64,000 nt of DNA from positions 25,622 through 89,621 of the forward strand of contig MHBF01000019.1 of assembly GCA_001803225.1 (NCBI GenBank). Direction: 5' to 3'. Below are positions 1 through 64,000 of this stretch, piece after piece. The notes beneath the pieces are model-generated. The model had not been told where the DNA came from. It saw nothing but the letters and a program-made list of their open reading frames with translations, and searched no databases. Within the stretch, counting starts at the first letter, position 1; each line of letters opens with the position of its first letter. The position numbers and the translations under genes are program-made. Origin of the DNA: Lentisphaerae bacterium GWF2_44_16. GTDB taxonomy: Bacteria; Verrucomicrobiota; Lentisphaeria; Victivallales; GWF2-45-14.

Positions 1-542
1 GAATATACCCGGTAGCACATGCCCAACGGGGTTCCGAAGGTGCGAAAGAAAAGTATTCCTCTATCTCCGAGAAGCTTCTGTAAATCTTTTATTTTTCTCA
101 CATTGTCCGGTGTTATTTCAATGCGCAATGACGAGAAATATTCAATAAGCTTGATAGCATCGTCTATCGTTTTCACATAGCGTTCAGTTACGAGACTTGG
201 GTGCCCTTCCGGTTTTTCGGTGATTTGCCGGAGTTCGCCTTTCGGGGTGGACATTGTTGAAATAAACTTATTTTTCCCAATCTCTTCCGTTTTGATTGAA
301 CATGTATCCGAAACAAAAGTAGCAGGCGAGGGAACCGGAAGCTTGAAATCCTCCGCCCCCCAATATTCTCCCAGTTTCAGAATATCATGTGCAAGACTGC
401 CTGACGAAGAATTAAAGACATCTTTCAGTTTTTCCGGGACTCCTGAAGTGGGATTCTCATTCGGAAAGAGATATGCCGATGTCGGAATCCACTGGGGATT
501 TTCACAACGCAAAGTTTGCAACAGGTTTTCACGTGGGGTCAT
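1..542 (-). CDS. ORF with an intact start that runs off the window edge; possibly a uroporphyrinogen-decarboxylase (URO-D)-like family protein
   Basis: Absent from the ORF track because it has no stop inside the window. Manual reverse translation from the ATG at 540-542 gives MTPRENLLQTLRCENPQWIPTSAYLFPNENPTSGVPEKLKDVF...STMSTPKGELRQITEKPEGHP...RTFGTPLGMCYRVY. There is no stop down to base 1 (about 180 codons). It lies 16 nt downstream of the SGNH gene on the same strand. The family guess rests only on N-terminal resemblance. Confidence 0.4.
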   Translation of the reverse strand, partial: MTPRENLLQTLRCENPQWIPTSAYLFPNENPTSGVPEKLKDVFNSSSGSLAHDILKLGEYWGAEDFKLPVPSPATFVSDTCSIKTEEIGKNKFISTMSTPKGELRQITEKPEGHPSLVTERYVKTIDDAIKLIEYFSSLRIEITPDNVRKIKDLQKLLGDRGILFFRTFGTPLGMCYRVY

Positions 543-558
543 AAAATCAATCCTGCTT

Positions 559-1335
559 TTATTTGAGGTCTTTTTGTTTTTGCATGATAATTTGTTGCAG
601 AATTTTAAATATGCCTTCTGCCAGGACCATATTGCCTTCTTCGTTCATGTGGATGCCGTCCTTGTAGATATATCTCTCCCTGCCGTTTTTCTTTCCGAGC
701 GCCAGAAGCTCATAATAGAAATCATAGAGCGGAAATCCGTTTTCCTTGGCGAATTCCCTGAAGGTGTCCTTATACGGGGTTCCGGCATTTTCAAAGCCTC
801 CGCGCTCCTGAAAAAACTCTTTGAAAGCGGGATTTTTACCGTAAGGGTGAATGTCTTCATACATGGGCGGGATTGTGAAACACACGGTTTTTGTTTTTGA
901 CGGTAAAGATTTTTTATACTGTTCAAGTATGCTTTTGAATTCTTCCATGTTTACCCTGCGCTCCACCTTGACGGGGTCAAAATTATTTGCGCACAAATCG
1001 AGGATTACATAATCAGGATTTTTTGAGAGGACGCCGTTTTCAAAACGGGCCATTGCCTCCCGTGCAGAGTTTCCGCCTTTGCCGGAATTCACCATGTTGA
1101 ATTCATATTCCGGAAAACTTTTCCGCAATTTTTCTCCAACGATATTCAACCATTTCTTATTTTCATCGGCCATTTCCTTTGCTTCTGTGATTGACGCGCC
1201 GAGACCTACTATTGTTATTTTTCGTTTTGTCATAGATACTGGTTCCTTTGATGACCTGGAAAAATTGTCTGTTTCCGAAGCTCCCAGGTATTGGCAAATC
1301 GGTAACAGCATCAGAAAAAATACTTGTTTTAACAT
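559..1335 (-). CDS. Secreted SGNH/GDSL-family hydrolase (esterase/lipase-like)
   Basis: 258 aa with a hydrophobic N-terminal signal-like segment (MLKQVFFLMLLPICQYLGA). The SGNH blocks are visible: GLGASIT (Ser), NSGKGGNS (Gly), LCANNFD (Asn) and DGIHMNEEG (D-x-x-H). Confidence 0.75.
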   Translation of the reverse strand: MLKQVFFLMLLPICQYLGASETDNFSRSSKEPVSMTKRKITIVGLGASITEAKEMADENKKWLNIVGEKLRKSFPEYEFNMVNSGKGGNSAREAMARFENGVLSKNPDYVILDLCANNFDPVKVERRVNMEEFKSILEQYKKSLPSKTKTVCFTIPPMYEDIHPYGKNPAFKEFFQERGGFENAGTPYKDTFREFAKENGFPLYDFYYELLALGKKNGRERYIYKDGIHMNEEGNMVLAEGIFKILQQIIMQKQKDLK

Positions 1336-1358
1336 GCAAATTCCTGAAAATTTAAAGT

Positions 1359-2156
1359 TTATAGACTTCTCAGATAGTTTGTGACCTTTTTTATAGCCTG
1401 GTCTGCGGGATATTTGTTGTTTTCATATTCTATATTTATGAAGCCTTTGTAGCCGTATTCCTTCATCGCTTTCCAGCAGCCTTTTGTATCGACATTACCT
1501 TCGCCTATCAATGCGGCGCGGTAATATTTGCCGTCCTGCATTTCTCTGTAGCCTTCCTCGGGATGGTCTATTATATCCCAATCTTTGAAGTGGGCATGCA
1601 CTACGTAATCAGCACATTTCTTAAATGATTCCACTGGGTCTTCTCCGCTTGCGGCATTGCCGTTGTCGTAAGTCAGTTTCAATTGCGGAATTTCTTTTTG
1701 AGCCTGAAAAAAATCCGAAGCCGTAACGAATGGACTGAATTTACCCGGAAAATTTTCCACCGTGAGAATAAGTCCTGCCTCATCAGTCAACGGGGCCACC
1801 TGCTGCAATGCCCCTATCCATGCCCTGCGCGCTTCATTCCTGTCAGTTGTGCCCTGAGGCGCGCCAGGAGGAATCATTACCACCGGCGCACCGAGAGTTA
1901 CGGCATCCTGAATTGACTGTTTTGCTTCATCAAGCCAGTCGTTTTCACGTGCCGCAAATTTTCGAAGAAAGAACGTATGGCAGGCGATTTCCAGTCCGGC
2001 GTCATCTGACATTTTCTTCAATTCCTTCGGATCACGCCCGTAGGTAGTTATCCAGTCTATGCCTTCGAGTTTGCAGTCAACGGCGGTTTTTATGAAGTCC
2101 TCCACCTGGTAAATTTTCTGACGGGCCATCGTATAAGTCATCATGCACAGCTTCAT
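1359..2156 (-). CDS. Sugar phosphate isomerase/epimerase (xylose-isomerase-like TIM barrel family)
   Basis: 265 aa. Family-typical strings are present: LEGIDWITT, VMIPPG, VHAHFKDWD and INIEYEN. Confidence 0.7.
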   Translation of the reverse strand: MKLCMMTYTMARQKIYQVEDFIKTAVDCKLEGIDWITTYGRDPKELKKMSDDAGLEIACHTFFLRKFAARENDWLDEAKQSIQDAVTLGAPVVMIPPGAPQGTTDRNEARRAWIGALQQVAPLTDEAGLILTVENFPGKFSPFVTASDFFQAQKEIPQLKLTYDNGNAASGEDPVESFKKCADYVVHAHFKDWDIIDHPEEGYREMQDGKYYRAALIGEGNVDTKGCWKAMKEYGYKGFINIEYENNKYPADQAIKKVTNYLRSL

Positions 2157-2169
2157 TTTTCACCTGTAA

Positions 2170-3453
2170 TTATTTGTTTATCAATTTTATAATTTCAGCG
2201 GCAATGATATCGCCGACGTTATAATCCATTTTTTGTGACCATCCGGTACAGGTCTCGTGTCCGCCTTTGCGGGAAAAAGATTTTTTGGCAGGGACATAAC
2301 CAAGCCAACCATTGGCAAGAGTTACCACGTATGTGTGTTCCGCCTTGCTTTTCTCTTTTATTTCCAATCCCAGCTCCGTGAAATATTCACCGGGCACTGA
2401 AGCAAAGGCAGTGTTTCCGATTTTAAAGACCTGAACAGGCACTTGGGCTTCTTTAGATTTTGAGTGCAGTTTTTTCAGTTTTTCCAAGTCATGCTGATAC
2501 CAGCCGATTTTTACCAGAGAGCTGAAAACATTAACGAATTTATTATTTCTGACAGCCTCTTCCAGATCTGAATAATCCCTGTATTTAAGGGAAAGGTTTT
2601 TTTCTTCAGCGCTTATTCTGCAATCTTCGCGATATAAAATTTTTTCACTGATGATTTTTTTTACGTCTTCGGCCAGTATGGAGCCAATTTTTTCCTTTGT
2701 GTCCTTATACTGCGCGTCAGAGTAGTTTCTGTGAATGATGTTTCCGCACGCGCCATTAAGAAACACTAAGACGGTATCATTTCCATAAAATTCTTTTATT
2801 TTTTTGCACAAGACGCCGGGATAACCGGCGGATATCTCCCCCATGTGATGACACGCGTGGGATGCGAAATTTACAATTATCCCGCTTATTTTTCCGTCTT
2901 TTTCCCTGATGGAAATTACACCAAGTTCCGGGTCTATCGGGCCTTCATTGCAGAGGATATCATCGCTGAGAGTTGATATTGACGGCTGTGATATTACCGT
3001 ACCATCTCTTTTTATAAAGCGCCTGTTGAAAGAAACCCTTCCTTCGAAGCCGGAGGCGATGCCGATTTCAGAATCTTTCATATTCTCGAAAGCTCTTTTC
3101 AGGGCTTTAATACTCTTCTCAATCATGAAGTTTATATATCTTTCCTCTTTCTGAAAACTAACTCTTTCGATGACGGCGGGACACGCATGATTATGTGTTG
3201 CGCATACGAGTATATTGGATTTGGGTATTCCTGTTTCAATGGAAGCTTTTTCTCTTATGGCATCGGCATATTCCTGTTCAATAATGACGATGTCCATAGA
3301 GAGAAAAGCGATGCATTCAGTCCCGTCACTGAAAACGGCGGCATGGACATAAACAGGATCAAGTATTTCGTTGACCTCTCCCGGGGTTATCCTGTATGTC
3401 CTTATCGGAAAATACTCCGGGCTTATGTCAATTTCAGCAAATCCTGCTTTCAT
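2170..3453 (-). CDS. Neutral/alkaline ceramidase-like N-terminal domain family hydrolase (distant fourth paralogue, cytoplasmic)
   Basis: 427 aa. MKAGFAEIDISPE...DPVYVHAAVFSDGTECIAFLSMDIV...VCATHNHACP follows the G-x-A-x-x-DITP / D-x-L-x-A-x-A / THTHSGP pattern of that family. No signal peptide. The start overlaps the upstream stop in an ATGA (3450-3453). Confidence 0.5.
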   Translation of the reverse strand: MKAGFAEIDISPEYFPIRTYRITPGEVNEILDPVYVHAAVFSDGTECIAFLSMDIVIIEQEYADAIREKASIETGIPKSNILVCATHNHACPAVIERVSFQKEERYINFMIEKSIKALKRAFENMKDSEIGIASGFEGRVSFNRRFIKRDGTVISQPSISTLSDDILCNEGPIDPELGVISIREKDGKISGIIVNFASHACHHMGEISAGYPGVLCKKIKEFYGNDTVLVFLNGACGNIIHRNYSDAQYKDTKEKIGSILAEDVKKIISEKILYREDCRISAEEKNLSLKYRDYSDLEEAVRNNKFVNVFSSLVKIGWYQHDLEKLKKLHSKSKEAQVPVQVFKIGNTAFASVPGEYFTELGLEIKEKSKAEHTYVVTLANGWLGYVPAKKSFSRKGGHETCTGWSQKMDYNVGDIIAAEIIKLINK

Positions 3454-4940
3454 TTGTTTTCCTGTGCGCTGAAAAGTTTATTAATGTCTCCAAGTGTTTC
3501 TTCAACGAGTTCCTGTCCTCCGGTGGAATTGACAAGATTACAGTATTGCGTTGCGCTGTAGCCTTTGCCCCATTCGCCGCGTTCCGTTGGAAGATATGAG
3601 CCGCCGCGTTCTCCGACTTCGCTTCCGGCCAACTGGATTACAAATGTCTGTACGGCCGGACTGCGCGCCTGTATGCGATGGGCATAGTCCATATAAAGCT
3701 CGAAACGGTTGGAAGCGAAAGCAATATCGCCAAGGCGCACGACATGAAGCTCCGTCGGCAGTTTCGGATTTTTCTGATAATTTTCATATCGGTCAATGAC
3801 ATTCTGACAGCGTTTTTTAGCGCTTGCGAGCCTGGAATCGGCAATCATGCGCTGCTTGAGTTCAGGATCGGAGGATTCTTTTCCCTGCTCCAATGTTTTC
3901 AAAGTCGCAAGTTCGTTCTCATATTCTTCTTTTGTAATCGGACGCCTTGTCAATTGAATTGTCCTAGTGACATGGGCGAGCGGCAGGCTTCTGCGGATGT
4001 CTTTCGAGGCCCAGCCGGAAACTTCTTCGACTCCTTTGGCGATTTGTTCGGCTATGTCCTGACGGTGGTTAACGCCTTTCAGTTCCATACGCCTTTTCAT
4101 AGCCTCTTTGTAATACATGTAATTCGGTGAGAGATCTCCTGATGGCGCGCACTGCGGCAGAACAAAGAAATCTTTTCCGAATTTTTTGCGGAGTTCCGCG
4201 CGAGCCTCATGCCAGTAATCAGCGGAGAGTTTCCAGATGCTTCCATCCACCTGTGAGGGGCAGGGCACATTAACAAGCGCGCCAGTCAAATTGTTATCTG
4301 GGTCATAGGTAAACAGCACATTAAGAAAATGGTCAGCTCCTGCTTCGAGGTGGCTGAACATCGGGTCATTTGTCTTGCCGTACATCACCGCGTGTCCGTT
4401 GACCATGAGGCCGGGCCTTGCGGCGGCATCGGGGCGTTTTGAAACATCATCAAAATATACTGCGCGGCGGCTCTGCCCTACAAAAGCGAAACCGTAGCCC
4501 CATGAAACTCCCCCAGGCTGTCTTTTGTTCCATGCCTCGACAATCGCGTCGGCCGCCCTGTCGCTGAAAAAAGCCTGATACTCTTTTCCCGGCATTCTAG
4601 GGAGTGTTTCGAACGGATCCTCTGCTTCGTAAACATCGCCTCCTTCATGTGTATGAGTGGCATTCATGATGATTTTTTCAACAGGGATGGCGGGGTTTGT
4701 TTTATGGACTTTAGCACGGATCGTCTTTACCATGAAAGACCACATCACCACTATGTCGCAGGACAGGAAAATGACAGAATCTTCGTCATTCGAAATAGCG
4801 AGCGCTGTAACTGTAACAGGGTCCATAACGCCCTCCGAAATCCTCAAGTGAAATTGTCCGCGAATGCCTACCGGTTTGTCTGTGGAAACATCCCTTGAAG
4901 CCCAAGCGATACGTAAACTGCCATCATCACTGCTGTTCAT
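3450..4940 (-). CDS. Ceramidase-like hydrolase paralogue (cytoplasmic)
   Basis: 496 aa. LRIAWASRDVSTDKPVGIRGQFHLRISEGVMDPVTVTALAIS...VIFLSCD...MNATHTHEGGD, and a C-terminus GGQELVEETLGDINKL that is colinear with the next two genes. Confidence 0.5.
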   Translation of the reverse strand: MNSSDDGSLRIAWASRDVSTDKPVGIRGQFHLRISEGVMDPVTVTALAISNDEDSVIFLSCDIVVMWSFMVKTIRAKVHKTNPAIPVEKIIMNATHTHEGGDVYEAEDPFETLPRMPGKEYQAFFSDRAADAIVEAWNKRQPGGVSWGYGFAFVGQSRRAVYFDDVSKRPDAAARPGLMVNGHAVMYGKTNDPMFSHLEAGADHFLNVLFTYDPDNNLTGALVNVPCPSQVDGSIWKLSADYWHEARAELRKKFGKDFFVLPQCAPSGDLSPNYMYYKEAMKRRMELKGVNHRQDIAEQIAKGVEEVSGWASKDIRRSLPLAHVTRTIQLTRRPITKEEYENELATLKTLEQGKESSDPELKQRMIADSRLASAKKRCQNVIDRYENYQKNPKLPTELHVVRLGDIAFASNRFELYMDYAHRIQARSPAVQTFVIQLAGSEVGERGGSYLPTERGEWGKGYSATQYCNLVNSTGGQELVEETLGDINKLFSAQENK

Positions 4941-4955
4941 AAGTTAAACCTTTTT

Positions 4956-6512
4956 TTATTTCCATAATTCGTTAATAGTTTTCAATGTTTCCTCGACAAG
5001 CTCCTGTCCGCCCTTCGAGCCTACCTTATTGCAGTACGGGGTTGCGCTGTAGCCACCGCCAGCTTCGGCCCTTTCGGTCGGAAGGTAGGAGCCTCCGCGC
5101 TCAATTCCCTTTCCGGCGAGTTGGATTATAAATGTCTGGACAGCCGGGCTTCTCGACTGTATTCTGACGCCGTAGTCCAGGAAGAGTTCGAACGGATTTG
5201 TCGCAAAAACAATGTCGCCAAGCTTCACCACGTGGATTTCAACAGGCTGTTTTTGCGATGTTCCTTGCGACTGCTCCTCGTATCTTTTTACAACGTCCCT
5301 GCAACGTTGCAGGAAAGTTTGTTGTCTTGAATCCAGTTTTTCCATTGCGTCAAATTGCCTGGCCCATTCGAGATTTTGCTTATATTCTTTTTCTGTTATA
5401 ATTCTTTTTGTGAGATTTATTTCTTTCGAAACATGTTTCAGGTTTACGTCGTTTCTCATGTCCTTAGGGGCCCATGAATATGCGTCGTCAAAAGCCTGTT
5501 TTACCTTCCTGGCTATATCCATTCTCGCGTCAATGCCTTTTAATTCGAGCTTGCGTTTTTCAGCCGCTTTGTTGAGCATCCGGTATGATGTCTGGTCACC
5601 TGCCGCAGAGGATTGCGGGAGTATGAAGAATTTTTCGCCGTACTGTTCTCTTAAGAGTTGCCTGACTTCATGCCAGAAGTCGGCTGAAACGTAAGAAGCC
5701 CCTCCTGTTTCCTGAGACGGGCAGGCCATGTTTATAATGGAGCCTGTGAGTTTTCCTTCCATATTGAAAGTTAAAAGGAATTGCACGGTGTGGTCTTCGT
5801 AACCTTCGATATGGCTGAAGAACGGGTTTTCTGTTTTCCCATACATGCGGGCGTTTTTCTCGATAACTCGCCCGGGGGATTCTTTATAGTCGGGCTGTTT
5901 TGAAAAATCCTCAAGATAAACGGCCCTTCTGTTGCGCCCTACCACCGCATCGCTGAAACCCCATGCGAGCATTCCGGGTATGCGGCTGTTCCAGCTTTCG
6001 ACTGCGGCTTCCGCTATTTTCTCCACAAGGAAAGCCCGGTTTTCTTCCGGATAAAGCAAGCCTTTTTTTTCTTCCGCAGAGAGCTTACTATATTTATCCG
6101 TTCTGTCGCGTATGTCCGGGGCCGTGTGGGCATGAGTGGCGTTCAATACGAGTTTATCCAGAGGGAAATCTTTGGATATTGTTTTAATTATTGCTTTGCT
6201 TTCCTCAATGAGCGGAGTCCCTATGCAAACGCTGTCACAGGAAACAAAGATGAAAGAATCTCCTGAAGTTTCTGATGATACCGCAAGGGCTGTTACGGAG
6301 AGCGAGTCCCTTATTTCCGAAGATATGCGCATATGAAATTGCCCGGCAAGGTTTACTTTGCCTTTCGGAGTGACATCCCTTGATGCCCAGCCGATTAAAA
6401 TGTTCGATTTGGAGTCCATATCTTTTTCTTTCCTTGAATTCAAGTTTTCGGAAGCACAACCGCATATTGATAAGACAGCGGCAAATAAAAGTGACATTCT
6501 GAATAATCTCAT
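4956..6512 (-). CDS. Ceramidase-like hydrolase paralogue, putative lipoprotein
   Basis: Start moved to the ATG at 6510-6512. It overlaps the upstream TGA as ATGA and is preceded by GGAGG. The N-terminus MRLFRMSLLFAAVLSICGCASEN looks like a signal peptide plus a Cys lipobox. The body (GWASRDVTPKGKVNLAGQFHMRISSEIRD, LNATHAHTAPD) is close to 6509-7975. Confidence 0.55.
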   Translation of the reverse strand: MRLFRMSLLFAAVLSICGCASENLNSRKEKDMDSKSNILIGWASRDVTPKGKVNLAGQFHMRISSEIRDSLSVTALAVSSETSGDSFIFVSCDSVCIGTPLIEESKAIIKTISKDFPLDKLVLNATHAHTAPDIRDRTDKYSKLSAEEKKGLLYPEENRAFLVEKIAEAAVESWNSRIPGMLAWGFSDAVVGRNRRAVYLEDFSKQPDYKESPGRVIEKNARMYGKTENPFFSHIEGYEDHTVQFLLTFNMEGKLTGSIINMACPSQETGGASYVSADFWHEVRQLLREQYGEKFFILPQSSAAGDQTSYRMLNKAAEKRKLELKGIDARMDIARKVKQAFDDAYSWAPKDMRNDVNLKHVSKEINLTKRIITEKEYKQNLEWARQFDAMEKLDSRQQTFLQRCRDVVKRYEEQSQGTSQKQPVEIHVVKLGDIVFATNPFELFLDYGVRIQSRSPAVQTFIIQLAGKGIERGGSYLPTERAEAGGGYSATPYCNKVGSKGGQELVEETLKTINELWK

Positions 6513-7975
6513 TTTTCCTCCCATAATCCGTTGATTGTTTTCAAAGTTTCTTCAACGAGTTCCTGCCCGCCTTTTGAGCCGACTTCATTGCAGTAAACGC
6601 ATGCGCTGTAACTGCCACCCGCTTCGGCGCGTTCCGTCGGCAGATATGTCCCGCCTCTGTCAACGCCTTTTCCGGCAAGCTGTACTATGAAAGTCTGAAG
6701 CGCCGGGCTTCTTGCCTCTACTCTGAGACCGTAATCCAGAAAAAGTTCGAAGGGATTTGTCGCAAAAACAATGTCGCCAAGCCTTATCACGTGAATCTCC
6801 ACGGGCTGCTTCGGAAATATGCCTTTCTGCTGATTTTCATATCGCTCAACAACTGCTTTGCAACGGGCGAAACAACGTTCCTGATGCGATGTTAACTGCA
6901 TAGTCTGAAACTGTTTAATCCATTCAAGATTTTTCTTATATTCCTCTTCATTGACGGCACGCTTGGAAAGATTGATTTCACTACAAATATGTTTCAGTTG
7001 CAAATCATTTTTCATATCTTTGGCCGCATACGGATATGTGTCGTCAAAGGCCGCTTTGATCCTCTGCGCTATCGCCATTCTCGAATCAATGCCTTTCAAT
7101 TCAAGCATGCGCTGCTCGGCTTTTTTGTTGAACATCAGATGCGGCGACTGATCTCCGGCGGCGGCGCATTGTGGAAGTATAAAGAGTTTTTCGCCGTATT
7201 CTTTCCTTAAAAGCATCCTGACTTCATGCCAGAAGTCGGCGGAGACTTGAGATATGCCTTCAGTTTCCTGTGAAGGACAGACTATATTTATAATGGATCC
7301 CGTAAGTTTTTTATTCATATCAAAAGTGAAAAGGAATTGCACCGTATGGTCTTCATAACCTTCGATATGACTGAAAAACGGGTTGTCTGTTTTCCCGTAC
7401 ATGCAGGCGTTTTTCTCGATTTTCTGCCCGGGAAATTCCTTATAATCGGGCTGTTTTGAAAAATCCTCAAGATAAACCGCCCTGCGGTTCCGTCCCGCGA
7501 CGGCATAACCCAATCCCCACGCGAGCATGCCCGGCTTGCGGTTGTTCCAACTTTCAATCGCCGCCTCCGCTATTTCGTCTGAAAGGAATTCTATGTTCTC
7601 CCTTGGATACAAGAGGTCTTTTTTCTCTTCATCAGTCAGTGCTTCATAGTTGTAATGACCTTCGCGCAAATCAGGGGCGGTATGAGTATGTGTAGCGTTT
7701 AAAACAAGCTTGTCCAAAGGAAAATCTTTGTATTTTGCTTTGATTATTTTTTTACTTTTTTCAATGAACGGCGTGCCGATGGCACCGGTATCGCAGGATA
7801 CAAAAATGAAAGAATCTTCAGGGTTTTGCGAGGATACGGCAAGGGCTGTTACTGAAAGAGGATCTCTTATTTCCGTCGCTATGCGCATACGGAATTGTCC
7901 TGCGAGATTTACTTTGCCTTTCGGAGTAACATCCCTTGAAGCCCAACCGATGTGTAAACTGCCATCCTCGCTCAT
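6509..7975 (-). CDS. Ceramidase-like hydrolase paralogue (cytoplasmic)
   Basis: 488 aa. HIGWASRDVTPKGKVNLAGQFRMRIATEIRDPLSVTALAVSS, LNATHTHTAPD, FFSHIEGYEDHTVQFL. No signal peptide. Confidence 0.5.
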   Translation of the reverse strand: MSEDGSLHIGWASRDVTPKGKVNLAGQFRMRIATEIRDPLSVTALAVSSQNPEDSFIFVSCDTGAIGTPFIEKSKKIIKAKYKDFPLDKLVLNATHTHTAPDLREGHYNYEALTDEEKKDLLYPRENIEFLSDEIAEAAIESWNNRKPGMLAWGLGYAVAGRNRRAVYLEDFSKQPDYKEFPGQKIEKNACMYGKTDNPFFSHIEGYEDHTVQFLFTFDMNKKLTGSIINIVCPSQETEGISQVSADFWHEVRMLLRKEYGEKLFILPQCAAAGDQSPHLMFNKKAEQRMLELKGIDSRMAIAQRIKAAFDDTYPYAAKDMKNDLQLKHICSEINLSKRAVNEEEYKKNLEWIKQFQTMQLTSHQERCFARCKAVVERYENQQKGIFPKQPVEIHVIRLGDIVFATNPFELFLDYGLRVEARSPALQTFIVQLAGKGVDRGGTYLPTERAEAGGSYSACVYCNEVGSKGGQELVEETLKTINGLWEEK

Positions 7976-7977
7976 TG

Positions 7978-9261
7978 TTATTTCATCCCGTTTATTTTTT
8001 CAACATCAAGTTTATTTATGTTTTCAAAGACTTTAAGAAAGCCTTCGGCTACTTTTTCGGCCACATCTGTACGGTTCGGGGCCCTGAGCGGAACAGTCAT
8101 GCCGAAGTGGCTGTAACAATGCTTCAGCGCGTTCGGATAATTTTCCGCCTTATATTCTACTCCGTCGCCAGCGCCCTTGCAAGACCAGGGGCATCCTCTG
8201 CCGTAAGCGTTTTTGGCTTTGAACACGGTCATGTCGGGGAGAATGAAGCTCTGCCATACGCCAACGGGAACGCCTTCGGCATTGAGAGCTTTCCTGACGG
8301 CGTCGCGCATTTCCGCGGGCTTGCCTTTCCAGCCAATCGCGTCCATGTCAATCCTGACGGTGTAGTTATACCAGTTGTGGGTATGGCCTGTTGGTTCGGT
8401 CGGAAGTATAAGGCCTTTTACGCCTTTAAGTTTTTTATTGAGTACCGCGCCGTTTTCGCGCTGTATCTTGAAATAACCGTCCATTTTTTTCAGTTGAGCG
8501 CGTCCCCATGCGCCGACGAGGTCGCTGCATCTGTACATCCAGCCGAGGGCATACGCATGATAGTCTCTAGATTCCACAGGTGTCCTAGTCTCACCGAAAG
8601 ACCAGAGCATTTTGGCTTTATTGAACATTTCCTCATCATTGGTAACGAACATGCCGCCTTCGCCGGTGCAGAGGCATTTGTTCTGGTTGAAACTGAAAGC
8701 CCCGCAATCGCCCATAGTTCCTACCTTTTTGCCTTTGAAAAGAGCGCCGTGCGCCTGACAGGCGTCTTCAATGACTTTCAGTTTATGCTTTTTAGCTATC
8801 TTCATGACCTTTTCCATGTTTACGGCAAGACCGTGCAGATGGACAACTACAATCGCCTTAGTACGCGGGGTTATCGCAGCTTCTATTTTGCTTACATCTA
8901 TGTTGATGGTGTCGAAATCGATATCAACGAATATCGGAATAGCGTTATGATGGAGTATGCATGTCGCGCTTGAAGACCATGAATACGAAGTAACCAGCAC
9001 ATGATCTCCCGCGCCTACGCCGGAGGCGAATATGCCCATGTGCAGCGCCGCCGTGCCGCTGTTTGTAAATATGGCGAACTTGTTGCCGTTCCACTGGGCA
9101 AATTCGTTCTGGAATTCCACACTGTTCGGACCGAAAGCGTGTTTAGGATTGTCCAGCGAAGCAAGTACCATCTGTTTATCGGTATCGTCTATCGGAGGCC
9201 AATCCCTGATCATGCCTTCCGGGATAACTCTTTTGCCGCCGTCTATTGCCAGTTTGCTCAT
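7978..9261 (-). CDS. DegT/DnrJ/EryC1/StrS-family PLP-dependent aminotransferase
   Basis: Start moved to MSKLAIDGGK (ATG at 9259-9261, AGGAG 8 nt upstream). Motifs: FTNSGTAALH, EDACQAHG, and SFNQNKCLCTGEGGMFVTND, which contains the PLP-binding Lys. The 24-codon extension in the ORF track (MRFVAT...) is read out of an intergenic repeat. Confidence 0.8.
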   Translation of the reverse strand: MSKLAIDGGKRVIPEGMIRDWPPIDDTDKQMVLASLDNPKHAFGPNSVEFQNEFAQWNGNKFAIFTNSGTAALHMGIFASGVGAGDHVLVTSYSWSSSATCILHHNAIPIFVDIDFDTINIDVSKIEAAITPRTKAIVVVHLHGLAVNMEKVMKIAKKHKLKVIEDACQAHGALFKGKKVGTMGDCGAFSFNQNKCLCTGEGGMFVTNDEEMFNKAKMLWSFGETRTPVESRDYHAYALGWMYRCSDLVGAWGRAQLKKMDGYFKIQRENGAVLNKKLKGVKGLILPTEPTGHTHNWYNYTVRIDMDAIGWKGKPAEMRDAVRKALNAEGVPVGVWQSFILPDMTVFKAKNAYGRGCPWSCKGAGDGVEYKAENYPNALKHCYSHFGMTVPLRAPNRTDVAEKVAEGFLKVFENINKLDVEKINGMK

Positions 9262-9315
9262 TTTGAAATCTCCTGTAGTTTTTGAACTTATCCGGTGTTG
9301 CCGGGACTTTAAGAC

Positions 9316-9428
9316 GGTTGCGACGAAGCGCAACCCTCCACGATTATACGTTAATTATCTATCCCGTGGAGGGATTTGCTTCGTCAAATCCGTTCCCCCG
9401 GATAACAATTTCCTATACAATTAAATTA
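9316..9428. repeat. Composite intergenic hairpin-repeat element (ACGRAG hairpin family plus a 27-mer shared with 44501-44527)
   Basis: Hairpin GGTTGCG-ACGAAG-CGCAACC (9316-9335) followed by CTCCACGATT. A second stem pairs CCCTCCACG (9334-9342) with CGTGGAGGG (9365-9373). Hairpin GGATTTG-CTTCGT-CAAATCC (9372-9391) follows. Then ATAACAATTTCCTATACAATTAAATTA (9402-9428) is identical to 44501-44527. Related copies sit at 26594-26686 and 53714-53781. Confidence 0.8.
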
Positions 9429-9548
9429 TACTTTCAATTATAGAAGATACCGGAGATATAGGCAATAGCTGATATACCGTAAAAAATTGCCATTACTTGT
9501 ACTTTGTTGCGTTTTCAGGGTATCAGAGGAAAAAACATCCGTATTTTC

Positions 9549-9591
9549 CGCAAACGGAGTTGAGCGGCATTACAAAAAGGGACTCCGTCCC
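9549..9591. repeat. Hairpin repeat with 7-bp arms ACGGAGT/ACTCCGT and a 21-nt loop, ending in GGGACTCCGTCCC
   Basis: CGCAAACGGAGTTGAGCGGCATTACAAAAAGGGACTCCGTCCC aligns with 26729-26770 (CGCAAACGAAGTTGAGCGAAGATAATAAAAGTGACTTCGTCACC). The loop length is the same, and a G:C to A:T change is compensated on both arms. Confidence 0.75.
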
Positions 9592-9645
9592 CTTGATTTA
9601 AGAGAAAGGACTGGAATATTTAGTTTCATAGGGAGAAACAACGGG

Positions 9646-10587
9646 ATGTTTGAGGAAAAAATAACAGAATACTATCAGGGCCTTATAGACACGGAAGTCC
9701 CCGATGGGCCGCTTGCCAGGATGCTTCGCGTCTCAGAGTGTGAAAATAAAGTTCGGGAAGGCGAAACAGAAGACCCGACGGGAGACGCTGTCCACAGCCG
9801 TTGCGCGAACGGGAGGCTTATTCACAGATATCGCGACAGGGCGCTTCTGCTTGTTACGGACAGATGCCCGGCGCACTGCCGTTTCTGTTTCAGGAGAAGG
9901 CTTGTAGGAAAGACAATTCCGGATATAAGCGACAATGAGATTGAAGAAGTATCGAAATACCTTTCGCTTAACGAGGGGATAAAAGAAATCGTTCTTTCCG
10001 GGGGCGACCCGCTTTCCCTGAGCAATTCCAGGCTTCTTGAAATTATCGGCGCATTAAAAGCCAAATCCGGACTTTCAGTGAGGGTGCATACCCGTTACCC
10101 GGTATATATGCCATCCAGATGTTCTGATTTCCATGATGTGGCGTCACTGGTTGATACGTTCATGCTGCATGTGAATCATGCAAAAGAGATAACACCGCAA
10201 TTCAAAAAAGCGGCGGCAGTACTTGGGGAAAGCGCCTTCCTCCTGAATCAAAGCGTTCTGCTCAAAGGGGTCAATGATTCCGTTGATGAACTCGAAGCGC
10301 TTTCAAGGGGGCTTTTCTCTGCTGGAATACTTCCAGCCTATCTGCATTATCCTGACATTGCGCCCGGCATATCGCATTTCAGGATACCGCTGAAAAAGGC
10401 CTTGGGACTGATGAACGCGTTGCAAAAACAGCTTTCAGGGTATCTTGTTCCCCGGCTTCTGATTGACATTCCGGGAGGGCAAGGCAAAGTCGTGCTATCG
10501 AAAAATCCGAGTTTCCCGCCCGACGGCAAAATTCTCCTGAAATCGCCACTCTCAGGAGAACTCAGAGAATACCTCGAAATAATCTGA
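9646..10587 (+). CDS. KamA-family radical SAM protein (lysine 2,3-aminomutase / EpmB-like)
   Basis: Start moved to MFEEKITEYY (ATG at 9646, GGGAG upstream). The upstream part of the track ORF crosses repeat DNA. Motifs: CPAHCRFCFRR (CxxxCxxC) and VLSGGDPLSLSNSRLLEIIGAL. Confidence 0.75.
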   Translation: MFEEKITEYYQGLIDTEVPDGPLARMLRVSECENKVREGETEDPTGDAVHSRCANGRLIHRYRDRALLLVTDRCPAHCRFCFRRRLVGKTIPDISDNEIEEVSKYLSLNEGIKEIVLSGGDPLSLSNSRLLEIIGALKAKSGLSVRVHTRYPVYMPSRCSDFHDVASLVDTFMLHVNHAKEITPQFKKAAAVLGESAFLLNQSVLLKGVNDSVDELEALSRGLFSAGILPAYLHYPDIAPGISHFRIPLKKALGLMNALQKQLSGYLVPRLLIDIPGGQGKVVLSKNPSFPPDGKILLKSPLSGELREYLEII

Positions 10588-10654
10588 AACAGTGCTTTTG
10601 TATTTTATCTGAAAAGCAGATATTGTATCTGTCTAACTGATGGAGTACAGATAT

Positions 10655-11743
10655 ATGTTATTCAGAAAAAATGGCGCTTCCTGTTTTGCATTCATAAGCT
10701 CTCTGTGTCTTGCGAATATCACGATGGCGGAAACTCTCCCTGCCCTGCCGGAAACGGACGGAGCTGTCGATATTCCGGCCCAGAAATCGCCTTATTACGG
10801 GGAAAGAACAATAAAAGTATATGTTTATTATCCCGGAAAAAGCATTAAAAACATAAATGAAAAAACAGGCCTGTTTCTCAGTCTTCACAATTGGGGAGGA
10901 ACAAATTCCAGAGGCACTCCCGACCCGCTCGTTCTCTCTTCACGTTACAACACGGTCGCAATATGCGTGGACTATCTCCAAAGCGGCGTAAGCATGCCTT
11001 CCAAAGACGGACATCCCTATGATTTCGGATATCTTCAGGCACTCGACGCGCTAAGGGCTTTATACTATGTATATAACGGGCTTTCAGAAAAAGGAATTGC
11101 CTTTGATAAAAGCAGGCTTTACTGCACAGGGGGCTCCGGCGGCGGCAACGTAACGCTGATGTCAAACAAATTCGCGCCGCGAACTTTTGCCTGTATCATG
11201 GATTTGTCGGGAATGGCGTCCCTCAGTGATGACATAGCTTTCAATCTCCCCGGCGGAAGCAAACTCAACGCCTGTTACAGCAATGACCCGTCAAATAAAA
11301 ATTACCTCGGAAAAGATGATCAGGAGCTCAGGGACACCGGAAACAAAGCGCATCTGGCAGAAATGAAAAAACTCGGCAACCGCTCAAAGATAGTCATCTC
11401 TCATGGAGTTGATGATTCCTCATGTCTGGCTTCAGACAAGAAGAGGGTTTTTGAAAACATGCTCGCCGCCGGACTCGACGCGGAAGCGCATTTCATAACC
11501 AAGGAAAATGTTGACGGAACTCTCATTAAGGACTCCGCTCACGCGGTCGGCAACAGGACGGACCTGCTTATTCATTTTGCGGATAAATACTTTTCGCCCT
11601 CAAGCGCGGAAATGAAAAGAAATGCCGGAAAATGCGATTTTGAACTGAGAGACGAAAAAGTGAAATACAAAACCGCAAAGGGTTCTTTCGTCATTTCATA
11701 CGCAAAAGGATATCCTGAAGGTAATTTCATATCTGGTAAATAA
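10655..11743 (+). CDS. Secreted alpha/beta-fold hydrolase (esterase/peptidase-like)
   Basis: Start taken at the ATG at 10655, with GGAG 9 nt upstream. Signal-like N-terminus MLFRKNGASCFAFISSLCLANITMA. LSLHNWGG and the nucleophile-elbow-like CTGGSGGGN are present. Specific family unknown. Confidence 0.55.
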   Translation: MLFRKNGASCFAFISSLCLANITMAETLPALPETDGAVDIPAQKSPYYGERTIKVYVYYPGKSIKNINEKTGLFLSLHNWGGTNSRGTPDPLVLSSRYNTVAICVDYLQSGVSMPSKDGHPYDFGYLQALDALRALYYVYNGLSEKGIAFDKSRLYCTGGSGGGNVTLMSNKFAPRTFACIMDLSGMASLSDDIAFNLPGGSKLNACYSNDPSNKNYLGKDDQELRDTGNKAHLAEMKKLGNRSKIVISHGVDDSSCLASDKKRVFENMLAAGLDAEAHFITKENVDGTLIKDSAHAVGNRTDLLIHFADKYFSPSSAEMKRNAGKCDFELRDEKVKYKTAKGSFVISYAKGYPEGNFISGK

Positions 11744-11754
11744 GACGGAGCGCT

Positions 11755-12792
11755 ATGCAGGGATTTAAAAATTTCGTTGTAAGAAACAAGGCCATTACAT
11801 TTTTTTTCGTTGTACTTCTGACCGGTTTCGGATACTACTTCTGGCTGCATAGAAAACCCTACACACAGAACGCTTTTCTGATAGCCAATGTCCGTCCGAT
11901 ATCGCCGTTCGTTCCCGGCTACATAACGGATATATATGTCAAAAATAACCAGAACGTAAAGAAAGGCGAGAAGCTTTTCAGCCTCTATGCGGAACCCTAC
12001 AAGCTGACGGTGGAAAAACTCCAGAACTCCCTTGACGCCGCGGAATACAACGTGAAATCCCTTGAAGAGCAGATGCTGAAAGACCAGGCAACGATAAAAG
12101 AAAAAACTTATCAGTATGAAAACGCCCAGTATCATGCGAAACTGGCGACAGACCTTTCACTAAAGGAAGCGGTGGCAATGCAGACCGCCGAGACCAGACA
12201 GAGGGAAGAACAGGCAGCCCAGGCAGCCCTTGAAATCGCCAAGATTTCAATGCTCGTAACACAACAGCAGTTGAATTCCGCAAAGTCCAACGTCAAAAGC
12301 ATAAAAGCCGAATTCAGAAACGCCGAAATAGAGCTTGAAGAAACCACTATTTACGCCAATGGCGACGGGACCATCTGCAACATGTATATGTCCGTGGGCG
12401 CCTATGTTACCCCGGGGAAAGCGATATTCTCCTTTATAGAAACCGGCAAATGGTGGGTGCAGGCGAATTTCAAGGAAACAGAACTCGCTTACCTTAGAGA
12501 AGGACAGAAGGCGCAAATCAGGTTATGGCAGTATCCATGGAAAATCTTCAGCGGCACTGTCGATCAGATAGGCTGGGGCGTAAACCGCCAGTCCGAATCA
12601 CGCGAAGCCGTGCCCGTGGTCGAAAGAGAAAACGAATGGTTCCTTCTCCCTCAGCGCTTCCCGGTGCAGATAGCCATAGACAATCCGGACCCTTCAACAC
12701 CTTTCCATCTCGGCGGCAGCGCTTATGTAATCGTGGAAACCAAAACCAATCAGTTCAGCGAAATATTCTGGCAGCTCTGGAATTTCTTCTGA
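11755..12792 (+). CDS. HlyD/EmrA/AaeA-type membrane fusion (periplasmic adaptor) protein
   Basis: 345 aa. N-terminal TM segment, then VRPISPFVPGYITDIYVKNNQNVKKGEKLFSL, a long coiled-coil region, and TTIYANGDGTICNMYMSVGAYVTPG. Confidence 0.75.
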   Translation: MQGFKNFVVRNKAITFFFVVLLTGFGYYFWLHRKPYTQNAFLIANVRPISPFVPGYITDIYVKNNQNVKKGEKLFSLYAEPYKLTVEKLQNSLDAAEYNVKSLEEQMLKDQATIKEKTYQYENAQYHAKLATDLSLKEAVAMQTAETRQREEQAAQAALEIAKISMLVTQQQLNSAKSNVKSIKAEFRNAEIELEETTIYANGDGTICNMYMSVGAYVTPGKAIFSFIETGKWWVQANFKETELAYLREGQKAQIRLWQYPWKIFSGTVDQIGWGVNRQSESREAVPVVERENEWFLLPQRFPVQIAIDNPDPSTPFHLGGSAYVIVETKTNQFSEIFWQLWNFF

Positions 12793-12793
12793 T

Positions 12794-13861
12794 ATGAAAA
12801 TATTGACTTTTTCAAGAGATTTGCGGACTTACCTCTTACGGTGTGATCCGGGGCTTTTATGTCTGGCTGGTGCGTTAAGGTGCACATTGCCCAGTCTTGG
12901 CGCGCTTTTTGTCTGGGTTTATTTCAAGCCGCCGCATTCGGATATTCTCCTGCTTATGACGCCGGGTTTCCTTGCCATTCTCGCAGACCTGCATCATGAC
13001 TGGAAAGGCAAAATAAGAATTGTTTTCGCGGCGTTTTTAATAATAGCAATCGGACAGTTCGGCATAAGCGTTCTCTACCAGACGAAATTCCTCATTCTTA
13101 TATGGCTTTTTCTCGTGACATTCCTCAGTTTCATCTCTCCCTCGGGCAGACAGCCCGCGGCGTATGCCTCGGCCATGTGCGTCATAAGCCTTTCCTTCAG
13201 CGATCAGGGATGGCATATGGGTGTAAACCGAATCATAGAGCTCATTATCGGCTTTATCGCCGTGCTTATATCGCTTTTCGCTGTTTCATTCACGCTTTCA
13301 AGATTTCAGATGCGCTCGATTCTTAGAGGCTTTCTTTCTGAAATAAGGTTCTATTTCATGTCTGTCACAGGTTCCGGGAAACCGGCTGTTTTTTTCGCGC
13401 GGCAAGCGGAGGAGATTCTCAGAAACATCGCCTCCGTCAGCCTGAAAGCCAATAACATTATAAAAAAGGAAGAATACTTTTACAGAGAAAATATCCTATC
13501 CTCGGAAAAAGCCTCTCTCATACTGAACTATCTGCATTCATTTTCAAGAGACACGCTTTTTCTGGAAAATTTCAGAGAGCAGAGGGAGCTTATAGAAAAA
13601 TATATTCCGCTGACATTTCCAGTTTCAGAAAGCATAACGCAACGGCTTGCCGGGCTTCTGGAGAGTCTGAAAAAAAGTTTTCCTCCGTCAATCACTGATT
13701 GCTCCGCCCTATATGAAAAATGGAGGGAAGAATATCAAGGCGCGAAAAATAGAAAAGAGCTTCCGCCCTCCGCTGAGGAAATCGTTTACGGGTTTGAATG
13801 TCTGATTAAAGACATTTGCGAAATGGAAAAACATCTTCAGAACAAGGCATCGGAATTGTGA
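12794..13861 (+). CDS. FUSC/AaeB-family exporter, N-terminal-half-like protein
   Basis: 355 aa. Multi-TM N-terminal part followed by a soluble helical tail. Starts 1 nt after the adaptor gene. Together with 13868-14914 it resembles the two homologous halves of AaeB-type proteins. Confidence 0.55.
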   Translation: MKILTFSRDLRTYLLRCDPGLLCLAGALRCTLPSLGALFVWVYFKPPHSDILLLMTPGFLAILADLHHDWKGKIRIVFAAFLIIAIGQFGISVLYQTKFLILIWLFLVTFLSFISPSGRQPAAYASAMCVISLSFSDQGWHMGVNRIIELIIGFIAVLISLFAVSFTLSRFQMRSILRGFLSEIRFYFMSVTGSGKPAVFFARQAEEILRNIASVSLKANNIIKKEEYFYRENILSSEKASLILNYLHSFSRDTLFLENFREQRELIEKYIPLTFPVSESITQRLAGLLESLKKSFPPSITDCSALYEKWREEYQGAKNRKELPPSAEEIVYGFECLIKDICEMEKHLQNKASEL

Positions 13862-13867
13862 GGAACA

Positions 13868-14914
13868 ATGGCGGCAGATAAAAATACGCGGAAATACCAT
13901 GAGGCCTTTAAGATAGCCGTTGCCATAACGGCAGGCACTTTCATCTATCAGTTTTTCCAACTTCCTTACGGGCACTGGATGCCGCTGGCCATAGCTTTCA
14001 TTTATGTGGGAGGAAAAACCCAGGGCCTGGTCATGAAAAGAGCAAACGACCGCTTCCTTGGAAACCTTTTCGGACTTCTTTTCGCCGGTCTTTTCGCGAG
14101 CCTTCTCATGTCATGGGATTACCGCTGGGGATATATACTTCCGGCTATATGGTTCGGGGCTTTTTACTTTTATTTTCTCATGGATTACTGGTACTTCATA
14201 AGACAGGTTTTTCTCTCGGCGTTTGCCGTCCTTCTGGTAGCCATAATGAATCCGGCCCATGAAAATCTCAATTTGTGGGAGACGATGTTTGACAGGATGA
14301 TATGCGTTGTTTTCGGCGGCATCGTCCTGCTTATCTGTGAATTTACAATTTTCAGGGAATCCACAAGCGTTAAATCCGATATCATCGAAATGGCCGGAAA
14401 GTTTTTTTATGACTGTTCAGAATACATAATTTCGGTAAGCGAAAGATATTTGAAAAAGGAAAATATCAGATACGAATTCTGGCCGGAACTGGCTTCGGTA
14501 TCTGAAAAGTACAGCGCCGGGAAAAAACTTTACTCTTCTCTGGAAAACGAACTGGGCCATGATATAACACAGAACGTTCACTACGAAAAATTCTATGACC
14601 AGATGAGAAAAATATGCGGACTGCTGCGTTCCATGAAATGCATTGTGAATCATCCCGGAGAATATAATATGACCGAAGGTGACAGCATGAAAATCCGCAA
14701 AGCTTCAGACGTTTTATCAAAAAGCTTCAAGGCTCTCCTGGAACAGAAGACACAATGGGTTTCCGTAAGGGAAAAACTCCTCGATATATTCAGAGGCGCA
14801 CCATACCGGGAAAACGCTTCCTTTCCTGAACTTCTCTTTACCGAAAAAATGATGGAAACGGCGGACTGCGCCGATAAAATGCATGAAATCCTCAGCTCTC
14901 TGCCTCATGCGTAA
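13868..14914 (+). CDS. FUSC/AaeB-family exporter, second-half-like protein
   Basis: 348 aa. AFKIAVAITAGTFIYQFFQLPYGHWMPLAIAFIY...RANDRFLGNLFGLLFAGLF is typical of the FUSC/ArAE core. It is followed by a cytoplasmic helical domain. Confidence 0.6.
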   Translation: MAADKNTRKYHEAFKIAVAITAGTFIYQFFQLPYGHWMPLAIAFIYVGGKTQGLVMKRANDRFLGNLFGLLFAGLFASLLMSWDYRWGYILPAIWFGAFYFYFLMDYWYFIRQVFLSAFAVLLVAIMNPAHENLNLWETMFDRMICVVFGGIVLLICEFTIFRESTSVKSDIIEMAGKFFYDCSEYIISVSERYLKKENIRYEFWPELASVSEKYSAGKKLYSSLENELGHDITQNVHYEKFYDQMRKICGLLRSMKCIVNHPGEYNMTEGDSMKIRKASDVLSKSFKALLEQKTQWVSVREKLLDIFRGAPYRENASFPELLFTEKMMETADCADKMHEILSSLPHA

Positions 14915-14980
14915 TTTAATGAGCGGATTTATTTAACAATTCTCTTGAAAAAATAACAGGATGAGATTTTATTAGCGTTC

Positions 14981-15463
14981 ATGATATTAAAACCATTACA
15001 GATGACCGATCAGCTCAGGACTGGCGTGGAATTGATAGACCGCCAGCACGAGGAATTCTTTGCGCGCGCCAACCAGTTACTAAAAAAATGCAACAGAACT
15101 GACGCGTTGAACGAAAACGAGATTAACCAAACACTTGATTTTATCTGGATTTACATAATTGAACATTTCGCGACGGAAGAAGAACTGATGAACAATTATG
15201 AATATCCGGCCGTCGAAGTACACAAACGCGCGCACGCAAGTTTCAAAAAACGGTATATGTCTTACCGGGAACAAATACAGAAATCCGGGATAGAACAGGA
15301 TACCATGAAAAAACTTATGTTTTTCATGCGCGACTGGTTTTTCCGCCAGATAGTTACACATGATATAAAAATGGCTGAATTCCTGAAAAGTGAAATCAAA
15401 GTCAACACAGGATTGAAAGCCCGCCTTCAGGAACTTATGTCAAAGTTCTTTCCAAGCGCATAG
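14981..15463 (+). CDS. Bacteriohemerythrin (hemerythrin-like metal-binding protein)
   Basis: 160 aa. GVELIDRQHEEFF, IIEHFATEEELM, VHKRAHASF and WFFRQIVTHDIKMAEF match the H / HxxxE / HxxxH / HxxxxD ligand pattern. Confidence 0.85.
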   Translation: MILKPLQMTDQLRTGVELIDRQHEEFFARANQLLKKCNRTDALNENEINQTLDFIWIYIIEHFATEEELMNNYEYPAVEVHKRAHASFKKRYMSYREQIQKSGIEQDTMKKLMFFMRDWFFRQIVTHDIKMAEFLKSEIKVNTGLKARLQELMSKFFPSA

Positions 15464-15594
15464 GCAGAATGCGTTTCACCCCGCATAACAGTTGGGCGTC
15501 ATTCTGCTGTATTTCTTCAAGGTATACCTCCCTGAAATGAAGACGGAGTTGCGTCCTTATTAAAAGGCTCGACTTTCTTCCTCTCTTTTTCATG

Positions 15595-16149
15595 TCATCT
15601 TTCTGCGAGAGCGTTTTTCCAGATGAGGTATTTCCTTTCAAAGGGAAGCGAAGCGTTCGCCGGACTGCTGGAAGGAAGAACACAAAGTTCAAGTTCCGGG
15701 ATTTTCATTTCCGCCGTGTGCTTGATAAAAAGCCTGTGTGCCGTCTGGCCGTTGAAAAAAACTTTTCCGATATATCTGTGTTTTTTGAGAAAGTTTTCAA
15801 AGTCATTGACTTCAACATTATGGATATCCGAATCCATACTGCCCTCCCTGTGACAGGAATGCACAACATCCCATAACGCGACTTTATTTTTTCTCAGGGC
15901 ATTGAGTTTTTCTTCATAAGGAATATTTTTTGGAAAATCAAAAATACGTCCCATAATATCCCAGAACTTATTCTGAGGGTGCGCGTAATACTGTTGTTTT
16001 CGCAGGGACTCTCCACCCGGCATTGAACCGAGAATCAGCAAAAGAGCGTCAGGAGAAGAAGACGGCGGAAATGAAAAAATCTTTTTGTCATCTGTTTTTT
16101 TCACCACTTGCGCCTTATCATGTCTTTCGGCGTTATATGATTCTGCCAT
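15595..16149 (-). CDS. UDG-superfamily DNA glycosylase, hypoxanthine/deoxyinosine-glycosylase-like
   Basis: 184 aa. LLLILGSMPGGESLRKQQYYAHPQNKFW resembles the family motif LILGSxPxxxSLxxxQYYAHPxNxFW. The annotated start overlaps yraN by 49 nt, so the true start is uncertain. Confidence 0.55.
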   Translation of the reverse strand: MAESYNAERHDKAQVVKKTDDKKIFSFPPSSSPDALLLILGSMPGGESLRKQQYYAHPQNKFWDIMGRIFDFPKNIPYEEKLNALRKNKVALWDVVHSCHREGSMDSDIHNVEVNDFENFLKKHRYIGKVFFNGQTAHRLFIKHTAEMKIPELELCVLPSSSPANASLPFERKYLIWKNALAER

Positions 16150-16511
16150 TGGCGTATTTCACGGATGCCGTATCTCGAAAAAACTACTTCTATAAGGTCA
16201 AAACGGTAAACCACCGAGGGATTTTCTATTTCCCTGAGATAATGCGTTCCTGCCCTGCGAATGCGTTTTTTCTGCTCAGTCGAAAGACCTCTTGCCGGTC
16301 TCGCGTTTGTTTTATCCCTCCTGCTTTTGACCTCCAGAAAAACAAGTGTCGCGCCGTCCCTGGCGACAATGTCGATTTCCCCGTAGGAACATTTATAATT
16401 TCTGGCAAGGATATCATAGAACTTTGATTTTAGAAGTCTGCAAGCGGCGTTTTCTCCGGCAGTGCCGAGCCTGAGATGTTCAGCCCTGATTTTTCCGAAA
16501 GGCTTTATCAT
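16101..16511 (-). CDS. yraN: YraN-family (UPF0102) endonuclease-like protein
   Basis: 136 aa. GTAGENAACRLLKSKFYDILARNYKCSYGEIDIVARDGATLVFLEVKSRR is the classic YraN core. Confidence 0.8.
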   Translation of the reverse strand: MIKPFGKIRAEHLRLGTAGENAACRLLKSKFYDILARNYKCSYGEIDIVARDGATLVFLEVKSRRDKTNARPARGLSTEQKKRIRRAGTHYLREIENPSVVYRFDLIEVVFSRYGIREIRQWQNHITPKDMIRRKW

Positions 16512-16514
16512 AAC

Positions 16515-17087
16515 TCATCCTTCTTCACCACCGCCGCTGCCAATTGTAAAATGAAGGAAAAGAGTAAGTATGATGGAGATGGATGAAATCCATATGACAG
16601 CCATACCTCCTGAAAAATATCCGTCGAGCCTTTCGCAAAAATTAAACGGCGCCGACCATGAATATATAGTCTTTGAAAGGAATTTGGAAAGCATACCGGT
16701 AGCCGGCATGGCAAGAAGCATTCCGATTATCACCCACACCGCGTAACTGCGCCCGGAGGCGGCTGACGCGACAGCGCTTGAGGGAAAAAGCCCGCAGATG
16801 GACGCTCCGACGCCCGCCAGTATTCCGCCGCTCAGCGCGCCCCAGAAGTATACGGGCCTGAAATTTATATTAACCAATTCCAGTCTCTGGGCAAAATAAA
16901 AGAGGGCCGTTCCCACGGAAACCGAGACTAAAAATGTTTTAAGAAAAGAAGCGTCTTTCAGATTAAAGATATCCATGAGGGTTTTGCGCCATGCAAGGCC
17001 CGACTTTATCAGTAGAATGCCGAAGAGGATGCCCAGAACTATTCCGGCGGCTATCCTGTAATTTCCGCTTAACGCCAATGGATGCAT
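16515..17087 (-). CDS. YeeE/YedE-like membrane protein (putative sulfur-compound transport component)
   Basis: 190 aa, polytopic and Gly-rich in the helices (GILFGILLIKSG, GGILAGVGASICG). Paired head-to-tail with 17089-17616, as split YeeE/YedE genes usually are. Confidence 0.45.
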   Translation of the reverse strand: MHPLALSGNYRIAAGIVLGILFGILLIKSGLAWRKTLMDIFNLKDASFLKTFLVSVSVGTALFYFAQRLELVNINFRPVYFWGALSGGILAGVGASICGLFPSSAVASAASGRSYAVWVIIGMLLAMPATGMLSKFLSKTIYSWSAPFNFCERLDGYFSGGMAVIWISSISIILTLFLHFTIGSGGGEEG

Positions 17088-17088
17088 T

Positions 17089-17616
17089 TCAATCGCCTCC
17101 TTTTTTGCCTTTTCCAGCTTCCCCGGCCTTGAGTGAGAGAAGGAACGTCGTCAGCCCCCCGAATATCAATGCGGTCAGAAGAAAAATCCACGCCCCAGTG
17201 GAAAGCTGTATTGCCGCCGCCCACTGTCCGAGAAATGAATCCCCGGCAAGTTGAAGCCCCAGCATTACCAGAAAACCGCCCGCAATCCCCTGAAGCGGAG
17301 TAATAACGGAAAAGCCTACAAAACCTTTTGAAGAACCGCCTTCGGGGAAAATCTTGAATTTCCATTCTCCGCCAACTATTGAAGCTATAAGCGCGCCAAT
17401 TAAAATTCCGCCGAGAAAACCTGTCTGCCAGTCAAGCATCGGCAATTCATCTATACGCCGTTTATAAATGAAATCCCGGCAATATTCTGAAAGCATCAGG
17501 TAAGCATCACTCATTCCAACAGGCGTATCAAGGATGTAAAGGGTCAGGACAAAAAGAAAAGCGATAACAACACCTGAAATATAGAAAGACCATTTACCTG
17601 TTATAAATTTTATCAT
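17089..17616 (-). CDS. YeeE/YedE-like membrane protein, partner subunit
   Basis: 175 aa, polytopic. GFLGGILIGALIAS and LQLAGDSFLGQW occupy the position of the family LAGGCxxG motif. Confidence 0.45.
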   Translation of the reverse strand: MIKFITGKWSFYISGVVIAFLFVLTLYILDTPVGMSDAYLMLSEYCRDFIYKRRIDELPMLDWQTGFLGGILIGALIASIVGGEWKFKIFPEGGSSKGFVGFSVITPLQGIAGGFLVMLGLQLAGDSFLGQWAAAIQLSTGAWIFLLTALIFGGLTTFLLSLKAGEAGKGKKGGD

Positions 17617-17628
17617 AGAGTTTTATCC

Positions 17629-18138
17629 TCAAACGGGTTTAGGGAGAAGTTCTTTAAGTTCGGGACGTATAAGCACCTGTCCATGACACATCGCCAGCGC
17701 CAAGGCATCCGTGGCATCCAGAGGTATGTCTTTTATGTTTATCCCCAGCATCGAAGAAATAAGAGCGGCAACCTGTTCTTTTGAGGCCGAGCCGTTTCCG
17801 GTAGCGGCCCTCTTGGCGGTTTTAGGGGAATATACGTAAACAGGCACGGAGGCTTCAGCGGCTATGGTAATCACCGCGCCTCGCGCAAGGCTCAAGATCA
17901 TGGCGGTTTTTATATTTCTGCTGCAGAAAGCGTCTTCCAGTGATAGGGCCTCCGGCTTGAATTGCGAAATCAACTGCCTCACGCCTCCGGCAAGACGCCT
18001 GAGACATTCACTGTGAGGAAGTTTGGCGGAATTGGAGATAACGCCGCAGTCCAGAATGCGAATATCATTCAGGGATCGGAAATCCACAGCCCCGTAACCG
18101 GTACAGCGGATAGCGGTATCTATTCCAAGCACAATCAT
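17629..18138 (-). CDS. ruvC: Crossover junction endodeoxyribonuclease RuvC
   Basis: Start moved to MIVLGIDTAIRCTGYGAV. LSLEDAF, ARGAVITIAA and DATDALALAMCHG are also present. It lies directly downstream of yebC, a widely conserved arrangement. Confidence 0.85.
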   Translation of the reverse strand: MIVLGIDTAIRCTGYGAVDFRSLNDIRILDCGVISNSAKLPHSECLRRLAGGVRQLISQFKPEALSLEDAFCSRNIKTAMILSLARGAVITIAAEASVPVYVYSPKTAKRAATGNGSASKEQVAALISSMLGINIKDIPLDATDALALAMCHGQVLIRPELKELLPKPV

Positions 18139-18216
18139 CGGTAAAAGGTTCCGGTTAAAAACAAGATAAGCTTTGTTTTTCCATCTGGAAACAAAGGGTG
18201 TTTCCATCAGGTTTTA

Positions 18217-18972
18217 TTATTTCTGTTCCAAGCTGTCGAGAATTTCCGAAGCTATGTCAAAATTTGAATAGACAGCCTGCACGTCATCGTATTCTTCAAG
18301 AGTATCAACAAGCCTGAGTATCTGATTTGCCACGCCCGGTTCTTTTATGCCCACGGTATTGCTCGGTTTCTGAACTATGCCGGACTCTTCGGTTTTTATT
18401 CCGGCTTCTTCAAGCGCCTTGGCAATGCTGTCGAATTTTTCAGCCGGGCCCCAGACTTCGGCGACATCTTCATCGACTTCTATACTTTCGGCGCCCGGGT
18501 CGATTACTATTTCCATGAGCTTTTCTTCATTGGCGTTTTCGCCCATTATGACAAAACGGGCTTTGCGGCTGAACATCCACATGACGGCGCCGCTGCCGGA
18601 AAGATTTCCGTTATTTTTATCAAAAATAGAACGCACGTCGCTGGCAGTCCTGTTGCGGTTATCCGTAAGGCATTCGACGATAAGCGCCGCGCCGCCGGGG
18701 GCATAGCCTTCGTAAACAATCTCCTCAAAAGTGGCGCCGCCGAGTTCGCCCGCGCCTTTTTTTATGGCCCTATCTACATTTGCGTTAGGCATATTGACAG
18801 ACTTCGCCGCATTCAGAGCGGTACGCAAACGGGGATTCGCCGTCGCATCACTGCCGCCGGTTTTAACGGCAATCATTATTTCCTTGCCGAGGCGGGAAAA
18901 AACCCTGCCTTTTCTCTTATCGGAAGCCGCCTTCTTATGCTTGATATTAGCCCATTTGCTGTGTCCAGACAT
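18217..18972 (-). CDS. yebC: YebC/PmpR-family DNA-binding transcriptional regulator
   Basis: 251 aa. MSGHSKWANIKHKKAASDKRKG is the family signature N-terminus. Confidence 0.9.
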   Translation of the reverse strand: MSGHSKWANIKHKKAASDKRKGRVFSRLGKEIMIAVKTGGSDATANPRLRTALNAAKSVNMPNANVDRAIKKGAGELGGATFEEIVYEGYAPGGAALIVECLTDNRNRTASDVRSIFDKNNGNLSGSGAVMWMFSRKARFVIMGENANEEKLMEIVIDPGAESIEVDEDVAEVWGPAEKFDSIAKALEEAGIKTEESGIVQKPSNTVGIKEPGVANQILRLVDTLEEYDDVQAVYSNFDIASEILDSLEQK

Positions 18973-19171
18973 ACGCGAACCTTTCTGAATTTTTCTGAAT
19001 TTCTTAATTGTTCAGGCACAAAAAATAACATGGTAACTCATAAATGCAAAGCAATATCACAAGGCAGGCGTTTTTTTTCTTAAAAGAGAAGCGTAAACCT
19101 GCCATGTCAACAACAACGCAGTCTTCTGAAAATTAAAAGAATCAGTAGTAAAATTTTTACCGGCCCTAAAC

Positions 19172-20482
19172 CTATCTCTGGGAACGCAGCCAGTTATCAA
19201 CGATGGAACGGAAACGGTTTCCGCGCTCCATGTAGTTTTTAAACATGTCCATGCTGGCGCAGGCAGGGGCAAGAAGCACGACATCGCCGCTTTTCGCCTC
19301 TTCGCAGGCGGCTGTAACGGCCTCATCAAAACCGTTGAAAAGCTGACAGTTGACTATATCTGAAAGAGCGGCGCTGATTTTATTTTTGCATTCGCCCATT
19401 ATGAAAGCTGTTTTAATTCTGGAGGCCTCCGCGCGGATAAGGGAAAAATCCATATCTTTGTCAAGCCCGCCCAGGATAAGACAGACATTTGAAGTACCGC
19501 CAACAGTACGCAGAGCAACAACAACTGCATCAGGATTCGTAGCTTTAGAATCATTGATATACCTGACGTCATCGCTTTCGGCTATTGTCTCAATCCGGTG
19601 AGGGCCTGTGCCAAAACTGGATATCGCGTCTTTCACTCTGTCGTTAAAAAGCGCGTCGGCGGGGAAGAAAGAGCAGAGCAGAGCAAGTGAAGCCATTATA
19701 TTTTCAGCGTTATGCACACCCTGCAAAGAAGTATCGGCCATGTTTATAAGCGGCCTGACACCTTTTATGCCGCTGAAATAAATGATGCCTTTTTTGTAGA
19801 AAAAATCCGCGTTTTCAGACATTGAGGAAAAGGTATGCGGAGAAAGATATTCAGGAACATGCTTATTCCAGTACTGCGTCAATATCTCGTTTATGACCAG
19901 ATTATTTTCTTCCGTCATATTTTTAAATATGCGGAACTTTACTGCCGCGTATTCCTCGAAACTTTCGTATCTGTCGAGATGGTCAGGTGTAATATTGAGA
20001 ATGGCGGCGGCTTTCGGGCAAAATTTATCACAGCGCTCAAGCTGAAAGGAACTCACCTCAACAACAAGGCATTCGTGAAAAGAGGAGCTTTTAACGCTTT
20101 CGCAAAGCGGTATTCCTATATTTCCGGAGACATCGGCCTTGATGCCCACTTCGCGGAGCAGATGGGCCATAAGCTCGGTAGTAGTGGTTTTCCCGTTAGT
20201 CCCTGTTATCGCTATTATCGGGCATTTGCAGTGGCGGAAGCCAAATTCCAGTTCACTTATAATTGGAATTTTCGTATCAATTGCCTTCTTCATCAAGTCC
20301 GACTTCAACGGTATGCCGGGGCTTGTTACTATGAGAGTGGATTCTGCCATTTCATGGTTGTGCGGAAGACAGTCCTGGGGAAGTTTTTCATCAAAAACCG
20401 AAACCGAATAATCCATGGACGCGGCAAGGTCCGCCGCCGCCCTGCCGCTTTTGCCATATCCGAGTATAGAAATTTTATCCAT
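19172..20482 (-). CDS. murD: UDP-N-acetylmuramoyl-L-alanine--D-glutamate ligase
   Basis: 436 aa. ILGYGKSGRAAA, ITGTNGKTTTTELMAHLL and NDSKATNPDA are present, with Mur ligase domain order. Confidence 0.85.
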   Translation of the reverse strand: MDKISILGYGKSGRAAADLAASMDYSVSVFDEKLPQDCLPHNHEMAESTLIVTSPGIPLKSDLMKKAIDTKIPIISELEFGFRHCKCPIIAITGTNGKTTTTELMAHLLREVGIKADVSGNIGIPLCESVKSSSFHECLVVEVSSFQLERCDKFCPKAAAILNITPDHLDRYESFEEYAAVKFRIFKNMTEENNLVINEILTQYWNKHVPEYLSPHTFSSMSENADFFYKKGIIYFSGIKGVRPLINMADTSLQGVHNAENIMASLALLCSFFPADALFNDRVKDAISSFGTGPHRIETIAESDDVRYINDSKATNPDAVVVALRTVGGTSNVCLILGGLDKDMDFSLIRAEASRIKTAFIMGECKNKISAALSDIVNCQLFNGFDEAVTAACEEAKSGDVVLLAPACASMDMFKNYMERGNRFRSIVDNWLRSQR

Positions 20483-20582
20483 AATACCGTTTAATATATA
20501 CCGTATTCCGATTTTTTACAGGGGAAATAAATTTATACGGCATTCAGGAAAAGCCTTCGGCTTCTGAGTAATAAAATCGTGA

Positions 20583-21083
20583 TTATCTGCCCTGTCTCTT
20601 TTTATTTTCGTCTGAAAGCATAGTAGGTTTTTTTATTGTAACAAGGAAGGTTTTAAGAAGATTTTCGTATCCGGCTTTGGCCCTGTTATAACGCTCAGTA
20701 AGGTTTCTTTCTGAACTTACCTCCATTTCATTCTTCCATTTTGAAATAGAACTCATAATCTGGCTGACTTTGCTGAACCATCTTCTGTCTATTCTTGAAG
20801 CTTCTTCAATATAAGGATGCTCGGACCAGATAAGATACATCTGCGCGTTAGCAGCCCATTCTATGCCTTTGAATTTCTTGTATTTCTGGATTGCCTCCTC
20901 ATTTCTCTGCTTAACCGTATCGGAAAGACTGCGCATGTCAAATTCTTCTCTGGAGGGATATTTTATCTTTTGGACTTGCAGTTTATTTGTAGATTTATCT
21001 GTAGTTTTATTTGCCGTATTCTGAGCGGAAATCAAAAAGGGCAAAGAAAAAAGACTCATCAGAAAGAAAAACTTCATCATATT
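20583..21083 (-). CDS. Hypothetical secreted protein
   Basis: Start moved to MNMMKFFFLMSLFSLPFLISAQN (signal-like), which removes the overlap with 21100-23862. No recognisable domain. It is the last gene co-directional with the pseudopilin operon. Confidence 0.4.
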   Translation of the reverse strand, partial: NMMKFFFLMSLFSLPFLISAQNTANKTTDKSTNKLQVQKIKYPSREEFDMRSLSDTVKQRNEEAIQKYKKFKGIEWAANAQMYLIWSEHPYIEEASRIDRRWFSKVSQIMSSISKWKNEMEVSSERNLTERYNRAKAGYENLLKTFLVTIKKPTMLSDENKKRQGR

Positions 21084-21099
21084 CATACCGGTTAAATCC

Positions 21100-23862
21100 T
21101 TATTGTTCTGAAGGAAGGTATTCAAACCTTACTATTTTAAATTTGCCAGTCGCGGGATCACGAACAACCCTTGCCATGATTTTCTGTTCAGCCAGAATTT
21201 CATCAGCATACAGTTCATAAGTGCCAGAGACAAGAGCTGTAGCCGAGGTATCAAGATAGAGGCCGGTATCGGCGGCATCTCCATCACCATTTAAATCTCT
21301 TCCGGCAACAACTTCACTTGCCCTGTGACTGGCGTCACTGTTGTCATCGGCAAGCCCGTCCCCATCCAAGTCTTTTTTTACCATTACTCCGCCGAGATCC
21401 TTTATAGACTGAGCTATGGCTATGATGGTGAATTCAGTAACGGTTTCAGCCTTGGTAAGGTTTATGAATTTGCCGATAATGGCCTCTTGTTGCGCGTCAT
21501 TGCCTTGAGTGGCTACGGTTCCACCTGTAAATGTGGGAATGCTCGCGACTTGAGCGCGGTTCTTATATTTTGTCGCGTCTGCCGCTGTGGTAAGGGCAGT
21601 AACGAGAGTATTAGCTTTAGCCTCATTAATTTGTGTGGAAGCGGGCTGCGCCCCAGGGTCAGAGTAATAATCGCTGGCATAGTGGGTTCCCACATTATCG
21701 ACATATATATTCATAAAAAGCGCTCTCAGAACATCTTTTTCCTCTTGTATATTTTGATTCCCATTCAAATTAATTTTGCCATAAGTGTAATTATCGGAAG
21801 TCATTTTAACCATATCAAGAATATTGGCATCACCATTGCTGTAGGTACTGGGTGTACCGGTGCTGTAATATTTCTTGAGATTAATAGTTTCCCACGCCGC
21901 GCCCCTGTGAATTGCGCCAAGTTCCCAAGGGGACTGCATCGGGCCATTCCTGATAAATGCAGTGGAAACATTATACGGTTGGGCGGCTGTTTCAAGATCT
22001 TTATTACCACCGGGGTTTGGATTGCAAACGGTATTTACAGCAACGGGGGTTATTGTCCCATTAACGGCATTACTTGAAGCGATGGTCCAGTCGGTTTCAA
22101 ATGTATTCTGCCTAGGGTCATTGACGGAATAATCAATATAGCGGGAACCCGTTGTAGTATTGGTACTCACTGCGGGAGCAACTACGCGGTCGGCGGCGGC
22201 CAGTTCAGCATTTGAACCTGTCTCGATATTTGAAAAATCATAAAATATGGCGTTGTTTGCAGTATTGACGAGTTTCACGTACAGTTTGTCTATCCATACG
22301 TCAGTGACACCGCATGTGACAGCAGTGGCTGTAGCAACGGTATAGGTGTTTAAGACCGGACTTATTGTAATGGTGGCAGCAGTTCCTTTTTGATATTCCT
22401 TGTCTCCTATTGTAATATCCAGTGTAGCAGCCTGGTCTGTAAAAGCTACAGTAGCTTCAGCACCGGCTGGCCCGGGATTCCATTTATACCCCCCGGAAAC
22501 CGTAATAACCGCCCTGGCTGAAACAGGATTATCCCCGGAAACGCCGTCATTGTCAGTATCGTACATATTAACGAGTTCTAAATCAATAGCCTTGATCGTT
22601 ACGGTACAGGTATATGTATCATTGGGCGCCCCGACAGTACGCTGAACAAGCCCCTCAAACTGGAGATTTATTTCATTTATGTACGGGCATTGTTCCAAGC
22701 CGACATAGGTAGTACTGGCAGGAGCGGCATCTGCATAATCAGTAGTCGCGGAACAATCGGAATCACAATAATCAATAATATTGGCGGCAATCTGGTTTTT
22801 GCAGGCGGCGGCACTGCCCATGCCTCCTGCGTCCGTCCAATTTTTCAGCCATTCAATGCCGCTGGTTGCGTCAAAGGCAGCAGAGAAAAGATTAGGAGTA
22901 GTGCCGCTGGCACCGATAAGGATGTTAATGCCTGTAGCTCCCTGCATCGTAGTATCCCAGTCAGTTCTCGCCAGATTAAAGCGGTGGTGCAATTCTGTGG
23001 CTTTTTTAATACTATCGGCATCAAGATCTTTCCAGTAGGCTTCCGGATCAGGGGGATTGTTCACAGTAAACCACTTCCGAAACTCCTGCATCTGAACATC
23101 TGTAGTAATGCCCAGTTTAGAAAAAAGCCTATCCATATCCGGCCATCTGCTACCGGCAGTGAGCAATCCCGGAGTAGCCGCATTAGTAGCACTCAGATTA
23201 CTGACATTGGCTACGGAAAGATTGGTTGCGGAAGGGGAAAGGTTCTGTATGTTTATTTCACGTACTTCACGGCCGGGGCGTTTTTCGTTCGCGCCGTTTT
23301 CATTAACAACTGAGCCGGCATAACCAACATAATATCCCGAATCAACTGTAACGGACGGATCAAGCTTTACTGAATTGCTCCAAGCGTAATAGGCGATCCT
23401 TCCTATTATTTTATCCGTAGCCGCTGCGGATAAACCTTCTTTGACGTAAAACCAGTGGAGGCTGTTATTGGCGTTTGTAATACCGTTCACGATGGTTTTT
23501 TTATTAGTGGTGTCAAAGCCAAGCATAGTCTCACCGTTTCTAGTGGTGGCTATATGGTTGATGAAATCAGTTGTGGGACTGGCCCCAACATAACTATACA
23601 CATCGTAATAAGCAGTAAAAGCACTTGTGGTTTTATAAACATTGTCGATAATTCCTATGGCCCTGTTCACAGCGGACTGGGCAAGAAAACGAGCGGCAGC
23701 GCGATTGTCCGTATTTACCGCGACTTTCCGTTCAATAATTGAATTTGAGGCAAAGGAAAGAGCCAGCACGAGAAGAAGCGAAAGCATTCCAAGCGAAAAA
23801 AGCAGAGCTATACCCCTGTTGTCTTTTTTCATTTTTTCGAGATATTTCTTTAATTTTTCCAT
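21100..23862 (-). CDS. Giant GspK/PilX-like minor pseudopilin with C-terminal EF-hand-like Ca-binding motifs
   Basis: 920 aa. The N-terminus NRGIALLFSLGMLSLLLVLALSFASNSIIERKVAVNTDNRAAARFLAQSAVNRAIG matches the GspK/PilX anchor: no Glu at +5 and a helix with a conserved Ala/Gln pattern. It sits after the H/I/J-like genes. The C-terminus has DLDGDGLADD and DLNGDGDAAD (21265-21372). Confidence 0.55.
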   Translation of the reverse strand: MEKLKKYLEKMKKDNRGIALLFSLGMLSLLLVLALSFASNSIIERKVAVNTDNRAAARFLAQSAVNRAIGIIDNVYKTTSAFTAYYDVYSYVGASPTTDFINHIATTRNGETMLGFDTTNKKTIVNGITNANNSLHWFYVKEGLSAAATDKIIGRIAYYAWSNSVKLDPSVTVDSGYYVGYAGSVVNENGANEKRPGREVREINIQNLSPSATNLSVANVSNLSATNAATPGLLTAGSRWPDMDRLFSKLGITTDVQMQEFRKWFTVNNPPDPEAYWKDLDADSIKKATELHHRFNLARTDWDTTMQGATGINILIGASGTTPNLFSAAFDATSGIEWLKNWTDAGGMGSAAACKNQIAANIIDYCDSDCSATTDYADAAPASTTYVGLEQCPYINEINLQFEGLVQRTVGAPNDTYTCTVTIKAIDLELVNMYDTDNDGVSGDNPVSARAVITVSGGYKWNPGPAGAEATVAFTDQAATLDITIGDKEYQKGTAATITISPVLNTYTVATATAVTCGVTDVWIDKLYVKLVNTANNAIFYDFSNIETGSNAELAAADRVVAPAVSTNTTTGSRYIDYSVNDPRQNTFETDWTIASSNAVNGTITPVAVNTVCNPNPGGNKDLETAAQPYNVSTAFIRNGPMQSPWELGAIHRGAAWETINLKKYYSTGTPSTYSNGDANILDMVKMTSDNYTYGKINLNGNQNIQEEKDVLRALFMNIYVDNVGTHYASDYYSDPGAQPASTQINEAKANTLVTALTTAADATKYKNRAQVASIPTFTGGTVATQGNDAQQEAIIGKFINLTKAETVTEFTIIAIAQSIKDLGGVMVKKDLDGDGLADDNSDASHRASEVVAGRDLNGDGDAADTGLYLDTSATALVSGTYELYADEILAEQKIMARVVRDPATGKFKIVRFEYLPSEQ

Positions 23863-23935
23863 AGTTTGTCTCTTTTATATTACTTTTATTTGCCCACCTT
23901 GGAGGGGCTATTAAGCGCAATCCTCCATGAAATCT

Positions 23936-24703
23936 TCAGTTTGCCGTCTGGCCTTTTTCTCCCAATATCACCATCCGCGAAAAAGTCCTCTCATTATTCT
24001 GCCTGAAAGTTTTAGTGGTACTCGAATCGCTTGAGGAATCGCCGCCGCCACTGGGCATAGCAACCCATTTAATGTAACTTTCCCTGTCCAGAAGAGTAAG
24101 ATCTATCTTAACGCTGTAAGGAAAAAATCCGGGAGTCGCGCTAAGAGAATTCATATTCTTGTCATAACATGAAAACTTCAATCCCGTAACATAGGGAATA
24201 ACCTGCTGCGCCGTATCAGCAGTGCTGAAAACCGCAGCCGCGACTCCAATACTGCCGGAATTCCGGTAGAAATCCCAATTTGCCGTATTGTCCAAATTGG
24301 CGTCAGTTTTCTCGCCGGTACAGGTAACCATAAGATAATTCAGGTTTGCAGCTGTTCCAACATAGTACTGCATTTCACAAAGCCTGGAAATACAATTTGT
24401 ATTAGGAACTCTTCCGGAGGCCGTAACAAAAGCTATTTTATCATAGGAAGTACTCGGATCATTCGCAGTATAAAGGAAAGGCACCCTGTCCCACTCATAA
24501 AAAGCGCACTGTAAATCACGGGACATCAAATCCATCGCTACCCTGGCGTTTTCATACATAATATTTTTCTGCCCCGTGCCTGTCCATATTTTCTGGGCCG
24601 CGCCAAAAAACTGCATGAGGGCCAGCATCAATACAGTAAAAACGGCCATTGAAACAAGCACTTCAAGGAGGGTAAATGCTCTGATTTTCCTATTTTTTTT
24701 CAA
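23936..24703 (-). CDS. GspJ/PilW-like minor pseudopilin
   Basis: 255 aa with a TTG start (24701-24703). KKNRKIRAFTLLEVLVSMAVFTVLMLALMQFFGAAQKIW...ARVAMDLMSRDLQCA. Confidence 0.6.
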   Translation of the reverse strand: MKKNRKIRAFTLLEVLVSMAVFTVLMLALMQFFGAAQKIWTGTGQKNIMYENARVAMDLMSRDLQCAFYEWDRVPFLYTANDPSTSYDKIAFVTASGRVPNTNCISRLCEMQYYVGTAANLNYLMVTCTGEKTDANLDNTANWDFYRNSGSIGVAAAVFSTADTAQQVIPYVTGLKFSCYDKNMNSLSATPGFFPYSVKIDLTLLDRESYIKWVAMPSGGGDSSSDSSTTKTFRQNNERTFSRMVILGEKGQTAN

Positions 24704-24733
24704 GAGAAACGTCTCCGCTTTTTTAAAAACTGA

Positions 24734-25282
24734 TTAAGGACTCGGATTAAATATTTCAAGAGAATAATAGCGTTTTTCCCTTTGCGCATAAGGCTTTTCT
24801 ATCGGCCAACTGACTTCGACATGAAGTTGCGCCCCGTACTGATAAGTCAAATTATAGGAAGTCCCATACACATAAATTCCCGTAACCTGTGTTTTCCATA
24901 CCTTTACGGCTGCCATGAAATCAGTGGCACTGGCTGAACCCTGAGTAATTTTGTACAATCCACTTGTGGGACAGGTATAAATACTTGAAATGGCTGTTGC
25001 CGACCATGAAGTGGCTCCATCATCATTTGTCGGAACGGTCTCTGTAATTATTCCTCCTCCTGCCGTGGTTGATATGTTGGTGTTCCAATCATTGTTGCAC
25101 TGCATGGAAACATAATTCAGAAACTGATTTGCGATATCAGGGGCATAATTGTTTCCCACCGCATCACGCGAAGCATTCAGGGCCACAGGAAAAAGCGACA
25201 TAACTCCGGCAACGCCTATACCTATCACCGCAATAGCCAGGGTGATTTCAACCATGTTGAAAGCTTTTTTAATTTTGTTCAT
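24734..25282 (-). CDS. GspI/PilV-like minor pseudopilin
   Basis: 182 aa. MNKIKKAFNMVEITLAIAVIGIGVAGVMSLFPVAL. The size and the position between the H-like and J-like genes fit. Confidence 0.5.
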   Translation of the reverse strand: MNKIKKAFNMVEITLAIAVIGIGVAGVMSLFPVALNASRDAVGNNYAPDIANQFLNYVSMQCNNDWNTNISTTAGGGIITETVPTNDDGATSWSATAISSIYTCPTSGLYKITQGSASATDFMAAVKVWKTQVTGIYVYGTSYNLTYQYGAQLHVEVSWPIEKPYAQREKRYYSLEIFNPSP

Positions 25283-25892
25283 AGGAATATGCTGGCCTCC
25301 CGGTAAAGAGGTTCATGGTTATGGAAGCGATGTTGGAAGTATTCATCTGAGTTACGGTCGTACCGTCAATTTTAGCTTCCTGAAAAGAAAGCACAGGAAC
25401 CGTTGTGTTCTGAAGGGAACCGTAAGGACTGAAAATCAGTGAATTGGCTACAGTAGCGGTACCCGAAGCTATATCATCTATTTTAACACTGGAAACCGAT
25501 ATGGGATTTGTAACACTGTTTATAGCTACGCCAGTCGGCAACTGCTGCCAGTCTTCCCCTTCCGCCCAACTGCTGAAACTATATGTGCCAGCAACAGCCT
25601 TGGTAACATAACCTATTCTGTACTGGAAATAAGGAAATCCACTTGGAAATCCAGCATCCGTCTGAGGAAAAAACACAGCCACATATCTATTGCTGCTGAT
25701 TGCATAAGCCCTGGCCACGCCCAACTTGCCGCCCACCTGTCTTATGGCGGCATCAAGTCCCTGCCCCTTCACCATCTTTTCAAATGCCGGAAGCCCTATG
25801 CCCAATATTGTCGCTACTATTGCCATCACAACGAGCATTTCCACAAGGGTATAAGGAGCTCTCAAAAATCTGAATATTTTATTCCTTTTCAA
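25269..25892 (-). CDS. GspH/FimT-like minor pseudopilin
   Basis: I prefer the TTG start at 25890-25892 (AAGGAG 9 nt upstream). It gives (M)KRNKIFRFLRAPYTLVEMLVVMAIVATILGIGLPAF, colinear with the leader of 25934-26569. The track start at 25943 would add 17 codons that cross a repeat motif. LDAAIRQVGGKLGVARAYAISSNRYVAVFF is GspH-like. Confidence 0.55.
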   Translation of the reverse strand: MKRNKIFRFLRAPYTLVEMLVVMAIVATILGIGLPAFEKMVKGQGLDAAIRQVGGKLGVARAYAISSNRYVAVFFPQTDAGFPSGFPYFQYRIGYVTKAVAGTYSFSSWAEGEDWQQLPTGVAINSVTNPISVSSVKIDDIASGTATVANSLIFSPYGSLQNTTVPVLSFQEAKIDGTTVTQMNTSNIASITMNLFTGRPAYSYEQN

Positions 25893-25933
25893 TTTCCCTG
25901 ACTCCTTCCATTTTGCATTCCGCATTCTGAAAA

Positions 25934-26569
25934 TTATCTCCATGAACAGACATCGTCATATCCTTTACCCTCACCAAACATAGAATTTCTTCCGCCATCG
26001 TCAATTTTATTTGGCCCCAGTGAATAAATCAAAACAGTATTGCTGTAAGGCGCAGAGGGCGTAACGCACGCCGGAACCGCCCCCGCAGCATCAGCGGATG
26101 TTATAGCTCCATCATAGTTAGTATCCAAATATATCCTGAAAAGATTACCCCAGGGGTCCTGAAAATCGCCTTTTTGCGCATTTGTCATAGTTCCTGATAC
26201 ATCTGTAGTATAATTGCCATAATTACTCGGCACTTCAAGAAACCTATTTTTCTTGCCGTTTACATCTCCTACAGTCGTATTTGGCCCCTGAACACATGTC
26301 AAATAGGCAAAAAACTGTCTGTAATTAGAAGCATTTGAAACCATATTACCAAAACTGGGAAGATATCCGTAAATGGCTTCGTACTGTTTTATAGCAACAT
26401 TGATAGAATTCATTTGAGACTTAGTTTTTGTAATCTTGGCTGTTGTCGGATATTTTAAAACTACTGGTATAAGAATTCCCATGAGAATAGCAATAATCGC
26501 TACGACAACGAGAATTTCCACAAGCGTAAAAGGAGCTCTCAAAAATCTGAATATTTTATTTCTCTTCAT
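25934..26569 (-). CDS. GspG-like pseudopilin (paralogue 3)
   Basis: Start moved to the ATG at 26567-26569 (AGGAG upstream): MKRNKIFRFLRAPFTLVEILVVVAIIAILMGILIP. The C-terminus DPWGNLFRIYLDTNYDG...IYSLGPNKIDDGG...DDVCSWR resembles the GspG DPWGNPY...SLGxDG region. The track extension (MRFVAT...) is repeat DNA. Confidence 0.65.
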   Translation of the reverse strand: MKRNKIFRFLRAPFTLVEILVVVAIIAILMGILIPVVLKYPTTAKITKTKSQMNSINVAIKQYEAIYGYLPSFGNMVSNASNYRQFFAYLTCVQGPNTTVGDVNGKKNRFLEVPSNYGNYTTDVSGTMTNAQKGDFQDPWGNLFRIYLDTNYDGAITSADAAGAVPACVTPSAPYSNTVLIYSLGPNKIDDGGRNSMFGEGKGYDDVCSWR

Positions 26570-26593
26570 TTTGCTCCTGTATTTATTCTCTTT

Positions 26594-26770
26594 GGAGGGA
26601 TTTGCTTTGTCAAATCCGCCCGCAAAGCGGGATTTATCAATGGGACTCCGTCCCCCGGTTGCGACGAAGCGCAACCTTTCACGATTTCACCTACTTTTCA
26701 TTTCATTACGCATTCTTTACTTCCTCTTCGCAAACGAAGTTGAGCGAAGATAATAAAAGTGACTTCGTCA
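26594..26770. repeat. Dense mosaic of hairpin repeat modules in the spacer between two pseudopilin genes
   Basis: In order:
- GGAGGGATTTG-CTTTGT-CAAATCC (26594-26617)
- CCCGC-AAA-GCGGG (26618-26630)
- GGGACTCCGTCCC (26642-26654)
- GGTTGCG-ACGAAG-CGCAACC plus TTTCACGATT (26657-26686)
- CATTACGCATTCT (26704-26716)
- ACGAAGT-21 nt-ACTTCGT (26734-26768), which touches the stop codon of 26768-27427. Confidence 0.8.
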
Positions 26771-27427
26771 CCTCCACGAACAAACATCGTCTGTCCCCTT
26801 GGCGCCACCGAAAATAGAATTATTTCCGCCATCATTAGTTTTATTAGGCCCCAGAGAATAAATCAAAATGGTTCCGTTAAACGTAGTACTGACACATGCA
26901 GGAACTGAACCTGCCGCATCAGCGGATGTTATCGTTCCGTCATAGTTAGTATCTAAAAAAATCTGGAAAATATTGCCCCAGGGATCATAAAAATCACCTA
27001 CCTTGGCCCCAGTTACGGTTCCTTTTACAGCTGTAGTTGTCGTCCCGTAATTACTGGGAGCTTCAAGAAATCTGACTTTTCTGGCATTCACATCACCTGT
27101 GGCTGTCCCCGGTCCCTGTGCGCATGTCAGATAAGCAATAAGCTGTCTATATCTATCGGTGTTGGCGTTGCTGTTGTCTGTACTACTGGGCTTTGCGGTA
27201 GAAGCGTTTTGCAAGGCGCCGAAAACGGGTAAATACCCATAGGTAGATTCATACTGTTTCATCGCGGTAACCATGGCGTTCATCTGGCCTTTGGCTTTGG
27301 TTACTCTGGCTTTTTCCTGAACTTTCATGACTGCCGGTATCAAAATACCCATTAAAATAGCGATAATCGCAATCACAACGAGGAGCTCGATAAGCGTAAA
27401 TTTCAGTTTTCTCAGCTTTTTTCTCAT
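26768..27427 (-). CDS. GspG-like pseudopilin (paralogue 2)
   Basis: Start taken at the ATG at 27425-27427 (GGAG 9 nt upstream): MRKKLRKLKFTLIELLVVIAIIAILMGILIPAVMKVQEKARVTKAKGQMNAMVTAMKQYESTYGYLP. The C-terminus DPWGNIFQIFLDTNYDG...IYSLGPNKTNDGG...DDVCSWR is paralogous to 25934-26569. Confidence 0.65.
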   Translation of the reverse strand: MRKKLRKLKFTLIELLVVIAIIAILMGILIPAVMKVQEKARVTKAKGQMNAMVTAMKQYESTYGYLPVFGALQNASTAKPSSTDNSNANTDRYRQLIAYLTCAQGPGTATGDVNARKVRFLEAPSNYGTTTTAVKGTVTGAKVGDFYDPWGNIFQIFLDTNYDGTITSADAAGSVPACVSTTFNGTILIYSLGPNKTNDGGNNSIFGGAKGTDDVCSWR

Positions 27428-27479
27428 TATTGACATCTCCACTTACTTGAGGAATAAGCAACCGGGAAAAACAACTATT

Positions 27480-27500
27480 GGGACTCCGTCCCTTTCCGTG
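27480..27500. repeat. GGGACTCCGTCCC hairpin unit plus TTTCCGTG
   Basis: GGGACTCCGTCCCTTTCCGTG. The same unit with one loop change sits at 27760-27780 (GGGACTTCGTCCCTTCCGTGG). The 13-mer is also at 9579-9591 and 26642-26654. Confidence 0.75.
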
Positions 27501-27641
27501 CTTCGCTTCACTCAGTTTTTATTTTTTATATTTAACACCGCTAAATTACATCTTTATAGTCTTTATTACCAATGTTTTTTAATAAAAACCATCTAGCTTT
27601 TCATCAGAGCATATTTCACGCCATTTGCCCCTGATTTTATT

Positions 27642-27788
27642 TTTTAACCACGGAACACACAGAAAACACGGAAAAAACTAAAATTTTAAGAAATGCCTTT
27701 TAAAATTCCGCATTCCGTCTTTCTTCCGTGTTTTCCGGCCCCGAAGGGGCTTTTATAATGGGACTTCGTCCCTTCCGTGGTTAAAAAA
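27642..27788. repeat. 147-bp element bounded by perfect 16-bp terminal inverted repeats (MITE-like or a large structured intercistronic RNA)
   Basis: TTTTTTAACCACGGAA (27642-27657) is the exact reverse complement of TTCCGTGGTTAAAAAA (27773-27788). A nested pair follows: GAAAACACGGAA (from about 27661) and TTCCGTGTTTTC (from about 27725). Internal hairpins are GCCCC-GAA-GGGGC (27739-27751) and GGGAC-TTC-GTCCC (27760-27772). The element starts immediately after the stop codon of 27789-28376. Confidence 0.7.
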
Positions 27789-28376
27789 TTACTTATTCGT
27801 GAAATTTGTAATGTCATCGCCCTTGCCCCAGGAGCCTTTTGCGGCAGAGGCGGTACCAAAATTAGCGTCTGAGACAGCCACAGCATCGCCAAGTTTGGCG
27901 TCTGAGCCCAATGAACCTATATCAAATGAAGTCCTGTTGAAAAGTCCGGGACAACGGTAATATATGGGAGAACCGAACGTGTCAACCAGCCAAGAACGAT
28001 TTGGAGCACCTGCGTCTTTCTGAGTATCTGCCGCCTTCAGGCTTTCGCCATCAATCATCAGGTTGAAAGCCGGATAATCAAGGTAAAAAGCGCAAACACG
28101 GGAAGTGGCGTGAATCTGATTCCTGCCAACGTTGACATCAGTCCAGTCCCCAGAAGATATTGCCGGTATATAATAGCCGTATTTGGATTTATAATTTTCA
28201 AGGGCGACTTCGACTTTTTTAATGAGTGCTCTGGTCTTGGATTCGGCGGACTTGCTGCTGGCATACTGGAAAACACCGATGGAAAGACCGAGAAGGACGG
28301 AAAGAATAAACATCACCGCGAGCAGTTCGACAAGCGTTACAAATGAACGCCTTGACTTTGTTTTATGCCAAATCAT
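27789..28376 (-). CDS. GspG-like pseudopilin (paralogue 1, first gene of the operon)
   Basis: 195 aa. MIWHKTKSRRSFVTLVELLAVMFILSVLLGLSIGVFQYASSKSAESKTRALIKKVEVALENYKSKYGYYIP has the GspG-type helix, followed by SLGSDAKLGD. Confidence 0.55.
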   Translation of the reverse strand: MIWHKTKSRRSFVTLVELLAVMFILSVLLGLSIGVFQYASSKSAESKTRALIKKVEVALENYKSKYGYYIPAISSGDWTDVNVGRNQIHATSRVCAFYLDYPAFNLMIDGESLKAADTQKDAGAPNRSWLVDTFGSPIYYRCPGLFNRTSFDIGSLGSDAKLGDAVAVSDANFGTASAAKGSWGKGDDITNFTNK

Positions 28377-28439
28377 AAGGCCCCCATAATAAATTCAGTT
28401 TAAATGACCTGAAAGGCCGACCACACCCTGCCATAGGAG

Positions 28440-28468
28440 ATTATATCACATAAATGCTCAATTTTCAA
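28440..28468 (-). promoter_or_regulatory. Sigma-70-type promoter candidate for the pseudopilin operon
   Basis: The minus strand reads TTGAAA (28468-28463), 17 nt, then TATAAT (28445-28440). This lies about 60 nt upstream of the ATG at 28376. Confidence 0.5.
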
Positions 28469-28741
28469 TTACTTAACAATTCAAACAGCGACAAAGAATC
28501 AGAAAAAAAGCCCAAAAAATCCATTTTCTCCAATTTTCTCCAATAAAATTCTATTTTACAGCTTTTTCTCTTATCGGATAAATTTTTTATACATTTTTAG
28601 TATTTTGAGGTCCTGCATTTTCGCATAAAAGATAATTTTGAGTTATAAATATCCTGAAATATGGATTTTACGCATAAGTGAATTATATTAAATAAACTTT
28701 ATGTCTTTTTATTTGTGAAAATTCCGGGAAATTAAGGAAAT

Positions 28742-31189
28742 ATGCGTTTTCAATGTCCATTTTGCCGCGGAATAGTGGCGGTTGAAAATTCAGACTTGGG
28801 TATAGATGTGCAGTGCGGTTACTGCGGAGAAATCGTTACTGTCCCCTATTCGCGGGTTGCCACAGGCGCGGTTATAGCTGATTTTATCATACTTGAGGAA
28901 CTCGGCAGAGGCGGCATGGGAGTAGTTTATCTCACGCATCAGATTTCTTTGGACCGTCCGGCAGCGCTCAAGGTACTTTCCGATACTTACGCGAACAACG
29001 CGGAATTCGTAGTCAATTTCATCAAGGAGGCAAGGGCCGCCGCTAAACTCAATCATCCTCACATTGTACAAGCTTACGCGGTTGGTGAAGACGAAGGCAT
29101 TTTCTATTTCGCGATGGAAAATATCGACGGCGAAACAATGAAGAATGTCATAAAGCGGGAAAAAGTTATTTCCATCGACAGGTCGATTACCATTATCCAG
29201 CAGATAGCTGAAGCTCTCGATTACGCGTGGAAAGAGCAACGCTTAATACACCGTGACATCAAGCCGGACAATATAATGCTCACAAAAAATGGCCGGGCAA
29301 AACTCGCTGACCTCGGTCTCTCAAGAGTGGCCGGAGAAATTGATGACTCTAATGATGATGAAGTAATGGGCACTCCTCAGTACATCAGCCCCGAACACCT
29401 CACCGGGGCCCCTATGGATATACGCAGCGACATTTACAGTCTGGGCGCGACATTCTACCACTTTGTAACTGGAAAATTTCCTTTTGAGGGAAGGACCGCT
29501 TCCGAAATAGCCAGAAAACATCTCGACGAAAAACTCGTTCCTCCAAATGAATTCAATCCTGATGTGCCTGAGTCCGTCAGCAAAATCGTAGTTAAAATGA
29601 TGGAAAAAAGCATCAAGGACCGCTATCAGGACGCAGCTGAACTCGTTGATGATTTGAGAATGGTACGCAGAAGTAAACTTCCATCTTCTTCTTCAGGAAA
29701 CATAACCGGCTCTTTTAAAAGGTCAGGCTCAAAGACCGAACGGGCACTTCAGTTGAGAAATACCAAAGGAAGCAAAACCGGACAGTTCAATGTTTCTAAA
29801 TCGGCAACTTCCGATATTCTGAATAAAAATCTTTCCGGCTCCGGGAGTCACAGCTTCAATGCCTCCGGAAATCCGGAAGAAACTCTGTACATGACCAATA
29901 CCGGAAAATCTTCAAAGGCCATAATCATTACGCTGCTGGTGCTTATAGTCGTTCTCATCGCGGGCGGCGCTTCAGCTTATTTCATCTACAAGCAGAAAGA
30001 AGCCAAAAGGCTCGAGGAAATCACAAGAAAAGAAGAGCTCGCGAAAAAAGAGGAAATAGCGAAGAAAGAAGAGCTTGCGAAAAAAGAGGAAATAACAAAA
30101 AAAGCCCAGGAAGAAGCTTCCAAAAAGAAAATGATAGAGCCCCTCCCTGCCAACGCAACACCGTTCATGAAAAAAATGCACGAAATACTCTCCTTCATAA
30201 ACGCGAATCCAAATAAAGAAGGTGAATTTCTTAAGAAATGCGAAGAACTTTTTTCCTCTTCACTGGTTCCATTCGGACAGGATGAAAAAGATAAACTGAA
30301 CGGGCTGAAGGGGCTTTACGTGGAAATCGACGAAAAAAGATTGGACAAACTGAGAAAAGCCGCAAAAGATAAATACGATGCCCTTATCGCCGATAAAAAA
30401 ACCGCGGAAGAAAAACGTTCAGCCGCAGACAAAATAAAGGCGGAAAAGGAAAGAAAAGAGAAAGAACTTCAGGCAAAGAAAGATAAAGCGGAGCAGGAAA
30501 AAAAGGAGCAAATGGAAAAGAAAATTTCCGAATATGTTGAAAAAATAGAGAGCGACAAAAACCTGATGCGCCGTACATATATCGATCTTGTCAAAAGAAA
30601 TGAGTTCAAAAGGGCCAGAGACACTTTCGCTTCTTCTCACGATGAACCGGCAAAAGCCAAGAACAATTATCCGGAAATAGAAAAAGCGGCGGCGGATTTC
30701 GATGCCTGGGGCAAAAAAATGCAGGAAGGCGTAGACCTCACTGAAAAACTCCATAAAATAGTAACTGACAGCGGTACGAAGCTTTCCGGTTCCACTGTTG
30801 AAATAAAAAGCGGCATGCTCGGTAAAATCGTCGATATCAGAAACGGAAATATAACTGTAAAATCACTTATCGACAGCAAAATCACTACTGTTCCCGTCTC
30901 GGAACTTGAAGTTAACTTTCTGGCCAAACTCCTGAAAAAGGCTTCCGAAAAAGTGGAGAATGGTTCCGAAGCGGCTTTTTACTATCTCCTGAACAATGGA
31001 GAATTCACGAAGGCCAGGGATTATGTCCCCGGTGAAGACTGGAAAAAAGAACTCAGCGATACCGCCTATGAATACTTCAAGCTGAAACTGAGTTTTGCCT
31101 CGGAAAAAGAAAAGGACGCCCTGGCCAGAAAATTCGGCGGCAATTCTGATTACAGAAGGGCCAAAAAGGATTCCCCTCACTCAAACTAA
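28742..31189 (+). CDS. Membrane Ser/Thr protein kinase with an N-terminal zinc ribbon and a long extracytoplasmic coiled-coil region
   Basis: 815 aa.
- Zinc ribbon: CPFCRG...CGYCGE.
- Kinase motifs: GRGGMGVVY, AALKVL, HRDIKPDNIML, DLGLSR, GTPQYISPE.
- One TM segment: AIIITLLVLIVVLIAGGASAYFIY.
- Then KKEELAKKEEIAKKEELAKKEEITKK and a Lys/Glu-rich coiled coil. Confidence 0.85.
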   Translation: MRFQCPFCRGIVAVENSDLGIDVQCGYCGEIVTVPYSRVATGAVIADFIILEELGRGGMGVVYLTHQISLDRPAALKVLSDTYANNAEFVVNFIKEARAAAKLNHPHIVQAYAVGEDEGIFYFAMENIDGETMKNVIKREKVISIDRSITIIQQIAEALDYAWKEQRLIHRDIKPDNIMLTKNGRAKLADLGLSRVAGEIDDSNDDEVMGTPQYISPEHLTGAPMDIRSDIYSLGATFYHFVTGKFPFEGRTASEIARKHLDEKLVPPNEFNPDVPESVSKIVVKMMEKSIKDRYQDAAELVDDLRMVRRSKLPSSSSGNITGSFKRSGSKTERALQLRNTKGSKTGQFNVSKSATSDILNKNLSGSGSHSFNASGNPEETLYMTNTGKSSKAIIITLLVLIVVLIAGGASAYFIYKQKEAKRLEEITRKEELAKKEEIAKKEELAKKEEITKKAQEEASKKKMIEPLPANATPFMKKMHEILSFINANPNKEGEFLKKCEELFSSSLVPFGQDEKDKLNGLKGLYVEIDEKRLDKLRKAAKDKYDALIADKKTAEEKRSAADKIKAEKERKEKELQAKKDKAEQEKKEQMEKKISEYVEKIESDKNLMRRTYIDLVKRNEFKRARDTFASSHDEPAKAKNNYPEIEKAAADFDAWGKKMQEGVDLTEKLHKIVTDSGTKLSGSTVEIKSGMLGKIVDIRNGNITVKSLIDSKITTVPVSELEVNFLAKLLKKASEKVENGSEAAFYYLLNNGEFTKARDYVPGEDWKKELSDTAYEYFKLKLSFASEKEKDALARKFGGNSDYRRAKKDSPHSN

Positions 31190-31211
31190 GTAATCACATT
31201 CCCAGGCTAAA

Positions 31212-32021
31212 ATGAAAATAATTCACTTTTCAGACGCGCACGCCGGAGGGCCTGCCGAAGATTGGCTGGCCTACCTCGACAAAAGATGGGTTGGTGTCTT
31301 TAACTTCAATTTCCGCCGCAAATTTCAGCACGACCTGAGCATGCTTGAAAAAACCGTAACTTATGTCCTTGATGTCAAACCCGACCTCGCTGTATGTACG
31401 GGAGACATAACGTCAACCGGACAACCGGGTGAATTCGAAAAAGCTTTAAAAATATTGGCCCCGCTCCGCGATTCACAGATACCGTTCATCTTCATTCCCG
31501 GCAACCACGACTGCTATGTAAGACACCCAAAGTGCGTTAATGCCATGAAATCGGCGGTGCGCTATCTCAACAGGAATAGAATAGACTTCGATGCCCTTCC
31601 CTCTGTTATTAAAATCGGACAGATTGAATTCATTATAGTCAACGAATCTTTCCCTACAAACCTTCTCTCCTCATGCGGTTATCTTAGAAAAAACAGCGCT
31701 GATTTCATAAAAAGGATTTGTTCTTCAAATAAAACATGTCCCCGGGTACTGATCGGACACTATCCTCTTTTTGAAGACCACCCTTTGCTGCGTATACGCC
31801 ACAGACTCTGGGGACAGAAAGACGTATTGAACCTGCTGAAAGACGGCAAAATCGACTTATCCCTCTGCGGACACGTTCATTTCCCTAACTCCCGCATCAA
31901 TGAAAGAGGCCGCGGCGAAATCTGCGCCGGCTCCGTAACCAGAAATGCTTCCATCGCCATCATAGATTACGATGATAAAAAAGATATTTTTAACTGCGAG
32001 AATTTTTCTCTGAAAATTTAA
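31212..32021 (+). CDS. Calcineurin-like metallophosphoesterase
   Basis: 269 aa. MKIIHFSDAHAG, CTGDITSTG, IPGNHD and CGHVH are present. Confidence 0.8.
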   Translation: MKIIHFSDAHAGGPAEDWLAYLDKRWVGVFNFNFRRKFQHDLSMLEKTVTYVLDVKPDLAVCTGDITSTGQPGEFEKALKILAPLRDSQIPFIFIPGNHDCYVRHPKCVNAMKSAVRYLNRNRIDFDALPSVIKIGQIEFIIVNESFPTNLLSSCGYLRKNSADFIKRICSSNKTCPRVLIGHYPLFEDHPLLRIRHRLWGQKDVLNLLKDGKIDLSLCGHVHFPNSRINERGRGEICAGSVTRNASIAIIDYDDKKDIFNCENFSLKI

Positions 32022-32032
32022 GAGGCCCTCAG

Positions 32033-32815
32033 ATGTTCAACGGTAAAAAAGTTATTGTTATAATGCCTGCGTATAATGCGGCAAAAACACTGAAAAAGAC
32101 CTATGATGAAGTAATCGCGCAAGACTACGTGGACCTCGTGATACTGGTTGATGACGCCAGCTCTGACAACACCGTTGAAATAGCCGGAAAACTGGAAAAA
32201 ATAAAAGTTTTTCATAACGACAGTAACATCGGTTATGGAGGAAACCAGAAAATATGCTATAGAAAAGCCCTTGAGGAGAAAGCCGATATTATAATAATGG
32301 TCCACCCTGATTATCAGTACACGCCAAAGCTTATACCGGCGATGGTGTCACTTATAGGCAGCGGACTTTATCACTGTGTAATAGGGTCAAGGATACTTGG
32401 CGGACAGGCCATGAAAGGCGGAATGCCGTTATGGAAATACATTTCAAACAGGGCGCTTACTTTTATTGAAAACCTGTTTTTAGGCGCAAAGCTTTCTGAA
32501 TATCATACAGGCTACAGGGCATTTTCAGCGGAGCTTCTGCGAAGCCTTCCTCTGACGGGCAACTCAGACGATTTTGTTTTCGACAATCAAATGCTGGCGG
32601 AAATAATATGGTCCGGCTGCACAATTGCCGAGATAAGCTGTCCTACAAAATATTTTTCTGAAGCTTCAAGCATTAATTTCAGGAGAAGCATTATTTATGG
32701 AACGGGCTGCCTTCTGACAGCCCTGAGCTTTTTTATGTCCGCGCGTTTCGGCTTTTCCAGCGTAATTTTTCAGGAAAAGACCAGAAATACAATGTCGGAA
32801 AAGCATAATTTATGA
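32033..32815 (+). CDS. GT2 glycosyltransferase of the polyprenol-phosphate sugar synthase type (DPM1/GtrB/ArnC-like)
   Basis: 260 aa. VIVIMPAYNAAKTL, ILVDDASSDNT, NIGYGGNQ, MVHPDYQYTP, GSRILGG, and a C-terminal hydrophobic segment. Confidence 0.7.
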   Translation: MFNGKKVIVIMPAYNAAKTLKKTYDEVIAQDYVDLVILVDDASSDNTVEIAGKLEKIKVFHNDSNIGYGGNQKICYRKALEEKADIIIMVHPDYQYTPKLIPAMVSLIGSGLYHCVIGSRILGGQAMKGGMPLWKYISNRALTFIENLFLGAKLSEYHTGYRAFSAELLRSLPLTGNSDDFVFDNQMLAEIIWSGCTIAEISCPTKYFSEASSINFRRSIIYGTGCLLTALSFFMSARFGFSSVIFQEKTRNTMSEKHNL

Positions 32816-34524
32816 TGAGTGAAAAACTTAGAAATCTGCTGATATACGGAGTATTAATTTTGCTTCCCTCGCTGGTCTTCGCTTATTCCTGCGGATTTGA
32901 TTTTCTCAGTTCCTGGGACGATGACATGTTCATAACCCGAAATTCCGCAGGACTTGTCCTGAGTTTTTCAAATATACATTACTGGCTTACTCACAAATGC
33001 ATCGACAATTATCTGCCGCTCACCATGTTTTCCTACATGTTTGATTTCAATCTCTGGGGCCTGCAACCTCTGCCATATCATATCCAAAACCTTTTCTGGC
33101 ATATCTGCGCAGTACTTGCCGTTTACAGAATACTGCTTTTTTTCGGTATCAGCAAAGGAACATCTTTCTTCCTGGCGGCTGTTTTCGCGGTGCATCCCCA
33201 GAGGGTAGAGTCTGTGGTATGGCTTTCGGAACGCAAAGACGTCATCTGCGGGGCGCTTTATCTGTGGAGCGTTTATTTTTATTTGAAAAAATTATCTTCC
33301 GATAAAATACCGCTCCTGTCTCTTTTTCTTTTTGTCGGCGCCCTGATGGCAAAACCAATGGCGATAAGTCTGCCGGCGATACTTCTGTGTTGTGAATTTT
33401 ACAGGAAGAGGGATTTCGATATAAAGGCATATTTTCTGAAACTCTGGCCTTTTTTCACGCTTGCTCTAGCCTTTGTACCGATAACGGTATCGACAAGAGA
33501 ATATTATACCGACGGACTTTCCATAGCCAGCCGAATACTAACTGTCCTGCATAATATTCCATGGTATCTGTGGAAAACTTTTCTGCCGGAAAATCTTTCA
33601 CCTGTATATCCTAAAGTTTTCTATTCCGATATGCTGCTCTTGAAATTATTTTTATCATATACATTGTGTTTTTCCATTTTTTTTCTGCTGTTCAGAAAAG
33701 ACAAGCGCGGCTTTTATTATGCGGCCTTGCCGCTGTTGTTTTCATATTTTACTGTTTTGGCCCCTGTGATAGGCTTCCTGCCATTGGGTGGAATCGATTA
33801 TACGGACAGATACAGTTATCTGCCCTCCGTGATAATACTGCTTGCGCTCGGCTTGTGCATGAAACGTATTCTGCCGGAAAAAAAACATATCGCAGTCGTC
33901 CCCGCCGCTTTTATCGTCATCGTCTTTCTTTCACTGACGACATTTTATTATGCACTGAGTTGGAAAAACATGTATTCAATATGCTCGGCGGCTTCAATAC
34001 ATGAACCGCCCAATCCTCTGCCGTTAGTTACGCTGGGATATTTCGAGCTTGAGAACAAAAACTACCGGAGAGTTTTTGAAATATCCGAAAAGCTGAAGTC
34101 CTTGAAAGGGGACAAGCCATCCGTATTTTTCAACACGAACCTGTCCGGATATCTGACAGGTACGGCCCTTTACAGAATGGGTGAAACAGGCACGGCCCTG
34201 AAAATATTTGAAAATATAAAGGGTTTCATGAAAAACAACACTTATACCACAAATGCCGATTACTGTATGATGCTTCTGTGCATGGCCGGAGAGTATCTGA
34301 AAAAAGGAGAGAATCTCAAGGCCGCTTCATGTTATGATGAAATCACGCTCTCTCCCGGAAACGATGAATTCCGCAACCTCTATTTCACGGGAATGTCTGA
34401 ATATCTCCGCGGAAACAGAAGTTCTGCTCTGAAGACTTTCGGGAAGCTGAAAGAACTTCATCCGCAAGATCGTGAAATCGGAAAAATATATGAGCAGATA
34501 AAGCGTTCAATAGAGGAAAAATAA
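32812..34524 (+). CDS. GT-C fold glycosyltransferase, PMT/TMTC-like (DUF1736-type) with C-terminal TPR repeats
   Basis: 570 aa. Start overlaps the GT2 stop as ATGA. About 10 TM segments. WDDDMFIT, LPLTMFSYMFDFNLWG, HPQRVESVVWLSERKDV, then TPR-like repeats (ALYRMGETGTALKIFE..., YLKKGENLKAASCYDE...). Confidence 0.6.
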   Translation: MMSEKLRNLLIYGVLILLPSLVFAYSCGFDFLSSWDDDMFITRNSAGLVLSFSNIHYWLTHKCIDNYLPLTMFSYMFDFNLWGLQPLPYHIQNLFWHICAVLAVYRILLFFGISKGTSFFLAAVFAVHPQRVESVVWLSERKDVICGALYLWSVYFYLKKLSSDKIPLLSLFLFVGALMAKPMAISLPAILLCCEFYRKRDFDIKAYFLKLWPFFTLALAFVPITVSTREYYTDGLSIASRILTVLHNIPWYLWKTFLPENLSPVYPKVFYSDMLLLKLFLSYTLCFSIFFLLFRKDKRGFYYAALPLLFSYFTVLAPVIGFLPLGGIDYTDRYSYLPSVIILLALGLCMKRILPEKKHIAVVPAAFIVIVFLSLTTFYYALSWKNMYSICSAASIHEPPNPLPLVTLGYFELENKNYRRVFEISEKLKSLKGDKPSVFFNTNLSGYLTGTALYRMGETGTALKIFENIKGFMKNNTYTTNADYCMMLLCMAGEYLKKGENLKAASCYDEITLSPGNDEFRNLYFTGMSEYLRGNRSSALKTFGKLKELHPQDREIGKIYEQIKRSIEEK

Positions 34525-34529
34525 TTCTT

Positions 34530-36989
34530 TCAGTTCCTTCTTCCAGCCCTGAAGTTTCTAAAGGCTGAAATAAAAACAAGAGCCAGTATCAATATCCATC
34601 CCGCAACAGAAATATAGATTCCGATAATCAGCGGCCAGGGCCTGTAATGAAGTTCAATCCTGTGAGCCCCGGGACTTATCCGCAATGCTTTCATTATGTA
34701 ATTGGCACGAAGGATTTTTTCTTCTTTCCCATCTATTTCTGCCTTCCATGCACTGTCATAGCCGTCACTTATTACCAGAAAACCGTCAGCGCCGGCGTTC
34801 GCCGAAAATACGATATGGCCCGGCATATATGATTGCACTACTATATCACATCCAAGATCAGGATAAGAGGTTTTTCCAGGCGGCAGAGGCATATCTTCAA
34901 GAATTACCCGGCGCCTGAAATCTTCCGCCGAAAAATTCCGCAAATGTTTTAACGTATCATTTTTTGACGCGCAGAAAAGATATTCCGGGACAAAAAATAT
35001 TCTGTCGAACGCGCCCTTGTTCTCAAAAATCCTCATTTCACCGTCATAGACCAGCTTGAATTTGTCATCTCCAATGTCTGCCGCTTTGGGGAGAAGGACG
35101 TATTTCATGTTTATAATATCAAGAAGCGGCGATTTCCAATTTTTAAAAATGATATAATAGTTGTATTTTCCAGGAAGGGTGGTACCCGGCGTCATCTGTG
35201 AAATGAAAATATAATCCGCATAACGACGTGAAAAAACCGAAGAGTAACCTCCGATATCTTCAATATTAAATGGCAAAAGCGCATTGTCCATGACAATACC
35301 GTTAAAGGTCATGCAGCGAAAGAGAGCTTTATCGCGTTTAAGAAATTCTATCGCCGGAGTTGAAGGGTATTCCATTTCCCGTGGAATAAGGGAGTTGAAA
35401 TTCATAGAAAAACTCATCAGATCGTATATGAGCGGGATGGAAATCAGGAAAAGGAAGAACTGTCTGGTTTTTGAATTTTTCATGAATAAAACAATCAACA
35501 ACAGAAAAAAAGATATTATGACAAGAACCAAAGGGTGAAATATTGAATATGAAGACAGGGATAAATATGCCTTTGCTTTTTCGAACGGTTCCGCATTGTA
35601 CCTGCAACTGAGCACGAAATTCACCACGCATCGGAACTGCGCCGATACCGCGAGCGCGACTGCCACCGCTAAAATAAAAAACCATACCCCCGCAAGCATT
35701 TTTCTGCTGATGTTTTCCCGTCTGTCAAGAACATCCATACCGAGAGCGGCAAGCATTGAAACACAGAACCCGAATATATAAAGACACCTGGTCGGATTAG
35801 CAAAATCCAGGCCGGGCAGGAAGCGCCATAACGGATAATACAGCGGAGATCCCATTGCCATAAGCAGAATAACCAATGCACAAATCCCGTAAAACGTAAC
35901 ATGCCTTCTTCTCCTCGCGTAAATAATCGCCGCCGCCGCCAGAAAAACCGAAAGAACCCCACTGTATATGCATAATTCACTGTAATTATTATACGGGTTT
36001 TTATCTTTTTCCGCTGGTGTCAGAATAAATTTAAACGCGGGATTTCCAAAAAAGTCAGGGTAAAGCATGGTTATGAGGTATTCAGGATAGACTTTTGCGT
36101 ATCTGTCAGAAAGTTCTTCATAACGAATTTCGCCTCTCTGATTTTCTCTGTAATGCTCCAGATGCAATACGAAAAAATTAAGTGAAAGCAGAAAAGCCGT
36201 CAGAAGAGCCAGCCCGAATAGAAGGGCCGTTCTAAAAAAAGATTTAACCTTCTGAAGAGTAATACCCGGCATTTCACCGACAAAAGCCCTGTAAAGAAAG
36301 TAAACCCCAGTAAAAATAAGTTGAAAATACAAGCTGTTGGCGTAGGAGGCCCCGACAGTCAGCGCTATTGAAATTACAATGCCAAGCCATGAAAGCAGAG
36401 TTTTTCTAACCAGCCATCGTTCAATAAACAGCAGCGACGCGGCAAGCAATCCGGACATTACCGGCAGATACTCGACTTCAAACCATGTCATCGCATAGCC
36501 GTTGAACATCCACGCGACCGCCCCCAGCAAAGATGCCGGCCCTTTCAGACCTATCTGCCTCAGATAAAAATACGTAAAAGCCCCTGTCGCAATAAGATGA
36601 ATAAACAGCAGAATATCGTGTGCGTATGTGACTGGGAAAATATAGAAAAGCACGAAAAATACCGGCGATGTGTATGTATGCGTCCCGGCAAGGTTTCCGC
36701 AGAAAAGAAAATTGTTCCAGAAAGGCAGAATATTATGCTCATAACAGTATTTCATAAACTTATGGGATATATAGAAATCATTTATGGCGTCATTTATAAG
36801 CATGTTTAAAGGCGTATAGCCTGGAACAAGGTTTTTCCAAGGCAGAGAATACAGGAGATTGTCAAAAGGATAAAATGTTTTTCCGCTGAAAAATACCGGG
36901 AAGAAAAACAAAAACGCGGAAACGCATATAACTGCCAGAGCAATCGCTCCGGATATCTGAATATTTTTTAATCTCATTAAAATCCTCAC
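34530..36989 (-). CDS. YfhO-family polytopic membrane protein (GT-C-like glycosyltransferase)
   Basis: 819 aa. Many TM segments with a large C-terminal extracytoplasmic domain and a final TM segment. The N-terminus (FFSGKTFYPFDNLLYSLPW...) is typical of YfhO. Convergent with 32812-34524, with only 5 nt between the stops. Confidence 0.65.
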   Translation of the reverse strand: MRILMRLKNIQISGAIALAVICVSAFLFFFPVFFSGKTFYPFDNLLYSLPWKNLVPGYTPLNMLINDAINDFYISHKFMKYCYEHNILPFWNNFLFCGNLAGTHTYTSPVFFVLFYIFPVTYAHDILLFIHLIATGAFTYFYLRQIGLKGPASLLGAVAWMFNGYAMTWFEVEYLPVMSGLLAASLLFIERWLVRKTLLSWLGIVISIALTVGASYANSLYFQLIFTGVYFLYRAFVGEMPGITLQKVKSFFRTALLFGLALLTAFLLSLNFFVLHLEHYRENQRGEIRYEELSDRYAKVYPEYLITMLYPDFFGNPAFKFILTPAEKDKNPYNNYSELCIYSGVLSVFLAAAAIIYARRRRHVTFYGICALVILLMAMGSPLYYPLWRFLPGLDFANPTRCLYIFGFCVSMLAALGMDVLDRRENISRKMLAGVWFFILAVAVALAVSAQFRCVVNFVLSCRYNAEPFEKAKAYLSLSSYSIFHPLVLVIISFFLLLIVLFMKNSKTRQFFLFLISIPLIYDLMSFSMNFNSLIPREMEYPSTPAIEFLKRDKALFRCMTFNGIVMDNALLPFNIEDIGGYSSVFSRRYADYIFISQMTPGTTLPGKYNYYIIFKNWKSPLLDIINMKYVLLPKAADIGDDKFKLVYDGEMRIFENKGAFDRIFFVPEYLFCASKNDTLKHLRNFSAEDFRRRVILEDMPLPPGKTSYPDLGCDIVVQSYMPGHIVFSANAGADGFLVISDGYDSAWKAEIDGKEEKILRANYIMKALRISPGAHRIELHYRPWPLIIGIYISVAGWILILALVFISAFRNFRAGRRN

Positions 36990-37210
36990 TGGCAGGAAAG
37001 ATCATACTGTTTTCTACATATATCATCCATATAAAGCTATTTCAACAGATTCCATAATACCGGTAAGAGCAAAGGAGGCGATTTTCGGTATTTTATTACT
37101 GTAAAAATCTTTTTCTGAAAAATTGAATGTATCTGAAATAAAGAATATATTCATATCGTCCGTTTTTGTTTTTACCTTTTAATATTAAAGATACGGAAAA
37201 ACTATTGATT

Positions 37211-39043
37211 ATGAGCGATAAACTTAAAGAAAAATTATGTAACCAGATCGTCATCTTCGACGGGGCCATGGGAACGGAAATATATAAACGGAATTTTTTC
37301 GTAAACATTTCGTTTGAAAGTCTCTGTGTCAGTTCTCCAAAGATAATCTCGGAAATTCATAAAAGCTATTATGACGCCGGGGCTGAAGTATTGACGACAA
37401 ACTCCTATAATGCCAATTTCAATAAACTTTCATATTACGGGCTCAGCGACAAAGTCAAAGAAATAAATACAGCCGCCGTAAAACTCGCAAAAGAAAGCGG
37501 CGGAACTGACACGCTTATTGCCGGCTCCGTCGGCCCTATAGGGGATATAAGCTACAACAGCGGCATAACTGATGAAAGAATCGTTGAAATACTTACTGAA
37601 CACATTCAGGCCCTTCAGGATGCCGGAGCTGATTTCATCATCTTTGAAACTACCTCCTCGCTTATTGATACGGAATATGCGTTCCGCGCTATAAATAACG
37701 GCCCTTCCCTGCCTTATGTAATCAGTTTCTCACTGGACAGAAACTGCGAAACGGCAAAAGGCGAACCTGTTGCCAAGCTTCTTCAGGTGCTGAACGGCAA
37801 TGGAAGAAAACCCACTGCTTTGGGATTAAATTGCGGAGAAGGCGCAGAGGGAATGCTTGCGTCCCTTGAAAAGTTCATCCCCCTCGTGGATTACCCCGTA
37901 ATAGCACAGCCCAACGCTGGAATACCGAAAAATGTCGATAACCGCATGCTTTACATGACCAACCCTGAATATCTCACGACTTACGCCAAGCGTTATGTTG
38001 ACTTGGGAGCGCGCGCGGTTGGCGGATGCTGCGGAACCGGCCCCGACCACATAAAAGATATCGCCAGAAGCATAAAACCCCTCGGCAAATCAGAGTTTTC
38101 TTCAAAGTTGAGAATAATTGAACATGATGTGCCGCTAAAAGAGCCGATGCCGACTGCTTCAAAATCAAAGTTCGGCAAAAAGCTGGCCTCCGGCGAGTGG
38201 ATAACTTCCGTCGAAATCCTCCCTCCCCACGGCTACATGCTCAAACAAACCATAGAAAAAGCCATACTATGTAAAAACGCCGGGGTTGACGCGATAAACA
38301 TTCCCGACGGCCCCAGGGCCAGTTCAAGAATTTCTCCTCTGGTAACAGCGCTTCAGATACAGAGGGAAGCTGATATAGAAACCGTTCTGCACTTCTGCTG
38401 CCGCGACAAAAATCTCATAGGCATGCAGGCCGATATCCTCGGATGCAGCTGCCTCGGACTGAATAACGTTCTTTTCATAACGGGAGATCCTCCAAAGCTC
38501 GGAGATTATCCTTTCGCTTCAGCAGTATTCGATGTTGATTCCATAGGAATGGTTAAAATACAGGACCGCCTAAATAGGGGAGTTGACCTCGGAGGCAAGC
38601 CGATAGATCCGCCAACGGCAATACTTATCGGTGTAGGCGCAGACCCCAACGCCATCGACATGGAGCGCGAACTCCGCAGGACCAGGGAAAAAGTCGAGGC
38701 CGGAGCGGAATTTATAATCACCCAGCCTGTTTTCGCGGTCGAGCCGCTTCTGGCTTTCCTTGATAAAATATCATATCTCAAAACCCCGGTAATAGCGGGC
38801 ATCTTCCCACTGGCAAGCTTCAGAAATGCCGAGTTCATGAAAAATGAAGTCCCCGGCGTTGTCGTTCCCGATGAAATAATGAAACGCATGGCCGGTGCCG
38901 AAACAAAGGAAGCACAGAGGCAGGAAGGCATAAAAATAGCCCGCGAATCCATTGAAAAAATAAAGGACGGGATACAGGGCATACAGGTAAGCGCGCCGCT
39001 CGGAAATGTTTCCACGGCAATAGAAGTAATCAAATCAAAATAA
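37211..39043 (+). CDS. Bifunctional homocysteine S-methyltransferase domain / 5,10-methylenetetrahydrofolate reductase fusion
   Basis: Start taken at the ATG at 37211 (MSDKLKEKLCNQIVIFDGAMGTEIY). Hcy-binding domain motifs: TNSYNAN, GLNCG, GGCCGTGP. The MetF-like half carries VEILPP, CRDKN, ITGDPP and FIITQPVF. No convincing SD, so the start is less certain. Confidence 0.75.
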   Translation: MSDKLKEKLCNQIVIFDGAMGTEIYKRNFFVNISFESLCVSSPKIISEIHKSYYDAGAEVLTTNSYNANFNKLSYYGLSDKVKEINTAAVKLAKESGGTDTLIAGSVGPIGDISYNSGITDERIVEILTEHIQALQDAGADFIIFETTSSLIDTEYAFRAINNGPSLPYVISFSLDRNCETAKGEPVAKLLQVLNGNGRKPTALGLNCGEGAEGMLASLEKFIPLVDYPVIAQPNAGIPKNVDNRMLYMTNPEYLTTYAKRYVDLGARAVGGCCGTGPDHIKDIARSIKPLGKSEFSSKLRIIEHDVPLKEPMPTASKSKFGKKLASGEWITSVEILPPHGYMLKQTIEKAILCKNAGVDAINIPDGPRASSRISPLVTALQIQREADIETVLHFCCRDKNLIGMQADILGCSCLGLNNVLFITGDPPKLGDYPFASAVFDVDSIGMVKIQDRLNRGVDLGGKPIDPPTAILIGVGADPNAIDMERELRRTREKVEAGAEFIITQPVFAVEPLLAFLDKISYLKTPVIAGIFPLASFRNAEFMKNEVPGVVVPDEIMKRMAGAETKEAQRQEGIKIARESIEKIKDGIQGIQVSAPLGNVSTAIEVIKSK

Positions 39044-39059
39044 ATTCCGGAGTGATGAC

Positions 39060-39635
39060 ATGGAACTCAACAACGCGATCTTTCAGAGAAGGACCATAAG
39101 ACGCTTCAAGCAGATAAAAATCGAGGACAGCGTTATTGGAGAGCTTATAGACGCGGCAAGGGTCGCTCCATGCGGCGGGAATTCTCAGCAGTTGGGTTAC
39201 ATTGTAATAAGAACCCCTGAAAAAGCCGGCAGAATATTTGAAATCACCGCATGGGGAGGCCACGTAAAACCCCATAGAAATCCTGTGCCGGAAAAAAGCG
39301 CTCCCACCGCCTTCATAGCAGTAATAGCCGGAAAAACAGATTCAAAAGTCGTTCACGCGGATGCCGGGGCCGCCATTCAGAATGTCCTGCTGAAAGCCGT
39401 CGAATTAGGACTGGGCGCCTGCTGGATCGGCTCTTTTCACAAGGAAAAAGCTTCGGAAATACTACAACTGGATGAAAGCATTTCCGTTCTCTACCTCGTA
39501 GCGCTGGGATATCCTGACGAAAAACCTGTCATGGAAAATATAAATCAGGGCGATTCAACAAAATATTATCTCGATAAGGACGATGTCATTCATGTCCCCA
39601 AATACTCAATTGACGCAATAACACAATGGTACTGA
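39060..39635 (+). CDS. Nitroreductase-family protein
   Basis: 191 aa. IFQRRTIRRFKQ, AARVAPCGGNSQQ and GLGACWIG are present. Confidence 0.8.
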   Translation: MELNNAIFQRRTIRRFKQIKIEDSVIGELIDAARVAPCGGNSQQLGYIVIRTPEKAGRIFEITAWGGHVKPHRNPVPEKSAPTAFIAVIAGKTDSKVVHADAGAAIQNVLLKAVELGLGACWIGSFHKEKASEILQLDESISVLYLVALGYPDEKPVMENINQGDSTKYYLDKDDVIHVPKYSIDAITQWY

Positions 39636-39655
39636 ATTCATGGAATTTATGATAT

Positions 39656-40510
39656 ATGAATGAGCGCAAGGGAGAAATTTTAAAGAAGATAAAAACTGTC
39701 ACTTCCGTCCCGGCCTCCGCTTTGCGCGCTATAAAACTTCTGAACGACCCAAATGTAAATATGGGAGAAGTGGTACAGGTTATAGCATATGACCCCGGCC
39801 TTACTTCAAATATCCTGAAGCTGGCAAATTCAAGTTATTTCGGGTGCGCCCGTTCCATAAGTTCCCTGAGGGACGCAGTCGTAAGACTCGGTTCCGCCAA
39901 TATCTTCAAGCTCGTTACCGCCTCCATCGCCAGCCTTGTCCTCAACAAAAACATAAAAGGTTATAATATGACTTCCGGCGAGTTATGGGAACATTCCATA
40001 GCTGTTGCCGTCGCGGCTGAAACATCTTCATATGTCCTGAAGCTTCAGGATGCCTCCAAAACGGCTTTTACATCAGGGCTGCTCCATGACATAGGCAAGG
40101 TAATCCTGGGGGATTTCTTTGACCCTCAGGTGGAACAGGAAATATCAGTATCTCTTTCTAAAAATAAAAGTTTTTACGAAGCCGAAAAAGAAGCTTTCGG
40201 TATTAACCACGCTGAACTGGGCGCCCGGCTCCTTAACTCATGGAGCATACCTGACAACCTGTCCAATGCCGTGAGATGGCATCACGCCCCTGAGTTCTGC
40301 CGCGATTCCCAATGCTCCACTATAGTCCATTTCTGCGACTATATCTGCATTAAAAACAAGATAGGCTCACAAACAGAACCGTTAAATATGCGCCTTTCAG
40401 AGCAAGCTGTAGCCGTATTAAAAATTTCGGATAAGGACAATGATGAAATTATAATGCGCACCCGGGATTCTTTCGAGAACATCAAGGATATCTTCTCCAA
40501 ACCCAAATAG
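39656..40510 (+). CDS. HDOD domain-containing signalling protein
   Basis: 284 aa. VPASALRAIKLLNDPNVNMGEVVQVIAYDPGLTSNILKLANSSYFG, LRDAVVRLG and GLLHDIGKVIL are present. Confidence 0.8.
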   Translation: MNERKGEILKKIKTVTSVPASALRAIKLLNDPNVNMGEVVQVIAYDPGLTSNILKLANSSYFGCARSISSLRDAVVRLGSANIFKLVTASIASLVLNKNIKGYNMTSGELWEHSIAVAVAAETSSYVLKLQDASKTAFTSGLLHDIGKVILGDFFDPQVEQEISVSLSKNKSFYEAEKEAFGINHAELGARLLNSWSIPDNLSNAVRWHHAPEFCRDSQCSTIVHFCDYICIKNKIGSQTEPLNMRLSEQAVAVLKISDKDNDEIIMRTRDSFENIKDIFSKPK

Positions 40511-40520
40511 ATCTGAAACG

Positions 40521-43500
40521 TCAGTTCCCGCCTTTATCATCGGTGTAAAAAACAAGACCATCCACCGGTTTGTATTTTTCCTCACCTGGAACTTTGACTG
40601 TTACTTCAAGTTTTTCCTCCGGCGTGTCCGTCCATATATCGACACGGATCGAATGGAGGCCCGGTTTCAATATCATTTCTTCAACAACGCGCGGCGCTCT
40701 TCCGTAAGTCCTCGGAATAAATTTCGGAGGATTTTCATCAATATGGACCACGCATGAAGAACGCCCGCTTATGTGGAAAGGATATTTCCCTTCCTTTTCG
40801 GCTTTAAAATAACCTTTGAACATAAAACTCGCGTGTTCGCTCCAATCAAGGGCCGGGACTTTCATATTGCCCAGTACCTCAGTCGCCGTCGGGGTCATGA
40901 GCAGCAGGTTCGGAAGATGCATCGGCCATACCCCTTTGTAAAAATTGAAAACCACTCCCGGTTTAAGGTTTTCAGGAACTTTGGAAAGAGGCTCGAAAAC
41001 AGTCAACCTTGTTTCAGCTTTCTTCTTTTTTGTCTCAACTGACATCATGGGTTTCAGGAAAGAATTTAAATCAAGGGCGAGAATGGATGCGTCGGAGACA
41101 ATTCCCGACTGTGACGTGCCGAGAAGAATATACGCCAGCTTGTCGGAAACGGCAAAACCTCGCAGAAATTTGCAGTCCTTTGAGAGGAATTTCGGATCAA
41201 CGGTAAATTTCAGGCCGCTCAGTTTTCCATCCCCCATGCCGAGAGCTTTGATTTCAAAGAAATTTTCGTCCAGCTGGGTTATTCTGAACAATTTTTCCCC
41301 GTTGTCAGTCGTAATAACAAAAAGGCGGTAGTTATTGTAGGCCGGATCCTGTTCCTCATTATTCGTAAAATCACCCAAAGGAGCGGAATTTACTTTTTTC
41401 AGAGAACCGTTTTTCATGTCGAAAACAAAATATCCCTCACGGAACTGAAACTGAATATTGCCACTGAAACCAAAATCGGAAGAAATGCCGTTCGTATCTC
41501 TCCTGCAACAGCATTTCCATTTTTTCTTTGCGATATTCATCTCATAGAGACCGGAATAATATGCTCTGGTGTTCCCCGAATTATACGTCCTGCTGTCTCT
41601 GGTGATTACACGTGAGGCAAGTATTCCGTTATCGGAACATGTCAGTGACACGGCATACCAAGGAGGACAATTGTCCAGAGGGGAAAGAGGCGGGTTACGC
41701 CTGCTGGAGGCAAGCAGTTCCATGTCACCGTTTTTTATATCAATCCGCACAATTGCAGCCGGAATTGTATTTGCGCCGGCATCATCCCGTGTGCGCACTT
41801 TTCCATTTGAAACGTAAAGTTTGTCATTAAAGAGATGTCCGTATGAGAGATAGAGGCTTCCCCGTGAAAAAGCCATCGCGGTTACTTTTTGGAAACCGCT
41901 GTCTTTCAGTTCTCTCCATTCACCATTCTTTCCCATAACACTGACTTTGCCGTCATGAGAGGAATAATAGATATCGTCTCCGGCTTTGAGCATTATCCCC
42001 GCGCGTATTGTCTGAAACGGAAAATAACCGGAAGCGGCTATGTCGGGCACTTGAAATCCTACTGAAGCGGGAGCTTCGACAAAATATGGTTTGGGACCGT
42101 CTTCAAGATAATAGATTAGATATGCCTTCCCGCTTCTCAAATTTTTATTGCCTCTGCTGAATGAACCTGAAATTTGCAGACAGCCGCTACTGAAGCCCAT
42201 ATCTTCCGTTTGAAAATACGGCGCCGAGCCTTGCGGACAAAGGGCCGCCAGAGAAGAAGACATCACCGGCGATAAAACCGGGAACTCGGAATGACTGTTC
42301 TTTTCCGGACGGTAATCGGAAAGCTTCGCTATCCTTTCTCTTATGATTTCATTGTACGAGACGGTCTGAACAGTATCAAGCACCGTTCCCATATACCTGT
42401 AATAGTTATACCATGCCTCGGCAATTTTACGGTTGAGGGCCTCGTCTTTTCCCATCATGGCGTTCTGACGGAAAAAACAGCCCAACAGAATATTCACCTT
42501 TTCTCCGACGATAATATGACTCCGCGAAAACGCGTAGAGAAGCAGTTTAGCGATTATATCCCTGGAATAATTATCTGAAAAAAGCAGCGCTTCCGGACAA
42601 TCCCCCATTCTTCCGGAACCGTCTATAAGCTGGTCCCTGTATTTCCAGAGAGCATTCGATATGTCTTCGGAAGAGGCTTTTTTCCCGGCAAGCAGCAGCG
42701 CGTCTATCTTGCCTCTCGAAGTTCCGGAGACCTCCATCTGCTTCGCGAGTCTATCCAATAAAACATTGGAAGCCGCGGATCTTGAACCCCTCTGAACCTG
42801 TCGCTCATTGAGCATTTTTTTCCTGTTCATGACCATCAGGATATTGTAATGCATTTCCGGCTGGAGCGGGAATTCCCTTGAAAGAATTCTCCTGTATTCC
42901 GCGAGGCGTTCTTCCGGTTTCTCGAAAAGGAGGTCTATCAGTGAATTCAGATAGGTAAAATAACATTTGATTATAGTCGATGAATTATCTCCTTTGTCCA
43001 TTGTCAAAGCCGCGGCTTTGCGCGAGAGAAGACAAACTAAGCTGACTTTTTCCCGTAACTTTGTTTTCTGTCCATCAGCGGCCAACGGTAATGAACTTTT
43101 AAGGAGTACTGCGGACGCGCGGAGCAGGTCATTTCCCAATGAACGCCAGTCCCGTTCGCCATAGAAATGCCCCGGCAGGGATTGAGGGCCAGCCTCTACA
43201 AATTTTATATAAATATCCAACGCCATCGATAACTTATCCAAATTCTCCATCAAAACAATTTCCGAGCTTTCAACTTCAAGCGATTTGATCGCTTTCTTAT
43301 TTTTTGTTCTGCCGCGCTTCTCCTGCTTTTCTTCCTCCCCTGTATAACCAAGTTCTCCGAGATAGGATTTTATCCTGAGAAAATCAATGACAGGCCCGGT
43401 TTTTCCGAGAGCGTTTGCCGCGTCCGAGGCTTCGCGGGCGCGTTCAAAGGAACCTGCGCGGAGAAGCCATTGCGCCTCGCTGAAATAGAATTCGGCTTCC

Positions 43501-44390
43501 TTTTTCATATCCCATACGATTTTCGTATCGGCCATGGATTTTATGCCGAGCTTTTCGCTCAAAGGGGCAACCATGCTTTCAACAAGTCCTTTCAGGTCCA
43601 GAGTCGAACCGGAAAATTCCATCATTTCGGGTGACTTTTTTCCGGGCTTTCTCAGCCGGAGAGTAACTTTAACAGTACCTTTGCCGTCATGAAGGCTTTC
43701 CACACTGCCGTCAAGCATGCATGAACCCGTCCAGAAAGGATTATTATCAAGATTGAGTTCTTTTTCCCATGCGATGTTGCCCAGACGCCAACGCTCAAGC
43801 ACAACAAAACTTTTTTCATACATCAGACGTTGGGAAAGAAGAAGTGTAATTTTCCGTTCGAGTTCCTTTGACTCCGGCGAATCAACAGCGGCACGAATAT
43901 CAAGAATCGAAAGGGCGCTGATTTCATTACGGTCAAGTTTCAGTTTTGAAAAGAGAGGCTCGAATTCGAATTTCACGGCGTCCGCGAAATGGAACGCCTC
44001 TTTTGAAGGAGTATCCTGCGTCCAGACCCCGAGTATCGCCCCGGAGTCAGTCGCTACCAGACGCGCGCTCAGAATGTCCTTTCCTTCCCACTGAAAGGAT
44101 TTTATGACTATGACTGCCTGTGCTCCCAGCATAGTTCCTATCTTGACGGCGGCGGCTTCGTCGGAGAAGAGCGAAAATTTCTGTTCGGCAATGATTTTAT
44201 CAATCTCAGAACGTTCAACCATAACTATGCCGGGCCCTTTGGAAAGTCGCTCGACAAGGCAGTCTATTTCCGCGCGGTTTCTTTCTATATCGCCAAGTAT
44301 GGCAACGCGTGTCTGAGCGCTAATACTTAGAGAAGACAGAAACAGACATAGCAGAACAGCCGTAAACTTCGAAAAAAAAATTGAGAACAT
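40521..44390 (-). CDS. Large secreted multidomain protein: two CsgG/LpoB-like N-terminal modules, a helical repeat region, a beta-rich region, and a C-terminal PA14-like domain
   Basis: 1289 aa.
- Signal-like N-terminus: MFSIFFSKFTAVLLCLFLSSLSISAQ.
- First module: RVAILGDIERN...IVMVERSEIDKIIAEQKFSL...GAQAVIVIK...RLVATDSGAILG. A second similar module follows.
- C-terminus: PGVVFNFYKGVW...FMFKGYFKAEKEGKYPFHISGRSSCVVHIDE resembles PA14. Confidence 0.45.
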   Translation of the reverse strand: MFSIFFSKFTAVLLCLFLSSLSISAQTRVAILGDIERNRAEIDCLVERLSKGPGIVMVERSEIDKIIAEQKFSLFSDEAAAVKIGTMLGAQAVIVIKSFQWEGKDILSARLVATDSGAILGVWTQDTPSKEAFHFADAVKFEFEPLFSKLKLDRNEISALSILDIRAAVDSPESKELERKITLLLSQRLMYEKSFVVLERWRLGNIAWEKELNLDNNPFWTGSCMLDGSVESLHDGKGTVKVTLRLRKPGKKSPEMMEFSGSTLDLKGLVESMVAPLSEKLGIKSMADTKIVWDMKKEAEFYFSEAQWLLRAGSFERAREASDAANALGKTGPVIDFLRIKSYLGELGYTGEEEKQEKRGRTKNKKAIKSLEVESSEIVLMENLDKLSMALDIYIKFVEAGPQSLPGHFYGERDWRSLGNDLLRASAVLLKSSLPLAADGQKTKLREKVSLVCLLSRKAAALTMDKGDNSSTIIKCYFTYLNSLIDLLFEKPEERLAEYRRILSREFPLQPEMHYNILMVMNRKKMLNERQVQRGSRSAASNVLLDRLAKQMEVSGTSRGKIDALLLAGKKASSEDISNALWKYRDQLIDGSGRMGDCPEALLFSDNYSRDIIAKLLLYAFSRSHIIVGEKVNILLGCFFRQNAMMGKDEALNRKIAEAWYNYYRYMGTVLDTVQTVSYNEIIRERIAKLSDYRPEKNSHSEFPVLSPVMSSSLAALCPQGSAPYFQTEDMGFSSGCLQISGSFSRGNKNLRSGKAYLIYYLEDGPKPYFVEAPASVGFQVPDIAASGYFPFQTIRAGIMLKAGDDIYYSSHDGKVSVMGKNGEWRELKDSGFQKVTAMAFSRGSLYLSYGHLFNDKLYVSNGKVRTRDDAGANTIPAAIVRIDIKNGDMELLASSRRNPPLSPLDNCPPWYAVSLTCSDNGILASRVITRDSRTYNSGNTRAYYSGLYEMNIAKKKWKCCCRRDTNGISSDFGFSGNIQFQFREGYFVFDMKNGSLKKVNSAPLGDFTNNEEQDPAYNNYRLFVITTDNGEKLFRITQLDENFFEIKALGMGDGKLSGLKFTVDPKFLSKDCKFLRGFAVSDKLAYILLGTSQSGIVSDASILALDLNSFLKPMMSVETKKKKAETRLTVFEPLSKVPENLKPGVVFNFYKGVWPMHLPNLLLMTPTATEVLGNMKVPALDWSEHASFMFKGYFKAEKEGKYPFHISGRSSCVVHIDENPPKFIPRTYGRAPRVVEEMILKPGLHSIRVDIWTDTPEEKLEVTVKVPGEEKYKPVDGLVFYTDDKGGN

Positions 44391-44500
44391 TATCGCGCAT
44401 CCGTTTTAAATTAGCAGGTAGAATACCTGCACTTCGTGAAAAAACTTTGTTTTTTTCCGTACTGCCGCTCATTTCATTGCGGCAGAAAAAAGAAAAACAA

Positions 44501-44556
44501 ATAACAATTTCCTATACAATTAAATTAATCTCTGCGGCAGGATTGTCAATCAGCAA
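44501..44556. repeat. Composite intergenic repeat: a 27-mer shared with 9402-9428 fused to a 30-mer shared with 49638-49667
   Basis: ATAACAATTTCCTATACAATTAAATTA (44501-44527) and AATCTCTGCGGCAGGATTGTCAATCAGCAA (44527-44556). The latter is identical to, and in the same orientation as, 49638-49667. Confidence 0.85.
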
Positions 44557-44648
44557 AGCTCAATGCGCCAGCTGGTTCCTGATCTGGAAAAGGCAAGATC
44601 GGCAATCTACTCCCTTAAAAAAAATTCCACCTTTTTCCAAATCTTTAC

Positions 44649-44700
44649 TTGACAGGCATGAATTACAGATGTAATCATTAGCATGGATTACAATTGTAAT
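44649..44700 (+). promoter_or_regulatory. blaI-like promoter region with two BlaI/MecI-type TACA/TGTA operator dyads
   Basis: TTGACA (44649-44654). Dyads ATTACAGATGTAAT (44662-44675) and ATTACAATTGTAAT (44687-44700, a perfect palindrome). GGAG at 44703-44706 and ATG at 44715. The half-sites match the known staphylococcal bla/mec operator core TTACAnnTGTAA. Confidence 0.65.
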
Positions 44701-44714
44701 TAGGAGTAGATTTG

Positions 44715-45089
44715 ATGAAAAATATCCCCAAAATAACAGCCGCTGAATACGAGATAATGAAAATACTTTGGGATAATTATCCATTAACCGCAAATAAGAT
44801 AATCGAAACCTTGTCTTCCAAAACGCATTGGACGTCCAAAACTGTCCGTACCCTGATAAACAGGCTTGTAAAGAAAAAAGCCATCAAATACGAACAGGAT
44901 GGAAAAAGCTATCTCTATTCACCTGCTGTTTGCAGGAGTGAATGTGTCGCGGAGGAAAGCGCATCCTTTCTGAATCGCATGTTCGATGGAGCTTTAATGC
45001 CAATGCTAACCCATTTTGTAAAATCTAAGAAACTGAAACCGGAAGATATCGAAAAGCTTAAGTCTATTTTGGAAAGCGGGGAGGATTGA
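44715..45089 (+). CDS. BlaI/MecI/CopY-family transcriptional repressor
   Basis: ATG at 44715; the track starts 3 nt earlier at a TTG. ITAAEYEIMKILWDNYPLTANKIIETLSSKTHWTSKTVRTLINRLVKKKAIKYEQDGKSYLYSP is the canonical winged-helix core. Confidence 0.85.
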   Translation: MKNIPKITAAEYEIMKILWDNYPLTANKIIETLSSKTHWTSKTVRTLINRLVKKKAIKYEQDGKSYLYSPAVCRSECVAEESASFLNRMFDGALMPMLTHFVKSKKLKPEDIEKLKSILESGED

Positions 45090-45093
45090 TTAT

Positions 45094-46593
45094 ATGGACT
45101 TTTTACTTCACTGGATTGCGGCAAGTGCCGTAAAAGGAACGGTACTGGCAATTATTTTTCTTGTAGCTCAGGTTCTCTTTTCTAAACATATGAAACCGAG
45201 GTGGAAATATTTTATATGGCTCCTCGTGGCGGCAAGACTGATCATGCCTCCGGTGTTCCCTACTGATTTCAGTTTCTACAACCTTGAAAAATTTTATGGA
45301 AATAATGTTAACAAGGCAGTTCCGGCAACAATATCCCAAACGATTCCCGGGGCAAGCCAGGCAATGCTTATGGTATATGGGGCTTTTCAGTCAAAAACAA
45401 ATAAAGGTTTTCCGATAAAACATCTGCTTTTTGCCACATGGTTTGCCGGGGCTTTTTCACTTCTTTCGATCGTCCTGGCAAAAAACTGGCTTATACTTTT
45501 TAAAATAAGACGGATACAACCCAATACACAACCGAAATATCTTGCCCTGCTTGATGATTGTAAGAGGGAATTCAAAATACATTCTTCGGTACCACTCATT
45601 GAAACCAACATTATAAACACCCCTGCCCTGTTTGGCGTCATCAGGCCACGCTTGCTCCTGCCTGAAGGACTTGTCGATAAAATTTCAATGAATGAATTAA
45701 GACAAATTTTCATACACGAGCTTATACACCTGAAAAGAATGGACATTCTAATTAATTGGCTAGTTACATTTATACAGGTTATCCAATGGTTCAATCCTTT
45801 TGCATGGCTGGCGTTCAGTAAACTGAGAGAAGCAAGAGAAGAGGCTTGCGATGAAGCGGCATTGACTTTCCTTGGAAAAGAAAAGTCTTTGCAATATGGG
45901 CAGACAATTATTAAACTCCTGCAGTTCTGCAATCCAGAAAAAAGCATTACAGGCATGGTTGGCGTTCTTGAAGACAACAAGCAAATTGCGAGAAGATTGA
46001 AAATGATAAAAAGCTTCCATCGCTCTTCAAAATCTGCAACTGCTTTTTCATTATTTACATTAATCTTTACGGGAACCGTTTTTCTGACAGAAGCGTCCGA
46101 GGTAAAAGCTTACTCGAAAAAACATGCGAAACGGAAATTAGTGTCAGTAATAAGAAAAGACTTGAAAGTCGTTTCCCATTCTCCATTAATCAAGATGGAA
46201 GTTTTAAAAACGCCGACATCTTTTAACGCTGAAGCGCCTTTGCCTGAAAAGCCATTGGACACAGAAGAAATCCTGATGAAAAAACTTGAATCGATTGTAC
46301 TTCCAAACATTAAAATCGAAGAAATGGAATTGCCTGCCGCTCTAACGTTCCTTGAAGAAACTTCGAAAAAACATGATCCTGATGGCGGTGGAGTTGGCTT
46401 TGCCCTCCGGCTTAATGAAGAGCAATATACAAATATCCCGAAAATCTCAATTGTCAGCGATAATATAACTCTGAAAACCGCTATTAAAAATATATGTGAA
46501 AGTAGCGATCTGAAATGGGATATTAAAAAAGGCGTCATTCATATTTATCCACATGAAGAGCAGTCTTCAACAGAAGCTTTAGCAGCAAAATAG
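45094..46593 (+). CDS. M56-family (BlaR1-like) membrane metalloprotease / signal transducer with a non-PBP ectodomain
   Basis: 499 aa, starting 4 nt after the blaI-like stop. RWKYFIWLLVAARLIMPP, HELIHLKRMD (HExxH) and EACDEAAL are present. The C-terminal part of about 160 aa (IVLPNIKIEEMELPAALTFLEETSKK...ITLKTAIKNICESSDLKWDIKKGVIHIY) is too short and too unlike a penicillin-binding sensor domain. Confidence 0.75.
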   Translation: MDFLLHWIAASAVKGTVLAIIFLVAQVLFSKHMKPRWKYFIWLLVAARLIMPPVFPTDFSFYNLEKFYGNNVNKAVPATISQTIPGASQAMLMVYGAFQSKTNKGFPIKHLLFATWFAGAFSLLSIVLAKNWLILFKIRRIQPNTQPKYLALLDDCKREFKIHSSVPLIETNIINTPALFGVIRPRLLLPEGLVDKISMNELRQIFIHELIHLKRMDILINWLVTFIQVIQWFNPFAWLAFSKLREAREEACDEAALTFLGKEKSLQYGQTIIKLLQFCNPEKSITGMVGVLEDNKQIARRLKMIKSFHRSSKSATAFSLFTLIFTGTVFLTEASEVKAYSKKHAKRKLVSVIRKDLKVVSHSPLIKMEVLKTPTSFNAEAPLPEKPLDTEEILMKKLESIVLPNIKIEEMELPAALTFLEETSKKHDPDGGGVGFALRLNEEQYTNIPKISIVSDNITLKTAIKNICESSDLKWDIKKGVIHIYPHEEQSSTEALAAK

Positions 46594-46686
46594 CAAATGG
46601 CCCGTTTACTGTTAAAATTCAGTATAGATAAAGAATCAGGACTGCCGGAAAATTTAAATTATTTTGAAAAAAAAGGAGATTGACTC

Positions 46687-47292
46687 ATGAACAGAAAACA
46701 AAACAGCCTGGGAAAAAAACGGAAAACTAAGCGCCTGGCTTTGGAAGGAATAATTGTTTTTATAGCAGCATTGTTCATTTTCAGCATAATGACTAATCGT
46801 GATCCCGAAGAAAAAAAAGAGGAACACATAAAAAATTCTGTTTTGTCTCTGGTTAATAAAGAAGGTGAAACTGCCTCAGACATAGCCCAAGAGGGCATAG
46901 ATAATCTGATTTGCAAAAAAAATCGTAAAATATCAGAAGAACAACTGAAAGAAATCAATATGCAAATGAACAATATTTCCCCTGAAACAAGGACGCGTCT
47001 TGTAAAAGATATAATACAGACACGAATTGAAAAATTGAGGACTAAAATAGAAAATATGACGCAGGAGGAAAAGGAACAGTTACTTGAAGAAACATTAGGA
47101 AAGGTCCGTGACAGTTTCAACAATATGGATGAAAGAGAAAAAGGAAAACTTAGAGAACATATGAAATCAGAAGCGGGAAAACAGGATGTAAAAGAAGCTC
47201 TGAAGTTTTACCACGACAAGTTTTCATCCCAAGAACGGCAAAAAGCCGATCCGGTAATGTATGAAATTGTAAAAAATCTCAATGCTATTTGA
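46687..47292 (+). CDS. Hypothetical single-pass membrane protein with a Lys/Glu-rich helical domain
   Basis: 201 aa. GGAG 8 nt upstream of the ATG. Basic N-terminus, then the TM segment GIIVFIAALFIFSIM. No recognisable family. Confidence 0.45.
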   Translation: MNRKQNSLGKKRKTKRLALEGIIVFIAALFIFSIMTNRDPEEKKEEHIKNSVLSLVNKEGETASDIAQEGIDNLICKKNRKISEEQLKEINMQMNNISPETRTRLVKDIIQTRIEKLRTKIENMTQEEKEQLLEETLGKVRDSFNNMDEREKGKLREHMKSEAGKQDVKEALKFYHDKFSSQERQKADPVMYEIVKNLNAI

Positions 47293-47316
47293 CAAAAGAA
47301 GTTCAGCAGGCATAAA

Positions 47317-47832
47317 ATGAAAAAGTTATTCACGCTTGTAGAATTGCTCGTTGTGATTGCTATTATCGCTCTTTTGGGCGGTAGTGTTCTGTTTGCGGTT
47401 AAAAATTCAAGAGCACAAGCTAAAAAAACTTCCTGTCTGAGTAACCTCAAACAAATTGGGCTTCTGATAACCCAGTACGCCAATGATTACGAAGGAAGGC
47501 TTCCAATTGCACTTAGAATTGGCGAGAATTTCGATGATCCATACAGCATACCAAATCTTGTCAGCCCTGACAATAAAAAGCCCTTCATGTGCCCGTCTGA
47601 TATACGTACGGCATACGAAGGAAAAAACTATTTCAACATGTACGGCACAAGTTATGAATGGGATTCATGGTACAACGGCAGAAAAATAGAGGAGATAAGA
47701 ATAGAACTGACCGGTCAGAAATACCTCACTCCGCTTATGCTCGACGCCGAGAATTTCCATGGTACGTTGGGCAAAAACTATCTTTATTCCGACGGAAGAG
47801 TAACAAGAAAGATGGAGGACCCGATACAGTAA
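47317..47832 (+). CDS. Pilin-like protein with a prepilin-type N-terminal helix (DUF1559-like, short form)
   Basis: 171 aa. MKKLFTLVELLVVIAIIALLGG...AKKTSCLSNLKQIGLLITQYANDYEGRLP. The C-terminal NFHGTLGKNYLYSDGRV is H-X10-DG, close to the H-X9-DG motif. Confidence 0.7.
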   Translation: MKKLFTLVELLVVIAIIALLGGSVLFAVKNSRAQAKKTSCLSNLKQIGLLITQYANDYEGRLPIALRIGENFDDPYSIPNLVSPDNKKPFMCPSDIRTAYEGKNYFNMYGTSYEWDSWYNGRKIEEIRIELTGQKYLTPLMLDAENFHGTLGKNYLYSDGRVTRKMEDPIQ

Positions 47833-47833
47833 A

Positions 47834-48757
47834 ATGGCGATAAAAGCAAAAAACATTTCAAAGAGCTTTGGAAAACTCAAGGTACTAGAAAGTCTTGAAC
47901 TAAATATCCAAAAAGGTTCAGTGCATGGTTTTCTGGGCCCAAACGGAGCGGGCAAAACGACCGTAATCAGAATACTCTTGGGCCTGCTCTCACCGGATAC
48001 AGCTGAAATAGAAATCATGGGACACGATCTTTTTCTGCAAAGAGACTTGATCATGTCAAAAGTCGGCGCAATCGTTGAATATCCAGCCTTTTTTGAATAT
48101 TTGACAGCCTATGAAAATCTCCTCTACCTTTCTAGATTATCTTTCCACAAAATCAATAAAGCAACAATAGAAAACGCATTAAAAATAGCGGGATTAACAG
48201 AGGTTAAGAATAAAAAAGTGCTGGAATTCTCATACGGCATGAAACAGAGGCTGGGCATAGCTCTGGCAATGCTTCCGGATAATGAGTTGATTTTTCTTGA
48301 TGAACCGGCTAACGGACTTGACCCCTACGGCATCGTAGATATGAGAAAACTTATCAGAACGCTTTCCGAAGAATACGGCATTACCATATTCATTTCAAGC
48401 CACCTGCTTTCTGAAGTAGAACAGACCTGTGATTTTGTTACCATTATAGATAAAGGAAAAAAGGTATGCGAAGATAAAGTTGCCGACTTGATGAGAAAAC
48501 ATGAAAGCCTTGAAATTATTACGCCTGACAAAGAAAAATTCATGGCTTTTGCAACTAACCAAAATTTGAAAATTATTTATGAAGCGAAAGAAAAATACGG
48601 CATAAAATATTTTGTGGAAGGAAGAGAAGAACAAATTCCGGAACTTACAAAGAAGCTTATAAATAACAATATAAGAGTTTTCAAAACCGCAAAACATCAA
48701 AAGATATTGGAGGACATTTTTGTTGAAGTTACAAGTTCTAAAAATGCAGGCAACTGA
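47834..48757 (+). CDS. ABC transporter ATP-binding protein
   Basis: 307 aa, starting 1 nt after the pilin-like stop. Walker A GPNGAGKTT, signature-like FSYGMKQRL, Walker B LIFLDEPANGLD. Confidence 0.85.
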   Translation: MAIKAKNISKSFGKLKVLESLELNIQKGSVHGFLGPNGAGKTTVIRILLGLLSPDTAEIEIMGHDLFLQRDLIMSKVGAIVEYPAFFEYLTAYENLLYLSRLSFHKINKATIENALKIAGLTEVKNKKVLEFSYGMKQRLGIALAMLPDNELIFLDEPANGLDPYGIVDMRKLIRTLSEEYGITIFISSHLLSEVEQTCDFVTIIDKGKKVCEDKVADLMRKHESLEIITPDKEKFMAFATNQNLKIIYEAKEKYGIKYFVEGREEQIPELTKKLINNNIRVFKTAKHQKILEDIFVEVTSSKNAGN

Positions 48758-49583
48758 TCTGATCAGGCTTGAACTGGTAAAGAACATCAGACAGAAATAT
48801 TTTCTGGCCGGCTCTGGCTTAATACTCTTCTATACAGTATTAAGCTGTTTAGGCTTTATCACACACCGATTGATAAATAAAAACAATAAATTTGATGGCA
48901 TTTTCATTTCGGAACTTATGAACGGCATAACTTTTTCCATGTACTGTCTTGTGCCCGGTATTTACATGCTCATGCCTATGATCTTAGCCATCTTTACGGC
49001 AAGCAGTTTAGCGGGAGAGTTTCAAAATGGACAGTTGCGAACAACCCTTCTGCGTCCTGTTTCAAGATGGAAAATATTCCTCTGCAAATTCATATCAATG
49101 GGCCTGTACTCATTTACCATGTTTGCCATCCTTTTAACTGCCAGCTACCTTCTGGGAGCAATAATATTCGCCCCCAGCGGAGATGTAATAATATTGGGGC
49201 AGGTATTCCTTGGGGAAAATTCGATATTCATCTTGAAAGAATCAATTGCCTTACAACGCATGCTTATGTCTTATGCACTAGCATTTTTTTCATCGATATA
49301 TCTTGTAGCAATGTATATGATGGTAGCCGCCCTCACCAAAAAGGTTGCACACACAATAGTTGTTTCACTGGGAGTGTACTACACGAGTTACATACTTTTA
49401 TCAATACCTTTCATGAAATATATTCATCCTTTTCTCCCTACAAAATATCTTGCGGTTTGGCGATACCCGGTAATAGAAAATATCCCATGGGAACGCTTGA
49501 CATATGACATATTGATAGACACAGGATACATGTTTGCCTATATTGTAGTTGGAGTAATTTTATTCAATAATTCAGACGTTTAA
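48744..49583 (+). CDS. ABC-2-type transporter permease
   Basis: Start taken at the ATG at 48744 (MQATDLIRLELVKNIRQK), overlapping the ATPase gene end by 14 nt. About six TM segments. Confidence 0.6.
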   Translation: MQATDLIRLELVKNIRQKYFLAGSGLILFYTVLSCLGFITHRLINKNNKFDGIFISELMNGITFSMYCLVPGIYMLMPMILAIFTASSLAGEFQNGQLRTTLLRPVSRWKIFLCKFISMGLYSFTMFAILLTASYLLGAIIFAPSGDVIILGQVFLGENSIFILKESIALQRMLMSYALAFFSSIYLVAMYMMVAALTKKVAHTIVVSLGVYYTSYILLSIPFMKYIHPFLPTKYLAVWRYPVIENIPWERLTYDILIDTGYMFAYIVVGVILFNNSDV

Positions 49584-49637
49584 TTAAAAAATCGTGTAAA
49601 ACACAACAACTGCCAATAAAAAAAACTAAATTTAAAT

Positions 49638-49667
49638 AATCTCTGCGGCAGGATTGTCAATCAGCAA
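49638..49667. repeat. 30-mer direct repeat, the right-hand copy of 44527-44556
   Basis: AATCTCTGCGGCAGGATTGTCAATCAGCAA is identical to 44527-44556 and in the same orientation. Weaker similarity continues for about 13 nt (TCCCTAATGCTCC versus AGCTCAATGCGCC). It lies between the convergent stops of the permease and the AraC gene. Confidence 0.85.
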
Positions 49668-49670
49668 TCC

Positions 49671-50519
49671 CTAATGCTCCCGGCGGTTTCTTGCGCGGAA
49701 AAGGCTTGGTGAAAGGCCAAGCTTATTTTTGAAAATACGACTGAAATAAAATTGATCTCCAAAGCCGGTCAGGGAAGCTATTTTATGAATGCACGCGTCA
49801 CCAATCAGCAGTTCCTGCGCGCGGCTTAAACGGAAATTCAGAACATATTGATTGGGCGATATACCTGAGGCTTCCTGAAAAACTTTGAAAAAGCGCGACA
49901 CAGACAATCCCGCCAGTTCCGCAAGTTTGTCAACGGGAATCTGCTCCTGAAAATTCTGATGAATATACTCAAATACCGTCTGAAGCCTGTTGTAATGCTC
50001 AAGACGCGCCAGAGCATCCGCCTTGAGAGTGGAGAGCAGTATTATTTTTTCAAGCAGCCGCATGCCGATACCGGCCCTGAGAGTCGCGCTCAGAAGAAAA
50101 TTTTCCTGAGCTTCCGCCGCAAACAATTCTCTATTGAGTTCTCCTATGAAATCGCCGATTTTTCTGTCCATGACAAAAGGAGTCTCAAGCAGTACCAAGG
50201 GGTCTTGTCCTCCCATTATGGCGAAACGGAAAGAAATACCGCGCCGTCTGGTCTTTCCGACATCCGGATTCATTGACCGGTAAAGTATTCCCGCGCGAAT
50301 CAGGACAGCGCTTCCGGCACGGGCTTCCTGTTCTTTTGCGCCTTTGTGCTGAAAAATCTGATCGCCGCCGATATACTGATTTATCGCGTGAAGCGCGCGC
50401 CTGATATATGTGCGGCTCTCATGATGCGGACGCAAGAGCACATGGGAAGGCGCCAGGTATTCCGTCCGCATACTGCGCAGAATAATGTCAATGGTTTTCG
50501 TTTCGGGCTTCATACTCAA
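49671..50519 (-). CDS. AraC-family transcriptional regulator
   Basis: 282 aa. C-terminal double HTH: LAELAGLSVSRFFKVFQEASGISPNQYVLNFRLSRAQELL...IASLTGFGDQFYFSRIFKNKLGLSP. Confidence 0.85.
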   Translation of the reverse strand: MSMKPETKTIDIILRSMRTEYLAPSHVLLRPHHESRTYIRRALHAINQYIGGDQIFQHKGAKEQEARAGSAVLIRAGILYRSMNPDVGKTRRRGISFRFAIMGGQDPLVLLETPFVMDRKIGDFIGELNRELFAAEAQENFLLSATLRAGIGMRLLEKIILLSTLKADALARLEHYNRLQTVFEYIHQNFQEQIPVDKLAELAGLSVSRFFKVFQEASGISPNQYVLNFRLSRAQELLIGDACIHKIASLTGFGDQFYFSRIFKNKLGLSPSLFRARNRREH

Positions 50520-50607
50520 ATATACATTAAAACAGTAGTTTTGTCCATGTATATGGATATTTTTTCAGTATATAATATCAATCATAAATCAAAAGGAGAA
50601 TAGAAAA

Positions 50608-51717
50608 ATGCAAATAGATAAAATCAGTGTCTATCGTGTAAGAACGCCGCTCCTGACCCCTTTCAGGACGGCATTCGGGAACGATGCCGAAATAGAAGCG
50701 ATTATGGTAAGGATTGTTTCCGGCGACAATTACGCGTGGGGAGAAGCTTCGCCATGGGAATATCCCGCGTATTCATCTGAATCCGGCGCGGGCTGTTTTC
50801 TTGCCGCGACAAAATTCATGGCGCCGTTATTGCTGGGAAAAAACATAAATTCCGGCGATGAGTTACAAAAGGTTTTGAGCTGCATAAAAGGCAATCAATT
50901 CGCCAAGGCCGCTTTTGATCTGGCCTGGTGGAATTTACAGGCAAAACTTGATAATCTGCCTCTATGGAAAAAGATCGGCGGCAAATCCCCCGATGTTGAC
51001 TGCGGCGAAGATTTCGGAGTGGAAGAATCTATAGAAATACTTCTGGAGAGAATGGACGGCGCGGCAGCGGCAGGTTTCAAGCGGATAAAATTGAAATACC
51101 GTCCGGGTTGGGAGCTGAACATGCTCAAACCGGTACGAGAGCGCTTCCCTTCTCTCCCGATTCACATCGACTGCAACAGCGCTTACACTCTGAAAGACAT
51201 TGATATGTTTAAAGAGCTCGATAAGTTCAATCTGGAAATGATAGAACAGCCCCTGATGCACGATGATCTGCTCTGCCACGCCGAATTACAGAAGCAGTTG
51301 AAAACGCCAATCTGCCTCGACGAAAGCATAACGTCCCCTGAAAAAGCGGAAAAAGCAGTCAAGCTCGGGGCCTGTGGATTTATCAATATCAAACCCGGCC
51401 GTGTCGGTGGAATCACGAACGCCCTGAAAATACACGATATAGCGCAAGCCGCGGGCATTCCATGCTGGATCGGCGGTATGCTCGAATCATCCGTCGGCGC
51501 CCATTTCTGCATCGCGCTGGCGACGCTTCCAAACATCAAATATCCGTCCGACATATTCGCTACTGACCGTTTCTGGGCACGGGATTTGGGCAAACCACAG
51601 ATGAAACTTTCAGGAAAGTCGAAATTCCGCGCGCCGGACACAATAGGAGCGGGCGCAGAGCCGGACGCCGAATACATGCTCGAAAGAATACAGGAAGTCC
51701 GTCATTTCACTAAATAG
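50608..51717 (+). CDS. Enolase-superfamily enzyme of the o-succinylbenzoate synthase / N-acylamino-acid racemase subgroup
   Basis: 369 aa. AAGGAG SD. ISVYRVRTPLLTPFRTAFG, RIKLKYRPGWE, IHIDCNSAYT, MIEQPL, ICLDESI, INIKPGRVGG and GGMLESSVG are present. The catalytic K-x-K / D / E / D / K positions are all there. Confidence 0.8.
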   Translation: MQIDKISVYRVRTPLLTPFRTAFGNDAEIEAIMVRIVSGDNYAWGEASPWEYPAYSSESGAGCFLAATKFMAPLLLGKNINSGDELQKVLSCIKGNQFAKAAFDLAWWNLQAKLDNLPLWKKIGGKSPDVDCGEDFGVEESIEILLERMDGAAAAGFKRIKLKYRPGWELNMLKPVRERFPSLPIHIDCNSAYTLKDIDMFKELDKFNLEMIEQPLMHDDLLCHAELQKQLKTPICLDESITSPEKAEKAVKLGACGFINIKPGRVGGITNALKIHDIAQAAGIPCWIGGMLESSVGAHFCIALATLPNIKYPSDIFATDRFWARDLGKPQMKLSGKSKFRAPDTIGAGAEPDAEYMLERIQEVRHFTK

Positions 51718-51816
51718 CAGAGATAATTCATTAGTTCAGAATACATGGAATAAGGCTTTGCGTGATGAAAGATTACGAAAACTGGACATAATTTCCGCCT
51801 TTTTTCCCAAAAGCTC

Positions 51817-51873
51817 TTGACAGAAGGCGGAAAATATATTAAAATGTAATGCATTACATAATCGATTACATAA
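51817..51873 (+). promoter_or_regulatory. Promoter plus LacI-type palindromic operator upstream of the LacI-family gene
   Basis: TTGACA (51817-51822), 17 nt, TAAAAT (51840-51845). The perfect 14-bp palindrome TGTAATGCATTACA (51845-51858) follows at once. Next to it is TAATCGATTA within the direct repeat ATTACATAA(51853-51861)/ATTACATAA(51865-51873). The -35 lies inside the inverted repeat TTCCGCCTT...AAGGCGGAA. Confidence 0.6.
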
Positions 51874-51895
51874 CATTTTATCCAGGTGTCTTAAA

Positions 51896-52948
51896 ATGGC
51901 GGAAGCTTCAATAAAGCGTATTGCCGAACTTGCGGGAGTATCATCCGCTACAGTATCCCGCTGTCTTGATCCGAGGCACTCAAGCAGTGTTCTGGAAAAA
52001 AAGCGCACGAAGATTCTAGGGATTCAGAAAAAGCTCGGATATGAAACCAATGTTTTCGCAAGGAAATTAAGAAGAAAATGCACTGAAACGATAACGCTGG
52101 TACTCCCCCTGAGCGTTTTTGAAAATCCTGCCTATCCTGATTTTTCAGGACACAATACCAAACTGTTTTTCGAGATAATAAAGGGCGTTACGATGGAGGC
52201 CCAGAAATGCGGATATGACATAAAAATGCTTCCTTTGTTTGATGACAGCCCTGAAACCCTGAAAAACGCGGTCGCAAAAGCAGGGTTTCCATATTCGGAC
52301 GGAGTAATCCTCGCTGGAATACATGAACTGGAAAAACTCCATTCAGCTATTAAGGAAAAACAAATCCCTGTCATTGTCGCCGGAACGCATATAGCTGAAA
52401 TGAACAATATCACCCAGGTCGCTTCAAATCCCCAAAGCGCGATAGACGAAGCACTGAAACATCTTTATAAAAAAGGCCACAGAAAAATAGCCTTCGCCGC
52501 CCCTGAAAAAGTAAATGCCGTTAATGAAGAAAATTCCTCCATCGTCCAAAGATTCACTTTATTCAGAAATACTCTTATGAATCTGAATACATATAACGAA
52601 AAACTGATTTTGGCGTTTGAAGATGAAATTTCCGTCCGCAAATGGCTGGCTGAAAATTATAAGAAGCTTCCGTTTACCGCGCTTCTCTGCTGCAATGACG
52701 CCATGGCATTCAGGTTTATCAGGGAACTTGAAGCCCTGAACTTGTCCGTTCCGAAAGATTTGGCAATCATAGGCTATGACAATAACAGCGTTTACACTGA
52801 AGAAAATGGATTGAGCACGGTAGCGATACCTCACTATGAAATAGGCTCCGAAGCCCTGAAAGCAATTGTCCAGATGATTGAAACAAAAAGAGACATTAAC
52901 GGAAATATCATTCTCCCCGCGAAATTCATAAAAGGAAAGACCTCATGA
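51896..52948 (+). CDS. LacI-family transcriptional regulator
   Basis: 350 aa. IKRIAELAGVSSATVSRCL HTH followed by a periplasmic-binding-protein-like sugar-binding fold. The stop overlaps the start of the next gene (ATGA at 52945-52948). Confidence 0.85.
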   Translation: MAEASIKRIAELAGVSSATVSRCLDPRHSSSVLEKKRTKILGIQKKLGYETNVFARKLRRKCTETITLVLPLSVFENPAYPDFSGHNTKLFFEIIKGVTMEAQKCGYDIKMLPLFDDSPETLKNAVAKAGFPYSDGVILAGIHELEKLHSAIKEKQIPVIVAGTHIAEMNNITQVASNPQSAIDEALKHLYKKGHRKIAFAAPEKVNAVNEENSSIVQRFTLFRNTLMNLNTYNEKLILAFEDEISVRKWLAENYKKLPFTALLCCNDAMAFRFIRELEALNLSVPKDLAIIGYDNNSVYTEENGLSTVAIPHYEIGSEALKAIVQMIETKRDINGNIILPAKFIKGKTS

Positions 52949-53697
52949 CTGTGAAATACATAAACAGACTGAAATTCACACTTCTGGAGCTCCTCATAGT
53001 TATTACTATAATAAGCTTTCTTGCCGCAATTCTCCTGCCGGCATTGCAGGCGGTGAAAGCGAAATCCTATGCCATTCAATGTTCCTCCAACATGCGCCAG
53101 ATATGCCTGGGCTTGCAAGCATACACCACTGACAACAACAGTTTTTTTCCGTTATACTCATACAGGATGTACAACGATCTTCTTGGCGGAGATTATCCCA
53201 TTGAAACAGAATGGAGTTGGGGATATGCACTCTACATAGGGGACTATGCTTCAAACAAGATATTTTTATGTCCGAGCGCGGCAAAAATTTATACTTTCGG
53301 TTCCGCATCAACCGGTCCGAATGGAGTAATCAACAGGCCGGATTCAATAAGGTTTTATTATATCGGCTATGGATACAGCAATTATTATGTAGGGTCTCGA
53401 TGGAGCATGCTAACCTCTTCGTCTCCTACTTCTGAAAGGGTTGTACCTCCTAAAATTACTGAGATGACAAAACCTTCTCAATGTCTCACAAACGCGGAAA
53501 ACAAGGTGAATGGTACTCCTGTGAATCCCAGAGGATCATATAAACTTGATGATGGGTCCGGGATATATAATTTTCATTCCGGAGGATGCAATCTAGTATT
53601 TGCCGACGGGCATGTTTCTTTTCTTAAAAATGCGTCTTTCATTCTCAACCTCAGCGATAACAGGACTGAGGCGGAAAAATATTACAAATGGAAGTAA
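52945..53697 (+). CDS. DUF1559 / H-X9-DG-type pilin-like protein
   Basis: 250 aa. RLKFTLLELLIVITIISFLAAILLPALQAVKAKSYAIQCSSNMRQICLGLQAYTTDNN, and the C-terminal NFHSGGCNLVFADGHV (H-X9-DG). Confidence 0.75.
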   Translation: MTVKYINRLKFTLLELLIVITIISFLAAILLPALQAVKAKSYAIQCSSNMRQICLGLQAYTTDNNSFFPLYSYRMYNDLLGGDYPIETEWSWGYALYIGDYASNKIFLCPSAAKIYTFGSASTGPNGVINRPDSIRFYYIGYGYSNYYVGSRWSMLTSSSPTSERVVPPKITEMTKPSQCLTNAENKVNGTPVNPRGSYKLDDGSGIYNFHSGGCNLVFADGHVSFLKNASFILNLSDNRTEAEKYYKWK

Positions 53698-53713
53698 ACG
53701 TCAAAAAAATGCC

Positions 53714-53781
53714 GGCGATGACGGAGCATCGCCCTCCACGATTTTACACATAACGGGGAGGGATTTGCGTCGTCAAATCCG
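53714..53781. repeat. Intergenic hairpin-repeat element, a compensated variant of 9316-9392
   Basis: GGCGATG-ACGGAG-CATCGCC plus CTCCACGATT (53714-53743). The stem CCCTCCACG/CGGGGAGGG has one mismatch. GGAGGGATTTG-CGTCGT-CAAATCCG follows (53757-53781). Confidence 0.8.
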
Positions 53782-53822
53782 TCTTTGATTTAGATAAGAA
53801 TAAACAAAAAAGGAAAACGTAT

Positions 53823-56800
53823 ATGAAGCTTAAAATCTGTCTGGCAATCGCATTACTCTCGTTTCTAGGCGTATCCATCCGCAGTGACATATTCGCGGAG
53901 GAAAATGAAATCCTGGATGCCATTTCATCGAAAACAAATAAAGAATATGAAGCCGGCCGCATGGAACTTCTGAAAATGCGGAAAGAATCTGAAAAAAGAA
54001 AGCCCGTGCTTGAGAGGCCGTACGTTTTTGTAAGGAGCCAGACGAAGTATTCAGGCAGGCTTTATGTGAGCTGTTACAAATGGCATGACCGTCCGCTTTT
54101 TGCCAATCGTCTGCTTTGGGATGAAGGTGAATCCGACCATAAATATGCGAGCTTCCGCAAAACGTTTGAACTTTACCAGAGCTATGGTTTGGATGGTTAT
54201 GCCACATTCGCGTGGCCCGACGGATATAAGAGAACCATGAAAGTCATTTACGACACCGCTTCGCAAATGGGACTCTCCCCTGAAAAGTTTCATATTATGC
54301 TGGAGACCGCGTCAGGCAAAAACTACCTGGAGATTAATCAGGATACATTGAATCTTATAAGCGGCAACCAGTATTCTTTCAGGATTGGCGGCAAGAGCGT
54401 CATCAGCAGTTATGTAATTGATTCCCTGCCTCCTGAAAAATTGTCAGAATATATCAAATCACTCAAGGAAAGAAGCGGAGACAAAATAATTTTCCTGCCG
54501 CAGATATGCTTTGTCAATATGAAAGATGAAAAAGGCAGGAGTTTCAACATTCATCAGGTACACGAAATATACAGAAAAAACAAAGGCGCTCTGCCGCTTG
54601 GTATGATTAACATAATGAAAGAATATCTGCGTTCATACCTGCGGGTTTGCGATGGTCTTTACATTGGGCATTCATCCAGCAATCCTGATGTTACTTTGGA
54701 TGAAAAATTTTCCGATGAAGTCCTCTTCCCGCTTTTCAAAAGCGTTCTTGCCGAGCCGGAATTTAACGGCAAGAAAATCTTTGCCGCCTGCGGAAAAGTC
54801 GGTTATACCAGCTATCACGGAGCTCAGTCTTTATCCAGGGACGGAACGAAAACCCTGCGCAAGTTTTTTGAGCTTGCCGTCAAATACAGACCGGACCTTC
54901 TTATATGCCCGGAATGGGACGAACTCAACGAGGATACAGGCTTTGAACCGCTTCTCGCGAAGCCAATGTCCAGTCAGCGTATAATAAAGTACTACATGTC
55001 GCTCCTTAAAGGTGAAAAGCTAACTTCGAACCCCGGCGACGACTTGAGTATTCCCAACCTTATCATAAGCCAGAGGCGACAACTTATGCCCGGATGGAAA
55101 ATGGATATAGAACTACTGAACGTACCCGATACCGACAAGGGAGAAAAATACACCGTAAAACTCGAGCTTCTGGATGTTAACGGAAAAAGCGTTTATTCCT
55201 CTGATGAGATGCAATTCAACACGGCGGAATTGAAAGACATTACGTTGAAACTGCCCAGTGAAAATTTTAAGAATTGCCAGGTTCTGCGTTCCAGGCTTAC
55301 TATAAATTGCGGAGAAAAAAGCTGGATTTCATGGCTGGATTTCGGTACAGATTCTTTAGCTGAAAAACAGGTTTTCCTTGACGGTCTGCCTTTCACTGTT
55401 CTGCGTCCGACCACCTGCTGGGACCAGACTTATTTCTGCACACCCCTTCGCAATGTACTGCGACCGGAAAAGGCGGACTTCAAATTTACAGCGGATAAAA
55501 ACGAAATGGCCCCTGGCATCAGAGGAGTACAGACTTCCGCCGATTTGAAATCCAAAGAAAAAATAACAATGCTTGAAGTTGTTCAAGACAGTATTGAGCA
55601 ATTCGCATGGGACCCAAAAAATGAATTTTTACAGAATGATACTGACAGGCAACTGTTAAGCCTGGGCTGGCATTATGTAAACAATCCGCATAGAATCAAT
55701 ATCACTTTTGATGTGAAACTGGAAAACGCTCCCTCAGCGATTACTTTCAGTTCCCGCATTCATTCTTCCGCGCCTCAAACGCCTGTCATGAATGAAATGG
55801 CAAAAGCAAGTCCGGCTTTTACAGAAAAGTCCGGCGTCTGGAATCTTGCGCAATACAGCGGAGCTGCTGATCATTGGCAGAAAAACCGTCTAATCTCCAT
55901 AAAAAAATCCGATATGGAAAAAGCGGTAATTACAATCAGCGGCAAAAGAAAATCGGGAAATCTCAAGGAAAAAGATTTTTCCCTGACGATACCTTTGAAA
56001 GATTTTCGCTCTTACAATCTATTTTCAAAAGTATTTGAGGATGGATTGATGTTTTCACTGGAAACGCAGTACAGGCCGTATTGTTTCCCGATGCCTCTGG
56101 ATTCCTGTGAAGCTAAATTTAATTCTACGGTGATTGCGGACAATCCCAACGGTATTCTGGCAGCCAGAGCAGTTACAGAAAACGGCAAAGTTTATTGGAG
56201 CGCGCCTTTTGCCGTCAATTCAAATCCGTCCAAGGAAACTGTTCCCGTCTATGTATATTCCGATACTGCCGGAAAGGGAATAAAGCTGGATATAGCAAAG
56301 AACCGTGTTCCCGATATAAAATATGATTTTTCACCCTCTCACGGCAATATAATGTTCACATCAGCGGGACGCGAATTTTACGGACATGCCGGAGGCTTTG
56401 TCTCTGCCGCAATCGGCTTTTCCGGAGGCGAAGCGGCAAACTTTTCGATACCGTTTAACTTGTATGCGAAAGATATTTTCAAGGGCGCTGATAAACCCGC
56501 GCCCGAATGGGTTAAAACTGATGAAGGCAATTGGGCGCTGAAGTTTGACGGCGAACGCGGAAACTTTCTGGTGCTGCCGAATACAGTCATTCCTCAGAGG
56601 GCAGGTTTCAGCATGTCTTTTGAGCTGAAACCCGATGAAGTCAAAGGCTCACAGGTTATTTTCGCCAATAAAGGATGTACATTCGGCGGTTTCACGCTGG
56701 AAGCGAAGAACGGCAAATTTGAAATCGAATACGTCAGGCGCACACCTCTTGACCCAACGCAAAAATCATATTCGGCAAAATATTTTAAAACGAATATTCC

Positions 56801-57020
56801 GCTGGAAGCAGGGAAGTGGCAGAAAATAACACTGACCTACAATGAATCAAAAGTTTTCCTCTCCAACAACGACAAAATAGAATCATTTGATCTTGAAGGC
56901 ATCGGCCTCTACCTGCAAAACAGCCATTTCGGCGGCAGAGGAGATAAAACAAAAGACGGCGTAATTCCTTTTTATAAAGGTCTCATGCGTTCTCTCGAAA
57001 TAAAACATTATGTTGAATAA
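53823..57020 (+). CDS. Large secreted protein with a possible GH99/GH71-like catalytic region and a C-terminal LamG (Laminin_G_3) domain
   Basis: 1065 aa. Signal-like N-terminus MKLKICLAIALLSFLGVSIRSDIFA. ICPEWDELNEDTGFEP resembles the NEWHEGTxIEP strand of GH99-type barrels, but this is weak. The C-terminal NWALKFDGERGNFLVLPNTVIPQRAGFSMSFELKPDEVKGSQVIFANKG is a clear LamG-type pattern. Confidence 0.5.
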   Translation: MKLKICLAIALLSFLGVSIRSDIFAEENEILDAISSKTNKEYEAGRMELLKMRKESEKRKPVLERPYVFVRSQTKYSGRLYVSCYKWHDRPLFANRLLWDEGESDHKYASFRKTFELYQSYGLDGYATFAWPDGYKRTMKVIYDTASQMGLSPEKFHIMLETASGKNYLEINQDTLNLISGNQYSFRIGGKSVISSYVIDSLPPEKLSEYIKSLKERSGDKIIFLPQICFVNMKDEKGRSFNIHQVHEIYRKNKGALPLGMINIMKEYLRSYLRVCDGLYIGHSSSNPDVTLDEKFSDEVLFPLFKSVLAEPEFNGKKIFAACGKVGYTSYHGAQSLSRDGTKTLRKFFELAVKYRPDLLICPEWDELNEDTGFEPLLAKPMSSQRIIKYYMSLLKGEKLTSNPGDDLSIPNLIISQRRQLMPGWKMDIELLNVPDTDKGEKYTVKLELLDVNGKSVYSSDEMQFNTAELKDITLKLPSENFKNCQVLRSRLTINCGEKSWISWLDFGTDSLAEKQVFLDGLPFTVLRPTTCWDQTYFCTPLRNVLRPEKADFKFTADKNEMAPGIRGVQTSADLKSKEKITMLEVVQDSIEQFAWDPKNEFLQNDTDRQLLSLGWHYVNNPHRINITFDVKLENAPSAITFSSRIHSSAPQTPVMNEMAKASPAFTEKSGVWNLAQYSGAADHWQKNRLISIKKSDMEKAVITISGKRKSGNLKEKDFSLTIPLKDFRSYNLFSKVFEDGLMFSLETQYRPYCFPMPLDSCEAKFNSTVIADNPNGILAARAVTENGKVYWSAPFAVNSNPSKETVPVYVYSDTAGKGIKLDIAKNRVPDIKYDFSPSHGNIMFTSAGREFYGHAGGFVSAAIGFSGGEAANFSIPFNLYAKDIFKGADKPAPEWVKTDEGNWALKFDGERGNFLVLPNTVIPQRAGFSMSFELKPDEVKGSQVIFANKGCTFGGFTLEAKNGKFEIEYVRRTPLDPTQKSYSAKYFKTNIPLEAGKWQKITLTYNESKVFLSNNDKIESFDLEGIGLYLQNSHFGGRGDKTKDGVIPFYKGLMRSLEIKHYVE

Positions 57021-59454
57021 AACACCTGAGGATTTTTCGACTATGGATACAATAAAGGTTGTGAATAGAAACAACAGTTTGATTCTGAGCAATAAATTAT
57101 TTTCCATCGGCTTTACAAAGGAGAGCGCGGGCTTTCCGGCGTCCATCTCCTTTAATGAGAAAGGAGAAGAAATTATTAAAAGTTCCGAGCCATATATTTC
57201 AGCAATCCTAAATAAGAATAAGATTATTCCGTTCCTGGAAAAACTTGCTCCTGAAATTATCACGGACAAAGAGAAGACAGAGCTGACTTTCAACGATATC
57301 AGATGGAAGTACGCTGACGGGAAAATTGTCGAAGGCTACAGACTGGCCATTGCCTATGAAATCTACAACGACGGAGCGGCATTCGCAAAAACATTCTTCT
57401 TCGCGGAAACCCTTGAAAAACAGAAACTGGAGGATTTTAATTTTCAGTTTGACGTGAAAATTCCCTCCGGAAATAAAGCGAACTGGGCGTATTGGAAATG
57501 CCCGTCGTCTCCAGATGCTTCCATAATACAGGACTTGTCGAATTTTAAACGGAATATCCCGGAAGGCGAAAACTCTTCAGTGGAAAAGGGTTTTTATCCC
57601 TTTGTATCTTTTGATTACGGTAAAGGCGCTCTGAGGGACAAGCATATTGAGTTCTTTTTTGAATCATGGAATTCGCTCACGCCGGATTACAAAAATACTT
57701 CCACATCCGTAAAATGGGCAAAGGAAAAAGCCCGCGTATCATGGTGCTTCCAGAAGGAAAGCAGACAGGTTGAAGGCAGGGCTTTTCAATGGCGCAACAT
57801 CTGGGGATGGTGCATCAGAAAATTTCCCGTGAAAAGAAAAAATCCTCCGTTCAGGGCCTTTCACTACCTTGACAAGAATCAATTCTATCCTACCGATAAA
57901 TGCATAAAGCAGCTGGCCGCCGAAGGAACTAATCTCTTTATCCTGCATGAAAACTGGAGCTTTGACACGAAGCAGGGAGAATTTTCGCGCGACGACGGCA
58001 GATTGAGAAAAGTTATAAAACTCTGCCGCAAATACAAGATGAGAACAATGCTCTACGTCAGAGGCAATGAAGACGGAATGCGTTTCGGTCATGGAACGCA
58101 TCTGGTCCCGAGATTTCTGAAAAAAGATTATGACGGCATATATATGGATTACTGCGCGGCGCCTGTTTTCATAAGCAAAGATGAATATTCGCCGGGAGGA
58201 AGAATACAGTTTTACGAATTCGACAGGCTTATGAGGCTTTGCAGAAAAACAGTCGGCGACGACGGAGTTCTCATCGGACATGCGGGACCGTTTTTTTCAG
58301 CGCTGGGCTTTACTCAGCTCGACGCGTATCTGGGCGGCGAACAGGAAAAGGGAGCGTTGCTGCAGAACACTTCGGTACACGCGTATTTCAGCGGTCTTGC
58401 AATTACCCAGGCTTCCCTCTGGACGGCGGCGTTTCCAACGTACAGAACTAAAAAGATGCTTCCGTTCATGGCGTCGTCCTTTCAGTTTCCGTTTCTTCAT
58501 CTCGGGGTACAACATGCTTCTTCGTCGCTGGCGCATCCCCAGGCGCCTTCACTCGTAACTTTCGCGCGTCCGTTGTGGAGATTGTGGGAACTTTTTGACG
58601 GGATTAAAAATATCAGGACATATTCCACTCAGAACCGTCCGGAATATTTCAACGCGGATTCGGAAAGCACAGGCGCGTCGGCAATGCTCGCGCCGGACGG
58701 AGATACTCTGATAATCGCGGCAAACTATCTTGACAAGGCAAGAAAAATCAAATTGAATATCGATTTCACGAAATTGGGCATAAACGGAAAATGGAAATCT
58801 TTCAAGCTTAACGCTGAAGATGCCGGATGTGATTATGAAAAGATAAAAACTTCCGACAGCATCTCCTGCGATATGAGCGGATACGGCATCATGGGCTTCC
58901 TCTTTGTCAGGGACGATAAAAAGTGGCTGAAAAGGCTTGATAAATTCATGCGTCCGTATCCGAAATTCCCGGAGGAGGAAAAAGAACACAGAGAAATGCT
59001 TTCAAATCTTAAAAAACTGCGCTTTGGGCCGCCGTCCTGGAAAAAAATTTATATAAAGCCGGAAATTAAGGGTTCGCCCGACAATTTTGAAGATTCTCTG
59101 ATATACGACCTTTACAACAACGTGATAGAACTCCGGGAACTTTTCGATGACGGCACACATAAAAGGCTGGCTTATCTGACCCCTTCCGGATTGAAGAAAG
59201 AGCTTCCGTCCAAATCGGAACGCCTCTATCCCTGGTCGGAAACCGCATGGATACCCCTGCATGAATTTATAAGGCATAAAGGCCCCGCGAAGCTCGCCTT
59301 CGCCACGAGGCGCGGAGACGGCGAATTCTATTCATTCCTTCAGGCAAAAGTTTCAGACAAGGCGGAGATTACAGAAAAAACCTATGAAATTTCCTATAAC
59401 AACGATATTGACTTGGACTGGTCTGTTCTGACTTTCAATATAAATCTTGACTAA
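57010..59454 (+). CDS. Hypothetical large protein, possibly a TIM-barrel glycoside-hydrolase-like enzyme, with no evident signal peptide
   Basis: 814 aa. The ATG at 57010 overlaps the upstream gene by 11 nt. An alternative ATG at 57043 has GAGGA upstream. FILHENWSFD...KMRTMLYVRGNED...YDGIYMDYCAAP...VLIGHAG suggests a beta/alpha barrel. No family could be assigned by eye. Confidence 0.35.
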   Translation: MLNKTPEDFSTMDTIKVVNRNNSLILSNKLFSIGFTKESAGFPASISFNEKGEEIIKSSEPYISAILNKNKIIPFLEKLAPEIITDKEKTELTFNDIRWKYADGKIVEGYRLAIAYEIYNDGAAFAKTFFFAETLEKQKLEDFNFQFDVKIPSGNKANWAYWKCPSSPDASIIQDLSNFKRNIPEGENSSVEKGFYPFVSFDYGKGALRDKHIEFFFESWNSLTPDYKNTSTSVKWAKEKARVSWCFQKESRQVEGRAFQWRNIWGWCIRKFPVKRKNPPFRAFHYLDKNQFYPTDKCIKQLAAEGTNLFILHENWSFDTKQGEFSRDDGRLRKVIKLCRKYKMRTMLYVRGNEDGMRFGHGTHLVPRFLKKDYDGIYMDYCAAPVFISKDEYSPGGRIQFYEFDRLMRLCRKTVGDDGVLIGHAGPFFSALGFTQLDAYLGGEQEKGALLQNTSVHAYFSGLAITQASLWTAAFPTYRTKKMLPFMASSFQFPFLHLGVQHASSSLAHPQAPSLVTFARPLWRLWELFDGIKNIRTYSTQNRPEYFNADSESTGASAMLAPDGDTLIIAANYLDKARKIKLNIDFTKLGINGKWKSFKLNAEDAGCDYEKIKTSDSISCDMSGYGIMGFLFVRDDKKWLKRLDKFMRPYPKFPEEEKEHREMLSNLKKLRFGPPSWKKIYIKPEIKGSPDNFEDSLIYDLYNNVIELRELFDDGTHKRLAYLTPSGLKKELPSKSERLYPWSETAWIPLHEFIRHKGPAKLAFATRRGDGEFYSFLQAKVSDKAEITEKTYEISYNNDIDLDWSVLTFNINLD

Positions 59455-60137
59455 AGGTTAAGTATGACATCCAGGTTTTTTTCCAATACCGCCCGGTATG
59501 GGTAAGGATAATATTTGCGCTGCCGTAATTCATTCAGACCGATAAGGACCGTATGCCCGTCAAGACATAAGAGATTGGCTTTCTGCAAATGGCGGAGATG
59601 TATCCGATAATTGGTACTTGAATAACCTATGGAACATATATAACAAGTTTGCGTTCCGAGATGATTTACCGTATCAGCCAAAAGCATAAATGAAGAGGGA
59701 CTGGTGCCCGAAGGAGCATCATTCAGGGCCTTTGAGTGTTTCAGAAAAGAATCATATCCTTTCATCCCGTACCCTGTGGCACTGACGTATTCCGGGGCGG
59801 GATTCCATATGGGGCAGAAAAGTATTTTATTATTCGAGATATAATCTGCATTTTTCAATATTCTATCCCAAGCATTAGAGGCGGCAAGCAAGGCTGGATT
59901 ATAGTTAGGCACCATATAATTATCAAAATCTATGGAATAATTACAGAACAGTATGCCGCATTGTTTCAGCCGCGCCGCGCATTGTATCTGCTGTGTCCTG
60001 TCCTTCGCTTTTTTCAAAGTTGGCAGAAGCACACCGGCAAGAATTGTTATAATCGCTATAACAACGAGCAACTCCAGAATGGTAAAAACCCTGTTCACTT
60101 TAAATCTTTTTTTTCTTTTTGATGATGGAACTTTCAT
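59451..60137 (-). CDS. DUF1559 / H-X9-DG-type pilin-like protein
   Basis: 228 aa. KVNRVFTILELLVVIAIITILAGVLLPTLKKAKDRTQQIQCAARLKQCGILFCNY, and the C-terminal HLRHLQKANLLCLDGHT (H-X9-DG). Confidence 0.75.
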   Translation of the reverse strand: MKVPSSKRKKRFKVNRVFTILELLVVIAIITILAGVLLPTLKKAKDRTQQIQCAARLKQCGILFCNYSIDFDNYMVPNYNPALLAASNAWDRILKNADYISNNKILFCPIWNPAPEYVSATGYGMKGYDSFLKHSKALNDAPSGTSPSSFMLLADTVNHLGTQTCYICSIGYSSTNYRIHLRHLQKANLLCLDGHTVLIGLNELRQRKYYPYPYRAVLEKNLDVILNL

Positions 60138-60168
60138 ATACCATTTTCCTCAACGCTGAAAACAGGTT

Positions 60169-62697
60169 TTATTTCAAATAAGGTTTCTTGAGTAATATAA
60201 CTTTTGACTCAAATGGATTCAATGTCAGAGTGCTGCCCAGATTTATGCTCTTCCCTTCAGGCACAAGAGAGGCTTCTTTAAGCCATCCGTTAACCTTGCA
60301 GGTATTTGAAAAATCAAGTTTTTCCGCCTTGTCTGTAAAGTTTGAAACAAAGAGCAGGGCTTTGCCGTCAAGACACCAGACGCTTTTAACGAGATATGGA
60401 CAGCCTTCAACGTTTTCGAGATAAACGGCATCGTCTTTTCTCGAACCTTTTTCAAGGAACGGTCCGGCTTCCGAGAGAATATCATTCCATTTTTTTATTT
60501 TATGAATGAAACGTCCATCAATCCCTCCTAAAATCTGAGCCCCCCAGAAAGAAAGTCCTCGCGCGCCTTTTCCGATTATCGCGCAAATCTGAGAGTCCAT
60601 CATTTCAGGAGAACTCCACGCTCCGGTATCGGAAGGAGGATAGGCTATCGAGGCACAATATATTACCGGTTTGTCGCCTGAAACTTTAACGCTGGCTTCA
60701 ATGGTGTCAATGGATTTCATAATACGTTTAAGGAGATAGTCTTTATCTTTCTGTGAATTAGGCACAGTGTATTCGGGAACTTCCGCCGCGGTCAGGTTTT
60801 TGATCACTTTTGAAACATCGATCTGATGCGAATATAGCGTATTCTGATAATTATATCCTGCAATCCAGGCCTGTAATGTGCATTTAGGGTTGATTTCACG
60901 GGCTTTGTCGCCGACAATTTTTACATAACGGGCGCCCTGTTCACTGCGGAAACTTATCCATTGGTCATGATATCTGCCTGCATATTTGACATCTTCCGGC
61001 CACTTCATGTTCTGTACACCGCTGAACTTTATGAACGCGGATTTACAGCGTTCGCAGAAACATGGCGGCGGTCCGGTTTCGTAATCAAACATGAAACCGT
61101 CAAAAGCAGTTTCCTTAAGACGGCTTGCGAAATCCTGAAGGAACTTTCCATAGCTTCCTTCCCCTGCGGCTATGACTTCGGGGCAGATGGAAGTGCGCGC
61201 GGCCGGGTCGGCTTCGGTGGCGCGTTCCCCCTCGGAGGGCAGATAAGTTTCGGGGCATTGGCGCGTATAGGGCCACCACTGGCCAATGATATATTCCATT
61301 CCGGCCTTGTGAATTTCGGAAACCGTGGCTTCGGATGTTTTGTGGGCCACATATCTTCTGACACCAAGATTTTTGTGCAGGCTGACAAGCTCTCTGGTCA
61401 GCTCCTGAGGCATGTTATCCAGATAAACAGCTCCCCAGAAAGTAATCCCCAGGTCATTCTGCCGATGAACAGCTTCCGGGGCCGGAAGGACGACTGTCTC
61501 ATATTTACGTACGGGACCGGAATGTCCATTGGATGAAATGGACGTCTCAAGAAAGGCCGAGCCTTCCTTCTGCGGCTTGAAAAACATATAGACGGGAGAA
61601 ATCATTGAACCTTTCGCGAGAGGACTGTAAACCCAGCCGGGGCCTTTCTTTTCCCTGCTCTCTACGCCATAAAATCCGGGCGGCAGTTTCAGTGCAGAGT
61701 CAAAAGTAAGCTTATATTTTCCGGGGCCGCTTTTGACGTATTTCATCGGCTTCCCGTTATTTATAAAAGCAATCGGGTTTAAACTCGGCCCACAGTTTAT
61801 TTCAATTGAAAGTTTATCAGCCGAGGCGTCATCATCGAAGTTCTGATAAAGCAGTACCAAAGGCTGAATGCAGTTAAGGGCGAAATATATGGTTTTTTCC
61901 GTCTCAGGCAATGTAACGTTTGGCCAAATCGCCGTCTGGAGTTTTTCAGGCGGACATACAGGCTTATTTTTTTCCGAAGCTATCACGCTTTCATTGATTT
62001 TTCCGGCGAATTCCGTAGAGTCGCCGACCGCAATGTTGTCAATCATAAATTTATAGAGTTTCGTGTCCCTTATGAACGCATAGTTATTGTCAAAATCCGG
62101 TTTCCCATCGGGGAGCATCGTTCCCTTGCCAAGTATCAAAGTGCATTGCTCCTGCGGAAATATCCCTCTATTCAGCTCCGCAACTTTCTTCAAATCTGTT
62201 CCGCGTTCCCCCAAAAAAATATTTAAATTTTTATCTGTTTCCTCTGAAATTCTGACGCGATACCACATGTCAGCCAAAACCGACCCCTTATCAAAAACAA
62301 TTTTTTCACTTTTACCGTCAGCCATATATTTTATCTGCAAACCGTAATAAAGACTGGTCATGACCTGGATATAATTATTTTTGTCCCAATACAGAATAAC
62401 GGCAGGGGACCATGTCGCCGCGGTATCGTTTATATTATTGATATCACACTGTACGCTTTGAAACGGGACGGGCAGTTTACATTCTATATGGTTATAACTA
62501 TGGCCTGCACTCTGGAAAAGCAGAACTTCTCTCTTTGTGTCGATGGATGTTTTATTCTCCTTGAAACCTGAATCTATTTTCCATTTTGCGGACAGCCCTG
62601 GTGCTGAAAACGTGTCCAGCCATTTTTCCTGCGCAAACCCGGAAATCATAAACGACAGAAATACCGACACCAACAGTGTTTTGCCAACTAATTTCAT
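60169..62697 (-). CDS. Large secreted protein: N-terminal LamG/DUF1080-like lectin fold plus a putative glycoside-hydrolase-like barrel
   Basis: 842 aa. Signal-like N-terminus MKLVGKTLLVSVFLSFMISGFAQE. The N-terminal domain begins WLDTFSAPGLSAKWKIDSGF.... The later region FDGFMFDYETGPPPCFCERCKSAF recalls GHL-type hypothetical glycosidases. The assignment is weak. Confidence 0.4.
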   Translation of the reverse strand: MKLVGKTLLVSVFLSFMISGFAQEKWLDTFSAPGLSAKWKIDSGFKENKTSIDTKREVLLFQSAGHSYNHIECKLPVPFQSVQCDINNINDTAATWSPAVILYWDKNNYIQVMTSLYYGLQIKYMADGKSEKIVFDKGSVLADMWYRVRISEETDKNLNIFLGERGTDLKKVAELNRGIFPQEQCTLILGKGTMLPDGKPDFDNNYAFIRDTKLYKFMIDNIAVGDSTEFAGKINESVIASEKNKPVCPPEKLQTAIWPNVTLPETEKTIYFALNCIQPLVLLYQNFDDDASADKLSIEINCGPSLNPIAFINNGKPMKYVKSGPGKYKLTFDSALKLPPGFYGVESREKKGPGWVYSPLAKGSMISPVYMFFKPQKEGSAFLETSISSNGHSGPVRKYETVVLPAPEAVHRQNDLGITFWGAVYLDNMPQELTRELVSLHKNLGVRRYVAHKTSEATVSEIHKAGMEYIIGQWWPYTRQCPETYLPSEGERATEADPAARTSICPEVIAAGEGSYGKFLQDFASRLKETAFDGFMFDYETGPPPCFCERCKSAFIKFSGVQNMKWPEDVKYAGRYHDQWISFRSEQGARYVKIVGDKAREINPKCTLQAWIAGYNYQNTLYSHQIDVSKVIKNLTAAEVPEYTVPNSQKDKDYLLKRIMKSIDTIEASVKVSGDKPVIYCASIAYPPSDTGAWSSPEMMDSQICAIIGKGARGLSFWGAQILGGIDGRFIHKIKKWNDILSEAGPFLEKGSRKDDAVYLENVEGCPYLVKSVWCLDGKALLFVSNFTDKAEKLDFSNTCKVNGWLKEASLVPEGKSINLGSTLTLNPFESKVILLKKPYLK

Positions 62698-62781
62698 TGC
62701 TTTCTCCTGTTATTATATTAAATACTTAATTCCCCTTCTAAAATCCTTCCTATCCTAATTTTTCATTCCGCATTCTAAAAG

Positions 62782-63831
62782 TTATACACTTCCTCTTATG
62801 ATGAAACGGCTTTCCTCTACAAGCCGGATATTTTCCCTGAAGCCGTTGTCTATCATATCCTTCAATTCCCTGAAAATTTTTTCGGCTATCCCCTCCAGAG
62901 ATACATTTATGGCCGATATCCCCGGAACGCATTTTTCAAATTTCGGTATGTCATGGGTCGATATCACAGCCAATCTCCCGGGAATCTCAATACCCGCGGC
63001 CTTCGCTATCAATACCGTCTCATAGGCAAAATTGAAATTTGACGCAAATACGGCATCGACTTCCTTGTGTTTCTTTACAAACTCCACAAACCACGGGACA
63101 TAGTTCATGTCCATGCCGTATTCCAATATAAATTTTTCTTTCAAAGGGAGATTGAAAGCTTTCAAGGCGTCGCAGTAAGCTTTGAATCTGCTTTTCTGCC
63201 ATTGATTGTCGCGGGTGCTGCAAAGAAAAAGAATATTTTTCCTTCCTGACATTTTGATGAGATATTCCATCGCCCTGTAAGTTGCCTGATAAGTATCTAT
63301 CGTAATTGAGTTGTAGGAAGCCATTTCAGGCGGAAGATAGGCCATATAGGGAATTTTACGTTTATGCAATTCCTTTAATATTTCTTCGTTCCACGGGTCA
63401 AGTATGACAATTCCCTGCCCCGGCCTGCCGGAAAAACTTTTCGCTATGGCGTCCTCCCTTTTAACAGCGGAATCAAAAATTTTGACCTTGAATTCGCAGT
63501 TCGCGCCCAACTTCTGCATCGCCTCGAAAATACCGGCGTGAACATAAGGATAACTGGATACAAAACTGCTTTCGTATGCGTTTTGCGAATAGAGAAAGTT
63601 TATGCTGTAACGTATTGCGTCATTGAACCCGTCGGCAAAGGTGCCGCGCCCTATTTCGCGCCTGACCCATCCGTTTTCCGCCAGAAGTTTCAATACTTTG
63701 TCCGCAGTATTCCGGTTTATGTTATATTTCCGCGAAATCCCGGATACCGATAGTTTTTTGACGGATGACGATTTTATCTGTTCTATCAAATTATCGTATA
63801 TCACGAGATATCTGGCTTTTTCCTTTTTCAT
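62782..63831 (-). CDS. GntR-type winged-helix regulator fused to a LacI/PBP1-type sugar-binding domain (AraR-like architecture)
   Basis: 349 aa. LSVSGISRKYNINRNTADKVLKLLAENGWVRREIGRGTFA, then a periplasmic-binding-protein type I fold (GIVILDPW, ILFLCS, DAVFASNF, LAVISTHD). Confidence 0.75.
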   Translation of the reverse strand: MKKEKARYLVIYDNLIEQIKSSSVKKLSVSGISRKYNINRNTADKVLKLLAENGWVRREIGRGTFADGFNDAIRYSINFLYSQNAYESSFVSSYPYVHAGIFEAMQKLGANCEFKVKIFDSAVKREDAIAKSFSGRPGQGIVILDPWNEEILKELHKRKIPYMAYLPPEMASYNSITIDTYQATYRAMEYLIKMSGRKNILFLCSTRDNQWQKSRFKAYCDALKAFNLPLKEKFILEYGMDMNYVPWFVEFVKKHKEVDAVFASNFNFAYETVLIAKAAGIEIPGRLAVISTHDIPKFEKCVPGISAINVSLEGIAEKIFRELKDMIDNGFRENIRLVEESRFIIRGSV

Positions 63832-63859
63832 CGCTCTTCTATTGCATGCCTTCGTTTAT

Positions 63860-63876
63860 AGTTTACTATGAAACTT
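63860..63876. promoter_or_regulatory. Candidate operator, copy 1 (AGTTT-ACTATG-AAACT dyad)
   Basis: AGTTTACTATGAAACTT lies 29 nt upstream of the regulator start codon (63831). The same 17-mer recurs at 63951-63967. Confidence 0.4.
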
Positions 63877-63949
63877 ATTATAATATACATATACAATTAT
63901 ATGTAAATAAAAATAAAATACTAGAATAAAGTTAAAATTATTACTTAAA

Positions 63950-63967
63950 AAGTTTACTATGAAACTT
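63950..63967. promoter_or_regulatory. Candidate operator, copy 2 (AAGTTT-ACTATG-AAACTT dyad)
   Basis: AAGTTTACTATGAAACTT has 6-bp inverted arms around ACTATG. Its centre is about 91 bp from copy 1. Confidence 0.4.
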
Positions 63968-64000
63968 GAAGAAACTTTGAATTGAAAATAATCCGTAATT

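Follow-up and report, generated by a model that had tools for sequence, protein, structure and literature searches.

Hairpin repeats of probable REP type with a TGGAG foot tag, arranged as inverted doublets, in a Lentisphaerae bacterium

Work on REP/RAYT systems has, to our knowledge, dealt almost only with Proteobacteria, and there the GTAG tag counts as a defining feature. The GTAG-tagged REP superfamily includes the REP/BIME elements of E. coli with their TnpA_REP (Di Nocera et al. 2013, PMC3733652; Quentin et al. 2018, PMC6006769). The first of these sources also covers PVC bacteria, for which it reports RAYT-associated REPs that form doublets and stem subfamilies; the families include GTAG-17 to -19 in Opitutus terrae and GTAG-20 to -22 in Rhodopirellula baltica. 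Effects of REPs on mRNA stability and translation are among those reported elsewhere (PMC3733652, PMC6006769).

The window, the whole 64-kb stretch of DNA that was analysed, contains six copies of a hairpin that resembles these elements. We give a probability of roughly 0.8 to the reading that the six are REP-type repeats, that their three inverted doublets correspond to BIMEs or REPINs, and that they belong to a family of PVC bacteria and some Armatimonadota on which a RAYT acts. The same hairpins flank a RAYT gene in related genomes, so that the element is of a known kind, unusual in its recognition tag, and does not represent a new kind of system. The published families of O. terrae and R. 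baltica are elements of this kind too and come from the same host superphylum, PVC.

Six hairpins in three inverted pairs

The window copies follow the pattern GG-N5-ACGRAG-N5-CC then CTCCA. All are intergenic, and they form inverted pairs at about 9.3, 26.6 and 53.7 kb. A covariance model of the hairpin (R1), a check that the sequence-only reading had proposed, found these six copies and no others in the window (E-values 2.8e-11 to 3e-3), and 223 matches in 704 kb of related, hairpin-centred loci.

At the first locus, copy A1 (9316..9340, plus strand) reads GGTTGCG-ACGAAG-CGCAACC with the tag CTCCA (R1 match 9312-9346, 43.1 bits, E=1.5e-10), and copy B1 (9367..9391, minus strand) reads on its own strand GGATTTG-ACGAAG-CAAATCC-CTCCA (R1 match 9361-9395, 40.3 bits, E=9.6e-10). 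Together they make a tail-to-tail (TT) doublet (9316..9391) with the tags inward and a spacer of 26 nt. The doublet can be folded as a single long imperfect hairpin, in the manner of a REPIN, with a predicted single-stranded DNA fold of -21.1 kcal/mol (z=-6.5). It lies in a divergent promoter region, between a DegT-type aminotransferase gene (minus strand, start 9264) and a radical-SAM gene (plus strand, start 9646), both assigned by Pfam.

The second locus has the opposite arrangement. Copy B2 (26593..26617, minus strand) reads GGATTTG-ACAAAG-CAAATCC-CTCCA on its own strand, with one loop mismatch (R1 18.1 bits, E=0.0029), and lies 24 nt upstream of the ATG of a pseudopilin-like gene (25934-26569, minus strand). 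Copy A2 (26657..26681, plus strand) again reads GGTTGCG-ACGAAG-CGCAACC and carries a degenerate tag, TTTCA (R1 match 26653-26687, 27.9 bits, E=4e-6). The two form a head-to-head (HH) doublet whose 39-nt spacer contains two mini-hairpins, and the predicted fold is four separate hairpins.

At the third locus, copy A3 (53714..53738, plus strand) reads GGCGATG-ACGGAG-CATCGCC followed by CTCCA (R1 match 53710-53744, 45.6 bits, E=2.8e-11). It forms a second TT doublet with copy B3 (53756..53780, minus strand), which reads GGATTTG-ACGACG-CAAATCC-CTCCC on its own strand and departs from the consensus at one loop and one tag position (R1 match 53750-53784, 21.4 bits, E=3e-4). The flanking genes are a DUF1559 gene (Pfam; end 53697) and a gene for 1065 amino acids (start 53823).

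The hairpins quoted in the sequence-only reading were all found where it had placed them, and its central comparison was borne out: copies A3 and A1 differ at four stem pairs, each change being compensated. The sequence 3' of the A-type hairpins is CTCCACGATT after 9316-9335 and 53714-53733, and TTTCACGATT after 26657-26676. The partner hairpin, GGAGGGATTTG-CNTYGT-CAAATCCG at 9368, 26594 and 53757, had been taken for the same hairpin type inverted, and its minus strand does give the A-type architecture, including the CTCCA flank. It had also been placed downstream in each locus; this is so at the first and third loci, whereas at the second it lies upstream of the GGTTGCG hairpin. The hexamer ACGRAG, which had been proposed as the core of the family, is not enriched on its own (57 matches in the window against 46.7 expected). 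It is enriched only in hairpin-loop use, where it forms the loop of about 7 of the 30 window hairpins that join a 6-nt loop to a stem of 6 bp or longer.

The 13-mers with CTYCGT, which the same reading had joined to this element, are present at 9579, 26642, 27480 and 27760 as GGGACTYCGTCCC, with a variant GTGACTTCGTCAC at 26759. They constitute a separate mini-hairpin family, GGGAC-TYC-GTCCC, distinct from the REP-type element. All of its window members are given here on the plus strand. A doublet at 9548..9591 consists of CCGCAAACGGAGTTGAGCGG, an AT-rich spacer and GGGAC-TCC-GTCCC (repeat family D9, alignment A4), and gives a terminator-like match on both strands; it represents an associated second family that may or may not be part of the REP system. 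The doublet at 26619..26654, within the spacer of the HH doublet, consists of CCCGC-AAA-GCGGG, ATTTATCAAT and GGGAC-TCC-GTCCC. A third, at 26728..26779, consists of TCGCAAACGAAGTTGAGCGA, an AT-rich spacer and GTGAC-TTC-GTCAC, then CTCCACG; on the minus strand the hairpin is followed by TTTTATTAT, and the doublet overlaps the stop codon of a pseudopilin gene (26768-27427, minus strand). A single mini-hairpin at 27480..27492 reads GGGAC-TCC-GTCCC then TTTCCGTG. The last doublet (27738..27772) has GCCCC-GAA-GGGGC, TTTTATAAT and GGGAC-TTC-GTCCC then TTCCGTGG, just downstream of a T2SS-G-like pseudopilin gene assigned by Pfam (27789-28376, minus strand). In a terminator scan, the mini-hairpins at 9579 and 26759 fit the terminator criteria on the minus strand.

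Covarying stems, conserved loop and tag

A wider search was made by scanning reference genomes with GG-N5-ACGRAG-N5-CC-CTCCACG. This gave at least 122 matches in at least 116 genome loci. Among the 122 matches listed, 83 have perfect 7/7 stems, and the poorly paired ones come from unrelated phyla. Nearly all well-paired copies of the fetched loci belong to Verrucomicrobiota or other members of the PVC group, and some to Armatimonadota; the hosts include Akkermansia MAGs and Chthoniobacter flavus.

Stem covariation holds at large scale. We set aside the covariation statistics of alignment A1, which are circular because that alignment had been filtered for pairing, and relied on the stems of the raw matches and on an arm-independent set of 162 extra copies picked by loop and flank only. 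In this set 122 copies (75%) pair at six or more of seven positions, with a bimodal distribution, compared with 6.9% for shuffled partners, which agrees with the earlier proposal that the hairpin itself is under selection. The 226 well-paired copies from all fetched loci have 67 different stems, and each genome has 2-5 stem classes, each in several copies. Like E. coli REP/BIME elements, the family combines many copies per genome with few stem subfamilies, and its 25-nt palindromic unit, with an unpaired conserved tag at the foot, falls within the usual REP range of 20-40 nt. Unlike those of GTAG REPs, its stems are far more variable between genomes.

The stem is 7 bp long and fully paired in most copies, and the loop of 6 nt is ACGGAG or ACGAAG, in which C2 and G5 could pair to leave a 3-nt loop and one bulged base. 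This loop is conserved across phyla; most GTAG families, in contrast, have loops of 2-5 nt. A canonical GTAG unit has either such a short loop on a basal stem of 7 bp or more, fully paired, or the form of a long hairpin with bulges. The tag CTCCA (TGGAG on the other strand) is unpaired and stands at the hairpin foot. It is present in 96% of 156 perfect hairpins found without a flank requirement and is near-invariant in 45 unbiased partner copies (44-45 of 45), where the following base is free. Relatives with other loops (TCC, TCT, CGCTGT) retain the tag.

Two structural explanations of this pattern were considered and rejected. A pseudoknot between loop GGAG and flank CTCC would have no linker to span the 7-bp stem, and the relatives with other loops keep the tag. 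For a palindromic operator in double-stranded DNA, the half-sites, which are the stems, vary freely here while the unpaired parts are conserved.

The tag sets the family apart from the described superfamilies. TGGAG is the invariant tag and stands directly at the foot, instead of a canonical GT[AG]G located 0-2 nt 5' of it; a base completing GTGG two bases from the foot occurs in 13 of the 45 unbiased partner copies (~29%) and in three of the six window copies. The CGTC superfamily, with unpaired CGTC and no transposase, does not fit either, the flank being CTCCA/TGGAG and RAYT genes being associated. We compared the hairpin with the O. terrae and R. baltica families by back-translating the published REP-encoded peptides. 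On this basis identity with the O. terrae families was rejected, since the published peptides back-translate to different palindromes with GTAG/GTGG tags, e.g. GTGG-CACGGGCG-TCC-CGCCCGTG. The R. baltica GTAG-20 peptides appear, ambiguously, to encode an ACGGAG loop, with a tag that seems to lie at the opposite end of the strand that reads ACGGAG, and by this comparison of peptides our hairpin may be identical with one of the catalogued families GTAG-20 to -22.

Doublets, RAYT genes and rival explanations

Neighbouring copies within 300 nt are inverted in 83 cases and tandem in 16, in clusters of one to five, and 77 of the 83 inverted pairs have unlike stems. The family resembles E. coli BIMEs, with their Y and Z REPs, in its clusters of alternating orientation and neighbours of unlike type, and E. 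coli REP/BIME elements in its HH, TT and HT dimers with spacers of 10-100 nt. It also resembles the REPINs of Pseudomonas (Bertels & Rainey 2011, PMC3116915), in which the unit is two inverted REPs with a short spacer and a RAYT is the presumed mobilising enzyme; the convergent doublets of the present family can fold as one long imperfect hairpin. The arms of a REPIN, however, are copies of the same REP, whereas the partners here nearly always differ in stem and can therefore fold separately; doublets with tags in and with tags out both occur.

In related genomes, hairpins of this family flank RAYT genes, as in the repeat-flanked transposase genes (REPtrons) of E. coli. At locus L129 a RAYT coding sequence is bracketed by TGGAG-GGACGGG-CGCTGT-CCCGTCC and GGACGCC-ACGGCG-GGCGTCC-CTCCA, with four R1 matches. 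At L131 inverted GGCTCGG-ACGGAG-CCTCGCC hairpins stand on both sides of a RAYT, and the whole unit lies between inverted repeats of about 80 nt. Four more loci (L009, L125, L126, L127) have a RAYT with TGGAG-tagged hairpins on both sides. L134 combines a GTAG tag with the CTCCGT loop of this family. Hairpin-flanked proteins score 88.8 and 84.6 bits against the NCBIfam model NF047646 (REP-associated tyrosine transposase; cut-off 80), and further hairpin-associated proteins score 79.1, 65.4 and 61.8 bits, below the cut-off. The HxH and Y..NP motifs are invariant in the RAYT alignment. Like that of E. coli, the enzymes are of the HUH/Y1 type and match the RAYT model. These loci and the inverted, BIME-like clusters favour the REP/RAYT reading that had been offered from the sequence.

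RAYT-like genes are rare in the hairpin-centred loci, with four or five in 704 kb. The sequence-only reading had suggested looking for such a gene elsewhere in the genome. Neither the 64-kb window nor some 12 kb of further contig contains one; flanked RAYTs were found in related genomes, on which the transposase link therefore rests. Three assemblies of the window organism (>99.7% identical) contain identical copies, with no presence/absence polymorphism among them.

The best surviving rival, itself unlikely, is that the primary function lies in RNA. Here the hairpins would be structured RNAs of untranslated or intercistronic regions, with a host RNA-binding factor reading the loop and the CCUCC flank, and might stabilise mRNA, mark sites for RNase processing or regulate translation through the SD-like GGAGG and anti-SD-like CCUCC tags. 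The intergenic window copies are probably transcribed, a predicted sigma70-like promoter (9465->9437, minus strand) would put the first doublet in a 5' UTR, B2 is followed closely by a start codon, the tag is similar to an anti-SD sequence and its complement to an SD sequence, and the REP effects on mRNA stability and translation reported in the sources cited above (PMC3733652, PMC6006769) would be of this kind. Against this, stem mismatches show no preference for G·T (13 G·T, 24 A·C and 22 C·T) and hence no G·U-compatible excess on either strand. The hairpins occur in both orientations, usually as inverted pairs, and also flank transposase genes. Their tandem, convergent and divergent intergenic contexts (37/15/12) follow the background (183/69/60), by a count that used crude ORF calls in GC-rich DNA and in which the class inside ORFs is unreliable; classical REPs, by contrast, are reported to avoid divergent intergenic regions, a depletion not seen here with these crude calls. 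An Rfam search of the whole window at gathering thresholds matched no family. The absence of a G·T preference and of a gene-context bias makes an RNA motif or a terminator unlikely. The structured-RNA alternative of the sequence-only reading is not supported, whereas the DNA-level element that it had favoured is, and an RNA-level effect could be secondary to a DNA repeat.

It is considerably less probable that the hairpins are the ends, or PATE/MITE-like miniatures, of IS200/IS605 insertion sequences mobilised by TnpA(IS200) instead of a RAYT. The subterminal hairpins of these elements (IS608, ISDra2) do follow the same logic, in that a Y1 HUH enzyme recognises the hairpin in single-stranded DNA and a short guide sequence stands at its foot (PMC6006769); some flanked proteins give weak Y1_Tnp (PF01797) or IS200 matches, and the outer repeats around the L131 unit would suit an insertion sequence. 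However, the flanked proteins fit the RAYT model and not IS200 TnpA, with 62-89 bits for NF047646 against only ~18 bits for transpos_IS200. The 25-nt units or doublets are scattered singly and do not form left and right ends around a cargo, and neither tnpB nor an IS body lies beside the window copies.

That the hairpins are intrinsic or bidirectional terminators typical of the lineage is highly improbable. They are stable, GC-containing hairpins in intergenic DNA, and the separate mini-hairpin family gives terminator-like matches; but the A and B hairpins lack a T-tract and were not flagged by the terminator scan, they are found between divergent genes and upstream of start codons, and termination does not call for a loop and a 5-nt flank that stay the same from phylum to phylum. 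Chance or local duplication within the window, which only six copies in 64 kb and the paralogous pseudopilin genes around the second locus might suggest, is already refuted by R1 E-values down to 1e-11, by hundreds of copies with other stems in other genomes and by the extent of between-locus similarity, which stops at the elements of about 30 nt (repeat search, families D15 and D16) and so leaves local duplication no explanation for the window copies.

Proposed mechanism and meaning for the family

In the unit so described, the 7-bp stem has GG/CC fixed at its base while the other five pairs covary freely, the 6-nt loop is conserved, the invariant tag CTCCA stands unpaired at the foot, and a second copy, inverted and with another stem, usually lies nearby. 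On the preferred reading of the hairpins as REP-type repeats, the analogy of E. coli TnpA_REP and IS200/IS605 TnpA suggests a mechanism in which the element would work while single-stranded. A RAYT of the HUH/Y1 type would bind the extruded hairpin, reading the loop and the foot tag and needing the stem to be paired, whatever its sequence, and would cleave and rejoin beside the hairpin, such that copies spread or are maintained. Reading of loop and tag by the enzyme would explain why these are conserved across phyla while the stems drift, with compensation, into a few classes per genome. From the same analogy we infer that a RAYT recognises, cleaves and mobilises these hairpins, and the genome of the window would encode, or once have encoded, such an enzyme. 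As with other REPs, the repeats might also have secondary effects on neighbouring genes at the RNA level, by changing the stability of the mRNA or the accessibility of its ribosome-binding site.

We suggest, tentatively and as a doubtful extension of this reading, that TGGAG hairpins might form a REP superfamily of their own in PVC bacteria and Armatimonadota, the third to be defined by its tag after GTAG and CGTC, with a RAYT clade re-targeted from GTAG to TGGAG that reads the conserved 6-nt loop and ignores the stem sequence. If this is true, the GTAG tag with a CTCCGT loop (L134), TGGAG with CTCCGT and TGGAG with short loops would be a series for a change in Y1/HUH specificity. Hosts may also have co-opted the doublets for translational control of adjacent genes, because the tag contains an SD-like GGAGG and its complement is anti-SD-like.

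The signature GG-N5-ACGGAG-N5-CC-CTCCA can be searched for and annotates hundreds of unexplained intergenic hairpins, which should prevent their confusion with riboswitch-like RNAs or terminators. The matched pairs of RAYT and hairpin at L129, L131 and L134 offer material for studying how HUH/Y1 enzymes read tag and loop. For the Verrucomicrobiota and other PVC bacteria, the family presents a REP-like organisation in which the invariant tag is a different one, the loop is kept across phyla and the stems covary freely.

Three inverted hairpin doublets and other repeats in the window

Three plus-strand hairpins lie at 9316, 26657 and 53714, and each has a minus-strand partner (9368, 26594 and 53757, respectively), all with the sequences quoted in the sequence-only reading. 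The first two plus-strand copies are GGTTGCG-ACGAAG-CGCAACC. The third, GGCGATG-ACGGAG-CATCGCC, differs from the first at four of seven stem pairs, and all four changes are compensated, as had been claimed. Also as described, the 3' flank is CTCCACGATT at both 9316 and 53714; the copy at 26657 has TTTCACGATT instead. The partner, GGAGGGATTTG-CNTYGT-CAAATCCG, reads GGATTTG-ACGAAG-CAAATCC-CTCCA on the minus strand. This is the plus-strand design, flank included, and each locus therefore pairs a plus-strand copy with a minus-strand one. The partner is thus the same hairpin type inverted, as proposed; its placement downstream in each locus holds at 9.3 and 53.7 kb but not at 26.6 kb, where it lies upstream of the GGTTGCG hairpin. 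The unpaired CTCCA at the hairpin foot (the tag; TGGAG on the other strand) points inward at 9.3 and 53.7 kb and outward at 26.6 kb.

A covariance model of the hairpin (R1) recovers precisely these six copies in the window (E = 2.8e-11 to 3e-3), with no other convincing match. The hexamer ACGRAG alone is not enriched there (57 matches versus 46.7 expected), and ACGRAG-type loops occur in about 7 of the 30 window hairpins with stems of at least 6 bp. Doublet 1 sits between divergently transcribed genes, doublets 2 and 3 between co-directional genes. The organism, an uncultured bacterium from groundwater, has a GC content of 44% and PVC-like gene content (DUF1559 and pseudopilin genes). No insertion polymorphism is visible among three assemblies (ERZ27254744 k141_94320, ERZ909592 and ERZ28564009), since they are >99.7% identical.

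The 13-mers that the sequence-only reading had grouped with these hairpins through CTYCGT form a separate family of mini-hairpins, GGGAC-TYC-GTCCC (9579, 26642, 27480 and 27760, plus strand) and GTGAC-TTC-GTCAC (26759, plus strand). Four of the five copies are preceded by a small hairpin and some 10 nt of AT-rich spacer; the copy at 27480 is solitary. Such doublets open with a hairpin of 5-bp stem and GAA/AAA loop (or with CGCAA-ACGRAG-TTGaGCG), followed by a spacer such as TTTTATAAT and by G(G/T)GAC-TYC-GTC(C/A)C. The family occupies 9548-9591, 26619-26654, 26728-26779, 27480-27492 and 27738-27772 in the window, and the design recurs with other stems, covarying relative to the window, in two loci of a related contig, L002 (8479-8513) and L007 (7023-7101; L-numbers denote loci fetched from other genomes or contigs). 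The window has 10 triloop hairpins of this sort, compared with a shuffle mean of 4.0. Some may act as small terminators, because on the minus strand two copies are followed by TTTT, and one of these two overlaps a pseudopilin stop codon.

A tandem cluster of pseudopilin-like genes (25269-28376; prepilin N-terminal methylation motifs, T2SS-G-like domain, paralogous DNA similarity 71-80%) holds both locus 2 copies and four mini-hairpins in its intergenic gaps. Elsewhere in the window, an intergenic direct repeat of 77 nt (AATTAAATTAATCTCTGCGGCAGGATTGTCAATCAGCAA...; 79% identical) occupies 44518-44594 and 49629-49705. A 28-nt motif, ATTTTKCATTCCGCATTCTRAAARTTAT, which may serve as a promoter or operator, lies between tandem minus-strand genes at 25910-25937 and 62758-62785 (89% identical), and a similar word occurs around 27700-27722. 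Three tandem paralogous genes (3450-7975; 496, 522 and 488 aa; DNA identity 74-78%) show weak ceramidase-like Pfam matches, and further paralogues are found on the contig outside the window, beyond its start. Within a Ser/Thr kinase gene (28742-31189), an 18-nt periodic repeat (GAGGAAATCACAAGAAAAGAAGAGCTCGCGAAAAAA...) at 30014-30085 probably encodes a charged E/K-rich repeat.

Stem covariation and spread of the family

Outside the window, we searched for GG-N5-ACGRAG-N5-CC-CTCCACG, leaving five inner stem positions free per side. Contigs representing one genome per species gave at least 122 matches in at least 116 loci, of which at least 83 have perfect 7/7 Watson-Crick stems and at least 15 more pair at 6/7. 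The sequence-only reading had named, against its own proposal, the outcome that the three loci are the only copies and stem from local duplication. These matches refute it, and segmental duplication is excluded because similarity between the loci stops at about 30 nt (repeat families D15 and D16).

Among the matches listed, almost all well-paired ones come from Verrucomicrobiota (Opitutaceae, Akkermansia, Terrimicrobiaceae and Chthoniobacterales, including Chthoniobacter flavus Ellin428), Kiritimatiellia, Victivallaceae/Lentisphaerae and Planctomycetota, and also Armatimonadota. The poorly paired ones listed are scattered over phyla (e.g. Streptomyces, Muribaculaceae, Fulvivirga and one archaeon) and look like chance matches. 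Viral contigs gave eight matches, three with perfect stems new or common with the window (GGTTTTG, GGAAACG and GGATTTG). The contig of L002 and L007 (IMGVR_UViG_2721755270_000004), classed as viral, carries the window stem classes GGATTTG and GGTTGCG plus GGTTTTG, and probably originates from a related bacterium or prophage region. Copies also lie within long ORFs (659-1103 aa; crude gene calls) in L052 (863-947 and 4438-4518), L065 (1919-1945) and L043 (5838-5987), which may be intragenic insertions as reported for Opitutus terrae.

To avoid circularity, we re-detected copies from the loop and CTCCA flank only (at most one mismatch, exact-pattern seeds removed). Of the resulting 162 copies, 87 pair at 7/7 and 35 at 6/7, and most of the other 40 pair at 0-3 positions. 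Pairing at 6/7 or better was thus observed in 75% versus 6.9% with shuffled partners, supporting the proposed selection on the hairpin itself. The GG/CC stem base is kept in 111 of the 122 well-paired copies, though not demanded by the search. In 704 kb of fetched loci, R1 finds 223 copies; 226 well-paired copies comprise 67 different stems, and a single genome holds two to five stem classes with several copies of each.

Of 156 hairpins with perfect GG..CC stems and ACGRAG loops, selected without any flank requirement, 96% are followed by CTCCA. In 45 partner copies unbiased by the seed pattern, its five positions are conserved in 45, 45, 45, 45 and 44, and the position after it is unconstrained (G 19, C 13, A 9, T 4), so the conserved unit ends at CTCCA. 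This unit is GG-N5-ACGGAG-N5-CC-CTCCA, or TGGAG-GG-N5-CTCCGT-N5-CC on the opposite strand.

Transposase genes flanked by hairpins

We searched all ORFs of the fetched loci by motif (HxH ... Y..NPV[RK]RG) and profile for Y1/HUH proteins. None was found among the window ORFs, and no gene for a REP-associated tyrosine transposase (RAYT; REP, repetitive extragenic palindrome) in the window plus about 12 kb of further contig. Such proteins are present in L009/L105, L037, L082 and L088, each gene embedded in its own type of hairpin doublet: classical GTAG-tagged hairpins in L082, GTGG-tagged ones in L037, and, in C. flavus Ellin428 (L088; 4467-4628 and 5284-5334), 10-bp hairpins CGTGCCCAAA-TGGAG-TTTGGGCACG around a RAYT-like gene, with TGGAG as loop and not foot tag. 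L009 carries TGGAG-CCGGCCG-TCC-CGGCCGG ... ACGGCGG-GGA-CCGCCGT-CTCCA on both sides, with an ACGGAG/CTCCGT-type doublet 350 nt upstream. Its protein, used as query in a metagenome scan, returned 11 relatives (41-56% identity), among them the proteins of L125, L126, L127, L129, L131 and L134.

REPtrons, RAYT genes flanked by REPs, occur with hairpins of the window kind in related genomes. In L129, TGGAG-GGACGGG-CGCTGT-CCCGTCC ... GGACGCC-ACGGCG/ACAGCG-GGCGTCC-CTCCA stands directly at the start and stop of the RAYT coding sequence (850-1320), with four R1 matches (E = 4e-5 to 3e-3). The L131 gene has inverted GGCTCGG-ACGGAG-CCTCGCC hairpins, with the exact loop, on either side. Inverted repeats of about 80 nt (1-80 and 950-1030) enclose this gene and its hairpins, which suggests that the whole REPtron is part of, or itself makes up, a larger element with terminal inverted repeats. 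In L125, L126 and L127 the gene stands between arrays of short-loop hairpins with TGGAG tags, and L134 combines a canonical tag with the window-type loop on both sides (GTAGC-CACGGCA-CTCCGT-TGCCGTG). The flanked proteins in L134 (88.8 bits) and L129 (84.6) match NCBIfam NF047646, 'REP-associated tyrosine transposase' (cut-off 80 bits), and those in L131 (79.1), L125 (65.4) and L009 (61.8) score under the cut-off; the IS200 TnpA model gives the same proteins only about 18 bits. These flanked genes and matches support the REP/RAYT-type reading of the window hairpins.

A probable DNA-level element of the REP kind

The sequence-only reading had favoured a DNA-level element and kept a structured RNA motif as an alternative; our data agree with the former and argue against the latter. 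Mismatches in imperfect stems (G·T 13, A·C 24, C·T 22) do not favour G·T, and the wobble tolerance of a selected RNA helix is absent on both strands. The window has no Rfam match, and the six hairpins lack a T-tract and were not called terminator-like in a terminator scan. Cluster gaps (tandem/convergent/divergent 37/15/12 versus 183/69/60 in the background) show no preference for gene ends, based on crude ORF calls. Neighbours within 300 nt are tags-out in 45 cases, tags-in in 38 and tandem in 16, and 77 of the 83 inverted neighbours have unlike stems, an arrangement similar to that in E. coli BIMEs, where Y and Z REPs alternate. Folded as single-stranded DNA, tags-in doublets can give either a pair of hairpins or a single long imperfect one (locus 1, -21.1 kcal/mol, z = -6.5), and at the tags-out locus four hairpins form separately.

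We therefore assign a probability of roughly four in five to the six hairpins being REP-type repeats in BIME/REPIN-like doublets with RAYT as cognate enzyme class. Di Nocera et al. (PMC3733652) divide REPs into GTAG- and CGTC-tagged superfamilies and describe REPtrons, dimers of HH (tags-out), TT (tags-in) and HT type, and subfamilies of stems with compensatory changes; they also report that Opitutus terrae and Rhodopirellula baltica are rich in REPs. As back-translated from the peptides published there, the O. terrae families are different palindromes, and the ACGGAG loop may also be present in R. baltica GTAG-20, with the tag on the opposite side. Quentin et al. (PMC6006769) define the canonical REP by GT[AG]G 0-2 nt from the hairpin foot and note atypical structures near some RAYT classes. 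The window-type family fits the broad REP definition but lacks this canonical tag. Its hairpin foot invariably carries TGGAG, and GTGG plus 2 nt is readable in only about 29% of the unbiased copies.

By analogy with E. coli TnpA_REP and IS608 TnpA (PMC6006769), RAYT would bind the extruded single-stranded hairpin, read its foot tag and loop, and cut nearby. Only copies retaining the tag, the loop and a paired stem would then stay RAYT substrates, which would explain why the unpaired parts are conserved alongside compensated stem changes. We regard the TGGAG-tagged hairpin family as a variant within the REP kind, not a new system.

Follow-up and report, generated by a model that had tools for sequence, protein, structure and literature searches.

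CIMEs and islets derived from ICEs or IMEs are known from the 3' ends of genes, including Streptococcus fda, tRNA-Lys, and others (PMC5704250). In these elements and in CIMEs located in gene 3' ends, the intact gene is found at the proximal junction, and a partial copy of its 3' end is found at the distal junction (PMC5704250). The locus described here, from a groundwater Lentisphaerae bacterium, resembles CIMEs in that it is flanked by attL/attR-like repeats containing a partial 3' end of the target gene, leaves the target gene intact, has no integration or transfer genes, carries a cargo of an adaptive type, and varies in presence between close relatives. It is probably a horizontally acquired, recombinase-less islet that occupies approximately positions 44557 to 49637 of the window, i.e., the whole 64-kb stretch of DNA that was analyzed. 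The islet lies between the gene of an AraC-family regulator, which is the target gene (49671 to 50513, minus strand), and a gene encoding a 1289-aa protein (40521 to 44390, minus strand), which directly follows the AraC gene in relatives with an empty site. The AraC stop codon is 3 nt from the right-hand copy of the repeat core, and the AraC gene is divergently paired with an MR_MLE gene in all relatives. A search of the GTDB representative set with the 1289-aa protein found no relative.

The insert is approximately 5.1 kb long and forms a six-gene operon, with the six co-directional genes lying exactly between the two repeat copies. Apart from short noncoding ends of 92 nt and 54 nt, it is filled by six intact genes. 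The initial annotation, which was made from the sequence without database searches, had described a blaI, M56, small-protein, pilin-like, ABC ATPase, and ABC-2 gene set bracketed by repeats and richer in A+T than its surroundings, and both descriptions hold. The G+C content is 0.380 in the block and 0.446 in the rest of the 64-kb window, the block has the minimum G+C content among all 5.08-kb windows (mean, 0.442; standard deviation, 0.019), and the GC3 of its genes is 0.392 compared with 0.477 for the other genes of the window (Mann-Whitney P = 0.0016). A codon-usage profile had been proposed as a check as well; in relative synonymous codon choice, the block and the other genes are indistinguishable (P = 0.66), and they differ only in G+C and GC3. 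The G+C difference is real and modest. A separately deposited assembly (L002) is collinear with the window over 18.5 kb with 2 mismatches, and the left junction is known from one lineage only, represented by several assembly records from one population.

The first gene of the operon encodes a BlaI-like repressor (44715 to 45089, plus strand; Penicillinase_R, PF03965; E = 1e-35), and the second encodes an M56 BlaR1-like membrane metalloprotease (45094 to 46593, plus strand; PF05569; E = 9e-55) with a HELIH motif in its translation. BlaR1 models match only residues 10 to 346 of the M56 protein; its C terminus has no match to a penicillin-binding or transpeptidase sensor domain in Pfam or NCBIfam, and residues 386 to 492 show weak similarity to the N-terminal part of a secretin. 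The third product (46687 to 47292, plus strand) is a 201-aa protein whose N terminus contains a hydrophobic stretch and whose remaining sequence is charged; it belongs to a small uncharacterized family that has 46 representatives in 1.84e9 proteins. Profile matches identify a prepilin-type N-methyl/DUF1559 pseudopilin-like protein (47317 to 47832, plus strand) and an ABC-2 family permease (48744 to 49583, plus strand), between which lies the gene of an ABC transporter ATPase (47834 to 48757, plus strand) that is nearest to the lantibiotic-protection and DrrA subfamilies. Upstream of blaI, a sigma-70-like promoter (44649 to 44678, plus strand; TTGACA-18-AATCAT with a TG) is accompanied by two putative BlaI/MecI-type operator palindromes that were read from the sequence (44662 to 44700, plus strand), namely, ATTACAGATGTAAT at 44662 to 44675 and ATTACAATTGTAAT at 44687 to 44700, with the general form ATTACAnnTGTAAT. 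The gene content resembles that of a signal-inducible export module, and we infer a physiology in which the BlaI repressor would sit on the two ATTACA-NN-TGTAAT operators and the M56 protease would lift repression upon a non-beta-lactam signal, so that the derepressed operon would yield the pseudopilin-like protein, the small membrane protein, and the ABC-2 exporter.

The 30-nt core of the flanking repeat, AATCTCTGCGGCAGGATTGTCAATCAGCAA (TTGCTGATTGACAATCCTGCCGCAGAGATT), is found exactly at 44527 to 44556 and at 49638 to 49667 on the same strand, as first reported, and the 64-kb window contains no further copy with up to 3 or up to 6 mismatches (0 expected by chance). The initial annotation also noted similarity beyond the core; this was correct, but its extent of about 13 nt was an underestimate, since a repeat search and local alignment give a full repeat of approximately 77 nt with 79% identity. 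The left, attL-like copy (44518 to 44594) and the right, attR-like copy (49629 to 49705) each consist of a 9-nt extension (7/9 identical), the core (30/30), and a 38-nt arm (24/38, or 63%), for which the chance probability of at least 24/38 identity is 7e-6, and outside the 77 nt, the identity between the copies is random (27%). In the right copy, the 38 nt are the genuine last 11 codons and stop codon of the AraC gene; the left copy accordingly has an AraC pseudo-3' end (44557 to 44594, minus strand), which forms the tail of a 77-aa ORF. The nucleotide sequence of this remnant is CTTTTCCAGATCAGGAACCAGCTGGCGCATTGA, with the similarity to AraC ending at GCCTTTTCC, and its translation reads LFQIRNQLAH-stop, compared with LFRARNRREH-stop for the real AraC end; past the 38 nt, the identity is 27 to 43% and is not significant. 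The mismatches are unevenly spread, with 14/38 in the AraC arm and 0/30 in the core (Fisher P = 1e-4), and the divergence of the arm is above that of neutral decay since insertion (P = 3e-6 to 0.09, depending on the age). The window's own AraC gene is at least as close to the remnant as the 3' end of any known orthologue. The unequal divergence fits an AraC-like arm that may already have been diverged on arrival. At the left copy, the 27-mer ATAACAATTTCCTATACAATTAAATTA (44501 to 44527), whose second exact copy at 9402 to 9428 had been pointed out and was found again here, lies outside the insert and belongs to the ancestral intergenic region between the AraC and 1289-aa genes.

Close relatives carry the same site without an interruption. 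In L009, with 93% amino acid identity in AraC, the AraC stop codon is followed by one core (28/30) and then by the left-flank sequence of the window, with no block. In L007 (87%), it is followed by one core (25/30), 38 nt, and the start codon (ATG) of the 1289-aa homologue, such that the flanks are separated by 109 bp compared with 5304 bp in the window. Both relatives thus have the empty site that the initial annotation had proposed to look for, in which one 30-mer separates the 1289-aa and AraC genes, and this indicates that the block is a real and fairly ordinary small genomic island. The closest relative, L008 (98%), which comes from an independent sample, keeps the AraC-core-X right junction, where X is the right-end sequence of the insert (49598 to 49637) retained beside the core, and has lost the rest of the block together with the 1289-aa gene; it is best read as a deletion scar, i.e., a derivative of the occupied site. 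The distant relatives (L003 and L004-6) have neither the block nor the core. In the AraC Ks phylogeny, the window and L008 are joined at 0.195, L009 at 0.50, and L007 at 0.78, and because L008 shares the AraC-core-X junction, the gain is placed on the stem of the window and L008, after the split of L009.

Searches with Pfam and NCBIfam revealed no recombinase, relaxase, or T4SS domains in the six block proteins, and no integrase or transposase was found among the other 42 ATG-initiated ORFs scanned in the window (at least 120 aa; nonoverlapping set, n = 47), which confirms the earlier observation for the block and extends it to the scanned ORFs of the window. The block, whose six genes are tightly packed, contains no decayed integration or mobility module. 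A transposon or insertion sequence was rejected as the source, since the block ends have no terminal inverted repeats, the repeat is 77 nt long instead of a short duplication, and there is no transposase. We consider it likely that the islet arose by a Campbell-type event in which a foreign, CIME-like cassette lacking an integrase entered an att-like site in the AraC 3' end, and the att-type or repeat-mediated insertion that was initially suggested is supported by the empty sites and by the break in G+C and GC3. The circular intermediate, the crossover point, and the enzyme that we infer would fit together as follows. The ancestral locus, in the minus-strand direction, would have consisted of the AraC gene, its stop codon, the 30-nt conserved element, and the 1289-aa gene. 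The incoming DNA, circular or repeat ended and bearing the self-contained six-gene operon, would have had an att-like stretch mimicking the terminal 38 nt of an AraC gene along with the same 30-nt core. A single crossover within the identical core, whose location the att-like repeat would mark, may then have placed the element between the AraC and 1289-aa genes, leaving AraC intact, with a 77-nt attR beside AraC and a 77-nt attL holding the diverged, element-borne AraC-like arm. Since neither the block nor the 64-kb window encodes a recombinase, this enzyme may have acted in trans from elsewhere or have since disappeared (the CIME state), or RecA may have used the 30-nt identity. To our knowledge, no cognate ICE or IME and no integrase of this att specificity are known.

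The core is also conserved in the empty-site relatives across Ks values of 0.5 to 0.8, and it appears to be a promoter-like host element, probably the -35/spacer region of the 1289-aa gene promoter. The identity of the two cores could hence reflect selection on a host element and not a recombination core. In an alternative that we regard as unlikely, an insertion (replicative, template switch, or illegitimate) duplicated 77 nt of host DNA, the useless distal AraC fragment decayed, and the core was kept as the promoter of the 1289-aa gene. Besides the constraint on the promoter-like core and the absence of a recombinase, this account is favored by the remnant having the same length and register as AraC, without indels, and a C at its 14th position, which is the state in L009 and L007. 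However, the divergence of the remnant, 12 to 14 of 38 positions, exceeds neutral expectation unless the oldest age is assumed (P = 0.02 to 0.27, and <1e-4 for the youngest), and the differences form clustered multinucleotide blocks. The right-hand core, which has no obvious function, shows 0 changes where approximately 3 are expected (P of approximately 0.05), the copy on this side has decayed in L008, and 77-nt target duplications are, as far as we know, atypical of any known insertion mechanism.

It is quite improbable that the polarity is reversed, with the block and its repeats being ancestral and L009 and L007 having become empty by precise repeat-repeat deletion. Direct repeats of 30 to 77 nt are good substrates for deletion, and L008 demonstrates that deletions occur at this locus. 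Nevertheless, two independent precise losses would be needed in successive outgroups, the distant relatives have neither block nor core, and neither the low values of G+C and GC3 in the block nor the origin of the repeats would be explained.

The initial annotation had allowed that the 30-mer might be a common REP-like sequence. Such a dispersed regulatory element, for example, a promoter or operator, flanking the operon by chance and playing no part in an insertion would agree with the conserved, promoter-like core, and REP-like intergenic repeats are indeed present in the genome, as is the exact 27-mer pair. We nonetheless judge it very improbable, because the similarity continues in register into the AraC coding sequence and because the core has only two copies in 64 kb, even when 6 substitutions are allowed, and exactly one copy, at the orthologous site, in the relatives that have no block. 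REP- and MITE-type repeats have many intergenic copies and usually form a stable palindrome. A degenerate scan for the core in JGI metagenomes returned a single match (L010), which lies within an unrelated coding region and was dismissed as chance, and the same scan of viral contigs returned none. No stable RNA fold (z-scores from +1.2 to -1.6) and no Rfam model above threshold were found at the repeat, and no tRNA gene was found in the 64-kb window; on these grounds, the repeat was rejected as a structured RNA, a terminator, or a tRNA.

The erroneous joining in assembly of a free circle and a chromosome, each with one core, is scarcely credible; the identical stretch is short (30 to 39 nt) and the occupied-site records all come from one population, but this stretch is far below the read length, several deposited assemblies agree on the structure, and the AraC-core-X junction is present in L008 from an independent sample. 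Least credible of all is an IMEX, an Xer-dependent element that XerC/D of the host would have inserted at a site resembling dif. Such an element would need no integrase of its own, and the approximately 30-nt flanking direct repeats and a local minimum of the cumulative GC skew near 45 kb agree with it, but this minimum is an origin-like point and not a terminus, the repeat runs into the AraC coding sequence, and the core has neither the pair of 11-nt arms with a 6-nt spacer that we take to be the 28-nt dif consensus nor a TTATGTTAAAT-like XerD arm.

The same six genes are found in the same order on another metagenome contig (L011/L012), with 48 to 71% amino acid identity and in an unrelated neighborhood. 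The promoter and operators are conserved in this operon, with an equivalent TTGACA upstream of blaI and the palindromes ATTACGCATGTAAT and ATTACACATGTAAT at the same place. Both six-gene versions deviate in composition from their flanks, in opposite directions, toward 0.38 to 0.41, whereas in each of seven other genomes, the composition of the four-gene core cassette is native. Other close homologues of the ABC-2 permease (P0042 to P0044) have 58 to 68% identity. Both known six-gene copies also adjoin an AraC-family gene; that of L011 is not orthologous (29% identity), has no core beside it, and the L011 operon has no convincing flanking direct repeats. Compared with plasmids, the block shows only generic ABC-ATPase similarity, and compared with phages, it shows none; an ABC-2 profile search of viral contigs yielded no match. 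A speculative and rather doubtful extension of the Campbell-type insertion is that the six-gene operon is the cargo of an undescribed class of Lentisphaerae recombinase-less cassettes that would home to the junction between the 3' end of an AraC-family gene and the promoter of the next gene, with an att of approximately 77 nt mimicking both and an unlinked recombinase acting in trans to move them. If true, such a class would explain why both six-gene copies are adjacent to AraC genes and compositionally foreign.

The locus provides a clean and datable case of gene gain in an uncultivated bacterium of the PVC group, in which the occupied site is accompanied by two empty ones and by a deletion derivative. 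It suggests that entire regulated operons can move in Lentisphaerae without a recombinase of their own. It also draws attention to a conserved, uncharacterized four-gene module, consisting of the small membrane protein, the DUF1559 pseudopilin, the ABC ATPase, and the ABC-2 permease, whose mobile form appears to have come under a BlaI/BlaR1-type switch with a sensor that is not for beta-lactams. The current understanding of genomic islands is not overturned by these results. Unlike CIMEs, the islet has no decayed mobility genes, its target is a Lentisphaerae AraC-family regulator, its core coincides with a promoter-like element of the downstream host gene, and its mobilization is hypothetical. 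It shares with classical genomic islands a compositional deviation, flanking direct repeats, a sporadic distribution, and a coherent cargo, but it is only 5.1 kb long and comprises one operon, with no integrase and no tRNA. As in BlaI/BlaR1 and MecI/MecR1 systems, a Penicillinase_R repressor gene is followed by an adjacent, co-directional gene for an M56 HExxH membrane protease, and paired putative operators of the TACA/TGTA type overlap the promoter. In contrast to these systems, the sensor of the islet is devoid of a penicillin-binding (class D beta-lactamase-like) domain, and the genes under its predicted control encode a pseudopilin-like protein, a small membrane protein, and an ABC-2 exporter rather than a beta-lactamase or PBP2a.

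The block between the two repeat copies contains six co-directional genes. The genes encode, in order, BlaI (Penicillinase_R, 1e-35), an M56 BlaR1-like protease (9e-55), p201 (201 aa, matching no family), a prepilin-N-methyl/DUF1559 pseudopilin-like protein, an ABC ATPase whose closest subfamilies are lantibiotic-protection and DrrA, and an ABC-2 permease. A predicted promoter (TTGACA-18-AATCAT) and two palindromes, ATTACAGATGTAAT and ATTACAATTGTAAT, lie 5' of blaI. The lower G+C content suspected in the initial annotation was confirmed, at 38.0% in the block versus 44.6% in the remainder of the window, and is the minimum among all 5.08-kb windows (mean, 44.2%; sd, 1.9). A codon-usage discontinuity was found in GC3, with means of 0.392 in block genes and 0.477 in the others (Mann-Whitney p=0.0016) and values of 0.486, 0.512, and 0.557 in the genes directly flanking the block, but not in synonymous codon preference, which is indistinguishable (p=0.66). 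As stated earlier, the six proteins contain no integrase or transposase domain, and none occurs in a further 42 scanned ORFs that start with ATG and are 120 aa or longer, out of a non-overlapping set of 47. No tRNAs were found in the window, there was no Rfam match, and the block shows no terminal inverted repeats.

The 30-nt core of the direct repeat is exact at 44527-44556 and 49638-49667, both on one strand, and has no further copy in the window when up to 3 or up to 6 substitutions are allowed. The initial annotation gave it about 13 nt of additional partial similarity; the 30-nt identity stands, but a repeat-family search and local alignment extend the repeat to approximately 77 nt (44518-44594 versus 49629-49705, 79% identity), outside which identity falls to the random level (27%). 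The core (30/30 identical) is preceded by 9 nt (7/9 identical) and followed by 38 nt (24/38 identical; at least 24/38 by chance, P = 7e-6). In the right copy, these 38 nt are the 3' end of the genuine AraC-family regulator gene (49671-50513, minus strand; C-terminal end ...LFRARNRREH*), whose stop codon is 3 nt from the core. The left 38 nt encode ...LFQIRNQLAH*, the tail of a 77-aa minus-strand ORF, in the same register as in AraC, and therefore the left repeat bears a pseudo-3'-end of the AraC gene.

The MAG Lentisphaerae bacterium GWF2_44_16 has a protein identical to this AraC, and an ENA assembly record is collinear with the window across 18.5 kb, with 2 mismatches. AraC homologues were found at 98, 93, 87, 78, and 76% identity, and all of the contigs then fetched keep the divergent AraC/MR_MLE pair. 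The predicted empty site, a single core between AraC and the 1289-aa gene, was seen twice. In contig L007 (AraC, 87%), TTAATGATTGACAATCCCGGTGCAGAGATT, which matches the core at 25/30 (L007:3572-3599), comes after the AraC stop, and another 38 nt lead to the ATG of a gene clearly homologous to the 1289-aa gene; the flank-to-flank distance by BLAST is 109 bp versus 5304 bp in the window. In the groundwater contig L009 (AraC, 93%; same BioProject family), a single core (28/30; L009:1080-1107) comes after the AraC stop, and next are TAATTTAATCGTAAGGAAATTGTTAG and the start of a hairpin, both of which are found left of the left repeat in the window. The closest relative, L008 (AraC, 98%), carries a degraded core with a 6-nt deletion and substitutions, beside which approximately 40 nt match the inner right end of the block (window 49598-49637), and the sequence then jumps to the final ~50 codons of the 1289-aa gene (L008:1237-1340). 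Window positions 40668-49597, comprising the block and nearly the whole 1289-aa gene, are thus absent as one 8.9-kb deletion. The AraC Ks tree joins the window and L008 at 0.195, L009 at 0.50, and L007 at 0.78, and the simplest history is a gain of the block on the window-L008 stem, followed by the secondary deletion in L008. In the more distant relatives L003 and L004-6, AraC is followed by other genes and the core is absent. One of them (L004:243-2770; AraC, 78%; GCA_964651145.1) has a tyrosine integrase and a split ISL3 transposase 2-5 kb past the MR_MLE gene, on the side opposite to the insertion site. The 1289-aa protein (40521-44390) itself, with a weak CsgG-like N-terminal match, no NCBIfam match, and no relatives among species-representative genomes, stays adjacent to AraC in L007 and L009.

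Plain duplication followed by decay is a poor fit to the repeat. Mismatches number 14/38 in the AraC arm versus 0/30 in the core (Fisher p=1e-4), and the divergence of the arm exceeds neutral decay for an insertion dated to Ks/2 = 0.10 to 0.25 (P 3e-6 to 0.09). The arm differences form multi-nucleotide clusters separated by perfectly conserved blocks. The right core is unchanged in the window without an evident function there, and the equivalent copy in L008 has decayed. The observed arrangement matches exactly the product predicted for a single crossover, in which an incoming element bearing its own AraC-like arm, the core, and the block's right-end sequence would meet a chromosomal AraC end, core, and host flank. 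Crossover within the core would join the element to the chromosome, leaving the host AraC end beside the right core and the element's right end, and the element-borne arm beside the left core and the host flank. The crossover may have been made by a trans-acting site-specific recombinase or by RecA using the 30-nt identity.

The core is probably not a REP sequence, with two copies in 64 kb and one at the orthologous site of relatives. Searched as a dispersed repeat, it had one unrelated match in the JGI metagenome collection and none in viral contigs, and no stable fold was found. It is conserved well above synonymous sites across relatives, with 2/30 differences in L009 and 5/30 in L007 versus pS of 0.37 and 0.49 (P=2e-4 for L009). 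Sigma-70-like matches read from the core into the 1289-aa gene in L007 (TTGACA-16-TATTTT, 10/12) and L009 (TTGAAA-16-TATTTT). In the empty sites, the core is the sole or best such match toward this gene, from which we infer that it supplies the -35 and spacer of a putative promoter. The right core, if a promoter, would face antisense into the ABC-2 gene.

The 27-mer reported as fused to the left repeat is an exact pair with sharp edges (9402-9428 and 44501-44527), but it is ancestral flank according to the L007 and L009 empty sites, not insert; its presence in L009 with 3 differences marks the 44.5-kb copy as ancestral there. Downstream of each copy, at a distance of 110-140 nt, a minus-strand gene begins, for a DegT-type aminotransferase (7978-9261) in one case and the 1289-aa protein in the other, and the 27-mer may be either a regulatory site common to both loci or a very small repeat. 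Between it and the 1289-aa gene start lies a long imperfect hairpin (44446-44501; 23-nt arms, 78% complementary; GC-rich centre CTGCCGC/GCGGCAG), partly kept in L009; because a T-run precedes it and an A-run follows it on both strands, it is not a terminator either way. Several families of short, GC-rich, REP-like hairpin repeats, such as CGGTTGCGACGAAGCGCAACC..., GGAGGGATTTGC.TCGTCAAATCCGT, and GGGACTCCGTCCCC, occupy intergenic regions (9315-9393, 9563-9592, 26591-26686, 26743-26772, 27744-27773, and 53713-53782).

The nearest BlaR1 homologue outside the GWF2_44_16 population (51%) is on contig L011 (also L012). L011 carries all six genes in unchanged order, with amino acid identities of 71% (blaI), 51% (M56), 48% (p201), 64% (pilin), 65% (ABC), and 67% (ABC-2), as well as the TTGACA of the window and two ATTAC-N4-GTAAT putative operators. 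Its neighbourhood is unrelated, the operon adjoins a co-directional, non-orthologous AraC-family gene (29% identity), and neither the core nor flanking repeats were found there. The sequence GCAAAGCGTCCGCAAATTATTTT forms a 23-nt direct repeat (91%), with one copy between AraC and blaI (L011:1381-1403) and the other at the M56 3' end (L011:3500-3522). The p201-pseudopilin-ABC-ABC-2 cassette without blaI or M56 is widespread among MAGs of Lentisphaerae, Victivallales, and Kiritimatiellota. Profile searches of species-representative genomes plus three more contigs located it in about 10 MAGs (L013-L025) with differing neighbourhoods, for example, L016:7953-10822, L014:5386-8297, and L015:651-3706; the p201 family has 46 representatives among 1.84 billion proteins. 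Cassette G+C is within ~0.02 of the flanks in seven four-gene loci, and the six-gene versions are offset by -0.066 (window) and +0.056 (L011), both toward 0.38-0.41, which supports the suggestion that the BlaI/BlaR1-equipped version may be the travelling one.

Elsewhere in the window, a tandem array of small paralogues (25269-27436 and 27789-28376), which have prepilin-like N-termini and match no Pfam family, includes N-terminal coding sequence that is inverted-repeat-similar to the block pilin-like gene (27354-27401 versus 47328-47375, 83%). Three tandem paralogous genes (3450-7975; 496, 522, and 488 aa; 70-78% nucleotide identity in parts) show weak similarity to the neutral ceramidase N-terminal domain, with a fourth related gene at 2170-3453. 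The gene for an 815-aa Ser/Thr protein kinase (28742-31189) contains a tandem repeat with an 18-nt (6-codon) period at 30014-30085, translated as EEI/L-xKKEEL-AKK units.

Judged by the protein families, BlaI would act at the two putative operators to keep the operon repressed until the M56 protease, upon a signal, inactivates it, and induction would yield the ABC-2 exporter, the pseudopilin-like protein, and p201. Unlike BlaR1, the M56 protein lacks the penicillin-binding sensor domain, so the signal would not be a beta-lactam; in place of that domain, the protein has a 190-aa C-terminal domain weakly similar to the N-terminal part of a secretin.

Insertion through the repeats, as originally proposed, is supported by two empty sites, a deletion derivative sharing the junction, the compositional break, and the mosaic repeat. 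Elements integrating into gene 3' ends show this junction geometry (PMC5704250). The block is a small recombinase-less genomic islet resembling a cis-mobilizable element (CIME), with its left junction known from metagenome assemblies, and it adds to a known kind of element rather than defining a new one.
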